64,000 nucleotides of DNA from Trueperaceae bacterium (GCA_965213705.1 OZ243913.1:640001-704000), one strand, 5' to 3'. Positions 1 through 64,000 are shown, counted from the first letter of the stretch. Made by a program: numbers and translations. The notes: a model not told the origin generated them from the sequence alone.

Positions 1-366
1 GCGGGCGCGGTCGACGTGCTCTACCACCGGGACGGCGTCGTCACCGAAACGGCGCGCTCGAACGTGTTCGTCGTGCGCGACGGCGTGGTCATAACGCCGG
101 GAGAAAACATTTTGCCAGGCGTGACGCGCAAGCAAGTTTTAGAACTCGCGCGGCGACACTACGAAACCCGCGAGACCGAGGTCGGCCTGCAGGACGTGCT
201 GAACGCCGAAGAAGTGTTCATCACCAGCACGCTCAAGGGTGTGCTGCCCATCGTCTTGGTCGAGGGCCGTCCTATCGGCAGCGGCACCCCCGGCCCAGTC
301 GCGCAGCACCTGGGCAAATTGTTCGAGGCGCACGTCGAAGCCTACTTGTCCGTCGCTTCACGCTGA
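1..366 (+). CDS. Class IV aminotransferase (branched-chain/D-amino acid aminotransferase or ADC lyase-like), 5'-truncated by window edge
   Basis: E-T-A-R-S-N-V-F, ILPGVTR and EEVFITST motifs typical of fold-type IV PLP enzymes. Confidence 0.85.
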   Translation, partial: AGAVDVLYHRDGVVTETARSNVFVVRDGVVITPGENILPGVTRKQVLELARRHYETRETEVGLQDVLNAEEVFITSTLKGVLPIVLVEGRPIGSGTPGPVAQHLGKLFEAHVEAYLSVASR

Positions 367-397
367 CGCCTTCAACTCGAGCCTCGTTGTAAAAAAC

Positions 398-1843
<1,446 letters not shown>

Positions 1844-1912
1844 TTAACAAGCCTAGCAGAGAAATGACGAGTCGAAGCGTTTCCCGCTCGAGCCGTTTGC
1901 TACAATGCCGGT

Positions 1913-2467
1913 ATGGACGTCTCAAAAGCTTGGTACCGGGTCAGCCTGGAAGACTATCTCGAGGGCGAGAAAGACGCCCCCGTCAGGCATGAGTATGTGG
2001 ATGGCGAGGTCTTTGCGATGGCGGGGGGCAGCCGTGTGCACAACACCGTCTCTGGCAACGTCCACACCGCGCTCAATTTGGCAGCGAGGCGCTCGAATTG
2101 CCGAGCTTACATCAATGACATGAAAGTCTCAATTGACGAAAACATCTTTTATTATCCCGATGTTGTATTCGATTGCGAGGACGGTTCCGACGATTACTAT
2201 GTCACTAAACCCTGTGTCATCGTCGAAGTCATCAGCCCCTCAACTGTACGCACCGACATGAACGAAAAGCGTTACGCCTACTTAACTTTGCCGAGCCTGC
2301 AGCTCTACCTGCTCGTTGACAGCCGCAAACAGTTCGTGCTCGGCTACTACCGAACCAAAAAGGGCTGGGAAGAACGGCACTTCGACGAGGGCGAAACGGT
2401 GCCCGTTCCTTGCGCCGACTTAGAGCTGACGTTTGAAGACATTTATATCCAAACGCCCTACCTCTGA
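1913..2467 (+). CDS. Uma2 family endonuclease
   Basis: RHEYVDGEVFAMAGGS, YYPDVV, IVEVISPST, YLLVDS; TACAAT 6 nt before ATG. Confidence 0.9.
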   Translation: MDVSKAWYRVSLEDYLEGEKDAPVRHEYVDGEVFAMAGGSRVHNTVSGNVHTALNLAARRSNCRAYINDMKVSIDENIFYYPDVVFDCEDGSDDYYVTKPCVIVEVISPSTVRTDMNEKRYAYLTLPSLQLYLLVDSRKQFVLGYYRTKKGWEERHFDEGETVPVPCADLELTFEDIYIQTPYL

Positions 2468-2504
2468 ACGTTTTCCCCACCCTGGGCACGGTTCCCAGGG
2501 ACGC

Positions 2505-2801
2505 TCAGGGCTGCGCGGCTTTCTCTTTTTGCGCGAGCATCAAGCCCTGCGGGTTTGAAACCGCGTGCCGGGCGGCGGCCCAGGTTTTTTTGAGGTCGGC
2601 ACCCTCCTCGTCCAAACTGCTTGCCGAGACCGAGGCGTAGTATTCGACCTCGTCGGCTTTGGCTTTGAGGAGTTGGTTGAGCACCGCGTGGAGCGAGTCG
2701 CGCACCGCCAAACCCTCTTTGAGCATGTCTTGCGCTTCCAACAGCCGCGTCACGAGTTCGTCATGGCTCATCGAAAGCAGTTGGTCTTTCGTTCGCTGCA
2801 T
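2505..2801 (-). CDS. Small helical hypothetical protein
   Basis: 98 aa ORF with protein-like composition and GGAGAGG RBS-like sequence upstream. Confidence 0.65.
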   Translation of the reverse strand: MQRTKDQLLSMSHDELVTRLLEAQDMLKEGLAVRDSLHAVLNQLLKAKADEVEYYASVSASSLDEEGADLKKTWAAARHAVSNPQGLMLAQKEKAAQP

Positions 2802-2874
2802 TCTTGTACCTCTCCGGGCGCGCTATCCCGAACCCACTTTAACGCGTTTGCTGATGCCGTGTATGCTTGAAGGC

Positions 2875-4227
2875 ATGGACCCGACCCGTTTGTCCGTGCT
2901 CGAGCTTGGCGCAGCCTACCGCGCCAAAGAGTTAAGTCCCGTCGAGGTTACGGAGAGCTACCTGAGCAAGCTCGAGGCGGGCGACGTGTACCGGGTCGTG
3001 ACGGGCGAACGGGCCCGCGCGCAAGCTGCTCGAGCCGAGCGCTTGTTCGCTCGAGGCGCGGCCCTGGGGCCGCTGCAAGGCGTACCCGTCGCCCTAAAAG
3101 ACCTTATCGACACCGTCGGCGAGGTCACGGCGGCAGGCTCGAAAGTTTTAGCCGAGGGCGCAGCCGCCACAGAAGACGCGCCCGTCGCCGCCCGACTCGA
3201 CGCGGCGGGCGCGGTTTTTTTGGGCAAAACCAACATGACCGAGCTTGCCTTTTCGGGCCTCGGGCTCAACCCGCACTTCGGGACGCCTCCCAACGCGCTG
3301 GTCCCCGCGCGGGTTCCGGGGGGGTCGTCGTCGGGCTCGGCGGTGGCGGTCGCGCGCGGTTTGGCTTGCGCGGCGGTGGGCTCGGACACGGGTGGCTCGG
3401 TGCGGATTCCGGCGGCGTTCAACGGTTTGGTCGGCCTCAAAACGACCGACGGAGCTATTCCCAGCGACGGCTGCACCGCGCTCTCGACCACGCTCGACAC
3501 GCTCGGCCCACTGACGCGCAACGTCGACGACGCTTGGGCGCTGTGGTTGGCGCTCGCCGCCAAGCCGTATAAAAAGCTCGAGCCCAAGCTGCCCGCCACC
3601 CTCAAGCTGCTGGTTCCGACGAACGTGGTGCTCGAGGAAGCGGACACCGAAGTGCTCGAGGCTTTCGAAAAAGCGCTCACAACTTTTGAAACTCAGGGCC
3701 ACACGCTCGAGCGGCGTACCGTGCCCGAACTGCAAACCATCCGCGACCTTTACGTCCGCTACGGCAGCTTTGCGAGCCACGAATCGTTTGCGCTCTACGA
3801 GGACGTGCTGACGCGGCGCGGCAATGACATAGACCCGCGGGTGGCGCGGCGGATTCTCGAGTACAAGACGCGCCCGGCCAGCGACTACTTGCGCCTCGTG
3901 TACGCGCGGCGCGACCTGGTGCGCGCTTTCTGGGAGCGTTACCGCCCTTACGACGCCGTCCTCGCGCCGACCGTCGCCATTCTGCCGCCGCGCACCGACG
4001 CGCTCGTCGAAGACGGCGCTTACTTCGCGGCGAACAGCCTCGTTTTGCGCAACACCATGCTCTTCAACTTTTTGAGCGGCGCGGCCGTGAGCGTCCCCTG
4101 CGCGAGTACACCCGAAGGGCTGTCGGTCGGGTTGATGGTGGCGACCGCGCCGCATACGGAGGCCTTGGCCCTTGGCGTCGCCGCGCTCGTCCAACCAGGG
4201 AAAGCGCAAAAACACTCGGTCGAGTAA
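2875..4227 (+). CDS. Amidase signature family protein (GatA-like amidase)
   Basis: GVPVALKD, GKTNMTE, PGGSSSGS, GSDTGGSVRIPA; start moved to ATG 2875 downstream of TATGCT box. Confidence 0.92.
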   Translation: MDPTRLSVLELGAAYRAKELSPVEVTESYLSKLEAGDVYRVVTGERARAQAARAERLFARGAALGPLQGVPVALKDLIDTVGEVTAAGSKVLAEGAAATEDAPVAARLDAAGAVFLGKTNMTELAFSGLGLNPHFGTPPNALVPARVPGGSSSGSAVAVARGLACAAVGSDTGGSVRIPAAFNGLVGLKTTDGAIPSDGCTALSTTLDTLGPLTRNVDDAWALWLALAAKPYKKLEPKLPATLKLLVPTNVVLEEADTEVLEAFEKALTTFETQGHTLERRTVPELQTIRDLYVRYGSFASHESFALYEDVLTRRGNDIDPRVARRILEYKTRPASDYLRLVYARRDLVRAFWERYRPYDAVLAPTVAILPPRTDALVEDGAYFAANSLVLRNTMLFNFLSGAAVSVPCASTPEGLSVGLMVATAPHTEALALGVAALVQPGKAQKHSVE

Positions 4228-4282
4228 ACACACACGCAGCACGGGTTTAGGTAGTTTCGAACATCGTCCAAAAGGCTTGTAG

Positions 4283-5827
4283 CTACGCCGCACTCGAGGC
4301 ACTGTCGAACGTACCCATTGCCGCGCCCCGCCGTCCATACTGCAGCGCTTCATCTTCCAAAGACCCGTAGCGGAGCGCAGCGATGTCCTGAAAATAGCTT
4401 TGGTAGATGACCCAAGGCCTCGACTCGCCCTGCTTGGGCAACAGGTGTTCCGAGCGCCGGATGTAGCCCGAAGTCAGGTTGACGGCGGGCCGCGTCTGCA
4501 GGTCACCGCTCGGCGCTCGAGGGGTGCAGCTGTCGTAGCCTTGGGCGTCCATGTAACTTAGCAGACGACACACGAACTTGGAAATCAGCTCGCACTTGAG
4601 CGTCCAAGAGGCGTTCGTGTAGCCCACGGCCGAGGCGAAGTTCGGGAGGCCGCTGTACAGCGCCCCCTTGTAAGAAAGGCACTTGGACACCTCCACAGGT
4701 TTACCGTCCACAGAAAGCTGTGCGCCGCCCACCACCTTAAGTTGCAGCCCCGTCGCGCTGACAACGATGTCCGCGTCCAAACCTTCACCTGAAGCGAGGC
4801 ACAGCCCCGTCTCGGTAAAGGTGTCGATTTCGTCGGTGACGATTGAAGCGCGGCCGGACTTGACGGCCTTGAAAAAGTCGCCGTCGGGCGCTAGGCACAA
4901 GCGCTGGTCCCAGGGGTCGTAGCGCGGGGTAAAGTGTTTTTCGACGTCGTAGTCGGGGCCGAGTTCGTCCTGGACTTGCTTGAGGAGCGACCGCTTGACC
5001 AGTTCCGGCTGCCAGCGCGCCATCCGGTAGACGTAGGTGCCGTAGAGCACGTTTTTCCAGCGCACCAAACCGTGGGCGAGGCGCGCGGGCAGCGCGCGGT
5101 GCAGCCGCTTCGCCAAGCGGTCTTCGGCGGGCAGCGCGGCGATGTACGAGGGCGAACGCTGCAGCATGGTGACCTGCGCCCCCGAAGCAGCGAGTTCGGG
5201 TACCAGCGTTACCGCCGTCGCGCCGCTGCCTACGATGACGACTTTTTTGTCCTCGACCGAGAGATTTTCGGGCCACGCCTGCGGGTGGACGAGGTGGCCC
5301 TTGAACTCGTCCATACCCGGCCACTGCGGCGTGTAACCCGCGTCGTAGTCGTAGTAGCCGCTGCACATGTACAAAAAATTGCAGGTGTAGGGCGTGGGTG
5401 CGCCCTCGACGCAGAGCCGCCACCGCGCCTCCTCGGAAGACCAGGCGGCGCTGGTCAACTTGTGGTGGTAGCGAATGTGTTTTTCGATGTCGAAGGCCGC
5501 GGCGGTCTCTTTGATGTAGGACAGAATCGTCGGCCCGTCGGAGATGGACTTGTCGCTCGTCCAAGGTCGAAAGCTGAAGCCGAGCGTTTCCATGTCCGAG
5601 TCCGAGCGGATGCCGGGGTAGCGGAACAGGTCCCAGGTGCCGCCGACGCTGCCGCGCGCCTCCAAAACGGCAAAACTCTTGTCCGGGAGGAGCCGCTGCA
5701 AGTAGCAGGCCGCGCCGATGCCTGAGAGCCCCGCGCCGACGATGACGACGTCGAAGTGTTGGGCGGGACGCTGTTCGCGTTGCTGGGTGAGTGAGGTGGG
5801 CTCGAGGGTCACTGTCGGTAGGGTCAC
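4283..5827 (-). CDS. Flavin-containing Baeyer-Villiger-type monooxygenase (EthA-like)
   Basis: GAGLSG, GGTWDLFRYPGIRSDSD, FKGHLVHPQAWP fingerprint variant, GSGATA, PRYDPWDQRLC. Confidence 0.92.
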   Translation of the reverse strand: MTLPTVTLEPTSLTQQREQRPAQHFDVVIVGAGLSGIGAACYLQRLLPDKSFAVLEARGSVGGTWDLFRYPGIRSDSDMETLGFSFRPWTSDKSISDGPTILSYIKETAAAFDIEKHIRYHHKLTSAAWSSEEARWRLCVEGAPTPYTCNFLYMCSGYYDYDAGYTPQWPGMDEFKGHLVHPQAWPENLSVEDKKVVIVGSGATAVTLVPELAASGAQVTMLQRSPSYIAALPAEDRLAKRLHRALPARLAHGLVRWKNVLYGTYVYRMARWQPELVKRSLLKQVQDELGPDYDVEKHFTPRYDPWDQRLCLAPDGDFFKAVKSGRASIVTDEIDTFTETGLCLASGEGLDADIVVSATGLQLKVVGGAQLSVDGKPVEVSKCLSYKGALYSGLPNFASAVGYTNASWTLKCELISKFVCRLLSYMDAQGYDSCTPRAPSGDLQTRPAVNLTSGYIRRSEHLLPKQGESRPWVIYQSYFQDIAALRYGSLEDEALQYGRRGAAMGTFDSASSAA

Positions 5828-5932
5828 TGTCGGTCTCCTTTACAGGTCGTTGTAAAATGTTCAGGTAAATTTTTTGGTCTTTAGTGCAACTTTCAAATCT
5901 GTCGTAACGATAACCGGGGACCACCCGCCACC

Positions 5933-6817
5933 TCACGCACCGCCCGACTTTTGCTTGCTCGCCCTTTTGGGGGTTTTGGCACCGAGGTTGCGTTCGAATT
6001 CCCTTTTCAGGAGGCGCCAGTAGGCGACCGGAGCGGCGCGCTGCACCGCTTCGATCATGCGCGCGTCCGAGCCGATGAGCACGCGGCCGCGCCGCCGCCG
6101 AACAGCCTCCAAAATAGCGGCGGCGGCCACCTCGGGCGTGGTTTTGACGTTTTCGGCGAAGCGCTGCATCCCCTGACGTGCCGCTTCTTGGTCGGCGGCG
6201 GCGGCAACCCGCGCGCCCAGCGCGATGTTCGTCTTGACGCCGCCCGGATGAACCACCGTCACCCCGACCCGGCCGGCGAGTTCGTGTCGCAGCGCCTCGG
6301 TAAAGCCGCGCACGGCGAACTTGCTCGCCGCGTAGGCCACGTTGCCCGGCGGCGCGATGACGCCGAAGATGCTCGAGAGGTTCACCAGGTGCGACCCCGG
6401 CTCGCTGAGCAAACTAGGCAAACAGCTTTTGGTGAGGGTGACGACCGCGCGGAAGTTGATGTTCATGAGCCATTCGAACTCTTCTAAGGTAACCTCTTCG
6501 AAGGTACCCTCGAGGCCTGCGCCCGCGTTGTTGACGAGCAGCGTGACGCGCCTGTGTGCGGCTAGGACCTCTTCGACCAGTTCGAAAATAGCCTCTTGCC
6601 GGGCGAGGTCGACGGTGTGCGTGCTGGTCTCCGCGCCGAGCTGCCGCGTTCGCGTGGCGACCTCCGCCAAACCCGCCTCGTTCCGGTCTGCCAGGGCGAG
6701 GCGGCAACCCCGCGCCGCTAGGTCCGTTGCGAGCGCGCGCCCGATGCCGCTCGCCGCGCCCGTAAGAAGTGCGACGCTGTCTTGAAAAATGAATGGTTTC
6801 ACAAATTCCCCCGGCAC
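5933..6817 (-). CDS. Short-chain dehydrogenase/reductase
   Basis: TGAASGIG, NNAG, YAASK motifs. Confidence 0.92.
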   Translation of the reverse strand: MPGEFVKPFIFQDSVALLTGAASGIGRALATDLAARGCRLALADRNEAGLAEVATRTRQLGAETSTHTVDLARQEAIFELVEEVLAAHRRVTLLVNNAGAGLEGTFEEVTLEEFEWLMNINFRAVVTLTKSCLPSLLSEPGSHLVNLSSIFGVIAPPGNVAYAASKFAVRGFTEALRHELAGRVGVTVVHPGGVKTNIALGARVAAAADQEAARQGMQRFAENVKTTPEVAAAAILEAVRRRRGRVLIGSDARMIEAVQRAAPVAYWRLLKREFERNLGAKTPKRASKQKSGGA

Positions 6818-7008
6818 GCTGGCAAGCTGCCGGAAAGCGTTGCAAGGCGCTCCAGCCCCGTCTTCGTCAGCCGCTTACCCACGCGCTCCTCCTCGGCTTC
6901 ACTCCGAACCCGACCTCGTTCCAAAAGGTGCGAACCGGCAAGGCGTTTTGCGGTCGTTGCCTGTAGCCTGCCGGGCAGAGTTGACAAGACGCGCGCCACC
7001 CCTTAGGC

Positions 7009-7061
7009 TTATCCGATACTGTTATTGGATAAAGTTTAAGGGGGGAGCAGGGGTTTGTCAA
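7009..7061 (-). promoter_or_regulatory. Sigma-70-type promoter for the SDR/monooxygenase genes with adjacent palindromic operator
   Basis: Minus strand TTGACA (7056-7061), 17 nt spacer, TAAACT (7033-7038); imperfect inverted repeat TTATCCGATA-CTGT-TATTGGATAA at 7009-7032 over the predicted start site. Confidence 0.7.
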
Positions 7062-7260
7062 TCGTCGACAGGTCGGCACACCTTCTGCGGGGTCTTTGAC
7101 GTGAGGTTCTTGACTGAGGAGTCCCGAGTGAGCCTGAGAGCGAGAAGCCGGTGATGAGGGGCGCTGGTGACCGTGTCATGGAGGTGTCGGAAGTGTGCAG
7201 GCGAGAAGACCTCGAGCACCTTGGACCCTCCCAAGCCTCGGTGGGGACTGAAAACAGCTC

Positions 7261-8655
7261 ATGAGCGCTCGAGCCGCCATCTCACCGCTCGCCCCACACC
7301 TCACCCGCTTGACGCGGGGGGCCAAGCTCGCCTACGGGACGGGCGACATGGCGGGGTCGGTGGTCGTCACGCTGACGGGCTTTTTCTTGCAGGCGTTTTT
7401 GCTGGACGTCGCGGGGCTCAGGCCGGCCGCCGTGGGCGTCATCTTTTTCGTCTCGAGCGTCTGGGACGCCGTGACCGACCCCATGATGGGGGTCATAAGC
7501 GACCGCACCCGCACGCGCTGGGGCGCGAAGCGGCCGTGGCTGCTGTTTGGGGCCGTTCCCTTCGGGGTTGCTTATTTTTTGCACTGGCTAGTACCCGACC
7601 TGGGTCCGGCGGGACTGTTCGCGTACTACCTCGCCGTCTCGCTGCTGCTCAAGACGGCCTACACGGTTGTCAACGTGCCCTACGCCGCCCTCACCCCGGC
7701 GCTGACCCAGGACTACGACGAGCGCACGCAGCTCAACACCTACCGCTTCAGCCTCAACTTGTTCGGCAGCTTATTGGCGGTCGTCCTGCACCCTGTTTTG
7801 GTAAATCTAGCCGGTGACGACGTGGCGCGCGGCTACTTACTCAGCGCGGGCGTGTGGGGCGTGTTCATCGCGGCCACGGTGCTGACCGCGTTCGGCGGCA
7901 CCGCCGAGCGAACCGCGCCGAGCGTGAGCGCGGACCTCAACGTGTGGGGCGACCTGACCTCGGCGCTGCGCAACCGGGCTTTTTTGCTCGTCACGGGCAT
8001 CTACCTCTGCTCCTGGCTCGCCCTGCTGACGGTCCAGGCGAACCTGCTGCTGTTCTTTCGCTACTGGGCGGGCATCGAGGCGCAGTTTACGGGCCTCATC
8101 CTGAGTTTTCAGGTGGCGGCCATCCTGTCGCTTAGTTTGTGGGCTTACCTGAGCAGACGCATCGGCAAGCGGGCGGTGTACACGCTCGGGGCGCTGCTCT
8201 GGGCGGCCGGGCTCGCACTCTTTTTCTTTTTGCCGCCCGGCGCGGTGCTGCCGGCTTACGGGCTGGCGACGCTCATCGGGGTGGGGGCGGCGGTGGCCTA
8301 CCTCATCCCCTGGAGCATGTTGCCCGACGTGGTCGACGACGACGAACTGCGCACCGGCGAACGGCGCGAGGGCGTGTTCTACGGGATGTTCGTGTTTTTG
8401 CAGAAGCTGGGTTTGTCGCTGGGTCTGGCGGTCTCGAGCTTCGCCCTGGACGCAACCGGCTACCTCAACCCCGAGGCGGCGGGCGCGGTGGTGACGCAGC
8501 CGGACGGGGTGCTCCTCACTTTACGCCTGCTGGTGAGTTTCGTGCCCACCGCGCTGCTCCTCGTCAGCTTGCCCTTCGTTTATTATTACCCCCTCACCCG
8601 CGAACGCTACGCCGAGATTCGGGCGCGCCTGGACGCTCGCCCGTCAGATATTTAA
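7261..8655 (+). CDS. MFS transporter, glycoside-pentoside-hexuronide (GPH) family
   Basis: WDAVTDPMMGVISDRTRTRWG, NVPYAAL, LPDVVDDDELRTGERREG; about 12 hydrophobic segments. Confidence 0.9.
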   Translation: MSARAAISPLAPHLTRLTRGAKLAYGTGDMAGSVVVTLTGFFLQAFLLDVAGLRPAAVGVIFFVSSVWDAVTDPMMGVISDRTRTRWGAKRPWLLFGAVPFGVAYFLHWLVPDLGPAGLFAYYLAVSLLLKTAYTVVNVPYAALTPALTQDYDERTQLNTYRFSLNLFGSLLAVVLHPVLVNLAGDDVARGYLLSAGVWGVFIAATVLTAFGGTAERTAPSVSADLNVWGDLTSALRNRAFLLVTGIYLCSWLALLTVQANLLLFFRYWAGIEAQFTGLILSFQVAAILSLSLWAYLSRRIGKRAVYTLGALLWAAGLALFFFLPPGAVLPAYGLATLIGVGAAVAYLIPWSMLPDVVDDDELRTGERREGVFYGMFVFLQKLGLSLGLAVSSFALDATGYLNPEAAGAVVTQPDGVLLTLRLLVSFVPTALLLVSLPFVYYYPLTRERYAEIRARLDARPSDI

Positions 8656-8664
8656 GGAGACCCC

Positions 8665-9636
8665 ATGCGCGTTTTACGCACCCCCGACGAACGTTTTCAC
8701 AACCTGCCCGACTACCCGTTCGAGCCGCACTACCTCACCGTTTCGGACTTTGAAGGTGGCGAGTTGCGCGTTCACTACCTGGACAAAGGCCAGTCAGAAA
8801 GCCAGTCCCAACCCACCGTGCTGCTGCTACACGGCGAACCCACCTGGTCGTACCTGTACCGCCACATGATTCCGCCGCTCGTTGCCGCGGGTTTTCGGGT
8901 CGTCGCGCCCGACCTGGTCGGTTTCGGCAAGTCGGACAAGCCCGCTCAAAAGAGCGACTACACCTACCGGCGGCACGTGGCTTGGATGAAGGCCGTTTTG
9001 TTCGAGGGGCTCGAGCTTAAAGACGTCACCCTCTTCTGCCAGGACTGGGGCTCGCTCATCGGGTTGCGGCTCGTGGCGGACCAGCCCGAGCGCTTCGCGC
9101 GGGTTGTGCTCGCCAACGGCGGCTTGCCGACGGGCGACGAAGAAATGTCCAACGAGTTCAAGGTTTGGTTGGCGTTCTCAAAACTCACCCCGGTTTTGCC
9201 CGTCGGCAGGATTCTTCAAATCGGGACGATGACCGAGTTGGGACGGGACGTGCTTTCGGCCTACAACGCCCCCTTCCCGACCGAGGCCTACAAGGCGGGC
9301 GCGCACGTGTTTCCCTCGCTCGTGCCCGTCCGGCCGGACGACCCCGCCGCGCCCGCCAACCGCCGGGCGTGGGCGGTGCTGGAAAAGTTCGACAAGCCTT
9401 TTCTGACCGCGTTCAGCGACCAAGACCCAATTACGAGAGGAGCCGAGCAGGCCTTCCGAACTCGAGTGCCGGGGGCGCGGGGTCAGCCGCACGTGACGAC
9501 CAGGGGAGGCGGACACTTTTTGCAAGAGGACCGGCCCGACGACCTCGCCCGGCTCATCATCAAGTTTGTGAACGCGGGGGCTGTAGACGAGGGAACTGTG
9601 AGCGCGGGGGCGTCTCCTCTGCAAAAAACCCCGTGA
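8665..9636 (+). CDS. Haloalkane dehalogenase family alpha/beta hydrolase
   Basis: LRTPDERF, HGEPTWSYLY, QDWG nucleophile, GHFLQED; AGGAG RBS. Confidence 0.92.
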   Translation: MRVLRTPDERFHNLPDYPFEPHYLTVSDFEGGELRVHYLDKGQSESQSQPTVLLLHGEPTWSYLYRHMIPPLVAAGFRVVAPDLVGFGKSDKPAQKSDYTYRRHVAWMKAVLFEGLELKDVTLFCQDWGSLIGLRLVADQPERFARVVLANGGLPTGDEEMSNEFKVWLAFSKLTPVLPVGRILQIGTMTELGRDVLSAYNAPFPTEAYKAGAHVFPSLVPVRPDDPAAPANRRAWAVLEKFDKPFLTAFSDQDPITRGAEQAFRTRVPGARGQPHVTTRGGGHFLQEDRPDDLARLIIKFVNAGAVDEGTVSAGASPLQKTP

Positions 9637-10331
9637 GCGTCCGCAAGCGCAGCAACGGCCTCGCCACCTATCACCGCATGGTGCAAGCCGCCGTCACCAT
9701 CATGCGCGAAGAGGGACCGGGCGAGGTCACCACGGCGCGGCTCGCCGAAGCGTCGGGCGTTGTTCAGTCGGGCTTTTACACGCACTTCAAAAACGTGGAT
9801 GAGGCCATCGTCGCCGCCGCCGAGCAAACCGGCCAGCGCTTGCGGGAGGTCATCCGAAGTTGGCGCGCGGAAATCGTTGCGCTAGGCGGCGGCACCGTGC
9901 AGCAGCTCGCCGAGCACTACGCCGCGCTCATCAAATTGCTCCTCGACGAGCGTCACTTTACCGAACTCTACTTGCAGTACCGCCGCACGCCCAGCCGTTT
10001 GGGTGAGGTACTGCGCCACTTCGAGGCGGACGTGCTGCGCGACATCAGCGTTCATTTGGAACAGATGTTGCACCCGAGCGCACAACAGGTTGGACCCCTA
10101 CACAACCCGCCTCTACAAGCCAGGGACCGTCAGCAAGCCGAGCAGATTGTGGGCATGTTCTGGGTCGCAGTGGACCGAGCGCTCTACGCCGAAGCCGGCC
10201 CGGCCGAAGGTGACGTCGAGCGTTTGGCCCTGCAGCTTGCGGTTCTCACAAAAGCGAGCGTCGAGCTTGGTTACGGCGTGCCGGACGAACGTTTTTTGGC
10301 GCGGGTCTCGCTCGGGTTGCTGAAATCCTGA
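9633..10331 (+). CDS. TetR/AcrR family transcriptional regulator
   Basis: N-terminal HTH (TTARLAEASGVVQSGFYTHFKN); GTG start overlaps upstream stop. Confidence 0.8.
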   Translation: MSVRKRSNGLATYHRMVQAAVTIMREEGPGEVTTARLAEASGVVQSGFYTHFKNVDEAIVAAAEQTGQRLREVIRSWRAEIVALGGGTVQQLAEHYAALIKLLLDERHFTELYLQYRRTPSRLGEVLRHFEADVLRDISVHLEQMLHPSAQQVGPLHNPPLQARDRQQAEQIVGMFWVAVDRALYAEAGPAEGDVERLALQLAVLTKASVELGYGVPDERFLARVSLGLLKS

Positions 10332-10589
10332 GCGTTCTTGCCGAAGGTTTGCTCGGGCGGCGGCTCGGCCGTGCCGGTCAAACCCCTCAAACAACCTTTT
10401 CAGTGCCCGTTACGAAGGGCTACGGTTTGTCCGAAAGCTACAGTCTGTCCGAAAGCCCGGCGAGCTAAAAGCAAACCTCTTCTATTACATCCAATTGAAG
10501 AGCGATAGTTTCTGGTCTTACGGTTGCTGGGTTAGTCCTCATCAAGAGAAGTCTGGTCGACCGCGGGTTATCATGACGGAGCACTAATC

Positions 10590-10705
10590 CCCTTTCCGTT
10601 TGATTCCCTCGGAATTGAGTGCGAGCAGAGCGAGAAGAAATACGGACCAGCGACAAGGAAGCGAACAACTCTCCAAGGGAGCTGTAGCATCGGAATCCGT
10701 GTAAG
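10590..10705. repeat. Degenerate Deinococcus-type small non-coding repeat (MITE-like), left copy
   Basis: Ends in ATCGGAATCCGTGT, inverted relative to TCATACGGATTCCGAT at 11947; internal GAGCAGAGCGAGAAG...TACGG mirrors the right copy. Confidence 0.55.
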
Positions 10706-10712
10706 GAGGAAC

Positions 10713-11855
10713 ATGAAAATTCGGCTGAGTATAGGTGTGTTGGCATTGGTGTCCTGGGTTCACGCGGGTCCCCTTGTGGCGATAGGCGGCGGCCTGACGC
10801 CCGAAAACGAAGCCGTGTACCGCACCGTCATCGACCTGGCGGGCGCGGACCCTACCTTCTGCGTGTTCGGTACTGCGAGTTCCGACCCTCAGGAGAGCGC
10901 CGCGGCCTACGTCGCGGACTTCGAAACTTATGGCGCTGCCGCCAAAGTCGTCGACATCACCACCGACAACGCCGCGACGAGCACGAGCGACGACGCGGTT
11001 TTAGAAACCATCCGCGGTTGCGACGGTTACTTTTTCACCGGCGGCGACCAGCGCCGCATCACCGAGGCTTTTCTGAAAGACGGTGCGGACACGCCGGCGC
11101 TGACCGCGCTGCGCGAACGGTTCGCGGCGGGCGCGCCCATTGCCGGGACGAGCGCCGGGCTCGCCGCGCTGAGCGACCCCATGATCAGCGGCGGCTCAAG
11201 CGTCGACACACTTTTGTCAGGCCCCGACCCCGTCACCGTGGAACCCGGTTTAGGGTTCACCGACGTGCTTTTAGACCAGCACTCGGTCGAGCGGGGCCGC
11301 TTCGGTCGGTTGTTGGGCGCACTTTTTGAGACCAACGCCGCGCTCGGCGTCGGCGTGAGCGAGGACACGGCCGTGGTGATTCCCGAAACCGGCCCCTGGC
11401 GCGTCGTCGGCGCGGGCTACGTGGTGGTCCTGGAAGTGCCCACGGACAGCACGCTCGCAGCGCCGGAGGGTGTGGCGATGAGCCTCGTCTCGAGCGGCGA
11501 CACCTTCGACCCCGCAACCGGCACCTTCAGCATCTTCGCAGGGCGCAGCGCCGAAGAGGTGGGTACTTACTACGACCCCGGCACCATCTTTGCCGTCGAC
11601 ATTTTCGGCCCCGAGGTGGTGAGCGGCGTGCTCGAGCGCCTCATCGACTCGCCCGAAACCCAAGCGAGCGGCTTAGGCTTTTTGGGCAGCGGTGAGCCGA
11701 GCTTCAGCGCCGACGGCGTCCGGCTCGTGTTCGAGAAAACGCCTCAGACCCAAGGCTACTGGGGCCGCGTCGACGGCCAAGACTACAGCGTCGTCCGCGT
11801 CGGTGTGCGTTTGGAACCGGTTGAGGTCAGCGTGTCGCCGCGCGGCAGCGACTGA
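10713..11855 (+). CDS. Secreted cyanophycinase (peptidase S51)
   Basis: LVAIGGG, FFTGGDQ, GTSAG nucleophile, DQH..ERGRFGRL, GVSEDT; signal-peptide-like N-terminus; AGGAGG RBS. Confidence 0.85.
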   Translation: MKIRLSIGVLALVSWVHAGPLVAIGGGLTPENEAVYRTVIDLAGADPTFCVFGTASSDPQESAAAYVADFETYGAAAKVVDITTDNAATSTSDDAVLETIRGCDGYFFTGGDQRRITEAFLKDGADTPALTALRERFAAGAPIAGTSAGLAALSDPMISGGSSVDTLLSGPDPVTVEPGLGFTDVLLDQHSVERGRFGRLLGALFETNAALGVGVSEDTAVVIPETGPWRVVGAGYVVVLEVPTDSTLAAPEGVAMSLVSSGDTFDPATGTFSIFAGRSAEEVGTYYDPGTIFAVDIFGPEVVSGVLERLIDSPETQASGLGFLGSGEPSFSADGVRLVFEKTPQTQGYWGRVDGQDYSVVRVGVRLEPVEVSVSPRGSD

Positions 11856-11946
11856 CCTCGGCAATCGACCTCAACCAACCTCGGCAACGACCGACGTTCG
11901 ACCGACGTCGTTGGGTACGGGTCAGGGCGCGGCGTCCAACGAAACT

Positions 11947-12050
11947 TCATACGGATTCCGATACTACGCTAAACAAGTTCAGAAGAGGTTTTTCCGCGCC
12001 TCATCCCAATCCGTAGTCTTCTCTTCTCGTTCCACTCGGGTTCATTCTTT
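11947..12050. repeat. Degenerate Deinococcus-type small non-coding repeat (MITE-like), right copy
   Basis: Begins TCATACGGATTCCG; internal CCGTAGTCTTCTCTTCTCGTTCCACTCGG is inverted relative to the left copy. Confidence 0.55.
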
Positions 12051-12056
12051 TAGAAA

Positions 12057-12944
12057 CTAACTGGAAACGGTATCAGGTGCAGCCCTGCCCCGCGCGCCGA
12101 GGATGCCCAGCGCGGTCACGAAACCGACCACGAGCTTGACGACAATGTCGGTGAGGACGACCTCCGTCATCCAGCCGGGCGTCGCAAACGCCTCACCGGC
12201 AAAAGCAAAAATCGTAAACACGAGCGTGTCGATGGGAATGCTCACCGCGTTCGAGGTCGCCACGCGGGTCAGCCAGCTTCTTTGAATAAAGCGCTGGTAA
12301 ACTTCCGTGTCCGCCGTCTCGGAGAGGACGATGGCGGCGAAACTCACCACGACGTAGCGCAGCGGCGTTCCCAAAAACAGCGCCGTGATGACGTTCAAAA
12401 GTGCCGCCGCAAAAATCGTCAGGTAGGCGTAGTGCCGCCCGTACTGGTGAACGCGGTCCCGCTGCGTAAAGGTCACGCCGAAAAACAGCGTACCGACGTT
12501 GACGAGGCCGTACCCAGGCAACGGTAAAAAGCTGTCCAGGGTGTAGTTGGCGAGGAGCGTGCAAACCACGTACACCGTCATCGCGGCGAGCAGGGAAGCG
12601 TGTTTTTTGAACAGCAGCGGGTAAAGTTCGGTTAACACGATAGCCGTCAGCGGTGCCAGCAAATAGAGCGAAGCGCCGGGCGCGCCGTCTCTCAGCAAAA
12701 AGGTGAGGCCGAGGTTGGCGGCGAGGGCGGCAGCCAAAGCAAACCAGCGGCGCTCGAGCCCCCGCCTCACGCCCAGCAGCGGCGCGACGAACAGCGCCCC
12801 GAAGTACAGCACCACAATGAGCGGCAACTGCGGCAGCGGACTTTGCCCGAACTGCGCTAGCTTGAACAGCAGCAGGCAGCCCGCTTGAGCGCCCAGTGTC
12901 AACAGAACGTAAAAATAAGGCGTAAGGCTTCGTTTGTCCAGCAC
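12057..12944 (-). CDS. VUT/YhhQ-family transporter (putative queuosine-precursor transporter) with extra N-terminal membrane segments
   Basis: GTLFFGVTFTQRD, SETADTEVY, SNAVSIPIDTLVF motifs; highly hydrophobic. Confidence 0.75.
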   Translation of the reverse strand: MLDKRSLTPYFYVLLTLGAQAGCLLLFKLAQFGQSPLPQLPLIVVLYFGALFVAPLLGVRRGLERRWFALAAALAANLGLTFLLRDGAPGASLYLLAPLTAIVLTELYPLLFKKHASLLAAMTVYVVCTLLANYTLDSFLPLPGYGLVNVGTLFFGVTFTQRDRVHQYGRHYAYLTIFAAALLNVITALFLGTPLRYVVVSFAAIVLSETADTEVYQRFIQRSWLTRVATSNAVSIPIDTLVFTIFAFAGEAFATPGWMTEVVLTDIVVKLVVGFVTALGILGARGRAAPDTVSS

Positions 12945-13276
12945 GGGAAGTCCTCCAAAATTTCAGAGGCGGTCATGTCACCTCCCGCCGACCAGGGAAG
13001 TATAGCAAGCAGGGAAGTACCGAGTGGAAAGTACCGAGCAGGGATGCTGCGAAGTCGGCTTTGTTGCAAGGGAGCGGAAACATTGCTGCAACCTTTACAA
13101 AAGCATCGCCAAACGAGCCTCACCGCTCGAGGTTGCCACGCTTCGCTCGCAACGACGAACCTCCTTGCGCGGCTTAGCGGCTTAGCGCTCAGCCCCCGGC
13201 ACCGAATGGCTACCTACTTTCGACTCGGTACTTTTCTCTGCCCTCGAGCCCCGCCCGGATTGGCTATGCTTGAGGT

Positions 13277-13675
13277 ATGGAATCGTTTTTAGGCACGCCC
13301 CCCGACACCCTGCTCGAGACCCTGAACATCACCGTGACCGAAGCCGGCCCCGAGCGCGTCGTCGCGACCATGCCCGTCACGCCGCGGGTTCACCAACCCT
13401 TCGGCATTTTGCACGGCGGCGCGTCGGTCGTGCTCGCCGAAACCGTCGCCAGCATCGGCGCGGCTGTCAGCATCGACCTGGACAAACAGCACGCCGTGGG
13501 TTTGGAAATCAACGCCAACCACATCCGCACTGTGCGGGACGGAACGCTCACCGGCACCGCCACGCCGCTTCACAAAGGCCGCAGCACCCACGTTTGGATG
13601 GTCACCATCGAGGACGAAAGCGGCAAGTTGGTCTGCACCTCGCGCTGTACGATGGCGATTATCGCGGCGCAGTAG
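13277..13675 (+). CDS. PaaI/MenI-like hotdog-fold thioesterase
   Basis: QPFGILHGGASVVLAET, GLEINANH. Confidence 0.9.
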   Translation: MESFLGTPPDTLLETLNITVTEAGPERVVATMPVTPRVHQPFGILHGGASVVLAETVASIGAAVSIDLDKQHAVGLEINANHIRTVRDGTLTGTATPLHKGRSTHVWMVTIEDESGKLVCTSRCTMAIIAAQ

Positions 13676-13847
13676 TTTGGGCATTCAACTTCGAACTGAG
13701 ACGGATTTGGCGTTTTTACGGTCGTTTGAAGCTCGAGTTCGACCTTCTGCCTTCGGCACTTCCTGTTCTCTCGTAACCCAACCTTCACCTTCGGCTGTCA
13801 CCACCCGTACCGAACCTTTATAATGGGTCAAACGAAAGGCGGTACTT

Positions 13848-14591
13848 TTGCGCGCAGCCCTGTTTGCGACCTGTTTGGCGGACCAGCTTTTCCCCGAGGT
13901 GGCGGTGGCCTCGGTCAAGTTACTGCGGCACCTGGGCGTCACGGTCGTTTTTCCCGAGCGGCAAACCTGTTGCGGCCAGCCCGCCTTCAACGCGGGCTAC
14001 CACCGCGAAACCGCTCAAGTGGCCGAGCATCACTTAGACGTTTTCGAAGGTTTCGAGTACGTCGTGCTGCCCTCGGGCTCGTGCGGGGCGATGGTCAAGA
14101 CGCACTACCCGGAACTCTTGAACGAAGCGCCGGAGCTGTTCGCCAGGGCTCGAGACCTCGCCAGCCGTACCTACGAACTCACGACCTTTATCACCGAGGT
14201 TTTGAAAACTGACGACGTCGGCGCGAACCTGTCGAACACGCGCGTGACCTACCACGACTCGTGCCACGCGCTCCGCTTTATGGGTGTGCGGGACGCGCCG
14301 CGCACGCTGTTAAAGGCGGCCGGGGCGGAACTGCTCGAGGCCGCCAACACTGAAGTCTGCTGCGGCTTCGGCGGTTTGTTCAGCGTCAAGATGCCCGACA
14401 TCAGCGCGGCGATGGCGCGGCAGAAGGTCGCGGGCATCCAAGCGACCGGGGCCGACGTGCTGACCTCGACCGACGGCGGTTGCCTCATGCAAATCAAGGG
14501 GACGCTGCACCGTGAACAGGTCGGCGTCAGGGTTCAGCACGTCGCGGAACTTCTCTGGGCGGGCGTCGAGCGCGCCAGAGTTGCAGCTTAG
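13848..14591 (+). CDS. lutA: Lactate utilisation Fe-S protein A
   Basis: FATCLAD, QTCCGQP, YHDSCH, CCGFGG; first gene of a lutABC-like operon. Confidence 0.88.
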   Translation: MRAALFATCLADQLFPEVAVASVKLLRHLGVTVVFPERQTCCGQPAFNAGYHRETAQVAEHHLDVFEGFEYVVLPSGSCGAMVKTHYPELLNEAPELFARARDLASRTYELTTFITEVLKTDDVGANLSNTRVTYHDSCHALRFMGVRDAPRTLLKAAGAELLEAANTEVCCGFGGLFSVKMPDISAAMARQKVAGIQATGADVLTSTDGGCLMQIKGTLHREQVGVRVQHVAELLWAGVERARVAA

Positions 14592-14601
14592 AAAGGCGAA
14601 C

Positions 14602-16023
14602 ATGGAGATTACCACTCGAGCTTTCAAAACCAACGCTTCAGGCGCGCTGCTCGACAAGCAGTTGCAAACTGCCCTCGGCCGGGCCACGACCGCGTTCGTC
14701 GGCAAGCGCAAAGTTGCGGTGGAGGCGCTGGAGAACTTCGAAGCGCTGCGCGACTACTGCGGCGCGGTCAAAGCGCATACTCTTGAATACTTGGACGTTT
14801 ACGTGGACCAACTCGTCGAGCAAATCGAGGCTCGAGGCGGTCACGTTCACTTCGCCGCGGACGCGGAAGAGGCCACCCACATCGTCACCGACCTCGCCCT
14901 CGCCAAAGGCGTGAAAACGGTGGTGAAGTCCAAGTCGATGGTCTCGGAAGAGATTCACCTCAACCAGGCGCTCGAGCGCGCAGGCGTCGAACCTATCGAG
15001 ACCGACTTAGGCGAGTACATCCTGCAAATCGACAACGACTTCCCGAGCCACCTCATCGGCCCCGCGCTCCACAAAACGCGCGAGCAAATCACGAAGCTGT
15101 TCCACGAAAAAATCGGCACGCCCGAAAACGCCACCATCCCCGAACTCACCGCCGCCGCCCGGCGGGTGCTGCGCGAGGGTTTTTTGCGCGCCGACATGGG
15201 CATCTCGGGCGGCAACTTCGCCGTGGCCGAAACGGGCTCGGTCGTGCTGGTCGAGAACGAGGGCAACATCCGCTTCACCACGAGCTTGCCGAAGATTCAC
15301 CTGGCAATCATGGGCCTCGAGAAAGTCATCCCGCGCCTCAAAGACCTGCCAGCTTTTCTGAGCGTGCTGCCGCGGAGCGCCACCGGCCAAAAGGCGAGCA
15401 GCTACGTCTCGGTCATCACCGGGGCGAAGCGTGAAGACGACCCAGACGGCCCCGAAGAGTTTCACCTGCTCTTGGTGGATAACGGACGTAGCGCCGTACT
15501 CGCCGACCCCAAACTGCGCGACGCGTTGCGCTGCATTCGCTGCGGCGCGTGCTTGAACGCTTGCCCGGTGTACCAAAACGTGGGCGGCCACGCTTACGGC
15601 TGGGTGTATTCCGGCCCCATCGGCGCGGTCTTGAATCCGGGTTTGCTGGGCCTCGAGCACACCCACAACCTGCCCCAAGCGAGCAGCCTCTGCGGGGCCT
15701 GCGGCGAGGTCTGCCCGGTCAAAATCCCGCTGCCCGACCTGCTCATCGAACACCGCAAACGCTCCGTCGAGCGCGGTCTCACGCCCAAGACCGAGGGCGC
15801 AGGCATCGGCGCGTTCGCCTTTGTCGCCACGCATCCGGGGCTGTGGGACGCCAGCACCAAAATTGGCCGCTTCGGGTCGCAGTTTTTGAGCCGGGACGGC
15901 TTTGTGCAGGGCGACTGGCTGCCGGTGCTGAAAGAGTGGCTGCGCGAGCGCGACTTTCCGAGTCCGGCGAAAAAGTCTTTCCGGGCGCGTTGGAAGGAAG
16001 AGTTGGAGGACGACCGCTCGTGA
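14602..16023 (+). CDS. lutB: Lactate utilisation Fe-S protein B
   Basis: KSKSM, ETDLGEYI, ENEGN, CIRCGACLNACP and CGACGEVCP ferredoxin motifs. Confidence 0.92.
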   Translation: MEITTRAFKTNASGALLDKQLQTALGRATTAFVGKRKVAVEALENFEALRDYCGAVKAHTLEYLDVYVDQLVEQIEARGGHVHFAADAEEATHIVTDLALAKGVKTVVKSKSMVSEEIHLNQALERAGVEPIETDLGEYILQIDNDFPSHLIGPALHKTREQITKLFHEKIGTPENATIPELTAAARRVLREGFLRADMGISGGNFAVAETGSVVLVENEGNIRFTTSLPKIHLAIMGLEKVIPRLKDLPAFLSVLPRSATGQKASSYVSVITGAKREDDPDGPEEFHLLLVDNGRSAVLADPKLRDALRCIRCGACLNACPVYQNVGGHAYGWVYSGPIGAVLNPGLLGLEHTHNLPQASSLCGACGEVCPVKIPLPDLLIEHRKRSVERGLTPKTEGAGIGAFAFVATHPGLWDASTKIGRFGSQFLSRDGFVQGDWLPVLKEWLRERDFPSPAKKSFRARWKEELEDDRS

Positions 16024-16631
16024 CCCATGAGGACTTCATAGGACGGATTCGCGGCGCACTGCACCGCCAGCCGGGCGACCCCCTCGAGACCCCGCCCGCC
16101 CTGCTGGTCCCCTTGACGGAGTGGGACGAAGACGTTCTCGTCGAACAGTTCAAGCTCGAGCTTGAAACCGTCGGCGGTCATGTCCACGTCGTCGCCGACG
16201 TGGCAGGGGCGAGGAAAAGGCTCGAGGCCGTGTTGAGCGAGCTTGGCGTCACCTCATTCATCCGCACCACTGACGAGGTCGTCGACGAAGTCCTGGGCGA
16301 CCTGTACCTGCCCCTGAACGACAACCCCGCCGCGGCGGACGTAGGTATCAGCGGCGCGCGTTGCGCGATTGCCAACACCGGCACCCTCGTTTTAACGAGC
16401 GAGATGGGCCGCAAAGCCTCGCTGTTGCCGATGAACCACGTCGCCATCCTCAGGGCCGAGCAAATTGTGCCGACGATGGCTGAAGCTTTGGAAACGCACC
16501 TAGACGAAATGCCGAGCGTTTGGGTGCAGGCGACCGGCCCGAGCCGCACCGCGGACATCGAACTCACCCTGACGACCGGGGTTCACGGGCCGGGCGTGAC
16601 GCACGTGATTTTGATTCAAGGAACAGCGTGA
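16020..16631 (+). CDS. lutC: Lactate utilisation protein C (LUD domain)
   Basis: TGPSRTADIE...GVHGP; GTG start overlaps lutB stop. Confidence 0.88.
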   Translation: MTHEDFIGRIRGALHRQPGDPLETPPALLVPLTEWDEDVLVEQFKLELETVGGHVHVVADVAGARKRLEAVLSELGVTSFIRTTDEVVDEVLGDLYLPLNDNPAAADVGISGARCAIANTGTLVLTSEMGRKASLLPMNHVAILRAEQIVPTMAEALETHLDEMPSVWVQATGPSRTADIELTLTTGVHGPGVTHVILIQGTA

Positions 16632-16852
16632 AAGACAAAATTGTCGCCGACGGAGAACGACGCTACACAGCGGCTAACCGCCAGGAGATTGAGGCCGAAC
16701 AAAAGCAAAGGGTGGCTGAAATCAGAGAGCACTATCGGGTGCAACTCCAACAGTCCGGGTTCTGGCAGCGCCCACTGTTGAAGCTGAGGATGAAGCGGGA
16801 AATTCGTGGTGTGCTCGAGTCGAGCGGTAACCTCTATTTTGAGAAAGTGTGA
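16628..16852 (+). CDS. Small hypothetical protein
   Basis: 74 aa ORF coupled to lutC stop (GTGA); lower GC than flanks. Confidence 0.5.
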   Translation: MKDKIVADGERRYTAANRQEIEAEQKQRVAEIREHYRVQLQQSGFWQRPLLKLRMKREIRGVLESSGNLYFEKV

Positions 16853-16911
16853 CAGTTTTCGGTTGAGACTTTGCTCAAAAGTGACATGACGGTCGCTGTA
16901 GAGCAGGGTCT

Positions 16912-18252
16912 TCAGGTTTCCGTCCAACCCTGCTTCGCCGCGTACCGCCTCAACACCCGCTCCGCCTCCGCCCTATTGGTCACGTCCCCCACCGCCTCGG
17001 CCTCTTTCAGAAAGCGCACCGCCTCACCGACGCGCGGGCCTTCGGTCAAACCCAGCAGCGCCATCACCTCGCGGCCGCTCAAGAGGGGCGGGGACGGGGG
17101 CGGCGTCGCCTCCAACATCTCGACAATACGCGCCAGCGCCAAGCGGTAGCTCTGCCGGCTCGCCTCGGAAGACATGGGTCCCCGCGCCGCCTCGCGGTCG
17201 GCAATCATAATTCGCAGCAGGTCGGGCAACAGCTCGCGGCGGCGGTGGACGAATCTCCGGGCGGCTTTTTGCGTTTTGGGCAACTGCACCATGTGGTAGC
17301 GCACGAGTCCGGCGGCGTGTTTGACGAGAGCCGCGGGCTGCCGCAGGCGGGTGAGGACGTTTTTGGTCATTTCGGCCCCGAGTTGGTCGTGGCCGTAAAA
17401 GTGGTAGTAAGCGCCGGTCTCGTCGTAGGTTTTGGTATCCGGTTTGCCGACGTCGTGGAGCAGCGTCGCCCAGCGCAAGCCGAGACCGGCGTCGGGGAAA
17501 CCTTGCACGAGTTGGTTTAAGGCTTCAAGCGAGTGGCCCAACACGTCCAAATGGTGATAGCCGCCCTGCGTTACCCCGTCGGTTTTAGCCAGTTCGGGCA
17601 GGTACAGCTCGAGCAGCCCCACTTCACGCAGGGTCTGAAACCCGTATCCGGCCCGCGGGGATGAGATGATTTTGTCGAGTTCGTCGCGGACGCGTTCAAG
17701 CGCTGGCAGAGCGAGGTCTCCGGCAAGTTGCGCGCGGACGCACGCCTCGAGCGCCACCCTGGTCTCCCGTTCCAACTTGAAACCCAGCTCGGTCCCCAGC
17801 CGCACGCCGCGCAGGGCGCGGAGCGGGTCGTTCTGAAAGGCGTTCGGACTTACCATCCTCAAACGTTTGCGCCGCAGGTCGGCCCGGCCGCCGAGCGGGT
17901 CGTGCAAGGTGCCGTCCGCAGTGGCTGCGAGGGCGTTGACGGTAAAGTCCCGCCCGCGCAGGTTGGTTTCCAAGTCGCTGTCCAAGCGGATGTAGTCCCG
18001 TACCTCTTCGCCGTCCTCCCCACTCACCACGCGCCAGTGGCCGCGCGCCACGTCGAGCGGAAACACGCTTCCTTGCAGAGTTTCCGCCGCCGCTCGAGCC
18101 GCCCGTTCGGGGTCGGGAACGAGCCAGTCTAAGTCGTTGAAAGTGCGGCCCAAAAGCGCGTCGCGCAGCGCGCCGCCCACCAGCACGCCACCCGCGGGAA
18201 GCGGCGTAAACTGAGCCATGTCGACACGGTCATTCGTCAAGCGTTTGAACAT
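16912..18252 (-). CDS. Class II tRNA nucleotidyltransferase with HD domain
   Basis: VGGALRDALLG..DLD, RDFTVNA, DPLRALR, ERVRDEL, LLHDVGK; start reassigned near TATACT box. Confidence 0.88.
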   Translation of the reverse strand: MFKRLTNDRVDMAQFTPLPAGGVLVGGALRDALLGRTFNDLDWLVPDPERAARAAAETLQGSVFPLDVARGHWRVVSGEDGEEVRDYIRLDSDLETNLRGRDFTVNALAATADGTLHDPLGGRADLRRKRLRMVSPNAFQNDPLRALRGVRLGTELGFKLERETRVALEACVRAQLAGDLALPALERVRDELDKIISSPRAGYGFQTLREVGLLELYLPELAKTDGVTQGGYHHLDVLGHSLEALNQLVQGFPDAGLGLRWATLLHDVGKPDTKTYDETGAYYHFYGHDQLGAEMTKNVLTRLRQPAALVKHAAGLVRYHMVQLPKTQKAARRFVHRRRELLPDLLRIMIADREAARGPMSSEASRQSYRLALARIVEMLEATPPPSPPLLSGREVMALLGLTEGPRVGEAVRFLKEAEAVGDVTNRAEAERVLRRYAAKQGWTET

Positions 18253-18285
18253 CACGCCTCCCAGTATAAAAACCCCGAGGGTTTT

Positions 18286-18915
18286 GTGACGCTCGGGCGC
18301 AAACTCGAGGGGCGCAAACCCAAACGTGTCGGGTTGACAGGCAACATCGGCTCGGGCAAGTCGACCGTGGCCGCGCTGCTGGTAGAAAAGGGCGCGGCGC
18401 TTATCGACGCCGACGCGCTCGCCCGTACAGCGACCCAGGACCCGGACGTGCTGACCGCGATAGGCGAGCGGTTGGGCGCAGACCTCGTTGTCGACGGGCA
18501 ACTGGACCGCGCCGCAACCGCCGCTCGAGTCTTTAACGACGAGGACGCCCGCATCGTCCTTAACGGCATCATCCATCCCTGGGTGCGTCAAAGAAGCGAC
18601 GAGCGGGTAACGGCTTTGTCGAACCAAGCCGAGCCGCCCGAAGTTATCCTGCTCGACATCCCGCTGCTTTACGAAAACGGCCTCGAGACCGGCCTGGACG
18701 CCGTCATCGTGGTGAGCGCGACCCTCGAGGAGCGCGTAAAGCGCGTCGCCGCGCGCAGCGGTTTGAGCGAAAGCGACGTACAGGCCAGGGACCGCGCGCA
18801 AATGCCGCTGGAAGAAAAAGTTGAGCGCGCCGACTTCGTCGTCGACAACGACGGTAATCCGGACGCGCTCGCGCCGCAACTGGACGCGCTGTGGACGAAG
18901 CTGGTGCTCGAGTAG
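18286..18915 (+). CDS. coaE: Dephospho-CoA kinase
   Basis: GLTGNIGSGKST, IDAD, IIHPWV, DIPLLYE, QMPLEEK. Confidence 0.93.
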   Translation: MTLGRKLEGRKPKRVGLTGNIGSGKSTVAALLVEKGAALIDADALARTATQDPDVLTAIGERLGADLVVDGQLDRAATAARVFNDEDARIVLNGIIHPWVRQRSDERVTALSNQAEPPEVILLDIPLLYENGLETGLDAVIVVSATLEERVKRVAARSGLSESDVQARDRAQMPLEEKVERADFVVDNDGNPDALAPQLDALWTKLVLE

Positions 18916-18960
18916 AAAACGTTTACTTTCTACTTTTCACTCGGTCCTCGGTACTCTTTT

Positions 18961-20730
18961 TTACCAATCCACCTGCGTCTCGCCGTGACTGCGTATGGCA
19001 CCGTCACGCGTCTCGGTGTAAGCCGTGCTGAAGCCGAGGCGTTCGGCGACGAAACTCAGGAAGGTCTCGAGCTTGCCGGTCGCCTCGTCTACCGCGTCGA
19101 AGTCCAGGTTGGCCGCGCCGGTCAAACCCGCCGTGGCGCGCAGTTGCTCGGTGACCTGCTGCGCCGTGCTGGCGAGGGTCGCGCCGCCGTCGCTCACGCT
19201 CAAGCTGCTCGCGTCCGCGGGGGCCGTGGCGACGAGTTGCTGGAACCCGTCACCGTCTTGCAACGACGCGCCGCCCGCCCTGGCGGTAAGGACGGCCGTG
19301 AGCGCGTCTTCCGACGTCGCTATAAACGCGTACCCGTCCGCGACTGCGTAACTTAAAGAGATGTTGCCGGTTACGTTGTAGGTCGTCACGTTCACGCCCG
19401 CAACGTCTTGGGTGAGCGTTTCGGCGTTGCCCGCACCGCCGCTGGGGTCGGCGAAACTCGCCACGGTTGAACTCAGGTTTTGCAGCAGGGTTGCCAAGCC
19501 CGTTTGGGCGGCGGCCTCGTCGTCGGTCGCAATCAGGTAAACCGTGTTGCCGAGGAGGTTGCTGCTCGGCACGCCCGCCTGGGTGACCTCGCCGACCTCG
19601 GTGGTTACGCTTGTAACGCCGCTGCCGGCCCAGTTTAGAAAAGTGCCGCGCAGGTCCAACCCGAAGAAAGTTTGCAGCAAACCGTCCAGGCTGCCGCCGA
19701 GTTCGGGCGTGCTCGCGACGAGTCCGTCGAGGTAGTCCCACCAAGCCGACAGGTCCGTGTTACTGCTGCTCCAACTCAGCGCGCTCGCCGGGACGAGGGC
19801 GGCGGTGGCCGTGTCGGCGTTGGTCGGGGCGGTAAGCAACGCGTACAGTTCGGCGTCGCCACCGTTCGCGTCGGGGACTTGCAAGCCGTCGCTCTCGAGC
19901 CCGGCGTCGGTAAAACGCACCGCGCCGCTGCTCACCCCGGCGGTGCGCAGAGCTTGCGCCAAACGCGCCACGAGCTGGTCGAACCCCAAGCTTTGCGCGT
20001 AGGGCGCAAGCGTGTCGGCGACCTGCGCGTAGTCCAGGTAAGCGTAAAAGTTGCCCGCCTCCACACCACCCAAGGCCGCGCGATAGCCCGCGCTCCGGGT
20101 GAAGTTGGGGTCTTGCGAACCGCCGAGCTGCCGCAGCGCCCCGCGCAGGGTGTCGGGGTTGGTGCTCAGCAGCAACACGTCGTCCACTTGGGCGTAAGCG
20201 ACGGCCTGCACGAGCGCGCCGTCTCCCTCCAAGGCTTCTTGGTAAAACGTGTAGTCGCCCTCGTTGAGGGTTTGCACGCCCGTTTTTGAGGTTTCTTCGT
20301 TCAAGGCTGCGGCGACCTGTGCCGAGGCCTCGGGGCTGAGGCGCGCCAGCAGCGTCAACGCGGGCAGCGGGTTGACGCTCGAGACCGACAGCGCTATGAG
20401 AGCGTCTTGCCCGACGAGGTCGAGGCTGTTGAGGCCGGCAAAGCGCGTGCTCAAAGCTTCCGTCAGGGGAGCTGTCGCCTCGCCTTCGGAGGCGGGAAAA
20501 AGCCGCGTGAGCGCCGCGCCCAGGTCCAAACGCTCGAACTCGTCGATAAAGGGTTGCAGCTTGGCGGTCTGGTCGGCCAAGTCCTGCGTGCCGAGGGCCA
20601 AAAAGGTTTCCGCCGGCAGCAGGTCGGCGAGCGACTGCACAGATGTTTGAGCGAGGGCGGCGGAAACGGCGAAAAGGGCGGTCAGCGTTGTGAGCAGTTT
20701 TTTGAGGCTTTTGTTGGGCATGGTCTCCAC
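18961..20730 (-). CDS. Secreted/periplasmic protein, DUF3352-like
   Basis: Signal peptide (ALAQ), two internally repeated halves; family by resemblance only. Confidence 0.6.
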   Translation of the reverse strand: METMPNKSLKKLLTTLTALFAVSAALAQTSVQSLADLLPAETFLALGTQDLADQTAKLQPFIDEFERLDLGAALTRLFPASEGEATAPLTEALSTRFAGLNSLDLVGQDALIALSVSSVNPLPALTLLARLSPEASAQVAAALNEETSKTGVQTLNEGDYTFYQEALEGDGALVQAVAYAQVDDVLLLSTNPDTLRGALRQLGGSQDPNFTRSAGYRAALGGVEAGNFYAYLDYAQVADTLAPYAQSLGFDQLVARLAQALRTAGVSSGAVRFTDAGLESDGLQVPDANGGDAELYALLTAPTNADTATAALVPASALSWSSSNTDLSAWWDYLDGLVASTPELGGSLDGLLQTFFGLDLRGTFLNWAGSGVTSVTTEVGEVTQAGVPSSNLLGNTVYLIATDDEAAAQTGLATLLQNLSSTVASFADPSGGAGNAETLTQDVAGVNVTTYNVTGNISLSYAVADGYAFIATSEDALTAVLTARAGGASLQDGDGFQQLVATAPADASSLSVSDGGATLASTAQQVTEQLRATAGLTGAANLDFDAVDEATGKLETFLSFVAERLGFSTAYTETRDGAIRSHGETQVDW

Positions 20731-20993
20731 CTTACATGTTTCGGCAGTGAGAAAGCTTCATACTTTTGTCAGCTCGTGTTAACGCTCTGGTGCGGATGCC
20801 GACAACACACTGAACAAATTCACAAGAGGGTTTTTCGCTCCTTTTCAATATCCGTGTCTTCTTCCCGTCCTGCTCGGGTCAATCCTTTTAAAATTAATCA
20901 AAAACGGCACAAGAGAGACGCGTGGGGAAGGAACGGTTGAGTTCGGCCCAGGGTTCGCAGCCGTGTAGGCTCCGAACCTCGTGTGCGGCGCTC

Positions 20994-23027
20994 CTATTTC
21001 AGCAAACGCCGCGCCGTCTTGGCGATGTTTTCGGCGGTAAAGCCGAACTTTTCCATCACCTCGTCGCCCTCGGCGGACGCGCCGAAGCGGTCCAACCCGA
21101 TGACGGCACCCTCCAAACCGACGTACTTGTACCAGCCCTGCGTCGCCCCGGCCTCGACCGCGACCCGCGCCGTGACGTGGTGCGGCAACACGCGCTCCTT
21201 GTACTCGGCATTCTGTTTTTCAAACAGCTCGAAGCTCGGCATACTCACCACTTTGGCCTTGACGCCGGAGGCGTCCAAGCGCTCTTTGGCTTCCAAGCAC
21301 TTGTACACTTCCGAACCCGTCCCAATGAGAATCACGTCGGGCGCGCCGTCGGCGTCGGCGACGATATAGGCGCCCTTTTCGACGCTGCCGGCGGGAACTT
21401 TCAGGACGGGTAGGTTCTGGCGACTGAACACTAGGGCGGTCGGCCCCTTGTCGTTTTTCAATGCAGCTACCCAGGCCTGCGCGGTCTCGTTGGCGTCGGC
21501 GGGGCGGATGAGGGTTAGGTTGGGAATCGCTCGCAGCGCCATGAGCGCGGCGACGGGTTGGTGCGTCGGGCCGTCGCCGCCGAGCCCGATGGAGTCGTGC
21601 GTGAACACGTACACGACCGGCGCGTCCATGAGCGCGCCCAAACGCAAACTCGGGCGTAAGTAGTCCGAGAAGATGAGAAAGGTGCCGATGAAGGGCCGCA
21701 GGCCGCCGTGCATCACCATCCCGTTCGCCGTCGCCGCCATCGCGTGCTCTCGCACCCCGTAGTAAAGGTTGCGCGCCCCGTAGTTGCCGCGTTGCACAAC
21801 GCCGCCGTCGTCGATGTCGGTCTTGGTCGAGCCGGACAGGTCGGCGGAGCCGCCTATCATTTCGGGGACGTGACGAGCAAGGGCGTTCAAAACCTTGTTG
21901 GAAGCGTTGCGGGTGGCGATTTCCTTGCCCTGTTCGAAGCTCGGCAGGTCGCTGGCAAAACCTTCCGGGAGTTTGAAGGCCTGGGTGCGCTCGAGTTCCG
22001 CCGCCAACTCCGGGAACGCTTTTTTGTAACCCTCGTAAAGCTCGTTCCACGCGCGCTCAGTTTGTTCGCCGCGCTCGACGACGCCTTGAAAGTGCTCCGT
22101 CACGTCGTCCGGCACGGTAAAGGCGGGCCAGTCTATGCCGAGGTTTTCCTTAGCCTTTTTCGCGCCCTCGTCGCCGAGCGGCGAGCCGTGGACTTCCGAG
22201 GTGTTCTCGTCGGGCGCGCCGTAGCCGATGATGGTCCGCACCGCGATGATACTTGGCCGGTCAGTGACGGTTTGCGCGTTCTTCACAGCCTTTTCTATGG
22301 CCTCGACGTTGTTGCCCATCTCGACCCGGTCGGTGTGCCAGCCGTAAGCCTCGTAGCGCTGCAACACGTCTTCGCTAAAAGACACCTCGGCGGCAGCGTC
22401 TAAGGTGATGCGGTTGTCGTCGTAAAGCACGATGAGTTTGCCCAAACCCAAGTGTCCGGCGAGCGAGCCCGCCTCCGCCGTCACGCCCTCCATGACGTCG
22501 CCGTCGGACGCGATGACGTAGGTATAGTGGTCGATGATTTTGTAGTCCGGGCGGTTGTAGGTGGCGGCCAGGTGTTCTTCGGCCAGCGCGAAGCCGACCG
22601 CCGTGGCGAGGCCCTGCCCCAGCGGCCCCGTCGTCATTTCGATGCCGGGCGTGAGGTGAACCTCGGGGTGGCCGGGCGTTTTGCTCTCCCACTGGCGGTA
22701 GTTCTCTAGCTCCTTCATCGGCATGTCGTAGCCGGTTAAGTGCAGCAAGCTGTACTGGAGCATCGAGCCGTGGCCCGCCGACTGGATGTAGCGGTCGCGG
22801 TCCCACCAGGCATGGTTTTTGGGGTTGTGCTTCATGACGCGCGCGTAGAGGACGTAGCCCATCTCCGCCGCCCCCAGCGGCATTCCGGGGTGGCCCGAGC
22901 CCGCAGCTTGCGTCGCGTCGATGGTGAGCGCGCGAATCGTGTTGACCGCGCGGGTGACGGTTGCCGGGGTGTTCGCTTGGCCCTTGGTGTCGGGCAGGGT
23001 GTCCGCCTTGGTTTGAACGTCTGCCAT
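20994..23027 (-). CDS. tkt: Transketolase
   Basis: [29 protein letters not shown] motif, [26 protein letters not shown]. Confidence 0.96.
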
Positions 23028-23103
23028 AAGTCCTCCCTCGTCTCTGCCAGTATTGTGACACGCCGCCACTCTCAAAGATGCTTGCCCACACCGCTATCAA
23101 AAC

Positions 23104-23871
23104 CTAAGTCTTTTTCGCCACGAGCAGCACCGTCCGGTAAAGGCGCGTGACCAAACCGCCAAAAGCGTCTATGGTTTCAGCTATTTCTTCGTTGAAACTT
23201 TCTCGCACTCGTGGGGCCAGCGCAACGTGCGGCGAAAAGGTACTGAGCAGCTTGATGAAATCCGCTTTGCTGTAGCTTTGTTCCCACTCGAGCTTGTACA
23301 CCGCCGGTTCGCTGAACAGCGGGCTCGCGACGAGCGCCGCACGGTACGTTTCGAACGACGACGGCGGCTTGGGGCGCTCGGGGTCGTCGGGCAGGTACTT
23401 TTCGAAAAGGGGCGTGGTCGCTTTGTAAAACGCCGTGTCCTGCGACCGGTCAAGCTGCCACAGCAGGGCGAGGCTGCCCCCTTCCTTGAGCACCGCCGCA
23501 CACTTGGCGAGGCCGTATTCGACCCGTATCCAGTGAAACGCCTGCGCCGAGACGACCAGGTCGAAAGCGGTTTCTTCCGTTTGCCAGTCCTCGAAAGCAG
23601 TGGTTAGAATGGTCGCCTTTGGAAAGTTGCTAAGGTTCCGCCGCGCTACGGCGGCGAGGTTGGGGCCAAGCTCGAGGCCCAACAACTCAAACCCCCGCTC
23701 CGCCAGGGGCCGGGTGAGTTGCCCGGTGCCGGGGCCGACTTCCAAAATGCGTCCGCCCTCGGGCAAACGGGCAAGCTCGAGCAGCGCGTCGAGCACGGCG
23801 GCCGGGTAGCTGGGGCGCACCTCGTCGTACAACTCGGCAACCTCGTCAAAGGTGGCGCGGTAGTCGGTCAC
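23104..23871 (-). CDS. Class I SAM-dependent methyltransferase
   Basis: LEVGPGTG, FDLVVSAQAFHW. Confidence 0.88.
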   Translation of the reverse strand: MTDYRATFDEVAELYDEVRPSYPAAVLDALLELARLPEGGRILEVGPGTGQLTRPLAERGFELLGLELGPNLAAVARRNLSNFPKATILTTAFEDWQTEETAFDLVVSAQAFHWIRVEYGLAKCAAVLKEGGSLALLWQLDRSQDTAFYKATTPLFEKYLPDDPERPKPPSSFETYRAALVASPLFSEPAVYKLEWEQSYSKADFIKLLSTFSPHVALAPRVRESFNEEIAETIDAFGGLVTRLYRTVLLVAKKT

Positions 23872-24347
23872 GACGGCGCGTAGGCTTTTTGCCGGCGGCG
23901 CAGCAACATCGCTTCGCGCACGGCCTGGGCGACCTCGAAGTGGTGCTGTTCCAACGGCGTGTCGACCGCGAGCGCGGGCACCGGCGTCGGCTTGCCGTCC
24001 GCGCCGATGGCGACGAAGTTGAGGTGGCCGATGGTGCAGAGCCGCCGCTCACCCGAAAGCGGGTTTTCGCCGTGAACCTCGCAGCGGACAATCATGCTCG
24101 TCTTGCCGGTCCAGGCGACGCGGCTTTTGAGTTCGACAATCTCGCCCACGTAAATCGGATTGCGAAAGTCGACCGGCTCGGTCGAGGCGGTCACGACCGC
24201 GTGCCGGCAGAACCTCTGGCAAGCAATCGAGGCGTTGATGTCCATGAGTTCCAGCACCCGCCCCCCGAAGAGCGTCCCGAGCGGGTTGGCGTGGTTGGGG
24301 AAAACGATGTCGAGGGTGACGGCCCAGTCGGTAGCGGCTGCCGGCAT
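23868..24347 (-). CDS. Acyl-CoA thioesterase (YciA-like hotdog fold)
   Basis: HANPLGTLFGG, VVTAS, GKTSM, GKPTPVP. Confidence 0.9.
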   Translation of the reverse strand: MPAAATDWAVTLDIVFPNHANPLGTLFGGRVLELMDINASIACQRFCRHAVVTASTEPVDFRNPIYVGEIVELKSRVAWTGKTSMIVRCEVHGENPLSGERRLCTIGHLNFVAIGADGKPTPVPALAVDTPLEQHHFEVAQAVREAMLLRRRQKAYAPS

Positions 24348-24549
24348 GGGCGTCAGAGGCCCGCGCCCACGCGGAGGTCGGCGACGCGGCCGAACAGGTC
24401 GGGCGGGTTTGTCTCGAAGCTCGAGTACGGCATAAAGCCAAGTTTAACCCTGCCGAGCCAGCGCCTTTGGGCGGCGTCCAAACATGTCGAAAATTCCCCA
24501 ACCCTCGAGCCTGCGGTTTTCTAAACTCACAGGATACTTTTTCTGGAGG

Positions 24550-26637
24550 ATGACCAATAACGTGACGCGCAAACTCGATTCCCGCTTCTTTTTGTGTGCC
24601 TTGGTGCTGTCCTTGACAGCTTTGCTAGGTGCCTGCGGCCAGTCCCAAAAGCCGGACGCCGCGGCCGGACCCGAACTGCTCGTGTTGCTGGGCGACCAGA
24701 CCCGCACGGTCACCGGCGACAGCGTCGTCGTGGTGGGCGCGGTGGGCGACGCGAACCTCAAAAGCCTCGGCTACAGCTTGAATGGGGGCGAGGTTCAAGA
24801 CGCCCTGAACGCCCTGAACGAGAAGAGTTTTCGGCTTACCGTGACCGGCTTGAAGTTGGGCGAAAACACCGTCGTGGTGACGGTTGCCGACAAGACCGGG
24901 GCCACGGCGAGCGCGTCGCTTGCAGTCGAGGTGACGTCTGCAAACCCCAACTTCCCGAAGCTCGAGGGCTCCTGGTCCGACGCCGCGGTGACGACGAGCC
25001 TGTGCGGCCAAACCGACGCCGTGACGGTGACGCTGTCGTTCGACGCGTCCAGGGCCGACGGGCTCGTGGTCGGTTTGTGGCAGGTGGTGAGCAGCGGCTA
25101 CGGCGGCCAGAGCGCGGGCTCGTTCGCGGGCACCGTGACTGCGGCGGGCAAGTTGACGGGTGTGGCGACGCTCGTTTTGGGTCAACAACCGGCCCGTTAC
25201 AACTTCGACTTCAGCGTCAGCGCCGAAAAGATTGCGGGCACCCTGACGTCCCAAGAAAACCTCGGCTGTGACAACGGCCAGCGCCAAAGCTCGAGCCTGA
25301 CGGTCACGCTCGTCCCACTCCAAGACGACGCCTTCGAACCGAACGATACGCCCGAAAAAGCGACCCAGGTCGGGTTGGACTTTGCGGCGACGCTTGAGTT
25401 GTTGGGCGGTGACGCGGACTGGTTTACCTTTACGCTGAGCGAAGCCAAACTCATGACCTTTGCGCTCAGCGGTTCGGCCAATCCCTACGCCCCGCTCGAC
25501 CTGCGCCTGCTGGACGCGTCTCTGTCGGTTCTTTTCAACACCGCGTCGTACGACGCGACCGCGTTGCAAACGGGGCTGACGGCGGGTACTTACTACGTCT
25601 CCGTGACCTCCGGGTCTTTGGCTCACCAAAGCTACAGCCTGAAGTTTACAAACGCAGCCTTGCCGGACGCTTCCTCCGAACCGAACGACACCTCGGCGCA
25701 GGCCGGCAAAGTAACCTTGCCGTTCTCGGGTGACTTTTACCTGACGCCTGGGGACGAGGACTGGTTCACCTTTACCTTGAACAAAACCCAACTCGTCACC
25801 TTGTACTTGGGCGACAATTCTTACAACCTCGAGTACGAGTTTTTGAAGGGTAACTTGACGAGCGTGAGCAGCGGCTACTACTACGGCGGCGCTGTGACCC
25901 GGTCGCTCGGGGCGGGCAGCTACTTTTTACGGGTGCGCTCACCTTTCGGTCAAACCCAAGCCTACCCCCTGACCTTGAGCACCGCGCCGCTGCCCGACGC
26001 GGAGTTTGAACCCAACGACACCTTCAACACCCCGAGCAAGGTAAGTTTGCCCTTCTCCGGCGACTTTTTTATCGACCCGCGAGACGAGGACTGGTTTGAA
26101 TTCACCTTGGGCAGCGAACAGCTCGTCACTTTCAGGACTATCGACCAGGTGAATTTACAAGCCACGCTTTTCAAGAGCAGCGGTGCCGACCCGCAAGACT
26201 TCTACCTCGGCGCAAACGGCGCGCTCGCCCTGTTGGGGGCGGGTACTTACCGGCTCAAGCTGTTCGCCGGCGAAGCTTTCGCCTACTCGCTCGCCATCAC
26301 CAAAGAAACGTCTGCGGACAAAACCTTTGAGCCCAACGACACGCGCGCCACGGCTACGCCCGTCACCCTGAACTTTGCCAAAACAAAGTTGCTTACAAGC
26401 TACCAGGACCCGGACTGGTTTACCTTTACCCTGAGCCAGGGCAAGGAGGTCGCGTTCGACCTGAGCACCGCGTCGGGCAACGCCTGGGGGTCGCTCTACA
26501 AAGGAACCGACGAGTCCTACCTGGACAACGTCTACCCCAACAGTCCCCGCTCCTACGTGCTGACGGCGGGAACTTACTACCTCAACGTGTACGGCGACAC
26601 TCTCACCAAGTACGACCTCACGATAAACGCGCCCTAA
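24550..26637 (+). CDS. Surface lipoprotein with four tandem PPC (pre-peptidase C-terminal)-like repeats
   Basis: Lipobox LLGAC; four D-x-x-(F/S)EPNDT...D-x-DWF-x-FTL units; start position uncertain (24550 or 24562). Confidence 0.75.
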   Translation: MTNNVTRKLDSRFFLCALVLSLTALLGACGQSQKPDAAAGPELLVLLGDQTRTVTGDSVVVVGAVGDANLKSLGYSLNGGEVQDALNALNEKSFRLTVTGLKLGENTVVVTVADKTGATASASLAVEVTSANPNFPKLEGSWSDAAVTTSLCGQTDAVTVTLSFDASRADGLVVGLWQVVSSGYGGQSAGSFAGTVTAAGKLTGVATLVLGQQPARYNFDFSVSAEKIAGTLTSQENLGCDNGQRQSSSLTVTLVPLQDDAFEPNDTPEKATQVGLDFAATLELLGGDADWFTFTLSEAKLMTFALSGSANPYAPLDLRLLDASLSVLFNTASYDATALQTGLTAGTYYVSVTSGSLAHQSYSLKFTNAALPDASSEPNDTSAQAGKVTLPFSGDFYLTPGDEDWFTFTLNKTQLVTLYLGDNSYNLEYEFLKGNLTSVSSGYYYGGAVTRSLGAGSYFLRVRSPFGQTQAYPLTLSTAPLPDAEFEPNDTFNTPSKVSLPFSGDFFIDPRDEDWFEFTLGSEQLVTFRTIDQVNLQATLFKSSGADPQDFYLGANGALALLGAGTYRLKLFAGEAFAYSLAITKETSADKTFEPNDTRATATPVTLNFAKTKLLTSYQDPDWFTFTLSQGKEVAFDLSTASGNAWGSLYKGTDESYLDNVYPNSPRSYVLTAGTYYLNVYGDTLTKYDLTINAP

Positions 26638-26775
26638 ACTCAACCCGGATGGTTTACGAAAGACGCCGCGCGGCGTCGTGGCTGAACCGAGTCGAGCAAA
26701 GCGAGCTTGGGAGCGCCGGCACGACGCCCCCGACGGGTTGGGTATACTGGGTCTCGCAACTTTTCGGGAGGACAC

Positions 26776-27360
26776 ATGACGAGACCGTTACACACGCCTT
26801 TGGCCCACCGCCTGCTGCCCGGAGTCAGCCCGGTGCTCCGGGCCCTTTTGCAAATTGTCGGCGGCGTCGCGCTGCTTGCGCTGCTCGCACAAGTCCGCGT
26901 CCAAGTCGGGCCGGTGCCCCTGACCGGACAGACTTTGGGCGTGCTGCTGGTCGGGGCGGCTTACGGTACCCGCCTCGGCACGACGACCCTGGCAACCTAC
27001 CTTCTGGTGGGCGCTTTGGGTTTGCCCGTTTTTCAGGGTGCCGCGTCGGGTTGGGCTTACATGTTGGGCGGCACGGGCGGTTACCTGCTCGGCTTTGTGC
27101 TGGCTGCCGCGCTGGTAGGGTACCTGGCTGAACGCGGTTGGGACCGGCAGTTCGGGCTTGCAGCGCTCGCCATGCTGCTGGGCAACGTGCTCATCTACGT
27201 GCCCGGCCTGTTGTGGTTGAGCCGTTTCGCACCCGACTGGGCGACGACGCTGCAGTGGGGCCTGACCCCTTTCGTCGTGGGCGACCTGCTCAAGCTCGTC
27301 ATTGCCGCAGGTCTGCTGCCAACGGCCTGGAAACTGTTGGGAAGCGAAAAGGGTCGCTAA
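26776..27360 (+). CDS. bioY: Biotin transporter BioY
   Basis: PVPLTGQTLGVLL, GLPVF, TGGYLLGF, PFVVGDLLK. Confidence 0.93.
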   Translation: MTRPLHTPLAHRLLPGVSPVLRALLQIVGGVALLALLAQVRVQVGPVPLTGQTLGVLLVGAAYGTRLGTTTLATYLLVGALGLPVFQGAASGWAYMLGGTGGYLLGFVLAAALVGYLAERGWDRQFGLAALAMLLGNVLIYVPGLLWLSRFAPDWATTLQWGLTPFVVGDLLKLVIAAGLLPTAWKLLGSEKGR

Positions 27361-27376
27361 ACCGAGCACCCATTTT

Positions 27377-27422
27377 TACCAAAAAGGCCGACGTTTGGTA
27401 CCAAATGTCGGCCTTTTTGGTA
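27377..27422. terminator. Bidirectional intrinsic terminator
   Basis: CCAAAAAGGCCGACGTTTGG-TA-CCAAATGTCGGCCTTTTTGG between convergent genes. Confidence 0.8.
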
Positions 27423-27433
27423 CAGCTCAACTT

Positions 27434-28474
27434 TTAGGCTTTGGCGACGACTTGGTTACCGCCGACCGTCTGAGCGCGCTCGAGCCCTTCGTCGGCCATG
27501 CGGACGAGTTCTTCGGGATTGTGCAAAAAGTGCTGAGGGTTTAAGGGCTCGTGGGAAGCCACGCCGACGCTCAGACTGAGTTTGCGCCCCGCGCCCGCCG
27601 GGTGGGGCAGGTCCAACGCGGCGACTTCGCCGACCAAACGTTCGGCGATGGCCGCCGCACCCAGGTGGTCGGTGTCGGGCAGGAGAATGGCGAAGCGGCC
27701 TTTCTCGAGTCGCGCGACAAGGTCTGTCGAGCGGTAAAGGGCCTTGTCGAGCACGCGCGCCACGGTAACAAGCGCGTCGCGGTCGCGTTGCGGGCCGATG
27801 CGGTTGTCGTGCGGTTGAAAGGCGTCGATGCTTAAGCGAAGCAGCGACAGCGGAAACACCTCGGCCTGGGCGCGCCGAAACTCGCGGCGCAGCATGTGGT
27901 CGAAGTGCTGCTGCGAGGCGAGGTTGGTCAGCGGGTCGGTCAAGGCGAAACGCACCATCGTGCGGTGGTGTTCGTCCAAACGGCGACCGAGTTCGAACTG
28001 CGTCACGGCCAAGCCGACAAACGAGGCCAGCAGGGTCATGGCTTCCACCTCGCCCTGCGAGTAAAGGCGGCTCGCCGCGTTGCGCACGCTCAGCGCGCCG
28101 CGCACGGCGCCGTCGGTCGTCACCGGCACGCCCAGAAAAGCCCCGCAGCCGTCGTCGGGAAAAACGAGCGCAAGTTCCACGTCGCGGTTGTCCAGGTCGG
28201 GTACGACCAAGGCCGCGTCGTGCTCAACAAGCCAGCGGCTGGCCGCGTCGTCGTCTTGCAGCGTGTGTACCGTGTCGCTGCCCCGAACCAGCCTGCGCTG
28301 CAGCGCGTCCTCCAGCACGAGGCAAGCGCGGTCGCTGCGGGTCCACGCCGCCGCCAGGGCGGTCAGGCGCTTAAAAAAGTTGGCGGGCTGGGCACCGTTC
28401 ACGTCACGGCAGAGCGTGCTCAGTTCGTTGAAAAAGGCCGCTTTGTCGGTCGGGGTCAGGGCTGAGTCGGTCAT
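27434..28474 (-). CDS. GAF + degenerate GGDEF domain protein
   Basis: GAF segment (FLGVPV..GALSV), TDPLTNL, LSLSVGVA; active-site position reads RLEKGRF. Confidence 0.85.
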   Translation of the reverse strand: MTDSALTPTDKAAFFNELSTLCRDVNGAQPANFFKRLTALAAAWTRSDRACLVLEDALQRRLVRGSDTVHTLQDDDAASRWLVEHDAALVVPDLDNRDVELALVFPDDGCGAFLGVPVTTDGAVRGALSVRNAASRLYSQGEVEAMTLLASFVGLAVTQFELGRRLDEHHRTMVRFALTDPLTNLASQQHFDHMLRREFRRAQAEVFPLSLLRLSIDAFQPHDNRIGPQRDRDALVTVARVLDKALYRSTDLVARLEKGRFAILLPDTDHLGAAAIAERLVGEVAALDLPHPAGAGRKLSLSVGVASHEPLNPQHFLHNPEELVRMADEGLERAQTVGGNQVVAKA

Positions 28475-28522
28475 ACCTTTTACAGTAGCGCGTCAGGCAG
28501 AAGAACGGAGTTAAATTGTTCC

Positions 28523-28558
28523 AAAAAAACACCTCTCGAGTCCTAGACTCGAGAGGTG
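28523..28558 (-). terminator. Intrinsic terminator of a minus-strand small transcript
   Basis: 11 bp perfect stem CACCTCTCGAG/CTCGAGAGGTG followed by a T run on the minus strand. Confidence 0.8.
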
Positions 28559-28690
28559 CGGATACCCGCCTGGTACTGAGGGGAACGTGGTCCCTGCCTC
28601 AGCGGAGGCGTACCTTAGTTACCCTCGACGGGTACCTCCACTGGCCTTTAAATGTTTACTAATTAGGACCACCTCCTTTCTGTGGTAAGA
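28523..28690 (-). ncRNA. Candidate structured small RNA or small-peptide mRNA
   Basis: TAAACT -10 at 28694-28699, GAAAGGAGGTG, nested stems, own terminator; no family recognised. Confidence 0.45.
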
Positions 28691-28958
28691 AACAGTTTAC
28701 ACCAAAAAACGTTTTTTTGCATGTATATCCGCTTACGTTTTGGGCCTATATTTTGGACCTACGTTTTGGACAGGAGGGTTGCAGCTTCCCAACTGGCCGC
28801 CCCGCGCCTTGTAGGTTCGGTGTAACGAAAAACGTTTACACGAACTGGTGCGTCTTTCGACCCTGGGGTACACTGGGAGTAGACTCCGAGGTAGCGGCTG
28901 TGCAGCGCGGAGACGCGTGACAACCTGTTTTCGGATACCAGTTTGTGTGGAGGCTCGA

Positions 28959-31049
28959 GTGCTCACGCTTGCAGAAAAACTTGTCTTTGTGGTGTTCGCG
29001 GCGGTGTGCTTTTACTACGCCTACACCGGTTTTAGAAAAGTCGTGCTGGCGGTGATGCGGGGCGGCGGGAGTTATTACCCCCGCTTCGACCACTTGCCGA
29101 GGCGTTTCGGCGAGGCGATCACCAGGACCGTCTCACAAGTGACCGTGTTCCGCGACCGGCCCGTCGTGAGCTTTTTTCACAGTTTTATCTTTTACGGGTT
29201 TATCTACTACTTGGTGGTCAACGTGCTCGACGGCCTCCGCGGAATGGTGCCGCCCGGTTTGTGGGAAGGCACCGAGTTCGGAGCGTTGGGCGGCCTGTTC
29301 CGTTTGGCGACGGATGTTTTGTCGGTGCTCATCCTGGTCGGCGTGGTGTTCTTTTTGGTGCGGCGCTTTTTGGCTCGTGACCCCCGCTTGGACCAGAACG
29401 AGAAAACGGTGCTCCACGAAAAAGTGAAACTCGGCAGCATCAAGCGCGACAGCCTTATCGTCGGGACGTTTATCCTGCTGCATGTGGGGTTTCGCCTGGT
29501 CGGCGAGGGCTTTTTGTTAGCGAGCGAGTACCAGCGCGACCCGTGGCAGCCGTTCGCCTCGGCGCTGGCGTCTAGCATTGGCTACGGCGACGGGCGGGTG
29601 GTCGGTTGGCACGTCGGCTGGTGGGGAGCCATCGGGCTCATCTTGCTGTTTTTGCCTTACTTCCCCCGCAGCAAGCACCTGCACCTGTTCGCGGCCACCT
29701 TTAACTTCGCTTTTGAGCGGCGGTTTGAAGACGGCAGCAAAGTGTCGACCGGCGCGCTGGCGCCCATCGACTTCGAGGACGAGTCTATAGAGCAGTACGG
29801 GGTAGCGAAGTTAGAGCAACTGCGCCAGCCGCAACTCCTAGACCCTTACGCCTGCATCCAGTGCAACCGCTGCAGCAACGTTTGTCCGGCCAACGCGACC
29901 GGCAAAGCGCTGTCCCCGGCGGCCCTGGAAATCAACAAGCGCTACGAACTCAACTCAATCCTGCCCGAGTTTGCGGCGGGCGCAGAAAGTCCGCGCGAAC
30001 TGACCGAGTTCGCCCTCAGCACCGAGGCGCTGTGGGCCTGCACGGCTTGTGGGGCCTGCATCGAAATCTGCCCGGTCGGCTGCGAGCAGATGATTGACAT
30101 CATTGACATCCGCCGCGACCAGGTGATGATGAAAGGCGAGTTTCCGAGTGAACTCAACGCGGCTTTTCGCGGCATGGAGCGCACCGGCAACCCCTGGGGC
30201 ATCTCGCAGGACAAGCGCTTGGAGTGGGCTGAAGGTTTGGACGTGCCCACGGTTCAAGACACCCCCGATTTCGAGGTACTGTTCTGGGTCGGTTGCGCGG
30301 GGAGTTACGACCCGGCGGCGCAAGCTACGACGCGGGCGTTTGTTCGGATTCTCGAGCACGCCAACATCAACTACGCGGTTCTCGGCAAGGCCGAAAAGTG
30401 TACCGGCGACCCCGCCCGGCGTGCGGGCAACGAGTACCTGTACTACGGCCTCGCTGCTGAGAACGTCGAAACCCTGAACGCGGCCCTCATCAGCGACTTA
30501 GACCCCGCCAAGAAAAAGCGTGTCGTCACGACTTGCCCCCACTGCTTCAACGCGCTGTTTAACGACTACCCGCAGCTCGGCGGCGACTACGACGTGGTTC
30601 ACCACACGCAGTTTATCGACATGTTGCAAAAAGCGGGCAAGCTGCCGCCGCTTAACGCCTCCCAAAAGCTCACCTACCACGACCCTTGTTACTTGGGCCG
30701 TCACAACGGCGTCTACGACGCGCCGCGCGACATCCTCAACAGCGGCGCGGGCACCGTCACCGAGATGCCCCGCAACCGCAACAACGCCTTTTGCTGCGGC
30801 GCGGGCGGGGCGCAGTTCTGGAAAGAGGAAGAACCCGGCACCATGCGCGTGTCCGAAAACCGCTTCCGCGAGGCGGTTTCCACCGGCGCGGCGGTCGTCG
30901 CCACCGGCTGCCCCTTCTGCCGCGTGATGCTTCAAAGCAGCGACAGCGCCGAGGCTGAGGGCGCACCCGAAGTGCACGACGTGGCCCAGCTCGTCGCCCA
31001 GAACCTGGAACGGATTCAGGCGAAGTTGGCCGCCGAACATCAAGCGTAA
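28959..31049 (+). CDS. Membrane-anchored Fe-S oxidoreductase (FadF/heterodisulfide reductase-like)
   Basis: N-terminal TM region, CIQCNRCSNVCP and CTACGACIEICP, two cysteine-rich CCG-type domains (YHDPC, CCGAGG). Confidence 0.88.
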   Translation: MLTLAEKLVFVVFAAVCFYYAYTGFRKVVLAVMRGGGSYYPRFDHLPRRFGEAITRTVSQVTVFRDRPVVSFFHSFIFYGFIYYLVVNVLDGLRGMVPPGLWEGTEFGALGGLFRLATDVLSVLILVGVVFFLVRRFLARDPRLDQNEKTVLHEKVKLGSIKRDSLIVGTFILLHVGFRLVGEGFLLASEYQRDPWQPFASALASSIGYGDGRVVGWHVGWWGAIGLILLFLPYFPRSKHLHLFAATFNFAFERRFEDGSKVSTGALAPIDFEDESIEQYGVAKLEQLRQPQLLDPYACIQCNRCSNVCPANATGKALSPAALEINKRYELNSILPEFAAGAESPRELTEFALSTEALWACTACGACIEICPVGCEQMIDIIDIRRDQVMMKGEFPSELNAAFRGMERTGNPWGISQDKRLEWAEGLDVPTVQDTPDFEVLFWVGCAGSYDPAAQATTRAFVRILEHANINYAVLGKAEKCTGDPARRAGNEYLYYGLAAENVETLNAALISDLDPAKKKRVVTTCPHCFNALFNDYPQLGGDYDVVHHTQFIDMLQKAGKLPPLNASQKLTYHDPCYLGRHNGVYDAPRDILNSGAGTVTEMPRNRNNAFCCGAGGAQFWKEEEPGTMRVSENRFREAVSTGAAVVATGCPFCRVMLQSSDSAEAEGAPEVHDVAQLVAQNLERIQAKLAAEHQA

Positions 31050-31185
31050 AGAGCGTCTTGCTTCCTCAACAAGGGGAACTTGCTTCTGCGGCTACCTCTA
31101 TAGCGAGTGTGCAGAAGCAAATCCCCCAACCCCCTTGTTAAGGGGGCTTCAACGCTGGGTTAGGCTTGGTTCTCGCCAGGTCAAA

Positions 31186-31746
31186 TCAAACGTCGCTGGG
31201 CGGTTGCTGCCAGTTCGTCGTTTTCGCCCACAGGTGCCCGCCCGCCATCAGCACGTCGAACACGGGGTCTTTGATGTCGTAATACCCCTCGACATCATCG
31301 GGAAAATAGCGGGCTAGTTGGCGCTTGACTTCGGCGTAGGCGTTCGCCGCCATCGGATGCGCGCGCAAGTAGTCGCGGCAAACGAGGGCGTAGCGCTGGT
31401 TGAAACGGCCCAGAACGCGAACATGAACGTGCAGGTGCGGCGACTCGCTCGAGAAGTAACGCTTTTCGAGCTGTTCCGGCGCTAGGTTCATTCCCGGCGG
31501 GCCGTGGTCGCGGTCGTAGGTTCGAAACGTCAAGCCTAAATCCTCAAAAGCTGCGCGAAACGGCAAACTGAAGTCCGCAACCGTCAGCTGAACGTCGATA
31601 ATGTCTTTGGCCGCCAAACCCGGCACGCTGGTCGAGCCGATGTGGTGAATCGCCAGCGCGTTGTCTCCCGCCGCTTCGCGCAAACGTGCGCCGAACGTGG
31701 CAAAGTGCTCAGGCCAACCTTCTTGATAAGGAACAATTTCAATCAC
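31186..31746 (-). CDS. GrpB family protein
   Basis: IHHIGSTSVPGLAAKDIIDVQ, RDYLRAHP, Y..VKR.LA. Confidence 0.9.
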   Translation of the reverse strand: MIEIVPYQEGWPEHFATFGARLREAAGDNALAIHHIGSTSVPGLAAKDIIDVQLTVADFSLPFRAAFEDLGLTFRTYDRDHGPPGMNLAPEQLEKRYFSSESPHLHVHVRVLGRFNQRYALVCRDYLRAHPMAANAYAEVKRQLARYFPDDVEGYYDIKDPVFDVLMAGGHLWAKTTNWQQPPSDV

Positions 31747-31773
31747 TTGAACGAGCTTAACAAGTCTCGAGCC

Positions 31774-32583
31774 TCAGTCTCGATTCTCCTCCAACCACTT
31801 CACCGCCCAATCGACCAGTGGGCGCTGCCGCAAAAAACGCGCCTCGGCCCGCCCGACGCTGCACACCGAGATGTCGTGCGCCGCCTCGTAAGCCTCGCCC
31901 AAGGCCTCGAAGTCCTCGTCGTCCCAATCAATCCGCCGGTACGCCACCCACTGCCGCACGCCGTCCACAAACACGGCCGAGCCCTCGTCCAGGTAGGTTT
32001 TGGGAATGCGGGCTCGAGTCTCGGCTAAGTGCAACGACGTGTTGTTGCCGTGGCCCACGCCCAAAAGCAACACGTAGCCGTCCAGTTCGTAGAGTTTGCC
32101 CAAGGGTGAAGCGTCCCCTAAAGCATCTTCTAAATCATGCTTTTCGGTGATAAACGCCGAGTGCGGCCCGAGCGCGGCGAACGACGCGGTCGGGTGATAG
32201 CTGCGCCGCACTCCGGGCCAGGTGCGGAAGAGTTCCGCCACGCGCCCCATCTTGCGGGTCGGCGTTTTGGCCGGGTCGAAAGCGGGCAGGGATGCCCGAA
32301 CGGTGGGCCACCAGCTTTCGGGAACGGGCGGGTTTTCCCACGCGCTCGGGTCGCTGTTGCCCGCGCTGTGCGCGGGCATGACGAGCGTGCCCGCGGGTCC
32401 CAACACCTGCAACAACGCCTCGAGAACCGCGACCGGGCCGCCGGAGACCCAACCGAGCTTGCTCAAGGCGCTGTGGACGAGCACCGTTTGGCCGGGGGCT
32501 AGACCGCACGTTTTAAAAGCGTCGGCGAGCCTGGCGACGGTGAGGGGCGAGGCGGCGTTTTGGACGGCGGCGGCTTCGGACAC
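31774..32583 (-). CDS. AAC(3)/YokD family N-acetyltransferase
   Basis: LVHSALS, GTLVMPA, RSYHP..SFAALG, NTSLHLAE. Confidence 0.9.
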   Translation of the reverse strand: MSEAAAVQNAASPLTVARLADAFKTCGLAPGQTVLVHSALSKLGWVSGGPVAVLEALLQVLGPAGTLVMPAHSAGNSDPSAWENPPVPESWWPTVRASLPAFDPAKTPTRKMGRVAELFRTWPGVRRSYHPTASFAALGPHSAFITEKHDLEDALGDASPLGKLYELDGYVLLLGVGHGNNTSLHLAETRARIPKTYLDEGSAVFVDGVRQWVAYRRIDWDDEDFEALGEAYEAAHDISVCSVGRAEARFLRQRPLVDWAVKWLEENRD

Positions 32584-32709
32584 GGCTCAGTTTACAGGAG
32601 AAACGCGGCCTCGTCTTTTGGGAGGCCTCGAGGACTGGTTTTTAAAAAGTTTGCAGTAAAAACACAGGTATTCTCTACCATGAAATAGTAGAGGATACCT
32701 GTGGGCTTG

Positions 32710-32787
<78 letters not shown>

Positions 32788-32934
32788 CACCGGGTGGATG
32801 TGTAGTGTACTTAAAAGAGGTCAGGTGGGTCAAGGGGAGAAAAACGTCATGTGGCGGCTCGAGCTACTTTTCAGCGTCGCCGAAACGTCGGCTTGACGGG
32901 GGGTTTCCGCCCTGCCCCGTGGTTAAATCAACTC

Positions 32935-33933
32935 ATGCCCTTTCGTATCAAAGTCTCGCTGGCGGCGCTCGTGTTTGTCCTCACCTTGCTGCTCGTCGGC
33001 CCTTTGGTCATCCCGATTCCGCCCCTGGCCGGTACCGTCCCGGCCGCGCAACTCACCGACTCGGACAGCCGGTTTATCGAGGTGGACGGGGTGAACGTTC
33101 ACTACAAAACGTCTTCGCTCACGCCGCCGGAAAACGCGCCTACTTTCGTGCTGCTGCACGGCTTCGGCTTGAGCACCTACACCTGGCATAAAGTGATGGA
33201 CGAGTTCGGCGCGCTGGGGCGCGTGGTCGCCTTCGACCGTCCGGCTTTCGGCCTGACCGAGCGGCCCCTGCCGGAAACGTGGCGCGAAAACCCCTACACG
33301 CCGCAGGCGCAGGCCGAACTGACCTTGAGTTTTATGAACGCGCTTGACATCGACGAGGCCGTTTTGGTCGGCAACTCGGCCGGGGCGACGGTCGCCGCCA
33401 AAGCGGCTTTGGCACGTCCCGAGCGCGTGACAGGCCTTGTCATTGTCGACGGCGATATTTACGACGAGAGCAGCCGTTCTACGCTGTCCCGCTTGTTGTT
33501 GCGCACGCCCCAAATCGACCGGCTGGGCCCGCTGTTGACGCGGCAGTTGGCCGGCGAGCCGGGCACGGACTTTTTGCGCTCGGCCTGGAGCGACCCCGCC
33601 AAGCTGGACGAGGCGACCGTGGCAGCGTACCAAAAGCCTCTGCAAACTGAGGACTGGGACCGGGCCTTGTGGGAGTACACCAAGGCGAGCCGCCCGCCGG
33701 GTTTGGAGAGTGAGCTGAACCGCCTGACGCTGCCCGTCCTCGTCGTGACCGGCGCGGACGACAAGCTCGTCGCGCCGAGTTTGAGCGAGCGCCTGGCGGG
33801 CGAACTGCCCGACGCGAGACTGAGCGTGCTGGACGGTTGCGGCCACACGCCCCAAGAAGAGTGTCCGGAGCCTTTTATGACCGCCGTGACGGGTTGGCTC
33901 GAGCAAAAGGATTTTGCCGCGGCGAACCGCTAG
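32935..33933 (+). CDS. Membrane-anchored alpha/beta hydrolase
   Basis: LLHGFG, GNSAG nucleophile, GHTPQEE; N-terminal TM helix. Confidence 0.88.
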   Translation: MPFRIKVSLAALVFVLTLLLVGPLVIPIPPLAGTVPAAQLTDSDSRFIEVDGVNVHYKTSSLTPPENAPTFVLLHGFGLSTYTWHKVMDEFGALGRVVAFDRPAFGLTERPLPETWRENPYTPQAQAELTLSFMNALDIDEAVLVGNSAGATVAAKAALARPERVTGLVIVDGDIYDESSRSTLSRLLLRTPQIDRLGPLLTRQLAGEPGTDFLRSAWSDPAKLDEATVAAYQKPLQTEDWDRALWEYTKASRPPGLESELNRLTLPVLVVTGADDKLVAPSLSERLAGELPDARLSVLDGCGHTPQEECPEPFMTAVTGWLEQKDFAAANR

Positions 33934-33982
33934 GCGTGCTACTTTTCTCTTCTCGAACCTTTTGAGCGAGTTAGACTGATTC

Positions 33983-34702
33983 GTGGTTTTAGGAATCATC
34001 AGCGACGTTCACGCCAACGTTATCGCGCTCGAGGCGGTGCTGGCCGAGCTTGAACAAAAAGGGGCGGACACGATTGTCTGCTTAGGCGACTTGGTCGGCT
34101 ACGGGCCTTCGCCCAACGAAACTATCGACTTGGTGCGCAGCGCGGGCGTGCTCTGCACCTTGGGCGCGGCGGACGAACGCATCGCCTACGACTTCGCGCG
34201 TCAAAAAGTGCCGCGTGCGGGCGTTGCAGATTCGACCCTCGAGTGGACGCGCGACATTATCGAGCCGCGCCACGTCGAGTTTTTGCGCAGTTTGCCGGTG
34301 CAGCAGCGCTTGAACACGCCCGCCGGACGCCTGCGCTTTTTTCACGGCTCGCCCGAAACGCCCGCCGAACGCCTCAACTTAAACCAGGACCCGATTCGGC
34401 TGGGCAAACTGCTTGAGCGCAACCGCTGCACCATCCTCGCCTGCGGCGGTTCCCACGTGCCTTACTTCCGGCAGCTTCACGTCGGGTGGGCCGTCAACCC
34501 CGGCTCGGTCGGTTTGTCCTTAAACGGTGAGCCCGGCGCGGACTACGCGCTCTTTCGCATCAGTGACGAGGGCAAGGTCGAGGTCGAGATGGACAAGGTC
34601 GAGTACGACTTCGCCGCCGTGGCCTTCGACATCATCGCCTGGGGCTTGCCCGCGGCGGTCGCCGAAGCGGTGCAGCACGGGAAGATGCCGGAGACGCCGT
34701 AG
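33983..34702 (+). CDS. Calcineurin-like metallophosphoesterase, partly degenerate
   Basis: ISDVHAN, LGDLVGYGP, FHGSP, NPGSVG; GNHD position reads GAAD and GHTH position reads GGSH. Confidence 0.8.
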   Translation: MVLGIISDVHANVIALEAVLAELEQKGADTIVCLGDLVGYGPSPNETIDLVRSAGVLCTLGAADERIAYDFARQKVPRAGVADSTLEWTRDIIEPRHVEFLRSLPVQQRLNTPAGRLRFFHGSPETPAERLNLNQDPIRLGKLLERNRCTILACGGSHVPYFRQLHVGWAVNPGSVGLSLNGEPGADYALFRISDEGKVEVEMDKVEYDFAAVAFDIIAWGLPAAVAEAVQHGKMPETP

Positions 34703-34731
34703 AGTTATGGTCGGTTGAATGGCTTCGGGCG

Positions 34732-34872
34732 ATGAAGTTTAACAGCTACATCTGGGAACTTTACAAAACGTCAGAGGCAGGTAAAGAGGTTTTGGATTCT
34801 CTAAAAATCAAAGAACTTGATGCCGACCTTGATGAACTAAGCAGACAGCTCGTTGCCGAAGGGATTTACTAA
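34732..34872 (+). other. Short lower-GC ORF (46 aa), possible gene fragment
   Basis: MKFNSYIWELYKTSEAGKEVLDSL...; sits between convergent genes. Confidence 0.35.
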
Positions 34873-34898
34873 AGCTCGAGGGCGCGCCGGCCAAAACC

Positions 34899-35672
34899 TC
34901 AATCGTCCGTTTCAACTTGCCACTGCACCCGCTCGATGGCGGTCGCCCGACCGTTTGCCAGCGTCAACACGACCCCGCAGAGCGTGCCGGGCTGGTCGGC
35001 GGGTTTGTAGCGGGCGGGGAGCTTTTGGACGAAGCGCCGGTGAACCTCTTCGAAACGCATCCCGATGGACGAGTTCTGCACGCCCGTCATGCCCACGTCG
35101 GTGATGTAGGCCGTACCCTTGAGCAGGGTTTCGTCGGCGGTTTGCACGTGGGTGTGGGTACCGATGACGGCGCTGACCCGGCCCGCTAAGTGGTAGCCCA
35201 TCACTTTCTTCTCGCTCGTCGCCTCGGCGTGAAAGTCTACGACGAGGGCTTGGCCGGGCGGCGTCGCTTCGGCCACGGCGTCGAGGGCGCGAAAGGGGTC
35301 GTCGAGGGCGTCCATAAAGACGCGGCCCATCGCCTGCGCCACGCTCACCTGTTCACCCCCCCGCGCCTCGAAAGTGGCGAAGCCCAAACCCGGCGTGCCC
35401 GGCGGGTAGTTCAGGGGGCGCAGCAGACGGGGCGTCTCCTCGACAAGGGCGAGGGTTTCGGCTTGGTCGAAAGAGTGGTTGCCGAGCGTGACCACGTCGA
35501 CGCCGGCGTCTAAGAGTTGCCCGAAGTGCTTGCGCGTGATGCCGAAGCCGCCCGCGGCGTTCTCACCGTTGGCGATGACGAAGTCGTAGTCGTCCCGGTA
35601 GCGCTCCAGGTAGGCTCGAGCCACCGCCAGCCCCGGCTTGGCAAAAATATCGCCGATAAAAAGGATTTTCAC
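34899..35672 (-). CDS. YmdB-like (TIGR00282-type) metallophosphoesterase
   Basis: GDIFAKPG, NGENAAGG, TLGNH, DFHAEATSEK, GTHTHVQT, TDVGMTG. Confidence 0.92.
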   Translation of the reverse strand: MKILFIGDIFAKPGLAVARAYLERYRDDYDFVIANGENAAGGFGITRKHFGQLLDAGVDVVTLGNHSFDQAETLALVEETPRLLRPLNYPPGTPGLGFATFEARGGEQVSVAQAMGRVFMDALDDPFRALDAVAEATPPGQALVVDFHAEATSEKKVMGYHLAGRVSAVIGTHTHVQTADETLLKGTAYITDVGMTGVQNSSIGMRFEEVHRRFVQKLPARYKPADQPGTLCGVVLTLANGRATAIERVQWQVETDD

Positions 35673-35709
35673 GCGTCAGGATAACAGGCTGGGGAACGAG
35701 GTGCAGCGT

Positions 35710-36066
35710 TCACGCCTTGCTGAGCTCGTACTGCTCACGCCACAGAGGTTCGTCCCAACCGGCCGAGAGCGTGTTGCCGCTGCGCACTAAAGGTTGCACC
35801 ATCAGTTTGGGCTCGTCGATGAGCTTTTGCAGCATGGCGTCGTCGGACACGCGCAAGTGCTCGAGGCCTGCGTCCTTGTACGCCTTGCCGCCCGAGTCCA
35901 CCAACGCGTCCAAGCCGAACTTGCTCACAAAGCGGTTCAGTTCACCCGGCGCGATTTCGCGCTGCTGCAAGTCTACGAACTGCGGCTCGATGCCGCGCTC
36001 TTTGAAAAACCGCAACGCTTTTTTGGTGTCTTGCGACTTGTTGGTGCCGAAAATTTGGACGTTCAT
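35710..36066 (-). CDS. ArsC/Spx/MgsR family protein
   Basis: VQIFGT..SQDTKKALRFFKER, VDL..REIAPGEL, P.LM.QPLV. Confidence 0.8.
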   Translation of the reverse strand: MNVQIFGTNKSQDTKKALRFFKERGIEPQFVDLQQREIAPGELNRFVSKFGLDALVDSGGKAYKDAGLEHLRVSDDAMLQKLIDEPKLMVQPLVRSGNTLSAGWDEPLWREQYELSKA

Positions 36067-36179
36067 GTCTCTAAAGTAGCAGAAGAGAAAGTACCGAGTA
36101 CCTAGTACCGAGTTGAAAGTGGTTTCACTCGGTGCTTTTCAATCGGTCCTCGGTACTGTTTTTCGTTAGACTTGACCCT

Positions 36180-36608
36180 ATGGCCGAAACCCTGTTCAAC
36201 CTCCTCAACCTGCTGCCCTTGCCCGTGTGGGTGGGGATGCTCCTGTTTCCGCGGACGCGCTATACCCAGCGGCTGGTCATGGCTTACTGGCCCTACATGG
36301 TCCTGAGCGGGCTGTACGCGCTGTTTCTGCTCGTCTCGCTGACCCAGGCGACGGCCGGTTTCAGCCTGAGCTTCGATGCGCTGCGGGCCGGACTGGGGGG
36401 CGAGTGGGCGTTTTTAGCGGCCTGGGCGCACTTTGTCACTTTCGACCTGTTCGTCGGCGTGTGGATTTTCCGCGACGCGAAGTACTGGGGCGTCAACCCC
36501 GGCCTGTTTTTACTTTTCACGCTGTTCGCCGGGCCGCTGGGTTTGGGCGCTTACCTAATCGTGCGCGAGCGCAAAGCCAAAACCGACCCGGTGCGTACCC
36601 TCAACTGA
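36180..36608 (+). CDS. ABA4-like (DUF4281) membrane protein
   Basis: AWAHFVTFDLFVG, L..FAGPLGL. Confidence 0.8.
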   Translation: MAETLFNLLNLLPLPVWVGMLLFPRTRYTQRLVMAYWPYMVLSGLYALFLLVSLTQATAGFSLSFDALRAGLGGEWAFLAAWAHFVTFDLFVGVWIFRDAKYWGVNPGLFLLFTLFAGPLGLGAYLIVRERKAKTDPVRTLN

Positions 36609-36609
36609 A

Positions 36610-36636
36610 GTAGGGGCGGGTTTCAAACCCGCCCTT
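36610..36636. repeat. GTAG-family REP-like palindrome
   Basis: GTAG-GGGCGGGTTT-C-AAACCCGCCC between convergent genes. Confidence 0.65.
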
Positions 36637-38203
36637 AAAGCAGCTCGAGCAGGTTCACGCCCCGCCTGAGGTCGTCGGGTCCCGGCACCCGGTCCTGAAG
36701 CATGAGGTGCTCCAGGGCCGCCATAGGGGCGTCCCACTTGGCGCAAACGGCCGCCCGCACCGCGCCGTCTTTCAGGTAATAGGCGATAAAACCGCCGTCG
36801 TCGACGTCGCCGGTGTAGAGGATGTCGTCAAACGCCTCGGCGTGGCCCAGGTAGTGCAGCTTGAGGTCGGGCTGCGCCGTCCAGAAGTAGGGCACACCGT
36901 CGTAAGCCTCGGCTCGGCCGAGCATGTTGCGCGCGGCGAGGCGGCCGTGCTGCGCCGCGACGCGCCAGTGTTCGATGCGGGCGCACTCGCCATACTCGTT
37001 ACGCGGTAAGGGGAAGGTCGCCACGTCGCCCGCGGCGTAAAGACCGTCCGCCGCCCGGAGGCCCGCGTCGACGAGGATGCCGCCGTCCTCGGCCTTGTCC
37101 ACGCCGCTCACGATGTCGGTCACGGGCTCGACCCCGACGCCTAGGACCACGAAGTCGGCGTGAAGCGTCGTTCCGTCGTCGAGAACGACCCGCGCCACCC
37201 GCCCCTCGCCCTCGAAGGCGCTCGGCTCGTGCTCTAAGTAAAACTGTGTGCCGAGCCGTTCGTGGTGCCGCTTAACCCGTGCACCGACGCGCTCGCCCAA
37301 AAGTTTGGCGAAGGGCACGCGCTCGCGCGCCACGACCGACACCGCCACGCCCCGGTCTTGCAACAAGGCGGCGAGTTCCAGGGCGATAAAGCTCGAGCCC
37401 ACCAGCACCGCCCGGCCGTAGGACGCGGCGGCCGCCAAGATGTGCTCCGCGTCGCGAAGCGAGCGCAGGGTGTAGATGCCTGCTAAGTCACTTCCCGGCA
37501 GCTCGAGGCGGCGCGGCCGGCCCCCGGTCGCCACGAGCAGCGCGTCGTAGGGAAGCGTTTCGCCCGAGGCGAAGCGAAGTGTTTTCGCTTCGGCGTCGAC
37601 TTTAGTGACTTCTCCGTCGCGGCGCTCGACGTCCTGTTCCGTGTAGAAGTCCTCGTCGCGCAAGAAAAAGCGGCGCTCGTCGTGAACGCGGCCTATTTCG
37701 GTCGCCTTGCTCAGCGCGGTGCGGTCGTAGGGCCACACCGCTTCTTTGGTCACGAGGACAATTCGGCCCGCGAAGCCTTCGGCGCGGAGGGTCTCAACGG
37801 CGTGTTGTCCGGCGACGCCGCCGCCCAGCACCACAAAGGTGCGCTCGTCGCCGCGGTGGGCCGGTTCGGGCAGGCGCTCGGGCTCGGCCTCCGCGGGGAC
37901 GCTGACGAACACGTCGTCCCCGTCAATTCGCACCGCAAAGCGTGTCAGGGCGTTCAGACCGGGCGGCTCCAGGTGGTCGCCGGTCGTCACGTCGAAACAG
38001 GCGTGGTGCCAGGGGCAAATCACTTGCCGGCCCGAGAGGGCTCCTTGTGCGAGGGGCGCGCCATAGTGGCTGCAGTGACCGCTTATGGCGTACACCTCGC
38101 CGTCGACGTGGCTGAGCAGCAGGGTAGTTTCTCCCGCCGTGACCTCCCTCATGGTGTTTGGGGGAAAGTCGCTGAGGTTGGCTACTTTGTAATCGTTCGT
38201 CAT
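36635..38203 (-). CDS. Rieske 2Fe-2S + FAD-dependent pyridine nucleotide oxidoreductase
   Basis: CSHYG..CPWH Rieske motif, GGGVAG, ATGG, AAGD, RIEHW, VPYFWT. Confidence 0.9.
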   Translation of the reverse strand: MTNDYKVANLSDFPPNTMREVTAGETTLLLSHVDGEVYAISGHCSHYGAPLAQGALSGRQVICPWHHACFDVTTGDHLEPPGLNALTRFAVRIDGDDVFVSVPAEAEPERLPEPAHRGDERTFVVLGGGVAGQHAVETLRAEGFAGRIVLVTKEAVWPYDRTALSKATEIGRVHDERRFFLRDEDFYTEQDVERRDGEVTKVDAEAKTLRFASGETLPYDALLVATGGRPRRLELPGSDLAGIYTLRSLRDAEHILAAAASYGRAVLVGSSFIALELAALLQDRGVAVSVVARERVPFAKLLGERVGARVKRHHERLGTQFYLEHEPSAFEGEGRVARVVLDDGTTLHADFVVLGVGVEPVTDIVSGVDKAEDGGILVDAGLRAADGLYAAGDVATFPLPRNEYGECARIEHWRVAAQHGRLAARNMLGRAEAYDGVPYFWTAQPDLKLHYLGHAEAFDDILYTGDVDDGGFIAYYLKDGAVRAAVCAKWDAPMAALEHLMLQDRVPGPDDLRRGVNLLELL

Positions 38204-38454
38204 GCTTTAAGCCTAAAAGAAATCAGCCTGAAAGAAAAGGGTGCTCGGCTTTAGGGACTGCCCTGCAATGTTGCTCTTGTCAACCTACAACTGTCAACCT
38301 ACAACCGGCGCTTTCAACCCGGACTTTCAAGGGAGTGACGCTTATTGCTTTGCGCCAGCCGGACGCCGCGGCCGGGTTTTTGCCGTCAGGGTTGTGCAGA
38401 AGGTACCCGGCAGTCCTCTCGAGCCTTGTGCGGAGGCGGCGAAAGTCGTTGACT

Positions 38455-41286
38455 TTAGCGGCGGACTCGAGCGGGCCGAATCAACCCGAACTCCAAAGCC
38501 AACTCCGGGTTGTCGCGTTTTAGGGCCGTCATGCGCCGCCGGTACGACCAAAACTCGACGGCGACCGAAACCGTGTTGACGAGGTAGATGACGGCCAACG
38601 CGACGAGGTCCGTCCTCAGCGACAAACCCACACCGATGTTCCACGCGTAAAGGTGGGACAAGGTGTCCAGGCCGACGAGCGCCCAGGGAACCAGCAGCAG
38701 CAAACCCCACACCTCGTCCGCCAAACCGCTGCCCGGCACGAGCAGCGCGAGCACGTGGTAGGCCCAGGTGCGCGGCGCGTTGCGCACCCAGCGAAGCCGA
38801 GGGACAAACAGCCACACGAAGGTTACGGCGACCAGGACTAAAAACAAAACGACCAGGGGCGCCCACAGGGTCGTCGCCAAACCGGCCGGGCGTGCGGCCA
38901 TCAAACCCGACCAGGGGTTGACGAACACCCCGGCCACGGCCCCGCTCCAGTCGCCCGCTCGCGCTACTTGCAGGTCTTGCGAGCTTGGCACGGCCAAAAG
39001 AGGCGTGCCGGGTCGGTAAGCCCGCTGAAAGGCGAACAGGTCGGTCGTGTCTTCGTCCAGGTTGTACCTCGCCTCGGGCAGCCTGGACAGCTCGGTGGCG
39101 CGGCGGTAGAAGGTGTCGTCGCCGGTCAGTGCGCCCAGGTTGTTCAGGGCGGGTGCGAAGTCTTCAGCCGCGTCGTAGCGGGTGCGGGCGCGGTCCTCGT
39201 CGCCTGCTACTTGCGCCGCGTAACCCCTTACGAAGTCGCCGCGCGTCCCGGCGAGCGGCGCGTCTGCGTAGCTCTGGGCCGCGGCGCTCGCGAACGTACC
39301 CGACCCGAGGGCCGCCACGTCGTCCGCTCCCCGGTAACCGGACGCCAGCCCGGCCATGAGCAGCGCCCCGGCCAGCAACATCAGCAAGACGACCTTTTCG
39401 GTAAGGCTGTAAAAACGCATGATGAAAATTCGCGACACAGGGCTGACCGAGCGGTTCAACAAACGACGCCGCTCAAAGTTCACGCTTTGCGCCCGCCAGT
39501 ATTTGGCCGCTAGCGTAAAGTGCAGGGCCAGCACGGTAGCCAGCAACGCCAGGGCGCTGTACCAGCCCGAACGCCCGAGAAAGCGGGCGGCCGCCGCCGG
39601 CGGTGCCAGCCTCAGCCGGCCCCGCCCGAGGTCGCGCCAGCGGTCGGCCTCGAGTCCTTGCCCGTTTTGGCGCAGGAGGTCTGCGTAGTCCCGCAGCGCG
39701 CGGCCCACTGCGGGCACCTCGGGCGCGGCGAAGTAGGCCAGCCACGGTGCCCAAAAGCCGGCGCGCCCTAAGTCCTCAGCGGCAAGTGCCTCTTGAAAAG
39801 GCTGCAGCGGAAAGTTATAGGCCTCGTGCAAGGTCAGGTCGCGCAGCAGCCTCGGGTCGTAACCGCGGGCGGCGAAGTCTCGGAGCGCCTTGTCGGCTGC
39901 GAGGTTCGCCAAGTCCGGCTCGCCCAGCTCGAGCAGCGCGCGGCTCAGTCCGGCCGCGTCGTAAAAGGTCTCGGCGCGTTCCACCGCGGCCGCAAAGGCG
40001 CTCGTTGACTCGGGCGCGTTCAGTGTTTGCCCCACGCGCAGGTAGAGCCACGGGTTGGTCGGGTCTTGGGCCAAGCGGGCCGCGGGGTCTTCGCCCTGCG
40101 CCTCGGCCCGCAACCAGCCGAACAGCGCCGAGGTGGGGTCGAACACCACCGGCTCCGGGGTGCCGCTTGACAACGTCACCGTTTCGGTCTCGGTCGTCAC
40201 CGTGAGCCCGTCCGCGGCGGGGCTCAGCCCGGTGACTTGACTGGGCAGCGCGAGGCGGTCTTGCACCACGCCGGTCGCCAAGTCCAGGGTCAGCAGGCTG
40301 TTGCCGTGTCCCACGTAAACCGCGTCTGAATGGGTCAGCAACCCGCTCGTTTCACCGCTCTCGGGTGGAAAAGTCAGGGTCCAGAGAACCTCGTCGTCGC
40401 CCCGAGCCACCACAGCGTCATTTTCCAAGGCAACCTCGTCGGGGACGGAACGCTGCGCGCTCGGCGTGGGTGCCGGAGAAGGGGCGGGCGCCTCGGTTGG
40501 GAGGGTGTTCTCCGGCGCAACATCGTCCGGTTGGGGCGACGCCGGCGTAGCGGGTGTCTGCTCGAGGGGTGTTCGCTCGAGGGTCGCGCCGGGTTGTGAG
40601 TCTTCTTGAGGTGCGGTTTCGTCCGGCGTTGGGGACGGCGCTGCGGCTCGAGCTGAGGGGGTGTCGGCTGGTGGGGTGTCGGCCGGTACAGTCTCATTCA
40701 GGCCGGGTTCGTTCAGGCCGGGTTCATTCAAGCTGGGTGCGTTCGGGTCGGTCTCGGTGGTGTCGGACCCAGGGGGGTCAGACTCGGCTGGACCTGTCTC
40801 GGCCGGACCCGTCTCAGTTGGAGCCACCTCAGCCGGAGGGGCGGGCGTGACCGTCGACGTTTCTTCGCGGCTCGTCACCTCGACCTCGAACCGTGCGCTC
40901 AAGGTGTCGCCCCGGACAGTCAGCTGCCAGCGTCCCGGCGTGCCAAGTCGTGTGGTGTAGGTAAGGTCGCCTTGGGCGTCGGTTTGCACGTCCTCGACTA
41001 TATTTTCAGCCTGCAGTCCGGGCGCGGCTCCGTCGGGTTCGTTCGTCAGGGTCAGGGTGTAACCGGTTTCCGGAACCAGCCCCGACGCCGTGACGGTGAG
41101 GGGGTCGCCCGCACTCAAGTTGAGGTCGCTGAGCTTGATAAGGGGCAGCGACTGTGCTCGAGCGAAACCGCTTGTCAGGACGAGGCTGCCGGCCAAGCTG
41201 CAAACTAGGCCGTAAACCAAGCCGTAAACGAGGCTACAAGTGAATACACAGCGCAAAAGTTTGGGCAAACCGGTGGTGCGAACCAT
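38455..41286 (-). CDS. Large membrane protein with Pro/Thr/Glu-rich linker and TPR-like segments
   Basis: Long ORF; signal-like N-terminus, low-complexity linker, ALNNLG/ARYNL motifs, several C-terminal TM helices. Confidence 0.7.
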   Translation of the reverse strand: MVRTTGLPKLLRCVFTCSLVYGLVYGLVCSLAGSLVLTSGFARAQSLPLIKLSDLNLSAGDPLTVTASGLVPETGYTLTLTNEPDGAAPGLQAENIVEDVQTDAQGDLTYTTRLGTPGRWQLTVRGDTLSARFEVEVTSREETSTVTPAPPAEVAPTETGPAETGPAESDPPGSDTTETDPNAPSLNEPGLNEPGLNETVPADTPPADTPSARAAAPSPTPDETAPQEDSQPGATLERTPLEQTPATPASPQPDDVAPENTLPTEAPAPSPAPTPSAQRSVPDEVALENDAVVARGDDEVLWTLTFPPESGETSGLLTHSDAVYVGHGNSLLTLDLATGVVQDRLALPSQVTGLSPAADGLTVTTETETVTLSSGTPEPVVFDPTSALFGWLRAEAQGEDPAARLAQDPTNPWLYLRVGQTLNAPESTSAFAAAVERAETFYDAAGLSRALLELGEPDLANLAADKALRDFAARGYDPRLLRDLTLHEAYNFPLQPFQEALAAEDLGRAGFWAPWLAYFAAPEVPAVGRALRDYADLLRQNGQGLEADRWRDLGRGRLRLAPPAAAARFLGRSGWYSALALLATVLALHFTLAAKYWRAQSVNFERRRLLNRSVSPVSRIFIMRFYSLTEKVVLLMLLAGALLMAGLASGYRGADDVAALGSGTFASAAAQSYADAPLAGTRGDFVRGYAAQVAGDEDRARTRYDAAEDFAPALNNLGALTGDDTFYRRATELSRLPEARYNLDEDTTDLFAFQRAYRPGTPLLAVPSSQDLQVARAGDWSGAVAGVFVNPWSGLMAARPAGLATTLWAPLVVLFLVLVAVTFVWLFVPRLRWVRNAPRTWAYHVLALLVPGSGLADEVWGLLLLVPWALVGLDTLSHLYAWNIGVGLSLRTDLVALAVIYLVNTVSVAVEFWSYRRRMTALKRDNPELALEFGLIRPARVRR

Positions 41287-41554
41287 GAAAAGCCTCCCGT
41301 GACTCACCGCGTATTATAAGGGAACGTCTCTGAACGGTAAGATACCCAGGCCCCGCCGAGGGTGGCCGTTTTTGTCAGCGCGGAAGTCAGCGCAGAAAGC
41401 AGTCAAAACCCCTTGAAGTAGCGAAAAAACGTTTTCTCGGGTTCGGCCCAGCGATTTCATCTCGTACGTTTTGTCGGTAGCTTCAACGGCTCAGGTGTGC
41501 CGAAAAGAGGGAAACTTCAACCCCGGGGCCCGGCGGGACTGGTATACTTGCGCA

Positions 41555-42262
41555 ATGCAGTCCGGCACCTGGGAACGCTTAGCCTTGCCTTTCGGCCAGG
41601 ACGCGCTCGAGTGGCGCGTCTTAGAGGTCAAAACGGGGGACGACGCGACCGACCAAGCCAGGGTTCGGCCGCAACTCCGCTTTGAGCGGGTCGTGGCGCG
41701 GCTCGACGAAACTCTTACCCCAGCCGGTTGGTCGAACCGGTACGTGGGTTTGGGTATAAACGCTCTTGCTTGTGAATTGACGCTGGAGGGCGTGACCAAG
41801 TCGGGCGTCGTCGCGCTGAACGGTGCGGGTTCAACGGTCTTTTTCACCGTGTGCGTCCAAGACGCCCTCGTCTACGCCGCCGAGCTGTTCGGGTTGAAGC
41901 CGCCCGCCGACCCCCACCTCGTTTACTGGGTGGATTATGACCCCGAGGCCGGCGTGCCCTTATTCGAGCCCGACCTCGCCGCAGTCCACGCCGAGAACGC
42001 CGCCGAGACCTTTGCGGAGACCGGCCTTGGGTCGTCCGTTTCCCCCTCTCGTGGGCAACCGCCCACCGACGAGCCGCCCGCTCCAAAACCGGCCGGCCAG
42101 CAGGCCATAGACCGTCTTGTCGAACGCCTGCGCGGCGAGGGCAAGGGCTTAGAAGTCGCCAAGCTCGTCACCACCTACGGCGGTTACGGCGACGACCCCG
42201 AAGCAGCCAAAGAACTGTACTCGCAACTGCGCGCCCTGCTGCTCAAGGCTCCGCCCTCGTGA
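41555..42262 (+). CDS. Rad52/Rad22-like (DdrA-related) DNA-binding protein
   Basis: LALPF...LEWRV, V..RLDE.L.P.GWS, C.LTLEGVTK; TATACT 6 nt before ATG. Confidence 0.6.
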   Translation: MQSGTWERLALPFGQDALEWRVLEVKTGDDATDQARVRPQLRFERVVARLDETLTPAGWSNRYVGLGINALACELTLEGVTKSGVVALNGAGSTVFFTVCVQDALVYAAELFGLKPPADPHLVYWVDYDPEAGVPLFEPDLAAVHAENAAETFAETGLGSSVSPSRGQPPTDEPPAPKPAGQQAIDRLVERLRGEGKGLEVAKLVTTYGGYGDDPEAAKELYSQLRALLLKAPPS

Positions 42263-42278
42263 TACTTTCGGGGGCAGC

Positions 42279-43028
42279 GTGATAAAAGTCGTCGCCATCG
42301 GCGACGTTCACGGTCAGTGGGCCGAGGTGTGGCAAGCCCTCAAGGCCGCGACCGCCTGCGACGCCAAGTTGGCCCCGACCGAGGCCGTCGTCGAGGGCCG
42401 TTTTCAGGTGCTGTTCATCGGCGACCTCGTCCACTACAAAGACACGCTCGCTTACGCTCGAGCGGTCGGCGAAGAGCCCTACGACTCTACAAATCCCGAC
42501 CACCTGCGCCGCGCCGCCAAAGCGCAAGTGCGCGAACTGTACCGCTTTAAGGACTACGTCGACAAAGCGAACGGCAACGTGACCATCATCATGGGCAACC
42601 ACGACGAGGCGGCGCTGACCCACAACTTTGAACTCAGCACCCGCGGCGGCCTGAAACACGACGAGTTCAACGGCAAAAAAGGCGGTACCGCCCTGCCTGA
42701 GGACTTGCAAACCTGGATGCAAGCCTTCAAACGCGAGCAGCTTCTTTACAACGTACATTTCGCCCACGCCGGACCGCTACCCGGAATGCAGTACTTCGAC
42801 GACTTTTTTTATCACGACGCGGACACTAAAAAGTGGTGGTACAACAAACCCCAAATCTTCGCCCACACCGGTCACCGCTTCGGCGTCTACGGCCATACGG
42901 TGATGGAGGAGGGCATCTACGTCGACAAAGACAACCGCTTCGCCATGATAGACGCGCTTTCCCACCGACAATTTTTCGAGATGTTTTTGGACGAAGAGCG
43001 CTTGGACTACAGGGTGATGCAGTTTTAG
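42279..43028 (+). CDS. Calcineurin-like metallophosphoesterase
   Basis: IGDVHG, IGDLVH, GNHD, HAG, GHT. Confidence 0.88.
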   Translation: MIKVVAIGDVHGQWAEVWQALKAATACDAKLAPTEAVVEGRFQVLFIGDLVHYKDTLAYARAVGEEPYDSTNPDHLRRAAKAQVRELYRFKDYVDKANGNVTIIMGNHDEAALTHNFELSTRGGLKHDEFNGKKGGTALPEDLQTWMQAFKREQLLYNVHFAHAGPLPGMQYFDDFFYHDADTKKWWYNKPQIFAHTGHRFGVYGHTVMEEGIYVDKDNRFAMIDALSHRQFFEMFLDEERLDYRVMQF

Positions 43029-43134
43029 GCTCCGGTTTGCTCAAGACCGTCTCAACTTCGGCACCATGACACGAGTGCCGTCAGCCCACCTGCAGAAAGC
43101 TTGAAGTAGAGTGTGGACGCGACGACGGCAACAC

Positions 43135-43320
43135 CAGAAACTTTAGAAATTTTACGCGGACATTTATCGCGCCGCGCTCACACACCAAACTCGAGCCCTT
43201 CGGCTAAGGAAACCTGTGCAAAAACTTGTAAAAGCAAAAACTGCGCAGTTTGGAGAAAGTCTTGTCGTAGACGTAGTTTTTGAGACGGCCGAAAAAAGGG
43301 AGCATCGACTTGAGGAAGTT
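43135..43320 (+). pseudogene. Internally deleted relic of a DUF4160/DUF2442 pair
   Basis: Nucleotide similarity to 45779-45830 and 45905-46040 (AGAAACTTTAGAAAT..., CTTGTAA.AGCAAAAACTG..., GTAGTTTTTGA) with two deletions. Confidence 0.8.
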
Positions 43321-43428
43321 GGGGCTCGAGCCACTTGCCGACTTCAAATTTGCTTAGCGTTGAGGGCTCGAGCGGCCGTAGGGCGAGTACAGTCTGGTGG
43401 GTTTTGGGAAGGTGTTGAGGGCTCGAGG
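43316..43428. repeat. Array spacer repeat copy 1
   Basis: GGGCTCGAGCCACTTGCCGACTTCAAATTTGCTTAGCGTTGAGGGCTCGAGCGGCC...GTTGAGGGCTCGAG; CTCGAG at 43325, 43367, 43422. Confidence 0.9.
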
Positions 43429-43437
43429 TATGTCGTC

Positions 43438-43722
43438 CTACTTTTTCCCGTAGGCAGAGTCATGGTTAGGGTGAAGCGAAACGAACTTTAAGACATCTCC
43501 ATCACGCTTTACCACAGCACGGCATTTTTGAGTAACCCGAAGGGTGTAAGCATCCTCCGCGAGAGACTTAATGCTTTCCCACCGCAAGCCCTTGTCACGG
43601 TAAACTTGCGTCCAAGAAAGTTGTTTGAGTTTGCGCAGCGTTTTGAAAAAGGCCAGCAGTTCAACTTTTTCAAGCTCGAGCAAATCCGCCTGAAACTGAG
43701 GTCGGTTGAGGTCGAACTCCAC
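43438..43722 (-). CDS. Putative RelE/ParE-fold toxin
   Basis: 94 aa basic protein, YTLRVTQKCRAVV...HDSAY pattern; coupled to upstream small gene. Confidence 0.65.
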   Translation of the reverse strand: MEFDLNRPQFQADLLELEKVELLAFFKTLRKLKQLSWTQVYRDKGLRWESIKSLAEDAYTLRVTQKCRAVVKRDGDVLKFVSLHPNHDSAYGKK

Positions 43723-44012
43723 TACTCGTCCAACGGCTCGCCGTGCTCAGCTTCCCACCTTTTGCGAATCTCAGTCTCGAAGCTGTCCAAGTCCGTGACC
43801 TGAGTAGGATGTTCCCTAGCCCACTCGAGACCTTCAGCTATTTTGCTTTTGGCGGGTTCTTGGTGTAACCACAGTTCGTTGTCTGGAATAACCGTTGCCG
43901 TCTTGATAACCCAAACACCCTCTTCCGGCGTATCTACAACAACGGTGCGTCCGGCGTATTCCTTACCTAACGAGAGCTGTCCACTCTGACCTATCGTTTT
44001 TACTTGTGACAC
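43722..44012 (-). CDS. Putative antitoxin with AbrB-like N-terminus
   Basis: VKTIGQSGQLSLGKEYAG; acidic C-terminus; overlaps toxin start. Confidence 0.65.
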   Translation of the reverse strand: MSQVKTIGQSGQLSLGKEYAGRTVVVDTPEEGVWVIKTATVIPDNELWLHQEPAKSKIAEGLEWAREHPTQVTDLDSFETEIRKRWEAEHGEPLDE

Positions 44013-44094
44013 ACAAACCTACTTTCATGCTACAGGATAGCACGATTTAAACACATTAGAGATGTGATGGAGAGCTGACGAGATTGTGGAACTC

Positions 44095-44231
44095 ACGGCT
44101 CTTACCAACTTTGGGATTTGCTCAGCGTTGAGGGCTCGAGCGGCTATAGGATGATAATTGGGTGAAGTTGGGGATATTGGGGGCTCGCGGCGCTTGACAA
44201 CTTTGAACTCACGCAAGCAGGAGCTCGAGCC
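44095..44231. repeat. Array spacer repeat copy 2
   Basis: TTTGCTCAGCGTTGAGGGCTCGAGCGGCTATAGGATGATAATTGGG...GGGGGCTCGCGGCGCTTGACAACTTTG. Confidence 0.85.
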
Positions 44232-44500
44232 TAAGGAAAATAGCGATACATGTCTTTGCGGTGCAGCGCCCGCTTGAACACCACGGTGTCGTCTTCTACC
44301 GTAAAACCGACCCGGTAATCGCTAACTCAAATGCGGTAGGCGGCGTCAGCATTCTTCAGCTTTTTCAAGTTGGGTACGTCGGACAAACTATCCAAGGACG
44401 GGAAAGTATCGAAAGCCAACGTCTTGATGCGCTCGTAAGTTGCGTTACCCTGCAAGCGTTTTAAGTTTTTGACAAAACTTGCGGCGTAGACCGTTTTCAC
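44231..44500 (-). pseudogene. RelE/ParE family toxin with internal stop
   Basis: Manual translation VKTVYAASFVKNLK...AYRI*VSDYRVGF...LHRKDMYRYFP; TGA at 44327-44329. Confidence 0.85.
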
Positions 44501-44691
44501 TCGGCAAGCGCCGCGAGGGCTTGCTCGAGCGTCAACACTTCTCCTTTATCAGCTTCTTGTATCGCTCGCAAAAGGCAAACGTCTTCTATGACCTCGAGAA
44601 GCTCTTCGTACACGTCTATGGGAAGAAGTACGTGGGTTTTGTTGCCTTCTTCGTCATGGAGAAAGGAAGGGTCTCGCGCAGTGTCAACCAT
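44497..44691 (-). CDS. Antitoxin partner of the RelE/ParE pseudogene
   Basis: Small acidic protein; TACAAT 7 nt before ATG; stop overlaps toxin GTG. Confidence 0.75.
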   Translation of the reverse strand: MVDTARDPSFLHDEEGNKTHVLLPIDVYEELLEVIEDVCLLRAIQEADKGEVLTLEQALAALAE

Positions 44692-44714
44692 TTGGATCAT
44701 TGTAGCAGGCTTTG

Positions 44715-44829
44715 AGTTTTGGGTGGGCTCGAGCCGCTTATCGGCCTCAAGTTTGCTTAGCGTTGAGGGCTCGAGAGTCCATAAGGTAGTTAGGTCGGGT
44801 GAGGCTGGGAGGTGTTTGGGGCTCGAGCC
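44715..44829. repeat. Array spacer repeat copy 3
   Basis: CTCGAG at 44728, 44770, 44822 with conserved TTTGCTTAGCGTTGAGGG. Confidence 0.9.
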
Positions 44830-45065
44830 TACAACTGGTCCTGCGGTTCAGGCTCGGTGTTTTTAACTTTACCAAGCGCACGCTCAAACTTTTCACGGTT
44901 TCCCCGCTTGGCACGTTCCTCTAGATACTCGGTCGTCATGAGCGCCGCCATTTTTTCCGCCAACGCTGTAGCGACGAGTTGGTTGATGGAAACCCCCTCT
45001 TGCTTGGCGAGTTCCCGTGCCTGCTTGTGTAGGGATTCGGGTAGTCTCAGACTGATGGTGCTCAC
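44829..45065 (-). CDS. Ribbon-helix-helix antitoxin (HicB-C-terminal-like)
   Basis: MSTISLRLPESLHKQARELAKQEGVSINQLV. Confidence 0.85.
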   Translation of the reverse strand: MSTISLRLPESLHKQARELAKQEGVSINQLVATALAEKMAALMTTEYLEERAKRGNREKFERALGKVKNTEPEPQDQL

Positions 45066-45490
45066 AGCGCTCCTATCTTTTGCAGCAGCGTCTTAGGGCT
45101 GACGACTTCGAGCCCGAACGTCTCGACACCGGAAAAATCCTTTTCATTATAGGTCACAATAAAATTACAGGCTGCTTCCACCGCCAGCTCGAGCACCATG
45201 TCGTTTTTGGGGTCTTTGAGAAAAGGCCGCCACAGAAAGAAGATGTCGTGCTTGTTGGCAACTGAACAAAGGTAATCGAGGATGTCGTCAATATCTTCAT
45301 GATTTAGGCCTATATTCTCGCTCAGTCTTTTAGCTACCTCTTCGTATTCCAGCGCGAGTGGCACAGAGAGGTTGATTGCGAAGGTATCCGTCAGTCCTAT
45401 CAGCGTCAAAAGTTTGTAGGAAGCGCCTCGGCTCGAGCGCAGCGCGGAGATGAGGACGTTTGTGTCGAGAACGACTTGGTAGGGGTTCAT
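45062..45490 (-). CDS. PIN-domain toxin
   Basis: VVLDTNVLISAL, DPKNDMVLELAV, IVTYNEKDF. Confidence 0.9.
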   Translation of the reverse strand: MNPYQVVLDTNVLISALRSSRGASYKLLTLIGLTDTFAINLSVPLALEYEEVAKRLSENIGLNHEDIDDILDYLCSVANKHDIFFLWRPFLKDPKNDMVLELAVEAACNFIVTYNEKDFSGVETFGLEVVSPKTLLQKIGAL

Positions 45491-45534
45491 CTGGTATCAA
45501 ATACAATACCACGAAGGTAGTTCTCAGGTGTGTT

Positions 45535-45637
45535 TTGGGTTGGGCTCGAGCCACTTGCCAACTTCAAATTTGCTTAGCATTGAAAGCTCGAGCGGCCATA
45601 GGGTGATGATAGTCCGAAAGGTTGGAGGCTCGCGACG
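45535..45637. repeat. Array spacer repeat copy 4
   Basis: GGGCTCGAGCCACTTGCCAACTTCAAATTTGCTTAGCATTGAAAGCTCGAGCGGCCATAGGGTGATGATAGTC. Confidence 0.9.
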
Positions 45638-45668
45638 TATAAATTTGTGAAAAGGCTAAACTACGTTC

Positions 45669-45929
45669 ATGCCTTCAATCTGCATTTTCTACGGCATCGT
45701 CATCTACATGTACTACAACGACCACAATCCACCCCACTTCCACGCCGAATATACTGAATTTGAGGCCGTCTATACAATAGAAACTTTAGAAATCCTACGT
45801 GGAAATCTGCCGCGCCGCGCTCATGCACTCGTCGTAGAATGGGCTACCTTGAACCGGACAGAACTGCTGGACAACTGGCGCAAAGCAAGAGCGGCTGAGC
45901 CGCCCGCTAAACTCGAGCCCCTTGACTGA
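45669..45929 (+). CDS. DUF4160 family putative toxin
   Basis: MP.I..FYGIVIYMYYNDHNPPHFHAEY; TAAACT 6 nt before ATG. Confidence 0.88.
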   Translation: MPSICIFYGIVIYMYYNDHNPPHFHAEYTEFEAVYTIETLEILRGNLPRRAHALVVEWATLNRTELLDNWRKARAAEPPAKLEPLD

Positions 45930-45937
45930 GGAGATAC

Positions 45938-46216
45938 ATGCGACAACTTGTAAGAGCAAAAACTGTGCAACCTAGAGAGAGTTTTGTCGTAGATGTAGTT
46001 TTTGAAACGGACGAAAAGAGGAGCATTGACCTCGAGAAGTATCTGCAAGGCCCCGTTTTCGAAGCCGTGCGGAGTAACCCCGAGCTGTTCCAAAGTGTAA
46101 GGGTAGAGCGAGGGATTCTCACGTGGGGTGAAGGTGAGTTGTTGGCCGACATCGACCCTGACGTGCTTTATTACAATTTGGTTCCTGCACGTCTCGAGGA
46201 GGTTGAAGCGGCTTAG
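45938..46216 (+). CDS. DUF2442 family putative antitoxin
   Basis: GPVFEAV, LTW...DIDPDVLY; follows DUF4160 gene; GAGGAG RBS. Confidence 0.85.
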   Translation: MRQLVRAKTVQPRESFVVDVVFETDEKRSIDLEKYLQGPVFEAVRSNPELFQSVRVERGILTWGEGELLADIDPDVLYYNLVPARLEEVEAA

Positions 46217-46355
46217 GAAGATTGGGGCTCGAGCCACTTCCCGACCGAAGAGTTTGCTTAGCGTTGAAAGCTCGAGCGGCCATAGAGTGATTGTAGTCTG
46301 GTGGGGTCGGGGAGTTGTTGGGGGCTCGAGACACTTGCCAACTTCAAATTTGCGC
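46217..46355. repeat. Array spacer repeat copy 5
   Basis: CTCGAG at 46228, 46271, 46325; the unit restarts (ACACTTGCCAACTTCAAATTTG) after the third site. Confidence 0.9.
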
Positions 46356-46367
46356 TGAGTAAATTTT

Positions 46368-46637
46368 CTACGTCAACCTCTTATAAACATCCTTGCGGTG
46401 TCCGACGAGCATCAGAACGATGATATGTCCTTTGGTGTCTACAGAGTAGATGACTCGGTAATCGCCCACACGTAAGCGGTACAGTTGCTTAGCACCCCTG
46501 AGCTTTTTCGTGTTCGGCCCAAGGGGATTCTCGGCAAGCTGCCGGGTTCGCTCGACGATAAGTTGTACAGTCTCGGCAGGCAGCTTTTGCAGCGCTTTTT
46601 CGAACGAGCGGCGGGCGCTCAGGCTATAACTTGCCAC
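46368..46637 (-). CDS. RelE/ParE family toxin
   Basis: KKLRG...YRLRVGDYRVIYSV...VGHRKDVY. Confidence 0.92.
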   Translation of the reverse strand: MASYSLSARRSFEKALQKLPAETVQLIVERTRQLAENPLGPNTKKLRGAKQLYRLRVGDYRVIYSVDTKGHIIVLMLVGHRKDVYKRLT

Positions 46638-46821
46638 TGCGTTTCAAGTCGCTTACAAGTTCGTCAAAGGGAAGGGTATCTTCTTCCCCGAGTTCGGCGA
46701 CCACAGCCAAGTCGTGCAGGTCCTCGAGAAGCTCTTCGTACACGTCGATGGGAAGCAGTACGTGGGTTTTGTTGCCTTCTTCGTCGTGAAGAAAGGAAGG
46801 GTCTCGGGCAGTGTCGACCAT
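46624..46821 (-). CDS. Antitoxin partner of the RelE/ParE toxin
   Basis: 65 aa acidic protein; N-terminus identical to 44497-44691 product; TACAAT upstream. Confidence 0.78.
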   Translation of the reverse strand: MVDTARDPSFLHDEEGNKTHVLLPIDVYEELLEDLHDLAVVAELGEEDTLPFDELVSDLKRSGKL

Positions 46822-46844
46822 TTGGATTATTGTAGCAGGCTTTG

Positions 46845-46910
46845 AGTTTTGGGTGGGCTCGAGCCGCTTACTCCTTTTGGACTTGCATAAAATGAGGGTT
46901 CGCAACCGAC
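46845..46910. repeat. Array spacer repeat copy 6 (partial)
   Basis: GGGTGGGCTCGAGCCGCTTA...TGAGGGTTCGC. Confidence 0.65.
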
Positions 46911-46930
46911 GTTTTAGAAGCCCTGAACAC

Positions 46931-47281
46931 CTATAATCCCAGACAGTAGCAAACAGCTTCCTCAACTTCTTCAAGTATTCTTTCGGAAAGCCCACCTGCT
47001 GCTTGGGCTGGAAACCTCGCAGCGTCGACGGAGCGTAACTGAAAGCCGAGAAAAACGGTCTCGAGTGGTAACCCACTTTCGCTGGTCGGCACCCGCACAT
47101 TCGTTCGGTAATCTCGTTTGACGTTGTCGCCCTTTGTACCGACAACAACCGTGACCACCAGCGGGCGTGAGTTGATTTCGTCAATCGAGAGCACAAGCAC
47201 CGGCCGACTTCCCGCTTGTTCACGCCCCGTCGTAGGGTTCAAGTCGACAAAATAGATTTCGCCACGTTTTGGATGCGTCAC
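46931..47281 (-). CDS. MazF/PemK family toxin
   Basis: RGEIYFVDLNPTTGREQAGSRPVLVLS, QLRSVD..R. Confidence 0.92.
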   Translation of the reverse strand: MTHPKRGEIYFVDLNPTTGREQAGSRPVLVLSIDEINSRPLVVTVVVGTKGDNVKRDYRTNVRVPTSESGLPLETVFLGFQLRSVDAARFPAQAAGGLSERILEEVEEAVCYCLGL

Positions 47282-47493
47282 AAGCCGCCAAGTCCGTCTT
47301 CTTCAGTTAGGCGGAACTCGACATCTAATGCACTCAGTTCTCGTTGAATATCGGGGTCGGCAACCATTTCGTCTAAGTCACTGCCAACGTCTTTTTGCAA
47401 GGTAGAGGCGAGCCGTTCAAGCAGCCACAGTTTGTCCTCATGCGTGAGGTTGGTGATTTGTTTTTCTAAGTCGAGTAAAGCTCGAGAGGCCAT
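47278..47493 (-). CDS. Putative antitoxin of the MazF/PemK toxin
   Basis: 71 aa acidic protein; starts at the ATG inside repeat copy 7, 6 nt after TATAAT. Confidence 0.75.
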   Translation of the reverse strand: MASRALLDLEKQITNLTHEDKLWLLERLASTLQKDVGSDLDEMVADPDIQRELSALDVEFRLTEEDGLGGL

Positions 47494-47570
47494 AGGATGA
47501 TTATAGTCGGGTGGGGTTGGGGAGGGTGTTGAGGGTTCGAGGCGCTTGCTAATTTTGAATTTGTGCGCCG
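47477..47570. repeat. Array spacer repeat copy 7
   Basis: AAAGCTCGAGAGGCCATAGGATGATTATAGTCGGGTGGGGTTGGGGAGGGTGTTGAGGGTTCGAGGCGCTTGCTAATTTTGAATTTG. Confidence 0.88.
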
Positions 47571-48002
47571 CAATCTTCAAAATAAATTTGAGGTATTATT
47601 TCGGAAATGTTCGACCCTGTTCAAGAGTTTGATTTGCTTTCAAAACCAGGAAATTTGGGGTTCTATTCACGTTGTGAAATCACTACCATCTTCTTAAAGA
47701 AAAAAGGAGAGAAACAGCCGAAAAATTTGTATACGCTGTGCGTTTTAGAAGAATCCACCTTACCTAAAAACATCTTTACCTGTATCACGCCAAAATTGCA
47801 GTCGATTACGGCGGAGGTATCTTTAGGTATCGTCCGACATTACGAATCTCTGGAAAACACTCGAGCAAAGTACGTGCAACTTTTCCAGAATAACACTTGG
47901 GAAAACGAAGGTGAATTTCTTGGACTGTCGAAGCCAAAACCTCTGCCAAAACAGTTTGTGCCCTCAACAGAAAATACGCCACTCAATTCAGTTCTAAAGA
48001 AT

Positions 48003-49079
48003 TAGGACTTACGCACACAACTGCATAGGAATAGCAGGATGTTTGAGCTGCTGTCTCATGTAGTTGTCGAGTTGTCCAAACTTAAGCTGATAAACAGTGG
48101 TGCCGAGTCGAGTAGCAAAGCGCTTAAGCTGCGCCCAGACCAAGAAAGAACAAGCGATGTGGTTTCTCAGGGCTCTGGACATGCGGCATTGACAACCTTC
48201 AAGACCCGTTACTTGTTTGGCTTCACGGTGAAACTGCTCAATCTTCCAGCGAACGCCGCAGTGATGTTTCACAACGTCCGAGTCGTCCTGAGTCATGTCA
48301 TTGGTGACAATACAATCCGTGCGCTCGGTAGAGACCGCTAGCCGGAACAGTTTCATACGGTGACCTTTGGGCATCTTTTTGAGGTGAATCGTCTTGCCTT
48401 CTCTCAGTTCTTCGTCGCTCCAGTCTAAGCTGTCAACACGCTGATGTTTTCTCTCACCCTCGCTGTCATCAACGTGACGGTTCGTTTTGATGGGGCAGTA
48501 GTAGATTTTCTCTAACGACTCGATATATTTGATAACTTGCATGGAGGCGTACCAGCTATCCATCAGCACCGTCTTGAAAGAGAGTCTCTTGCCGTGCAGA
48601 ACGTTGTCGAGCATTTCCAGCATGTGCTTGATTTTGCTCTGCTCATCCCCCTCGGGGTCATACACCCGAAAGTCAATCACCCAGAACTGCTGCGTCTCAG
48701 GATTGACGTAGACGCACGTTACTACCCCGATGCCGTAGATGACCCGCTTTTCGTTCCCGCTCCACTGCCGCCTAACTAAGCGTGAATGGCGGCTATGGCG
48801 TTTGTCCAGCACCACATCGTCAAACAACACATAGCCCTGTTCGCTCAGCACCACATCCTCTCGCACGTTCTCCCACAGGGTTCTCGGTGTCAGCGTATCC
48901 AGCCGTAAAAAGCGATTCATGCTGTCGTGGCTATAACGCTCGCTATGGTCTGCCAGGTACGTCTGTGTGTAGTTGATTTGGCTACTAATCAAAAACTGAC
49001 AGTAGTCCAACCGGTGTTGCTGATAGTCCATAGCCCATGCCAGCAAGTCTTTTCATTTGAAGCGTGTGCGTAAGTCCTA
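48003..49079 (-). mobile_element. IS701-family insertion sequence, 1077 bp
   Basis: Perfect 16 bp TIRs TAGGACTTACGCACAC / GTGTGCGTAAGTCCTA; GAAT duplicated at 47999-48002 and 49080-49083. Confidence 0.92.
48009..49046 (-). CDS. IS701-family DDE transposase
   Basis: YCQFLISSQINYT, FDD.VLDK, LMDSWYA, RWKIEQFHREAKQ. Confidence 0.92.
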   Translation of the reverse strand: MLAWAMDYQQHRLDYCQFLISSQINYTQTYLADHSERYSHDSMNRFLRLDTLTPRTLWENVREDVVLSEQGYVLFDDVVLDKRHSRHSRLVRRQWSGNEKRVIYGIGVVTCVYVNPETQQFWVIDFRVYDPEGDEQSKIKHMLEMLDNVLHGKRLSFKTVLMDSWYASMQVIKYIESLEKIYYCPIKTNRHVDDSEGERKHQRVDSLDWSDEELREGKTIHLKKMPKGHRMKLFRLAVSTERTDCIVTNDMTQDDSDVVKHHCGVRWKIEQFHREAKQVTGLEGCQCRMSRALRNHIACSFLVWAQLKRFATRLGTTVYQLKFGQLDNYMRQQLKHPAIPMQLCA

Positions 49080-50283
49080 GAATAATTTCGACAGTGGCTC
49101 TTACGTGCTGGAATTCTTTGCTGAAGACAAAAGTGAATATCAAACCTTTTTATATGACAATGCCCTCTTGAATAAAGTAAGTGAAGTGATTCGAGGCTAC
49201 CTTCCAATTGACATTGCTTATATCAGGGAACGTATTGGCAATCTAATATTTCAGTTTCCAATAACACTTGTAGCAGTCGGAGAGAGTACAAACGCCGAGG
49301 GGAATACAATTCTATTCAATGTCGCTTGGCATCCAAAATTGAAAGAATTACCGGCGTGTGGTGTTGTAGTTCAGAGTGAATTAGATGGATTATTACTCAG
49401 TTTTGCTCAACAATCAAATTTTACAGAACTTAACAGTTCTGTTCAGGTCGGTTCAACAGACGCACAGGTAGAATCATTTATTTACGATAAGTCTACGTCC
49501 TTAGATACTTCGTACTTTTCGCGGTGCAGCTATAAAGGGCTTTAATTTAGGTACAAGACTTATCAGTCCAGAAAAACGAAGTGTGAAGGTACCAAATGAG
49601 AATCAACCGGGAGATACTGTTTTTGAAATCGAGGTGGCATCAAAGGTAACCCAAGGCCAAATATCGTCTGGGGACTACCACTTTCGTATCCAATCAAGGA
49701 TTTATGACTCAGAGAGAGAAAGGCTAGCACGTGAACGAATTTTTGTTCAGTATGGAAGAGGCACTGATGATAGGATAAAGGCGTTAGAAGATGTACGATT
49801 ATTGATTCAAAAGTATGGTGAAGAAGGTGCTTATCTTTGGGATCCGTATTTATCTGGTAGAGACCTGATTCAGACACTTTTTTTCTGTAAAACTGCACAT
49901 GTTCCGCTAAGAGCTATTGGTTCGAATAAGGTTGTGGGCTTGCAGAAAAAAGACAAAGCGTGTAACGCAAAAAATTCAGCATCTCCTTGGCCTGATTGGG
50001 TGAAAGAACAAGTAAAACTATTAGAGGGTAGTAGTAATCATGTTGGTCTGAACACGGAATTTCGATGTAAATGTGGTAATGCGGGTTGGGGCTTTCACGA
50101 CAGATTTTTGATTTTCCCAAGAATGCGTGAGCCTTTAGCTTGGTCGTTAGGTATTTCTGTCAACCAATTAGGCAAAGAGCACCACATATTGCAGCGTGTG
50201 GATAATGCACAAAATATCCTAGATGCGTTTAATGACTTATGGTCTGTGCTAAAAAATCCCAACTGCCTAATTTGGAAAAAGCT

Positions 50284-51798
50284 GTGACGTCAAGAGATTA
50301 TCAAGAGTTTATCGAGATTGTTATGGAGCGAGTTGATTCGATTGAACTTGACGAGGAATTTATAGAGATTGATTCTGCAAGCTCCAAGTTAGAATTAGAG
50401 GATTTCTTTCGTGGCAGTAATCTGGACTTCATCCATGATTTGCTTAATCGCAAGCTCGGGATGCTCTTCAAATATCAAGCTTCAAGTGTGAAGTTTCCTA
50501 TTTTGCCTGAAGATGTCAAAGAGGCGGCTAAATTTTTGGTCAAGAGCAGGAGCATGTTTTGGGACGCGCTAGCTATGAGGGATGCAAAGCAACTATTGAT
50601 TGCACTGATAATCTTTAGGCGTTTTGAGCTTGATTACACACTGCTTTTTGACTCTTCACAGCTAGACCAAGAGCAACGCTCCTGGTTGGTCGGCTGTTTG
50701 ATGAAGCTTTTATCGCTCAAAACAAGTGTTGATGTTGAAGTAAACGCAAACGTGCCAGAGTATGAAAAGAAATTGCTTCAGAGTTATCAAGTTGGGTTTG
50801 AAAACCTAGACATAAGAAGAGTTTACGAATTTATAGAGGCGCTAGAGAGAAGCAATATTTTCTACAGCCACTACTTGAGTGATGAGGCGCGCAAAGTTCT
50901 TTATTATGTTGATGTCGATCAATTCGATTGGCAGCTACAGCAGAAAACGGAGCTGTTAGAGATTATCGCTTTTTTGAAAAATTTATCGTTTGGGGCCAAA
51001 CTCTTTCTCTTGAACAAAAAGCGTAATTTCAATGAATGGACTTTGTTTGAGACTGTCAGGCAACTACTTCAAAAGAAAAACTCTAATTCTTGGGACCAAG
51101 AGAATATTGAGATTCTTTCCACTGGTATAGAACGTGTTTATGAGAAAAACTCTGTATTTTTTTCGGATATGAACAGTTATTTTTTAGGGAATATCGTGTA
51201 CAATAGCGCGTTAGGAAAAGTGCTTGCAACAATAGAATTGAAACACTTCAAAGAATTCATAAATAGAATCGAATTTAGTAAGTACAAAGATGTAAACAAG
51301 CTTCGTGCCTTCTGCGAATTACTTTCGTGCCTTGACAAATACGACTCTGATACACGCACCATTTTGTTCTGCCGAAGTATTTACAAGAAGTGGGAGATTT
51401 TTCTTCAGAGTAAGTATGGTAACGGAGAGTATCTTTTTAAGCCTACAGTTACAGATTACTTTTGTGTTCTTCTAGGTCATCTCCAAATAAAGCTTGACAC
51501 TCGACGAAAAGCAGTGAGAGCCGTTGGCAAGATTGTTCAATCCCTCGAGGAAATTCAATCCAGGTGGTTTAAAAACGCAATTGAAAGAACCTCTTTCTAT
51601 TTTGTTCAGCTATCGAAACTATATCTATTGAGCTTCCTATGGCGAGAGCAGGACTTTGAATTTGCATCGAATTCGCGCGTCAAAAATAGCTTGACTGGCT
51701 TTTTATCAGACAAACGGTTTCATATATTAAATCGAGGCATAGGCGAAGGAGACTACTACTTGGAGATGTCTAAAAACTTTGGCCTCGAAAAAAAGTAA
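50284..51798 (+). CDS. AT-rich hypothetical helical protein (~500 aa)
   Basis: Long intact ORF; GTG at 50284 overlaps the upstream stop (GTGA). Confidence 0.75.
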   Translation: MTSRDYQEFIEIVMERVDSIELDEEFIEIDSASSKLELEDFFRGSNLDFIHDLLNRKLGMLFKYQASSVKFPILPEDVKEAAKFLVKSRSMFWDALAMRDAKQLLIALIIFRRFELDYTLLFDSSQLDQEQRSWLVGCLMKLLSLKTSVDVEVNANVPEYEKKLLQSYQVGFENLDIRRVYEFIEALERSNIFYSHYLSDEARKVLYYVDVDQFDWQLQQKTELLEIIAFLKNLSFGAKLFLLNKKRNFNEWTLFETVRQLLQKKNSNSWDQENIEILSTGIERVYEKNSVFFSDMNSYFLGNIVYNSALGKVLATIELKHFKEFINRIEFSKYKDVNKLRAFCELLSCLDKYDSDTRTILFCRSIYKKWEIFLQSKYGNGEYLFKPTVTDYFCVLLGHLQIKLDTRRKAVRAVGKIVQSLEEIQSRWFKNAIERTSFYFVQLSKLYLLSFLWREQDFEFASNSRVKNSLTGFLSDKRFHILNRGIGEGDYYLEMSKNFGLEKK

Positions 51799-51811
51799 TC
51801 CAAGGCTTACC

Positions 51812-54658
51812 TCAGTTCAAGACCTTCCTCAAAAACTCCCCCGTATAACTCCCCGCCACCTTCGCCACACACTCCGGCGTCCCCTGCGCGATGACCTGCC
51901 CGCCGCCGTCGCCCCCTTCCGGCCCTAAGTCGATAAGGTAGTCCGCCGTCTTGACCACGTCCAGGTTGTGCTCGATGACGATGACCGTGTTGCCCGCGTC
52001 CACCAGGCGGTGCAAGACTTCTAACAGCTTTTGAATGTCGGCAAAGTGCAGCCCCGTAGTGGGCTCGTCCAAAAAGTAGACGGTCTTGCCGGTCGAGCGT
52101 TTGGAGAGTTCCTTGGCGAGCTTGATGCGCTGCGCCTCGCCGCCGCTGAACGTCAGGGCGCTCTGGCCGAGTTTGATGTAGTCCAGCCCGACATCGTGGA
52201 GGGTTTGCAGGACGCGGTAGATTTTGGGGTGGTTCTCGAAGAAAAGAAGCGCTTCTTGCACGTCCATCTCGAGCACGTCCGCAATCGTTTTGCCCTTGTA
52301 ACGCACCTGCAGGGTTTCGCGGTTGTAGCGGTGGCCGTTGCACTCTTTACACGTGACCCACACGTCGGCCAAAAAGTGCATCTCGATTTGGATGGAGCCG
52401 TAACCGCCGCAAGCTTCGCAGCGGCCGCCTTTGACGTTGAAGGAAAAACGCCCTTTTTTGTAGCCGCGCTTTTTCGCTTCGGGTACAAGCGCGAACACGT
52501 CGCGGATGTGGTCGAACACGCCCGCGTAGGTCGCCGGGTTGCTGCGCGGCGTGCGACCGATGGGGTCCTGGGTGATGTGGATGACCTTGTCGAGGTGCTC
52601 GAGGCCGCCGATGCTTTTGTGCGGCCCAGCCGTGACCGAAGCCCCGTTGAGGCTGCGCGCGAGGGCCGGGTAGAGCGTCCCGGTGACGAGGCTCGACTTG
52701 CCGCTGCCCGACACGCCCGTGACGCAAGTGAGTGTGCCGAGCGGGATGCGGGCGTCCACCTGCTGTAAGTTGTGGAGGCTGGCACCACAGATTTCGAGAT
52801 AATTCTCGCCCCGCCGCCGCTCGGGGTTGGGCGGCGCGATGGTGTCTTTGCCGCTCAGGTAGCGGCCCGTCAGGGACTTGCTGCTCTTGAGGATTTGCTT
52901 GTGCGTGCCCGCCGCGACGAGGTCGCCGCCCTGGACGCCCGCGCCGGGGCCGAGGTCGAGAATATAGTCGGCCCGGCTCATCGTCTCTTCGTCGTGCTCG
53001 ACGACCAACACCGTGTTGCCCATGTCGCGGAGGCGCTCGAGCGTTTGAATGAGCGCCTCGTTGTCGCGCGCGTGGAGGCCGATACTCGGTTCGTCCAGGA
53101 TATAGAGCACGCCCATCAGTCCGCTGCCGATTTGTGAGGCCAAACGGATGCGCTGACCCTCGCCGCCGGAAAGTGTCCCGGCGCGGCGGTCGAGCGTGAG
53201 GTAGTGCAGCCCGACGTTGAGCATGAACTGCAAGCGCTCGCGGATTTCCTTGAGGACTTCCCCGGCAATCTCGAGGTCGCGCTCACCCGCCTCAGTCTCG
53301 AACCTTTTAATCCACGCGGTCGCCTCGCCGATAGAAAAGGCGCTCAGCGCGGGCAGCGACGCGCCGCCGACGGTGACGGCCCTGGCTGCGGGGCTCAGGC
53401 GTTCGCCCGCACAGTCCGGGCAGGGCAACTCGTTCATAAACGTCTCGTACCACTCGCGCGCGTCGTCCGAGTCGGTCTCGCGGTAGCGCTGCTCGATATT
53501 GTACATCGCGCCCCAGATTTTGCGGTTGCGCGTGCGCACCGTGCCGCGTTTGTTGGTGTGGCGAATGGGGATGGTCTGGCCGCCGGAGCCGTAGAGCAGC
53601 GCGTGCCGCGTCTCTTCGGGCAAGTCTTTCCAGGGTGTGTCGAGGTCTCCGCCGTAATGGGCGACGATGGAGGCGACCACGCTCACCGTCCAGCCGGACT
53701 TTTTCTTCAGTTCGCCGTAGTAGCCCATCGCGCCGTCGTTCAGGCTCAGGCTCGAGTTCGGAACAACGAGGTTTGGGTCGGCGCTCGCCTGCGTGCCGAG
53801 GCCGTGGCAGGTTTCGCACATGCCGAGGGGCGAGTTGAAGCTGAACATCTGCGTGGAGAGTTCGGGAAACGAGATGTCGCAGTGGGGACAGGCATTGTGC
53901 TCGCTCAGCAGCACGTCAGCCTCGCCCGTGTCGGCGATGAGGAGGCCGTTTGCGGTTTTCAGGGTGAGTTCGACGGACTCGGTCAGTCGGCCCATGAACG
54001 CAGCGTCGTCCGCGGCATCTTCAGGAATGACGAGGCGGTCGATGATGACTTCGATGGAGTGTTTGTTCTTTTTCTCGAGGTCGATGTCGTCCGTCAGCGT
54101 GAGGGTTTCGCCGTTGACACGGGCGCGTATGAAACCGGCGGCGCGCGCGTCTTTGATGACCTCGACGTGCGTGCCCTTGCGGTTGCGGACAACGGGGGCC
54201 AACAGTTGCAGCTTCGTTCCCTCGGGCAAAGCAGCAAGTTGCCGGGCGATTTGTTCGGCGCTCTGCGCGTGGACCTCGCGGCCGCAATTCGGGCAGTGCG
54301 GCGTGCCGATGTTGGCGTAGAGCACGCGCAAGTAGTCCATCACTTCGGTGACAGTCGCGACGGTCGAGCGGGGGTTTTTGCTCACGGTTTTTTGCTCGAT
54401 GGCGATGGCGGGGGAGAGGCCGCCGATGTAGTCGACCTTGGGCTTTTCCATCTGGCCCAAAAACTGCCGCGCGTAGCTCGACAAGCTCTCGACGTAGCGC
54501 CGCTGTCCCTCGGCATAAATGGTGTCAAAGGCTAAGCTCGACTTGCCCGAACCCGACACGCCGGTAATCACCACGAGTTTGTCCCTGGGAATCGTCACGT
54601 CGATGTTTTTCAAGTTGTGGTGCTTCGCGCCGCGAACCGTAATGTGCTTTAAGGCCAT
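51812..54658 (-). CDS. uvrA: Excinuclease ABC subunit A
   Basis: Two ABC cassettes (GVSGSGKSS, LSGGE, LDEP), zinc fingers, IGRTPRSNPATY. Confidence 0.97.
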   Translation of the reverse strand: MALKHITVRGAKHHNLKNIDVTIPRDKLVVITGVSGSGKSSLAFDTIYAEGQRRYVESLSSYARQFLGQMEKPKVDYIGGLSPAIAIEQKTVSKNPRSTVATVTEVMDYLRVLYANIGTPHCPNCGREVHAQSAEQIARQLAALPEGTKLQLLAPVVRNRKGTHVEVIKDARAAGFIRARVNGETLTLTDDIDLEKKNKHSIEVIIDRLVIPEDAADDAAFMGRLTESVELTLKTANGLLIADTGEADVLLSEHNACPHCDISFPELSTQMFSFNSPLGMCETCHGLGTQASADPNLVVPNSSLSLNDGAMGYYGELKKKSGWTVSVVASIVAHYGGDLDTPWKDLPEETRHALLYGSGGQTIPIRHTNKRGTVRTRNRKIWGAMYNIEQRYRETDSDDAREWYETFMNELPCPDCAGERLSPAARAVTVGGASLPALSAFSIGEATAWIKRFETEAGERDLEIAGEVLKEIRERLQFMLNVGLHYLTLDRRAGTLSGGEGQRIRLASQIGSGLMGVLYILDEPSIGLHARDNEALIQTLERLRDMGNTVLVVEHDEETMSRADYILDLGPGAGVQGGDLVAAGTHKQILKSSKSLTGRYLSGKDTIAPPNPERRRGENYLEICGASLHNLQQVDARIPLGTLTCVTGVSGSGKSSLVTGTLYPALARSLNGASVTAGPHKSIGGLEHLDKVIHITQDPIGRTPRSNPATYAGVFDHIRDVFALVPEAKKRGYKKGRFSFNVKGGRCEACGGYGSIQIEMHFLADVWVTCKECNGHRYNRETLQVRYKGKTIADVLEMDVQEALLFFENHPKIYRVLQTLHDVGLDYIKLGQSALTFSGGEAQRIKLAKELSKRSTGKTVYFLDEPTTGLHFADIQKLLEVLHRLVDAGNTVIVIEHNLDVVKTADYLIDLGPEGGDGGGQVIAQGTPECVAKVAGSYTGEFLRKVLN

Positions 54659-54843
54659 GAAAGTCTCCCGCTCGAGCTGAACTTATCTACCTAGCCGACC
54701 AAACTCAACGAAAAAGTATACCTTAAAAATTAAGGACTCTGTCAGGTTTAGGACAAGGTTGACTTGGCAACTCGAGCAAACCTGAAACCCTCGGAGAGCA
54801 GCCCAAGTAGGTCTCAAGAGGAAATGCGACTATACTTAAACCC

Positions 54844-55785
54844 ATGAGTATCAGAAAATCTATACGAACACGCAAGTTGAAGCACCTTGGGTTGACCTAC
54901 TTACTACTTTTGGGCGGAGCTTGGGCACAAGGAGAAAAGATACCCGCTTTTCAAGTCATTCCCGTTTACGAAGGTCAGTTGGCTTTTATAGAGGCAATTC
55001 AAGCACAACCGGAACTGAGGCCCCTCGAGAAAACCGAACGTTATCAGGAGCTTGCCCTCGCTCCTTACGCCGAGGTGTGTGGGGCTGAGGGCGAAAAAGC
55101 GTTCGTTCAAAGTAACTACGGTTATGAGGTCAATGACCTCGAGACCTGGAAAAATGCTGTTCAGGACCTTATAGCAACAGATATAGCCGGTGCCGTCGAG
55201 GAAGGCGTGACGAGGTCGGCGTCTCTATTGTCGGCAGACCCTATCACCTTTTGTGTCTTTGCCCTGCACCCGAGCGAAAATACCTCGCTGTTGAAAAGGT
55301 TGGGGGGCGTGACGGGCTACACCGCTGCGGGAAACGTTGTTCTTCTCGAGGTTTACCCCGAGGGGGCGTGGCTCGAGTGGGTCGCGCCCAGCGTCGCCCA
55401 CGAGTACCACCACGCGGCTTGGTTGCAGCGCTTCCCGGACGGTTTTGACGGCTTCCAACTCACTGATTACCTTATCCTCGAGGGTAGAGCCGGCAGTTTT
55501 GCGGAGCTTGCTTACCCCGATTCTCCGGAACCCTGGACCAAAGCCTTGACCCCGGACGAACAGCATGTGCAGTGGGAAGCTTTACAGCCTCACTTGGGAA
55601 CGCGCAACCGGGGGCTCCAACAGAGAATTATGTTCGGCGGCGAGCGCTACCCTACCTGGACGGGTTATGTGATTGGCTTTAACATCGTTCAGTCATTTTT
55701 GAAAAAGCACCCGGACATGGATGTTGCAACTTGGACGGAGATGGACGCCCAAGAACTTTTGGAGCGCAGCGGCTACGCGCCTTGA
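54844..55785 (+). CDS. Secreted putative Zn-dependent protease (DUF2268-like)
   Basis: HEYHH, ILEGRA, YPTWTGYVIGFNIV; signal-like segment; TATACT 7 nt before ATG. Confidence 0.8.
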   Translation: MSIRKSIRTRKLKHLGLTYLLLLGGAWAQGEKIPAFQVIPVYEGQLAFIEAIQAQPELRPLEKTERYQELALAPYAEVCGAEGEKAFVQSNYGYEVNDLETWKNAVQDLIATDIAGAVEEGVTRSASLLSADPITFCVFALHPSENTSLLKRLGGVTGYTAAGNVVLLEVYPEGAWLEWVAPSVAHEYHHAAWLQRFPDGFDGFQLTDYLILEGRAGSFAELAYPDSPEPWTKALTPDEQHVQWEALQPHLGTRNRGLQQRIMFGGERYPTWTGYVIGFNIVQSFLKKHPDMDVATWTEMDAQELLERSGYAP

Positions 55786-56029
55786 CCCCACGTTTTCTTC
55801 AGCACTACGACTTTTTTACTGCTCAGCGAACATAATTCCGAAGCGACCATGTTGAAGAGGTTTGTGCTTACCTGAGTGAGCAAGAAAAGTGACCTAAACG
55901 TAACGTAGTACCGGGTCAGACTGTACACTTGAGACAGGATGAAACCGACAACGACTGAGACAGCTGAGTTTGAGGTCAGGTTTGGGTGTACGGTGCGCGT
56001 TTGCGCTCGAGGGCTCTCGAGGTGTGTCT

Positions 56030-56923
56030 ATGCGGATTAGGGTCGGCTGTGAACTCCTTTACAAAATACCTTACGAAGCGCCCCTCATCATCAAAGTGCA
56101 ATTGCGGGGCGGCCGCTATCACGAGCTTGTCGAGGAGCGCTGGGGCGCGACGCCCGACATCCCCATCACCACCTTCACAGACGAGTTCGGCAACCAGGTG
56201 TGGCGCTTGCTCGCGCCCGGCGGCGAGTTGCGCCTGAAGTACGACGCCCTCGCCGAGGTGCCGCCGGAACCCGACGCGGTGTTGCCCGACCTCAAAAAAG
56301 ACCTCGTCCAAGACTTGCCCGACGACGTGCTCATGTACACCCTGCCGAGCCGCTACTGCCAGTCCGACCTGTTTATCGACGACGCCTGGCGGATGTTCGG
56401 CGACGTCACGCCGGGCTGGGCGCAGGTGCAGGCGATTTGTGACTGGCTGCACGGCAACATCGCTTACGAGGCGGGCAGCACGCCGTCGACCACCAGTTTC
56501 GACGCTTACCAAGAGCAGCGCGGTGTGTGCCGCGACTTCGCGCACTTAGGCGTGTCGTTTTGCCGCGCGCTGAACATCCCGGCGCGCTACACCTGCGGCT
56601 ATTTACCCGACATCGGCGTGCCGCTGCCCCCCGTGCCGATGGACTTTCACGCCTGGTTTGAGGCGTACCTGGACGGCGACTGGCGCACCTTCGACGCGCG
56701 CCACAACGAGCCGCGAATAGGCCGGGCACTTATCGCTTACGGCCGCGACGCGGTCGACGCGGCCTTTGCCACCTCGTTCGGGGCGAGCCGGCTCACCCGT
56801 TTGCAAGTCTGGGCCGACCGAGTCGACGAAAAAACGACCCTCGACGACCCGCTCGTACCCCAGTATCCCTTTGCCGAGCCGAGCATCATCCACAACGAGC
56901 CACAAAACGAGGTACAGAAGTGA
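56030..56923 (+). CDS. Transglutaminase-like protein
   Basis: PSRYCQSD, GVCRDFAH, DFHAWFE, FDARHN. Confidence 0.9.
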   Translation: MRIRVGCELLYKIPYEAPLIIKVQLRGGRYHELVEERWGATPDIPITTFTDEFGNQVWRLLAPGGELRLKYDALAEVPPEPDAVLPDLKKDLVQDLPDDVLMYTLPSRYCQSDLFIDDAWRMFGDVTPGWAQVQAICDWLHGNIAYEAGSTPSTTSFDAYQEQRGVCRDFAHLGVSFCRALNIPARYTCGYLPDIGVPLPPVPMDFHAWFEAYLDGDWRTFDARHNEPRIGRALIAYGRDAVDAAFATSFGASRLTRLQVWADRVDEKTTLDDPLVPQYPFAEPSIIHNEPQNEVQK

Positions 56924-57846
56924 TGCCGGGTGCGTTGGCCCCCGAAGTCGCGTTTTTGAATCACCGCGAGTTGAGTTGGCAGGGCGTGAAGCGGGCGCGC
57001 TACCTGTTTTACCAGCACTTTCACTACGCTTACCCCGGTCCCATCCGCGACCTGCGTCACCGGCTGGTGGTCGTGCCCGCCGCGCGCTACGGCGACCAGC
57101 AACTCTGCGACCACCACCTCCGGGTCGCGCCGGTCGAGGTAAGGACAAATAGCACCCTGGACGCCTTCGGCAACCGTGTTTTTGAATTCGAGGCTCCCAG
57201 GGTAACGGGCGCAGTCTCGTTCGAAGTGCTGACCGAACTCGAGCGCACCACCGCCGACCACCCTCACCTCACACCGGGTGTGGACGCCGACCTGTTTTTG
57301 GAGCCGACCGCGCTCACCGAGGCCGACGCGCGCATTCGTGAGACGGCGCTGGGTCTCGGAGAAACCGCTGCGGACGACCGCGTCCTCGCCGCCGCCATCA
57401 ACGCTTGGGTTTACGGCGCGATGCGCTACGGCTACGGCGTGACCCACGTCGGCACCACCGCCGCGCAAGCTTTAGCGACCGGCCAAGGTTTGTGCCAGGA
57501 CTACGCCCACCTCATGCTGGCGCTCTGCCGCGCGGCGGGGCTGCGGGCGCGCTACGTGTCGGGGCACATGCTCGCCGAGGGCGGTTCGCACGCCTGGGTC
57601 GAAGTCTTGTTGCCGGTCGCGGACGGTTTCGAGGTCGTCGCCTACGACCCGACCAACAAGCGCCGGCCGGGGTTGAACTACGTCACCGTGGCGGTGGGGC
57701 GCGACTACCGCGACGTCGCGCCGACCTCGGGGTCTTACCAGGGGTCGTACGTCGGACAGCTGACCATCACCAAGCGCGCCGGGCTGACCGCCGTGGAATA
57801 CGAGTGTGGGCAGGTCGTGGGCGACCACACGCGATTGGCCGCTTGA
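56920..57846 (+). CDS. Transglutaminase-like protein with N-terminal domain
   Basis: DAFGN, GLCQDYAH, SHAWVE, YDPTN, GRDYRDVAP. Confidence 0.9.
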   Translation: MMPGALAPEVAFLNHRELSWQGVKRARYLFYQHFHYAYPGPIRDLRHRLVVVPAARYGDQQLCDHHLRVAPVEVRTNSTLDAFGNRVFEFEAPRVTGAVSFEVLTELERTTADHPHLTPGVDADLFLEPTALTEADARIRETALGLGETAADDRVLAAAINAWVYGAMRYGYGVTHVGTTAAQALATGQGLCQDYAHLMLALCRAAGLRARYVSGHMLAEGGSHAWVEVLLPVADGFEVVAYDPTNKRRPGLNYVTVAVGRDYRDVAPTSGSYQGSYVGQLTITKRAGLTAVEYECGQVVGDHTRLAA

Positions 57847-57848
57847 GG

Positions 57849-58484
57849 TCAGCCGACCGGCACCTCTTTTTGCTTTTCTGACGACCGCGCGGCTCGAGCC
57901 TTTTTAGGCTTCGCCTGTTTCTCTTCTACAGGCTCCTTGTCCACATCTTTTTTGGCTTGCCGCACCTTGACGCTTTCCAGCGGCGTGTCCCGCGCGGGCA
58001 GTTTGAGCTTGTCGCGCGCGCCGTCGTAGGCGTTCAGCAGTAGGTAAACCGCGCCTTGCAGGTCGGAAAGTCCGCTCAGCAAATTGTCCTTGGTGCCGTT
58101 CATGAGGTTCAGGCTGTTGGCGTTGGCTTGCTCGAGTTCCTGCACGCTAGAGAGCAGGTCGCGCGCCGCCTGGCTCGCGTAGACGGTCTTTTTAGCTACA
58201 CGCTCTTTGTGCAGTTCGCCGAAGTAGCTCTTTTTCCAAACGGCCAACTTTTTGTCGTCGGCTATCGAAAAGTCCACCACGTCCACGTCGCGGCTGAGCA
58301 GTTTGTCGCTACCCTCGACGCGCTCTAGCCACACGTTCAGGGTGGTAGGTAGGGTGTGGCCTTCCAAATTCAAGTCGCCCGCCGCGACGTCCGTTTTGAC
58401 GCGCTCGTATAGCGCTTTGAGGTCGCGCCGGTTTTTGACTTCGAAAGCTTCGTCTTGTAAAAAGCTGCTAAAGGTTACGGGCAT
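57849..58484 (-). CDS. Hypothetical protein with Lys-rich C-terminal tail
   Basis: ORF with GGAGG RBS and protein-like composition. Confidence 0.7.
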   Translation of the reverse strand: MPVTFSSFLQDEAFEVKNRRDLKALYERVKTDVAAGDLNLEGHTLPTTLNVWLERVEGSDKLLSRDVDVVDFSIADDKKLAVWKKSYFGELHKERVAKKTVYASQAARDLLSSVQELEQANANSLNLMNGTKDNLLSGLSDLQGAVYLLLNAYDGARDKLKLPARDTPLESVKVRQAKKDVDKEPVEEKQAKPKKARAARSSEKQKEVPVG

Positions 58485-58691
58485 GTTTTCCTCCAAAAAT
58501 TTCGTCGTCTGCCGTAGCGTTCAAAGGATACCTTAGATTTTAAGGTAGTTGTGTCTGCGCCCGTGCGAAGTTTTGGGAAGTGACCGACGTCATCTCCGGA
58601 GGGTAGTGAAAAAACAGAAAAAAACTAAGTCTTCCCGAAAAGTCAGCCCGCTCCTTTTTAAGGTTTTCGAACAGGGCCAAGCAAGGCCTAG

Positions 58692-59369
58692 CTACCAAGC
58701 CAGGGGAGACCCGTCGTAATTCAGGTACACGCCGGACTCGTCCGTTTTCAGCTTCGCTAAAGCGTCTTTCATCTCCCGGACGCTTTCTTCCGGGCTGAGG
58801 CTGGCATTGGGTCCGCCCATGTCGGTGCGCACCCAACCGGGGCTTATCGCTACCGTGCGGATATTCTGCGGTTTCAAGTCCTGCGCCAAGGTGGCGACGA
58901 CCATGTTGAGGGCGGCTTTGGAACTGCGGTAGACGATTTCTCCGCCGGTCGACCCTGCAACACTTCCCAAAGCGCTGCTCATAAAAACCAGCAGCTTGTC
59001 CTGACTGGTTGCCACGTTGCGAACAAAGGCTTGCGCAACGAGTGTGGGCGCGACTACGTTGACGCTGAGGACGTTCGACCAAACGTCTCGGTTCAGGTCG
59101 GCAAGCTCTACGCCTCTGGGGCCGAACATGCCTGCGTTGTTAAAAAGAATGTCGATGGGTTCGCCTTTGAGTTTTTCGCTGAGCGCGCCGGTGGAAGCGC
59201 CGTCGGTCACGTCCAGTTCCAAGGGCTCGAGCCCCAGCTTCCGGAGCGCGTGAGCCGCCTGGGGTTCGCGGCAGGTGGCGAGGACCCGCCACTGGTCGGC
59301 TTGGTACTGTTTAGCCAGCTCCAGGCCCAAGCCCCTGTTCGCACCCGTGACGAGAATAGTTTTGGTCAT
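58692..59369 (-). CDS. SDR oxidoreductase (CsgA/C-factor-like)
   Basis: TGANRGLG, NNAG, YRSSKAALN, PGWVRTDMGG. Confidence 0.92.
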   Translation of the reverse strand: MTKTILVTGANRGLGLELAKQYQADQWRVLATCREPQAAHALRKLGLEPLELDVTDGASTGALSEKLKGEPIDILFNNAGMFGPRGVELADLNRDVWSNVLSVNVVAPTLVAQAFVRNVATSQDKLLVFMSSALGSVAGSTGGEIVYRSSKAALNMVVATLAQDLKPQNIRTVAISPGWVRTDMGGPNASLSPEESVREMKDALAKLKTDESGVYLNYDGSPLAW

Positions 59370-59505
59370 GGGTCAGCTTAGCGCGACTTCGGCGGCAGAC
59401 ACAGGTGCCGTTCCTAGTGACCATCTTTCTGCTCGAGGGTTTTCGACACGCCGCTCGGTGCTTTGCGACGCAGACCGAAACCGACCTCCGGCTCTAAACT
59501 TCGGT

Positions 59506-60525
59506 ATGCGTTATCTTTTGAGTTTTTTCGTAGTTTTGAGTCTAGCCCTCGCACAGTCCACACCCGACCTCGTTTTACCCGCAGGTTACACGGCCGAGGC
59601 TTTCATAACCGATTTACAGGGTCCCACCCAAATGATTCTCGGCCCGGACGGGCGCTTGTGGACGGCCCAACTCGCGGGTGGGGAGAACGCCGGAGCGGGT
59701 CAAGTTATAGCCCTGTCGCTCGAGACCGGCGAGCGCAAAACCCTGCTCGACAACCTTTCAAAGCCGACCGGTTTGGCGGTGCTGGACGACTACTTGTGGG
59801 TTGCTGCGGGCAACAGCTTGGTAAGAGCACCTTTGGACGGCAATAAAGTGGGCACCCCCGAGACCGTCCTGAGCAACCTCCCGTTCAACGGACGCTCGAA
59901 CGGCACCCTCACCGTGACGCCGGACGGCAAGTTACTTTTTGAAACGAGCGGGCGACGACAGGGCGACGGGGCGCAGCCGGGCTCGGCGACGCTGTGGGAA
60001 TTGCACCCGGACGCGCCCACCGAGCCCACAGCTTTCGCCACCGGCTTCAAGGGTGCCTACGCCCACACCTTCGACGCGGCAGGCAACCTGTTTAGCACTG
60101 AAATCGGCGACGACCCGGTCAACGGCTCCGCGCCGCCCGACGAACTCAACCTCGTGACGGCGGGCGGCGACTACGGCTGGCCGCAGTGTTTCGGCGATCG
60201 TCAGGCGGCCCGAAACTACGGCGGCACACCCGAAAAGTGTGCCGAAACGAAACCTGCCTTGGCCGTCTTCGCGCCGCAGTCCACGCCGACGAGCGTCGTC
60301 GTGTCGCCGTTCGAGGATGACGTGCTGCTCGTGGCCTTGTGGGGTCCGGCAAACACGAGCGTGGTGAGTGTTCCTTACGACCCTGAAACGCTTCGAGCCA
60401 GCGGTGAGGTCACAACGTTTGTCGACGGTTTGGCGCTGCCGCAGTCGTTGCTGGTGCTGCCGGACGGGAGTTTGCTGGTGAGCGACTTTGCCAGTGGGAC
60501 CGTTCACCGGGTCACCCGGCGCTGA
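59506..60525 (+). CDS. Secreted PQQ-dependent sugar dehydrogenase-like beta-propeller
   Basis: Signal peptide, GPDGRL repeats, DELNLV..GGDYGWP. Confidence 0.8.
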   Translation: MRYLLSFFVVLSLALAQSTPDLVLPAGYTAEAFITDLQGPTQMILGPDGRLWTAQLAGGENAGAGQVIALSLETGERKTLLDNLSKPTGLAVLDDYLWVAAGNSLVRAPLDGNKVGTPETVLSNLPFNGRSNGTLTVTPDGKLLFETSGRRQGDGAQPGSATLWELHPDAPTEPTAFATGFKGAYAHTFDAAGNLFSTEIGDDPVNGSAPPDELNLVTAGGDYGWPQCFGDRQAARNYGGTPEKCAETKPALAVFAPQSTPTSVVVSPFEDDVLLVALWGPANTSVVSVPYDPETLRASGEVTTFVDGLALPQSLLVLPDGSLLVSDFASGTVHRVTRR

Positions 60526-60612
60526 GGGTTTGTTTTAGCGGCTCGAGAACGTTTTGCGCTCGAGAAGACAGGGTTGAGACGACGCCACCACGCAAAAGGT
60601 AAGCTTGAAGCC

Positions 60613-61527
60613 ATGCGGGTCTGGTTCGTCTTCGTTTGCCTGTGCCTGAGTGCTTGCGCGCCGCGGGTGACTGCACCGCCCCCCGGCGCGCCCCCAACAG
60701 TCCCGGTAACGACGGGAGCGGTTGCGGCGAGCGGGTCGGCGGGTTGCGGTAAAACTGCGCCCGCCACGCCGCCCTCAAGCTTGAACGTCGGCGGGCGGGC
60801 GCGCGACTTCATCACCGCCCTGCCCGCCGACTACGACCCCGACCGACCTCACGCGCTCGTCGTGGCGTTTCACGGCCGGACGAACTCGAGCGCCCAAGCG
60901 CGGACCTATTTCGGCCTGGAAAGCGCCATGCCCGACACCTTGTTCGTCTACCCGAGCGGGCTGCGGCAGGGCCGGGGGTACAGCTGGGCAGACCCCGGCG
61001 ACCCGGAAGGCGCGCTGCGGGACTACGCTTTTTTCGACGCCATCGTGCAGACTATGTCGGGGTTGTACTGTTTGGCTCCGAGCCGCGTGTTCGTCGTCGG
61101 GCACTCGCTCGGGGCGTACTTTGCGAACAGCGTGGCTTGCGCGCGCGCAGGCGTGGTTCGGGCGGTCGCCTCGCTCGCGGGCGGCCCCGGCGGGTCGCAG
61201 TGCCGCGGGCCGGTTGCCGCGATGATCATGCACAACCCGAATGACCGCCACGTGGCGGTCGCGCAGGGCGCGGCGGCGCGTGACGTGTTCAGGGCCGCGG
61301 ACCACGCGACCGCTCCGGCCATGCCCGTGACCGACCCTCTTTTACGTGCATTTCGTTGTGTGCAGTACGGCGCTGCGCCCGACGCGGCGCTTTACCCAGT
61401 GCTGTTTTACCCAGTGCTGTGGTGCCCGCACCCGTTCGACACCCGCCACGACGGCAGCTATTACCCGCACACCTGGCCCCCACGGACGGCCGAAGCGGTG
61501 GCGATGTTTTTTGGGGCGCTGCCCTAA
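60613..61527 (+). CDS. Lipoprotein esterase (PHB depolymerase/feruloyl esterase-like)
   Basis: Lipobox LSAC, AFHG, GHSLG nucleophile, PHTWP. Confidence 0.75.
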   Translation: MRVWFVFVCLCLSACAPRVTAPPPGAPPTVPVTTGAVAASGSAGCGKTAPATPPSSLNVGGRARDFITALPADYDPDRPHALVVAFHGRTNSSAQARTYFGLESAMPDTLFVYPSGLRQGRGYSWADPGDPEGALRDYAFFDAIVQTMSGLYCLAPSRVFVVGHSLGAYFANSVACARAGVVRAVASLAGGPGGSQCRGPVAAMIMHNPNDRHVAVAQGAAARDVFRAADHATAPAMPVTDPLLRAFRCVQYGAAPDAALYPVLFYPVLWCPHPFDTRHDGSYYPHTWPPRTAEAVAMFFGALP

Positions 61528-61689
61528 AACACTCAAAACCTCTCAAAAATTTTTAGAGAGTTCGCCTCAAGGCTGCTTCAGTTTTGGTTACCGGGTCGTA
61601 AGCGTTCTTAGGAAGCCTCGAGCTGCAAGGCGCCAAACCTCATGCCTGCAGTGAAAAGGTGGGGCGAGAAAACCACAGGCGCTGACACC

Positions 61690-61965
61690 TCAGTTTTTGT
61701 CGAAACCCACCACGTCGCCGCGCCAGCCGTAGAGCAGCGCGTCGATGTCGTGCGCTTGCATGGGTTCCGGGTCGACCGGGACGACGTCGACGACGGCGCC
61801 GGTAGGCAGCAGCGCGGCCACCTCGTAAGCGCGGTCGTGGGCAAGTTCCAGCGTCATGAGTAGGTCGTAGGCCTTGGCGGTAAACTCGGTGACGTTGCCG
61901 TTTTTCAAGTAAGCAAAGGCGGAGGGCCAGTAGCAGCGGTAGAGCGTCAGTTCAGCGGTTTTCAT
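61690..61965 (-). CDS. Small hypothetical protein
   Basis: 91 aa ORF with AGGAG RBS. Confidence 0.6.
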   Translation of the reverse strand: MKTAELTLYRCYWPSAFAYLKNGNVTEFTAKAYDLLMTLELAHDRAYEVAALLPTGAVVDVVPVDPEPMQAHDIDALLYGWRGDVVGFDKN

Positions 61966-62232
61966 GCCTCGTCTCCTAACAAGCTTGGCTTGGAACACTC
62001 CCCGGCCCCTTTCTCGGTTTAAGAGTTGGGCGAAAACGTGTTGCCTGCCGTTGAACCGACTATAGGGTTCGCGCCCTTACAAAAATCTTACGAACAGCGT
62101 TTGGGACGGCTTAACCGGTGCGAACAATGTCACAATAACCTCTGTCTTACTCGGCCCCACAGCTTGGCACGGCCTCATCAGGGGGGTGTCAGGCACTTAC
62201 ACCGCTCGCCCTCAACGGCTAACATTAGGACG

Positions 62233-62706
62233 ATGACGAGTCGAGAGATGCAAGCTCACTTCGGCTACTATGCCTGGGCCACGACGCGAATGCTGGACGC
62301 TTGCGAAGAACTGAGCGAAACCGCTTTGTCGAGCCCTACCGGGGGCGCGTTCGGGTCGGTGTTCGCAACCTTGGTTCACCTTTACAGCGCCGAGGACATC
62401 TGGTTGGCGCGTTGGCAGGGTCAAGAGCGGGGATTTACGCCCACCGACGCCTTTGCAGGCTTGGAGCCCCTCCGCACAGCTTGGGGCCTCAAACAAGCCG
62501 AGCTTGCAACCTTTTTGCAAACAACCGACCCGGGAGAGGTGTTCGCGGCGCGCGACTTCTCTCATCCGCTGTGGCACATGGTCTTGCACCTGAGCGACCA
62601 CGGCAGCTTTCACCGCGGCCAGGTGATGCACTTTTTGCGCATTGCCGGGGTCGCGCCGCCGCCGAGCAACTTTATCCACTACCTGCGCGCTCGAGCCGAC
62701 GAGTAG
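62233..62706 (+). CDS. DinB family protein
   Basis: SVFATLVHL..AE..W, HL.DHGSFHRGQ. Confidence 0.88.
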   Translation: MTSREMQAHFGYYAWATTRMLDACEELSETALSSPTGGAFGSVFATLVHLYSAEDIWLARWQGQERGFTPTDAFAGLEPLRTAWGLKQAELATFLQTTDPGEVFAARDFSHPLWHMVLHLSDHGSFHRGQVMHFLRIAGVAPPPSNFIHYLRARADE

Positions 62707-62745
62707 GTTCAAAGTCGGGCGCGACCCGCTCAGCTGCCGAGCCCG

Positions 62746-63441
62746 TCAGCCGCCGAGTTTGATGGTGGCCTTGCCGCTTCGCAGGGTGAACGTGGCGCTG
62801 AAACCGTCCAGGGTGGGCTCGCTCTCGGCGGTCAGCGCAAAGGCGAAGCGGCCCGTGTTCGGCGTGTTTTGCCCGTCCAGGCGGAGGACGGCGACGAACG
62901 CCGCCAGCGTACTGCGCTCGCTTGCCGAAACGCTCAAGGCCGAGGCGAGGCTGGCCGGGTCGCCCACGTAGGCGTAACCGCAACTCAGCGCGCCCACGTC
63001 GCAGGCCGCGTCACGCGTGAAAACAAGCTCGAGGTCGTGACTGAACGCTAAGGTAGCCGCGCCGTTCGCTTCGTCGCTCAGGTTCGCGGCTCCGGCGCTG
63101 CGAATTAAGGTAAAGCTCGTCGGAAACCTCTCGGTGACGGGTCGGCTCAAGCTCACCTCGGGGCCGAAGCCTACCTGAACGTCCAGGCGCGCCAAGGAAA
63201 AGCCGCGCAAGTCGAGTTCTTGGTCGTCGAACGTGCGCGTGAAGGTGGCCTGCGCTTGGCTGTTTGCCTGGCTCGTGAGGCCTGCTTGGCGAGTGTCCGC
63301 GTCTGCGAAGGTCGTGGTCAGACTCTGACCCTCGACGCCGAACGGGTCGGCTATCTCAAGAGGTGGAACGAAAGCGGCGACCAGGCCGCAGCCGCTCAAA
63401 AGCACGGGCAGGGCCACGACAAGAAAATAGCGAGCATTCAT
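62746..63441 (-). CDS. Hypothetical lipoprotein
   Basis: Lipobox LSGC; AGAGG RBS. Confidence 0.65.
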   Translation of the reverse strand: MNARYFLVVALPVLLSGCGLVAAFVPPLEIADPFGVEGQSLTTTFADADTRQAGLTSQANSQAQATFTRTFDDQELDLRGFSLARLDVQVGFGPEVSLSRPVTERFPTSFTLIRSAGAANLSDEANGAATLAFSHDLELVFTRDAACDVGALSCGYAYVGDPASLASALSVSASERSTLAAFVAVLRLDGQNTPNTGRFAFALTAESEPTLDGFSATFTLRSGKATIKLGG

Positions 63442-63790
63442 CTGAACCTCTTTCTCGAGTTTTATACCGCTGGGACGACGGCGGCTTGCGCCCTTCGTTT
63501 GTGAGAACCGGTTCTCGGGTCACCAAAACTGTTCGGTGCCGGTATTCGCTCGCCCCGGCCGTCCGCAACCGGCGCGGCGAGAACGCCGGCCTCTTGCTAA
63601 GTCTAGGGTGCGTTCTCCCCTCGGGGCTAGGAGGTTTGTTACTTCTTGGTCGTCTCTTTTGGGGTTTTTGCGTTCGGTGTGTTTTGCGTTTTGGGCCTTT
63701 GCCGCGCGTTGCGAAAAGGGCGTTTTGAGGTTTGGTCCCGCGCGCCGCGCGTGTCTTTTGTGTCCCTGCATGTCTCCGTGTCTCAACGCC

Positions 63791-63819
63791 TTGACACTTT
63801 CGCTTTACCTTCCTATACT
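63791..63819 (+). promoter_or_regulatory. Canonical sigma-70 promoter
   Basis: TTGACA (63791-63796), 17 nt spacer, TATACT (63814-63819). Confidence 0.8.
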
Positions 63820-63828
63820 TTGCAGCCT

Positions 63829-64000
63829 ATGTCGACACCCGCCGAGCCCAAACAAAACGCCGTTTTGAACCTGGCCCAACTCCTGGGCGGCGACGTCAGC
63901 GCCTACGAGGTCGAGGAAGAAGGCCTGCTCGCGCCGAGCGACGAACTGCTCGACGCCGACGGTCTACGTTTGCTCGAGCCCCTCAGTTGGCACCTCACCG
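63829..64000 (+). CDS. Probable YceD/DUF177 family protein, 3'-truncated by window edge
   Basis: Open frame MSTPAEPKQNAVLNLAQLL...LRLLEPLSWHLT after a strong promoter; family by resemblance only. Confidence 0.5.
   Translation, partial: MSTPAEPKQNAVLNLAQLLGGDVSAYEVEEEGLLAPSDELLDADGLRLLEPLSWHLT

Follow-up and report, generated by a model that had tools for sequence, protein, structure and literature searches.

A toxin–antitoxin gene array in a Trueperaceae genome, reordered between relatives and built on repeat linkers that end at a genome-wide palindrome

The closest described counterparts of the locus reported here are the pdif modules of Acinetobacter plasmids, integron cassette arrays and the palindrome HIP1 of cyanobacteria. 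The pdif/dif modules, acted on by XerC/XerD, are small and often carry toxin–antitoxin (TA) genes, hold no recombinase of their own, and are moved by host enzymes at short bounding sites; pdif sites are 28 bp long with inverted arms and alternate in orientation. The present array likewise comprises small, often TA modules with short bounding sites and no recombinase gene in the module, but its sites have non-complementary arms and all point in one direction. It resembles integron arrays (sedentary chromosomal integrons and CALIN, attC clusters without an integrase) in its gene–repeat–gene organization, the similarity of repeats within the array, the large number of TA cassettes, some lying in reverse, the close packing of genes and sites, and an order and content that vary between close relatives. 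Unlike integrons, this genome lacks IntI, the sites lack the imperfect palindrome with R and L boxes and form no hairpin, the linkers combine two unit types in variable number, and the junction motif is a palindrome found throughout the genome. This palindrome, GCTCGAGC, resembles HIP1 (GCGATCGC): both are GC-rich, measure 8 bases but often reach 10, and are distributed evenly at many times the expected frequency. It differs from HIP1 in sequence and in phylum (Deinococcota), and a literature search found no published description of it. For HIP1, evidence has been cited of recombination, site-specific or illegitimate, and of a repeat module inserted precisely within the palindrome; the portion of the source available to us describes no link to TA cassette arrays (PMC4390886).

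The array occupies positions 43113–47566 of a 64,000-nucleotide stretch (the window; GCA_965213705.1, OZ243913.1:640001-704000) of a Trueperaceae genome, here G000. It consists of six TA modules, M1 to M6, and a relic, M0, with seven copies of a composite repeat between them (linkers c1 to c7; Table 1). Alternating A units of ~42 nt and B units of ~42–55 nt make up the linkers, each unit terminating in a G-rich stretch and CTCGAG; the seven copies and the alternating subunits (~42 and ~52–55 bp) described in the earlier note were confirmed. Modules lie in both orientations, as that note had recognized, with M4 on the + strand and the remainder on the - strand. The repeat units share one orientation throughout, an arrangement no less compatible with a directional site than with joining at a symmetric palindrome.

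Table 1. Coordinates of the array features and of the right flank, counted from the first letter of the window
Feature	Positions	Strand	Composition
M0, eroded DUF4160/DUF2442 module relic	43113–43330	+	left cut by genome rearrangement; right end G-rich + CTCGAG
Linker c1	43331–43427	+	A 43331–43372, B 43373–43427
M1	43438–44012	-	antitoxin 43722–44012, toxin 43438–43722
Linker c2	44099–44229	+	A 44099–44140, B 44141–44189 (terminates CTCGCG), variant A' 44190–44229
M2	44231–44700	-	RelB-like antitoxin 44497–44700, ParE-like toxin pseudogene 44231–44500
Linker c3	44734–44827	+	A 44734–44775, B 44776–44827
M3	44829–45490	-	PIN_3 toxin 45062–45490, RHH/HicB-like antitoxin 44829–45065
Linker c4	45551–45634	+	A 45551–45592, short B 45593–45634 (terminates CTCGCG)
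M4	45669–46216	+	DUF4160 45669–45929, DUF2442 45938–46216 (Pfam)
Linker c5	46234–46353	+	A 46234–46276, B 46277–46330, partial A 46331–46353
M5	46368–46824	-	ParE toxin 46368–46637, RelB-like antitoxin 46624–46824
Linker c6	46864–46904	+	single degenerate A unit; profile E 8.8e-10
M6	46931–47493	-	MazF/PemK toxin 46931–47281, upstream partner 47278–47493
Linker c7 and array end	47487–47566	+	B 47487–47541 (terminates TTCGAG), partial A 47542–47566
VPA1262-family gene in pieces (flank outside array)	47607–51798	+	low GC (0.40); broken by IS4-like element
IS4-like element in flank	about 48002–49079		transposase 48009–49046, - strand

The relic M0 matches the DUF4160/DUF2442 module at 45774–46021 with 80% identity in two pieces. 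To its left lies a 26.5-kb block that in G001, the only genome of the same genus compared, is situated 78 kb away from the array. The partial A unit forms the array terminus in G000, G001 and one further strain; the VPA1262-family flank beyond it is missing from G001, and contig depth over its insertion sequence is doubled.

RelB-like, ParE, PIN_3 with RHH, PemK/MazF and DUF4160 with DUF2442 families were identified above Pfam cut-offs in neighbouring short genes, which makes these modules type II TA systems. The earlier description of six TA pairs plus a relic is upheld for the array, with one correction: the ParE-like toxin of M2, the second of its kind, carries an in-frame TGA at 44327–44329 (the G001 orthologue is intact, 89 aa). 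Neither M1 gene has a significant Pfam or NCBIfam family match. M1 is called a TA pair from context only, that is, from its size, its overlapping-gene layout and its conservation as a two-gene unit at 70–85% in eight other Trueperaceae genomes (nine in total); the N-terminus of its antitoxin appears AbrB-like by eye. The 5' part of M5 is 93% identical to M2 over a shared stretch of 160 nt. The stop codons of M2 (44231–44233) and M3 (44829–44831) are present where the earlier note had placed them and lie one base from CTCGAG. The upstream partner of M6 has its ATG and first codons inside the B unit of c7, and G001 uses the same start.

The earlier note took the repeat to punctuate the modules, and an nhmmer profile detected it in seven copies (E 1e-37 to 9e-10), all within positions 43302–47565, the next-best match in the 4,246,949-base genome having an E value of 0.13. 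The repeat is confined to the array locus far beyond chance and is not dispersed in the manner of REP or MITE elements, since all significant profile matches fall in one locus. Among 41 relatives only G001 carries it, making two genomes with this particular repeat, and none was found in six orthologous loci of other genera. The linkers measure 40–150 nt and are 60–95% identical among themselves. Short-homology joining alone leaves unaccounted for how unrelated TA genes first gained the same A/B linkers.

A gene–repeat–gene layout rich in TA pairs, with repeats similar within the array as in the sedentary chromosomal integrons described in the available part of PMC4889954, could be the remnant of an integron, an attC cluster that has lost its integrase. 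This origin is scarcely credible in light of several searches. No pairs of R''/R' boxes (RYYYAAC...GTTRRRY, 40–150 nt apart on one strand) occur at 43100–47620, in agreement with the earlier remark that the repeats lack the attC layout. Folding of nine linkers as DNA on both strands gave z-scores of -2.07 to +1.88 against shuffles and no unit-spanning stem, and an Rfam scan of 42500–52500 returned no match at E ≤ 1. The best IntI (TIGR02249) score in the whole genome was 34.1 bits against a 265-bit cut-off, and the four weak matches are all far from the array. An integron was accordingly rejected on the lack of IntI, attC box pairs and a hairpin.

In G001 the same repeats accompany four cassettes reordered as M6-M1-M4-M2; M3 and the M5 toxin were not found anywhere in that genome, and the numbers of A and B units between modules differ from those in G000. 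In both species M2 is flanked by A, B and A' on the left and by A on the right (0.93), the next B being non-orthologous, and the short B of c4 travels with M4 (0.95 identity). Units move together with their cassette as far as a unit boundary. One G001 module is a mosaic of M2 and M5, and some units are closest to units of their own genome. Contigs from one sample add further arrangements: departure from the array at 44734, one base past CTCGAG; departure of a co-occurring strain at 46353, 23 nt inside the A unit of c5; and an intact M0 joined to M1. Exact G001 contigs are present in the same sample at low depth. The earlier note had envisaged a platform that captures or shuffles genes by another mechanism and at another kind of site. 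None of the three outcomes that it had named as refuting this was observed: the repeat is confined to the locus, the one congeneric genome departs from the gene order, and attC features are absent. This comparison, in which order is not fixed between relatives, supports a shuffled non-integron array, whereas a capture platform of that kind stays conjectural: neither a recombinase nor an excised circle nor any instance of capture was seen.

Differences between G000 and G001 at the right ends of M1 (44048) and M6 (inside B) lie away from CTCGAG, as do the outer rearrangement breakpoints (the 26.5-kb block, an island next to uvrA2 and, in the second array described below, the right side of a replacement). 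These breakpoints and the 46353 contig, all off the palindrome, run contrary to the view that the host joins cassettes there.

On the - strand a TAnnnT-like box is followed, six bases on, by an ATG in 10 of the 13 B units that G000 and G001 have between them; in other arrays the corresponding units hold a leaderless start and 19–25 codons. With a -10-like box, an ATG lacking a leader and a short run of codons that stops at the palindrome, B units and their counterparts look like gene heads. These features, together with the start of the M6 gene at a B-unit ATG in both species, would be expected if the repeats were selected regulatory modules (a shared promoter or leader, or antisense starts) in an essentially static array whose species differences are deletions only. 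We consider this highly improbable: M6-M1-M4-M2 cannot be derived from M1...M6 by deletion alone, M2, M3 and M5 each carry a -10-like box beside the start within the cassette, and a single operator would not be expected to serve antitoxins from different families. A consensus promoter scan also gave no match in B units (3 matches in total versus 2.5 by chance).

CTCGAG is the core of a palindrome whose usual form is GGCTCGAGCC. Its 8-base version, GCTCGAGC, is the commonest 8-mer of the genome (2879 observed versus 129 expected from base composition), evenly spread at 37–84 per 100 kb, and in the window GGCTCGAG occurs 58 times versus 4.06 in shuffles. By over-representation and genome-wide spread it is a highly iterated palindrome of the HIP type. 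Because of this abundance the CTCGAG anchor alone is not array-specific; CTCGAG density is 6 per kb in the array versus 2.1 per kb in the genome (8868 sites). Endpoints of repeat alignments fall within 6 nt of CTCGAG in 43 of 128 cases (9 loci) versus 11.2 expected, a test biased by the tendency of BLAST alignments to stop at a conserved CTCGAG island and by the non-independence of endpoints.

A second TA array in the same genome (G000:C1:3620274-3624172) has its own linkers bounded by CTCGAG, and there G000 and G001 are 94% identical through one CTCGAG inclusive and unrelated beyond. TA clusters in two further genera contain other local repeats in which homology begins at the palindrome; all six copies of the G054 repeat begin at GGGCTCGAGCC, whereas their left flanks are unrelated. 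Local repeats of a similar kind are present at another G001 locus and in TA clusters of G004, G066 and G067. In M1 homologues of other genera, the palindrome is not at a fixed bounding distance, a further point against joining there. New here are the hyper-abundance of the anchor as a genome-wide palindrome, the second TA array and other-genus TA clusters with repeats starting at that palindrome, and units that look like gene heads.

The palindrome may be incidental, with RecA-dependent recombination, unequal crossing-over and gene conversion among 75–95% identical linkers and paralogous modules explaining all differences. The length and identity of the linkers, the stretch shared by M2 and M5 with its G001 mosaic, the variation in unit number as predicted for unequal exchange, and the units closest within their own genome, suggestive of conversion, all point this way. 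We nevertheless find it rather doubtful as a full account, because it cannot put unrelated TA genes between the same linkers and leaves unexplained both the array-2 junctions with one non-linker side and the palindrome start of homology in every G054 copy.

Alternatively, a dedicated site-specific recombinase supplied in trans could excise and insert cassettes at an asymmetric core (G-rich arm plus CTCGAG, about GTTGRGGGCTCGAG), integron-like in action with another site and enzyme. The same oriented core ends every unit and cassette, genes face both ways while sites face one way, and stop codons lie one base off the core. The array-2 junction falls exactly at CTCGAG, a contig leaves the first array at 44734, similar boundaries of a G-rich stretch plus CTCGAG recur in arrays of three genera, and four tyrosine-recombinase-like genes are present in the genome, all away from the arrays. 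Against this, no recombinase was recognized among the ORFs examined in the flanks of arrays 1 and 2 in G000 and G001 (the array-2 flank ORFs of G001 were listed, outside the family scan); among the ORFs examined at 41000–50000 none was seen, tyrosine recombinases included, consistent with the earlier reading of the window. Inverted arms of the dif, pdif or loxP kind are likewise absent from 27 and 18 CTCGAG sites in arrays 1 and 2, respectively, where 0–7 of 13 positions are complementary, as in random DNA. Sites centred on GCGCGC with complementary arms number just four in G000; they are scattered and form no array. The extended core has about 10–15 further genome copies without arrays, and several breakpoints lie away from it. 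Such an enzyme is possible but, in our estimation, unlikely.

A CTCGAG-specific nuclease whose compatible ends are rejoined in new combinations would suit junctions at a classical 6-base restriction-type palindrome, and the available part of PMC4390886 raises directed cutting of HIP1 for precise cyanobacterial insertions. Symmetric ends would permit segment inversion, yet the units all lie in one orientation, and the genome offers 8868 CTCGAG sites, so this explanation is very improbable. A search for the XhoI family (PF04555) gave no match, and control genomes likewise gave none. Quite tentatively, GGCTCGAGCC might be a universal joint for modular gene shuffling in Trueperaceae. A novel palindrome-directed activity, either a nuclease or a recombinase supplied in trans, would cut DNA there and join it again, building TA arrays and fusing portable promoter-and-start modules to new gene bodies; this would be the first demonstrable function for a hyper-abundant palindrome.

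The reading we prefer, whose chances we judge to be about even, is that of an integrase-less TA cassette array with linkers ending at the palindrome, its cassettes likely gained, lost and reordered by host recombination and repair at these joints and at the ~100-nt linkers. As the commonest 8–10-base identity, the palindrome would be a preferred crossover for short-homology joining, and the longer linkers would permit RecA-type exchange, possibly following DNA uptake from related strains. The linkers themselves may be carried-along gene ends, the B unit representing a head (-10-like box, six bases, ATG, palindrome) and the G-rich side a tail, and TA pairs would persist because their loss is penalized. 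The data are explained no less well by ordinary host recombination at linkers and a genome-wide palindrome than by a dedicated system.

How gene cassettes originate and move without an integrase is an open question, and what hyper-abundant palindromes such as HIP1 do has been disputed for thirty years. The two questions meet in a Deinococcota palindrome and TA arrays whose repeat boundaries and some strain breakpoints fall on it. Several arrangements of one array coexist in a single sample. Together these features make the question testable. The locus also shows that cassette arrays rich in TA genes can arise without following the integron paradigm, a point relevant to the build-up of defence and addiction genes in chromosomes.

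Array 1 of the Trueperaceae genome G000 (a single contig of 4,246,949 bases, 61% GC) is built of toxin–antitoxin (TA) modules parted by locus-specific linkers, has no integron machinery, and differs at the level of single cassettes between close relatives and within one sample. It is bounded by a metallophosphoesterase gene on one side and a low-GC island on the other (table), and the GC content of its region is 0.47–0.52 compared with ~0.62 in the surroundings. The gene-repeat-gene organization claimed in the earlier note holds: six two-gene modules and one relic (M0–M6) are separated by seven linkers composed of two unit types, A (~42 nt) and B (42–55 nt), in the strings A-B, A-B-A', A-B-partial A, lone degenerate A, and B-partial A. 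Each unit closes with a G-rich stretch and then CTCGAG or a version of it differing by one base, and so does each module at its right end. A profile of the seven copies matched only these seven in the whole genome (E 1.2e-37 to 8.8e-10; next match E 0.13), confining the repeat to array 1 in G000, so that the genome-wide scatter that was looked for is absent. A k-mer scan of the G000 genome for local repeat clusters returned eight: array 1, another TA array, two CRISPR arrays, one 114-nt pair, and three clusters lying within large ORFs.

Coordinates and content of the arrays and associated features (positions in the window, G000:C1:640001-704000, unless prefixed; G001 is the sole other genome of the genus)
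Feature	Genome	Position	Content
26.5-kb block	G000	16925-43032	
Metallophosphoesterase gene	G000	42279-43028	
Array 1	G000	43113-47566	M0–M6
M0	G000		relic of DUF4160/DUF2442
M1	G000		gene pair, no significant family match
M2	G000		RelB-like antitoxin + ParE-like toxin with in-frame TGA
M3	G000		RHH antitoxin + PIN_3
M4	G000		DUF4160 + DUF2442, + strand
M5	G000		RelB-like antitoxin + ParE
M6	G000		MazF + upstream partner
GCTCGAGC examples	G000	43190-46865	
M1 hexamer and start	G000	44012-44050	
M2 hexamer and start	G000	44700-44730	
M5 hexamer and start	G000	46824-46860	
VPA1262-family gene	G000	47607-51798	
IS4-like element	G000	~48002-49079	
Array 2	G000	C1:3620274-3624172 (L046 3244-7200)	antitoxin + PIN; DUF433; Fic + small partner; PIN + small antitoxin; antitoxin + MazF
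CRISPR-like arrays	G000	C1:2200395-2202346; C1:4137635-4139936	exact 31–33-nt and 38-nt repeats, ~61 and 71 nt spacing
114-nt direct-repeat pair	G000	C1:3948610-3951978 (L047)	88% identical, around 3.2 kb of lower-GC DNA
Array 1 counterpart	G001	L017 6672-9640	M6, M1, M4, M2
TA array	G054	L043 2700-8600	RHH + PIN; PIN; HTH + RelE-like; ParE-like; one IS
TA cluster	G004	L050 4900-6900	
TA cluster	G066	L051 4400-5800	
TA cluster	G067	L052 4500-5400	
TA cluster	G001	L053 2950-4200	

A -10-like hexamer lies 5–7 nt 5' of the antitoxin start codons of M1, M2, and M5, a position suggesting that these antitoxins may be expressed from leaderless transcripts; the M1 layout is kept in most of nine aligned genomes, G061 being the exception. 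The low-GC (0.40) VPA1262-family gene is in four pieces, split by an IS4-like element with twice the contig depth of neighboring sequence, and the stretch as a whole is absent from G001.

An integron or attC reading was rejected. The best match of the IntI model in the G000 genome scored 34 bits against a cut-off of 265, array 1 contains no RYYYAAC...GTTRRRY pairs at attC spacing, in single-strand folding nine linkers did no better than shuffles on either strand (z -2.07 to +1.88), and an Rfam scan of the array region gave no match. The attC features used in these tests are in part those given in PMC4889954. The repeats are thus not attC-like, as the earlier note had held, and a decayed integron is scarcely conceivable. 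A dedicated recombinase acting in trans on an oriented core of G-rich stretch and CTCGAG is tentatively possible: all units share one strict orientation, even though M4 runs opposite to its fellow modules, which speaks for such an enzyme, whereas off-core breakpoints and sites without inverted arms speak against it (the inverted arms of dif or lox-type cores are absent from the array sites, with 0–7 of 13 positions complementary). The G000 genome carries four tyrosine-recombinase-like genes, none of them near the arrays. A check of G000 for 32-bp symmetric sites gave no array built on these.

The palindrome in which the units end is abundant far beyond the array. GCTCGAGC is the commonest 8-mer of the G000 genome, with 2879 copies versus 129 expected from base composition, evenly spread at 37–84 per 100 kb and most often extended as GGCTCGAGCC; the commonest context of the palindrome is GG-CTCGAG-CC (475 copies). 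The window holds 58 copies of GGCTCGAG against 4.06 in shuffles, and the 27 CTCGAG sites within the 4.5 kb of array 1 amount to 6 per kb, compared with 2.1 per kb for the genome. Among the sampled loci the palindrome is also frequent in the genera coded g4 and g43 and rare in other genera. Based on its analogy with cyanobacterial HIP1, GCTCGAGC can be regarded as a HIP1-like hyper-abundant palindrome in a Deinococcota lineage; PMC4390886 mentions evidence that HIP1 takes part in site-specific and illegitimate recombination and that a repeat module has been inserted precisely at HIP1. The open-access literature searched yielded no description of the hyper-abundant GCTCGAGC palindrome or of TA arrays of the present kind. 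Cutting and rejoining at CTCGAG is improbable as the source of the joints. A search for the XhoI family found nothing, but since it found nothing in the control genomes either, it does not bear on this.

On the minus strand, 10 of the 13 B units of G000 and G001 carry a TAnnnT-like box and, six bases on, an ATG that continues as GCC/GTC GCT CGA GC. For M6 in both species, it is at this ATG that the gene upstream of MazF truly begins. The B unit thus looks like a portable gene head ending at the palindrome, comparable to the truncated antitoxin heads of other arrays, and the G-rich side of the units looks like a gene tail. A canonical sigma-70 promoter was ruled out, there being no consensus match at the B units; because the consensus promoter scan does not call them, leaving only the -10-like box, promoter activity is something we infer. 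A G-quadruplex role for the G-rich arm was dropped because only one of the B units meets the G3+ x4 motif.

Putative gene heads and tails recur in array 2, which directly follows polA. Its linkers are a distinct ~40–60-nt unit with CTCGAG on both sides, the 3' part of which is identical to the final MazF codons and similar to the G-rich ends of array 1 B units. On the minus strand, a second unit (~80 nt) reads as a -10-like box and a leaderless ATG with 19 N-terminal codons of the small antitoxin, and it stops exactly at the palindrome; one copy is the head of an intact gene and two are truncated heads. The array 2 of G001 is at another chromosomal position, not beside polA, and differs in content, so that both arrays (2/2) lie at synteny breakpoints between the two genomes. 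They share in array 2 a 1.8-kb block (94%), the right side of which is alike through one CTCGAG inclusive and unrelated directly beyond, where G000 continues with a linker and the MazF module and G001 with a 597-aa low-GC gene.

A similar pattern was found in other genomes. The TA array of G054 (genus g4) has six copies of a ~85–100-nt unit encoding a leaderless start and ~25 codons on the minus strand, homology beginning at GGGCTCGAGCC in all six with unrelated left flanks. Low-GC TA clusters in G004, G066, G067, and at another G001 locus contain related units in local pairs or triplets. Across genera g1, g4, and g42, the TA-cluster repeats begin at the palindrome and, on the minus strand, comprise a leaderless start and 19–25 small-antitoxin codons, truncated where the codons spell out the palindrome. 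At nine loci, 43 of 128 repeat-alignment endpoints fall within 6 nt of CTCGAG versus 11.2 expected. The hexamer, a conserved island in its own right, biases this test, which counts as support, not proof.

The array 1 repeat was matched in 4 of 41 genomes searched (G000 and 40 relatives); G001 is the only real match besides G000, those in G014 and G018 being short and weak, so the repeat is carried by two genomes only. The G001 array sits between lutC and the same uvrA paralogue. A fixed gene order was looked for in relatives; the modules of G001 are 81–91% identical to those of G000 and stand in the order M6, M1, M4, M2, with M3 and the M5 toxin absent from the entire G001 genome. Deletions alone do not account for the two orders. 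Unit strings differ as well, examples being B-A''-B in front of M1 and A''-B-A-B-A' in front of M2. Static regulatory repeats are a very improbable account of the linkers. Pairing of units between the two genomes shows that some move together with their cassette: M2 has kept its left-hand A, B, and A' and its right-hand A (0.93 identity), the B units that follow this right-hand A not being mutual best matches; M4 has kept its short B (0.95), and M6 has kept its B over the initial ~24 nt. The remaining units are closer to copies inside their own genome than across genomes, which suggests conversion.

The 26.5-kb block lies in G000 between lutC and the array, cutting M0, and in G001 78 kb away. 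None of the outer rearrangement breakpoints, outside the arrays, is at CTCGAG, and these were ruled out as palindrome joints. In six other genera, the orthologous site next to the uvrA paralogue has neither the repeat nor array proteins, and a pattern scan of genome contigs outside the genus found 0 stretches; a metagenome scan gave 8 loci, which are chance matches since the profile finds the repeat in none. M1 homologues in seven other genomes are solitary, and M1 cassettes in 9 genomes have no fixed palindrome boundary (the M1 tally of 14/128 genomes takes in the unpublished G049, used for no other claim).

Array 1 is contained in two runs (X1, X2) of one sample, run X3 covering next to none of the stretch; these contig data show only presence and junctions. 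Contigs were matched to window 42000-52500 at a likeness threshold of 85, and those of the main strain cover the window throughout. One variant contig joins 43257 to 45990 and 46197 to 43309 (depth 22.5 and 83.6) and may be read as an intact M0 followed by M1. Another tracks M1–M2 and exits the array toward the uvrA paralogue at 44734, one base past CTCGAG (depth 135, shorter side 30), and a third contig exits within a partial A, at 46353 (depth 10.9 and 32.7, side 62). A partial A closes the array in G000, in G001, and in one further strain. Exact G001 contigs, matched to the G001 array (L017 5500-11500), are present at depth 2–15, and the G000 type is present at high depth. The sample therefore contains no fewer than three or four arrangements of the array, and with them two "species" and additional strains; the caveats are that some joints have short sides, that the likeness threshold was low, and that graph artefacts may arise at repeats.

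The palindrome marks the repeat boundaries and is the exact position of two or more breakpoints between strains or species; the evidence for recombination is sequence comparison and contigs. Plain homologous recombination to which the palindrome is incidental is doubtful. We favor, with about even confidence, host short-homology joining at the palindrome combined with homologous exchange at the linkers, the cassettes carrying bits of their neighbors. As by far the commonest 8–10-base identity in G000, the palindrome would likely be favored as the point of short-homology joining, while homologous exchange would use the longer linkers, perhaps following the uptake of neighbors' DNA. Cassettes would take along heads and tails of earlier neighbors, and TA pairs would pile up because each resists its own loss.
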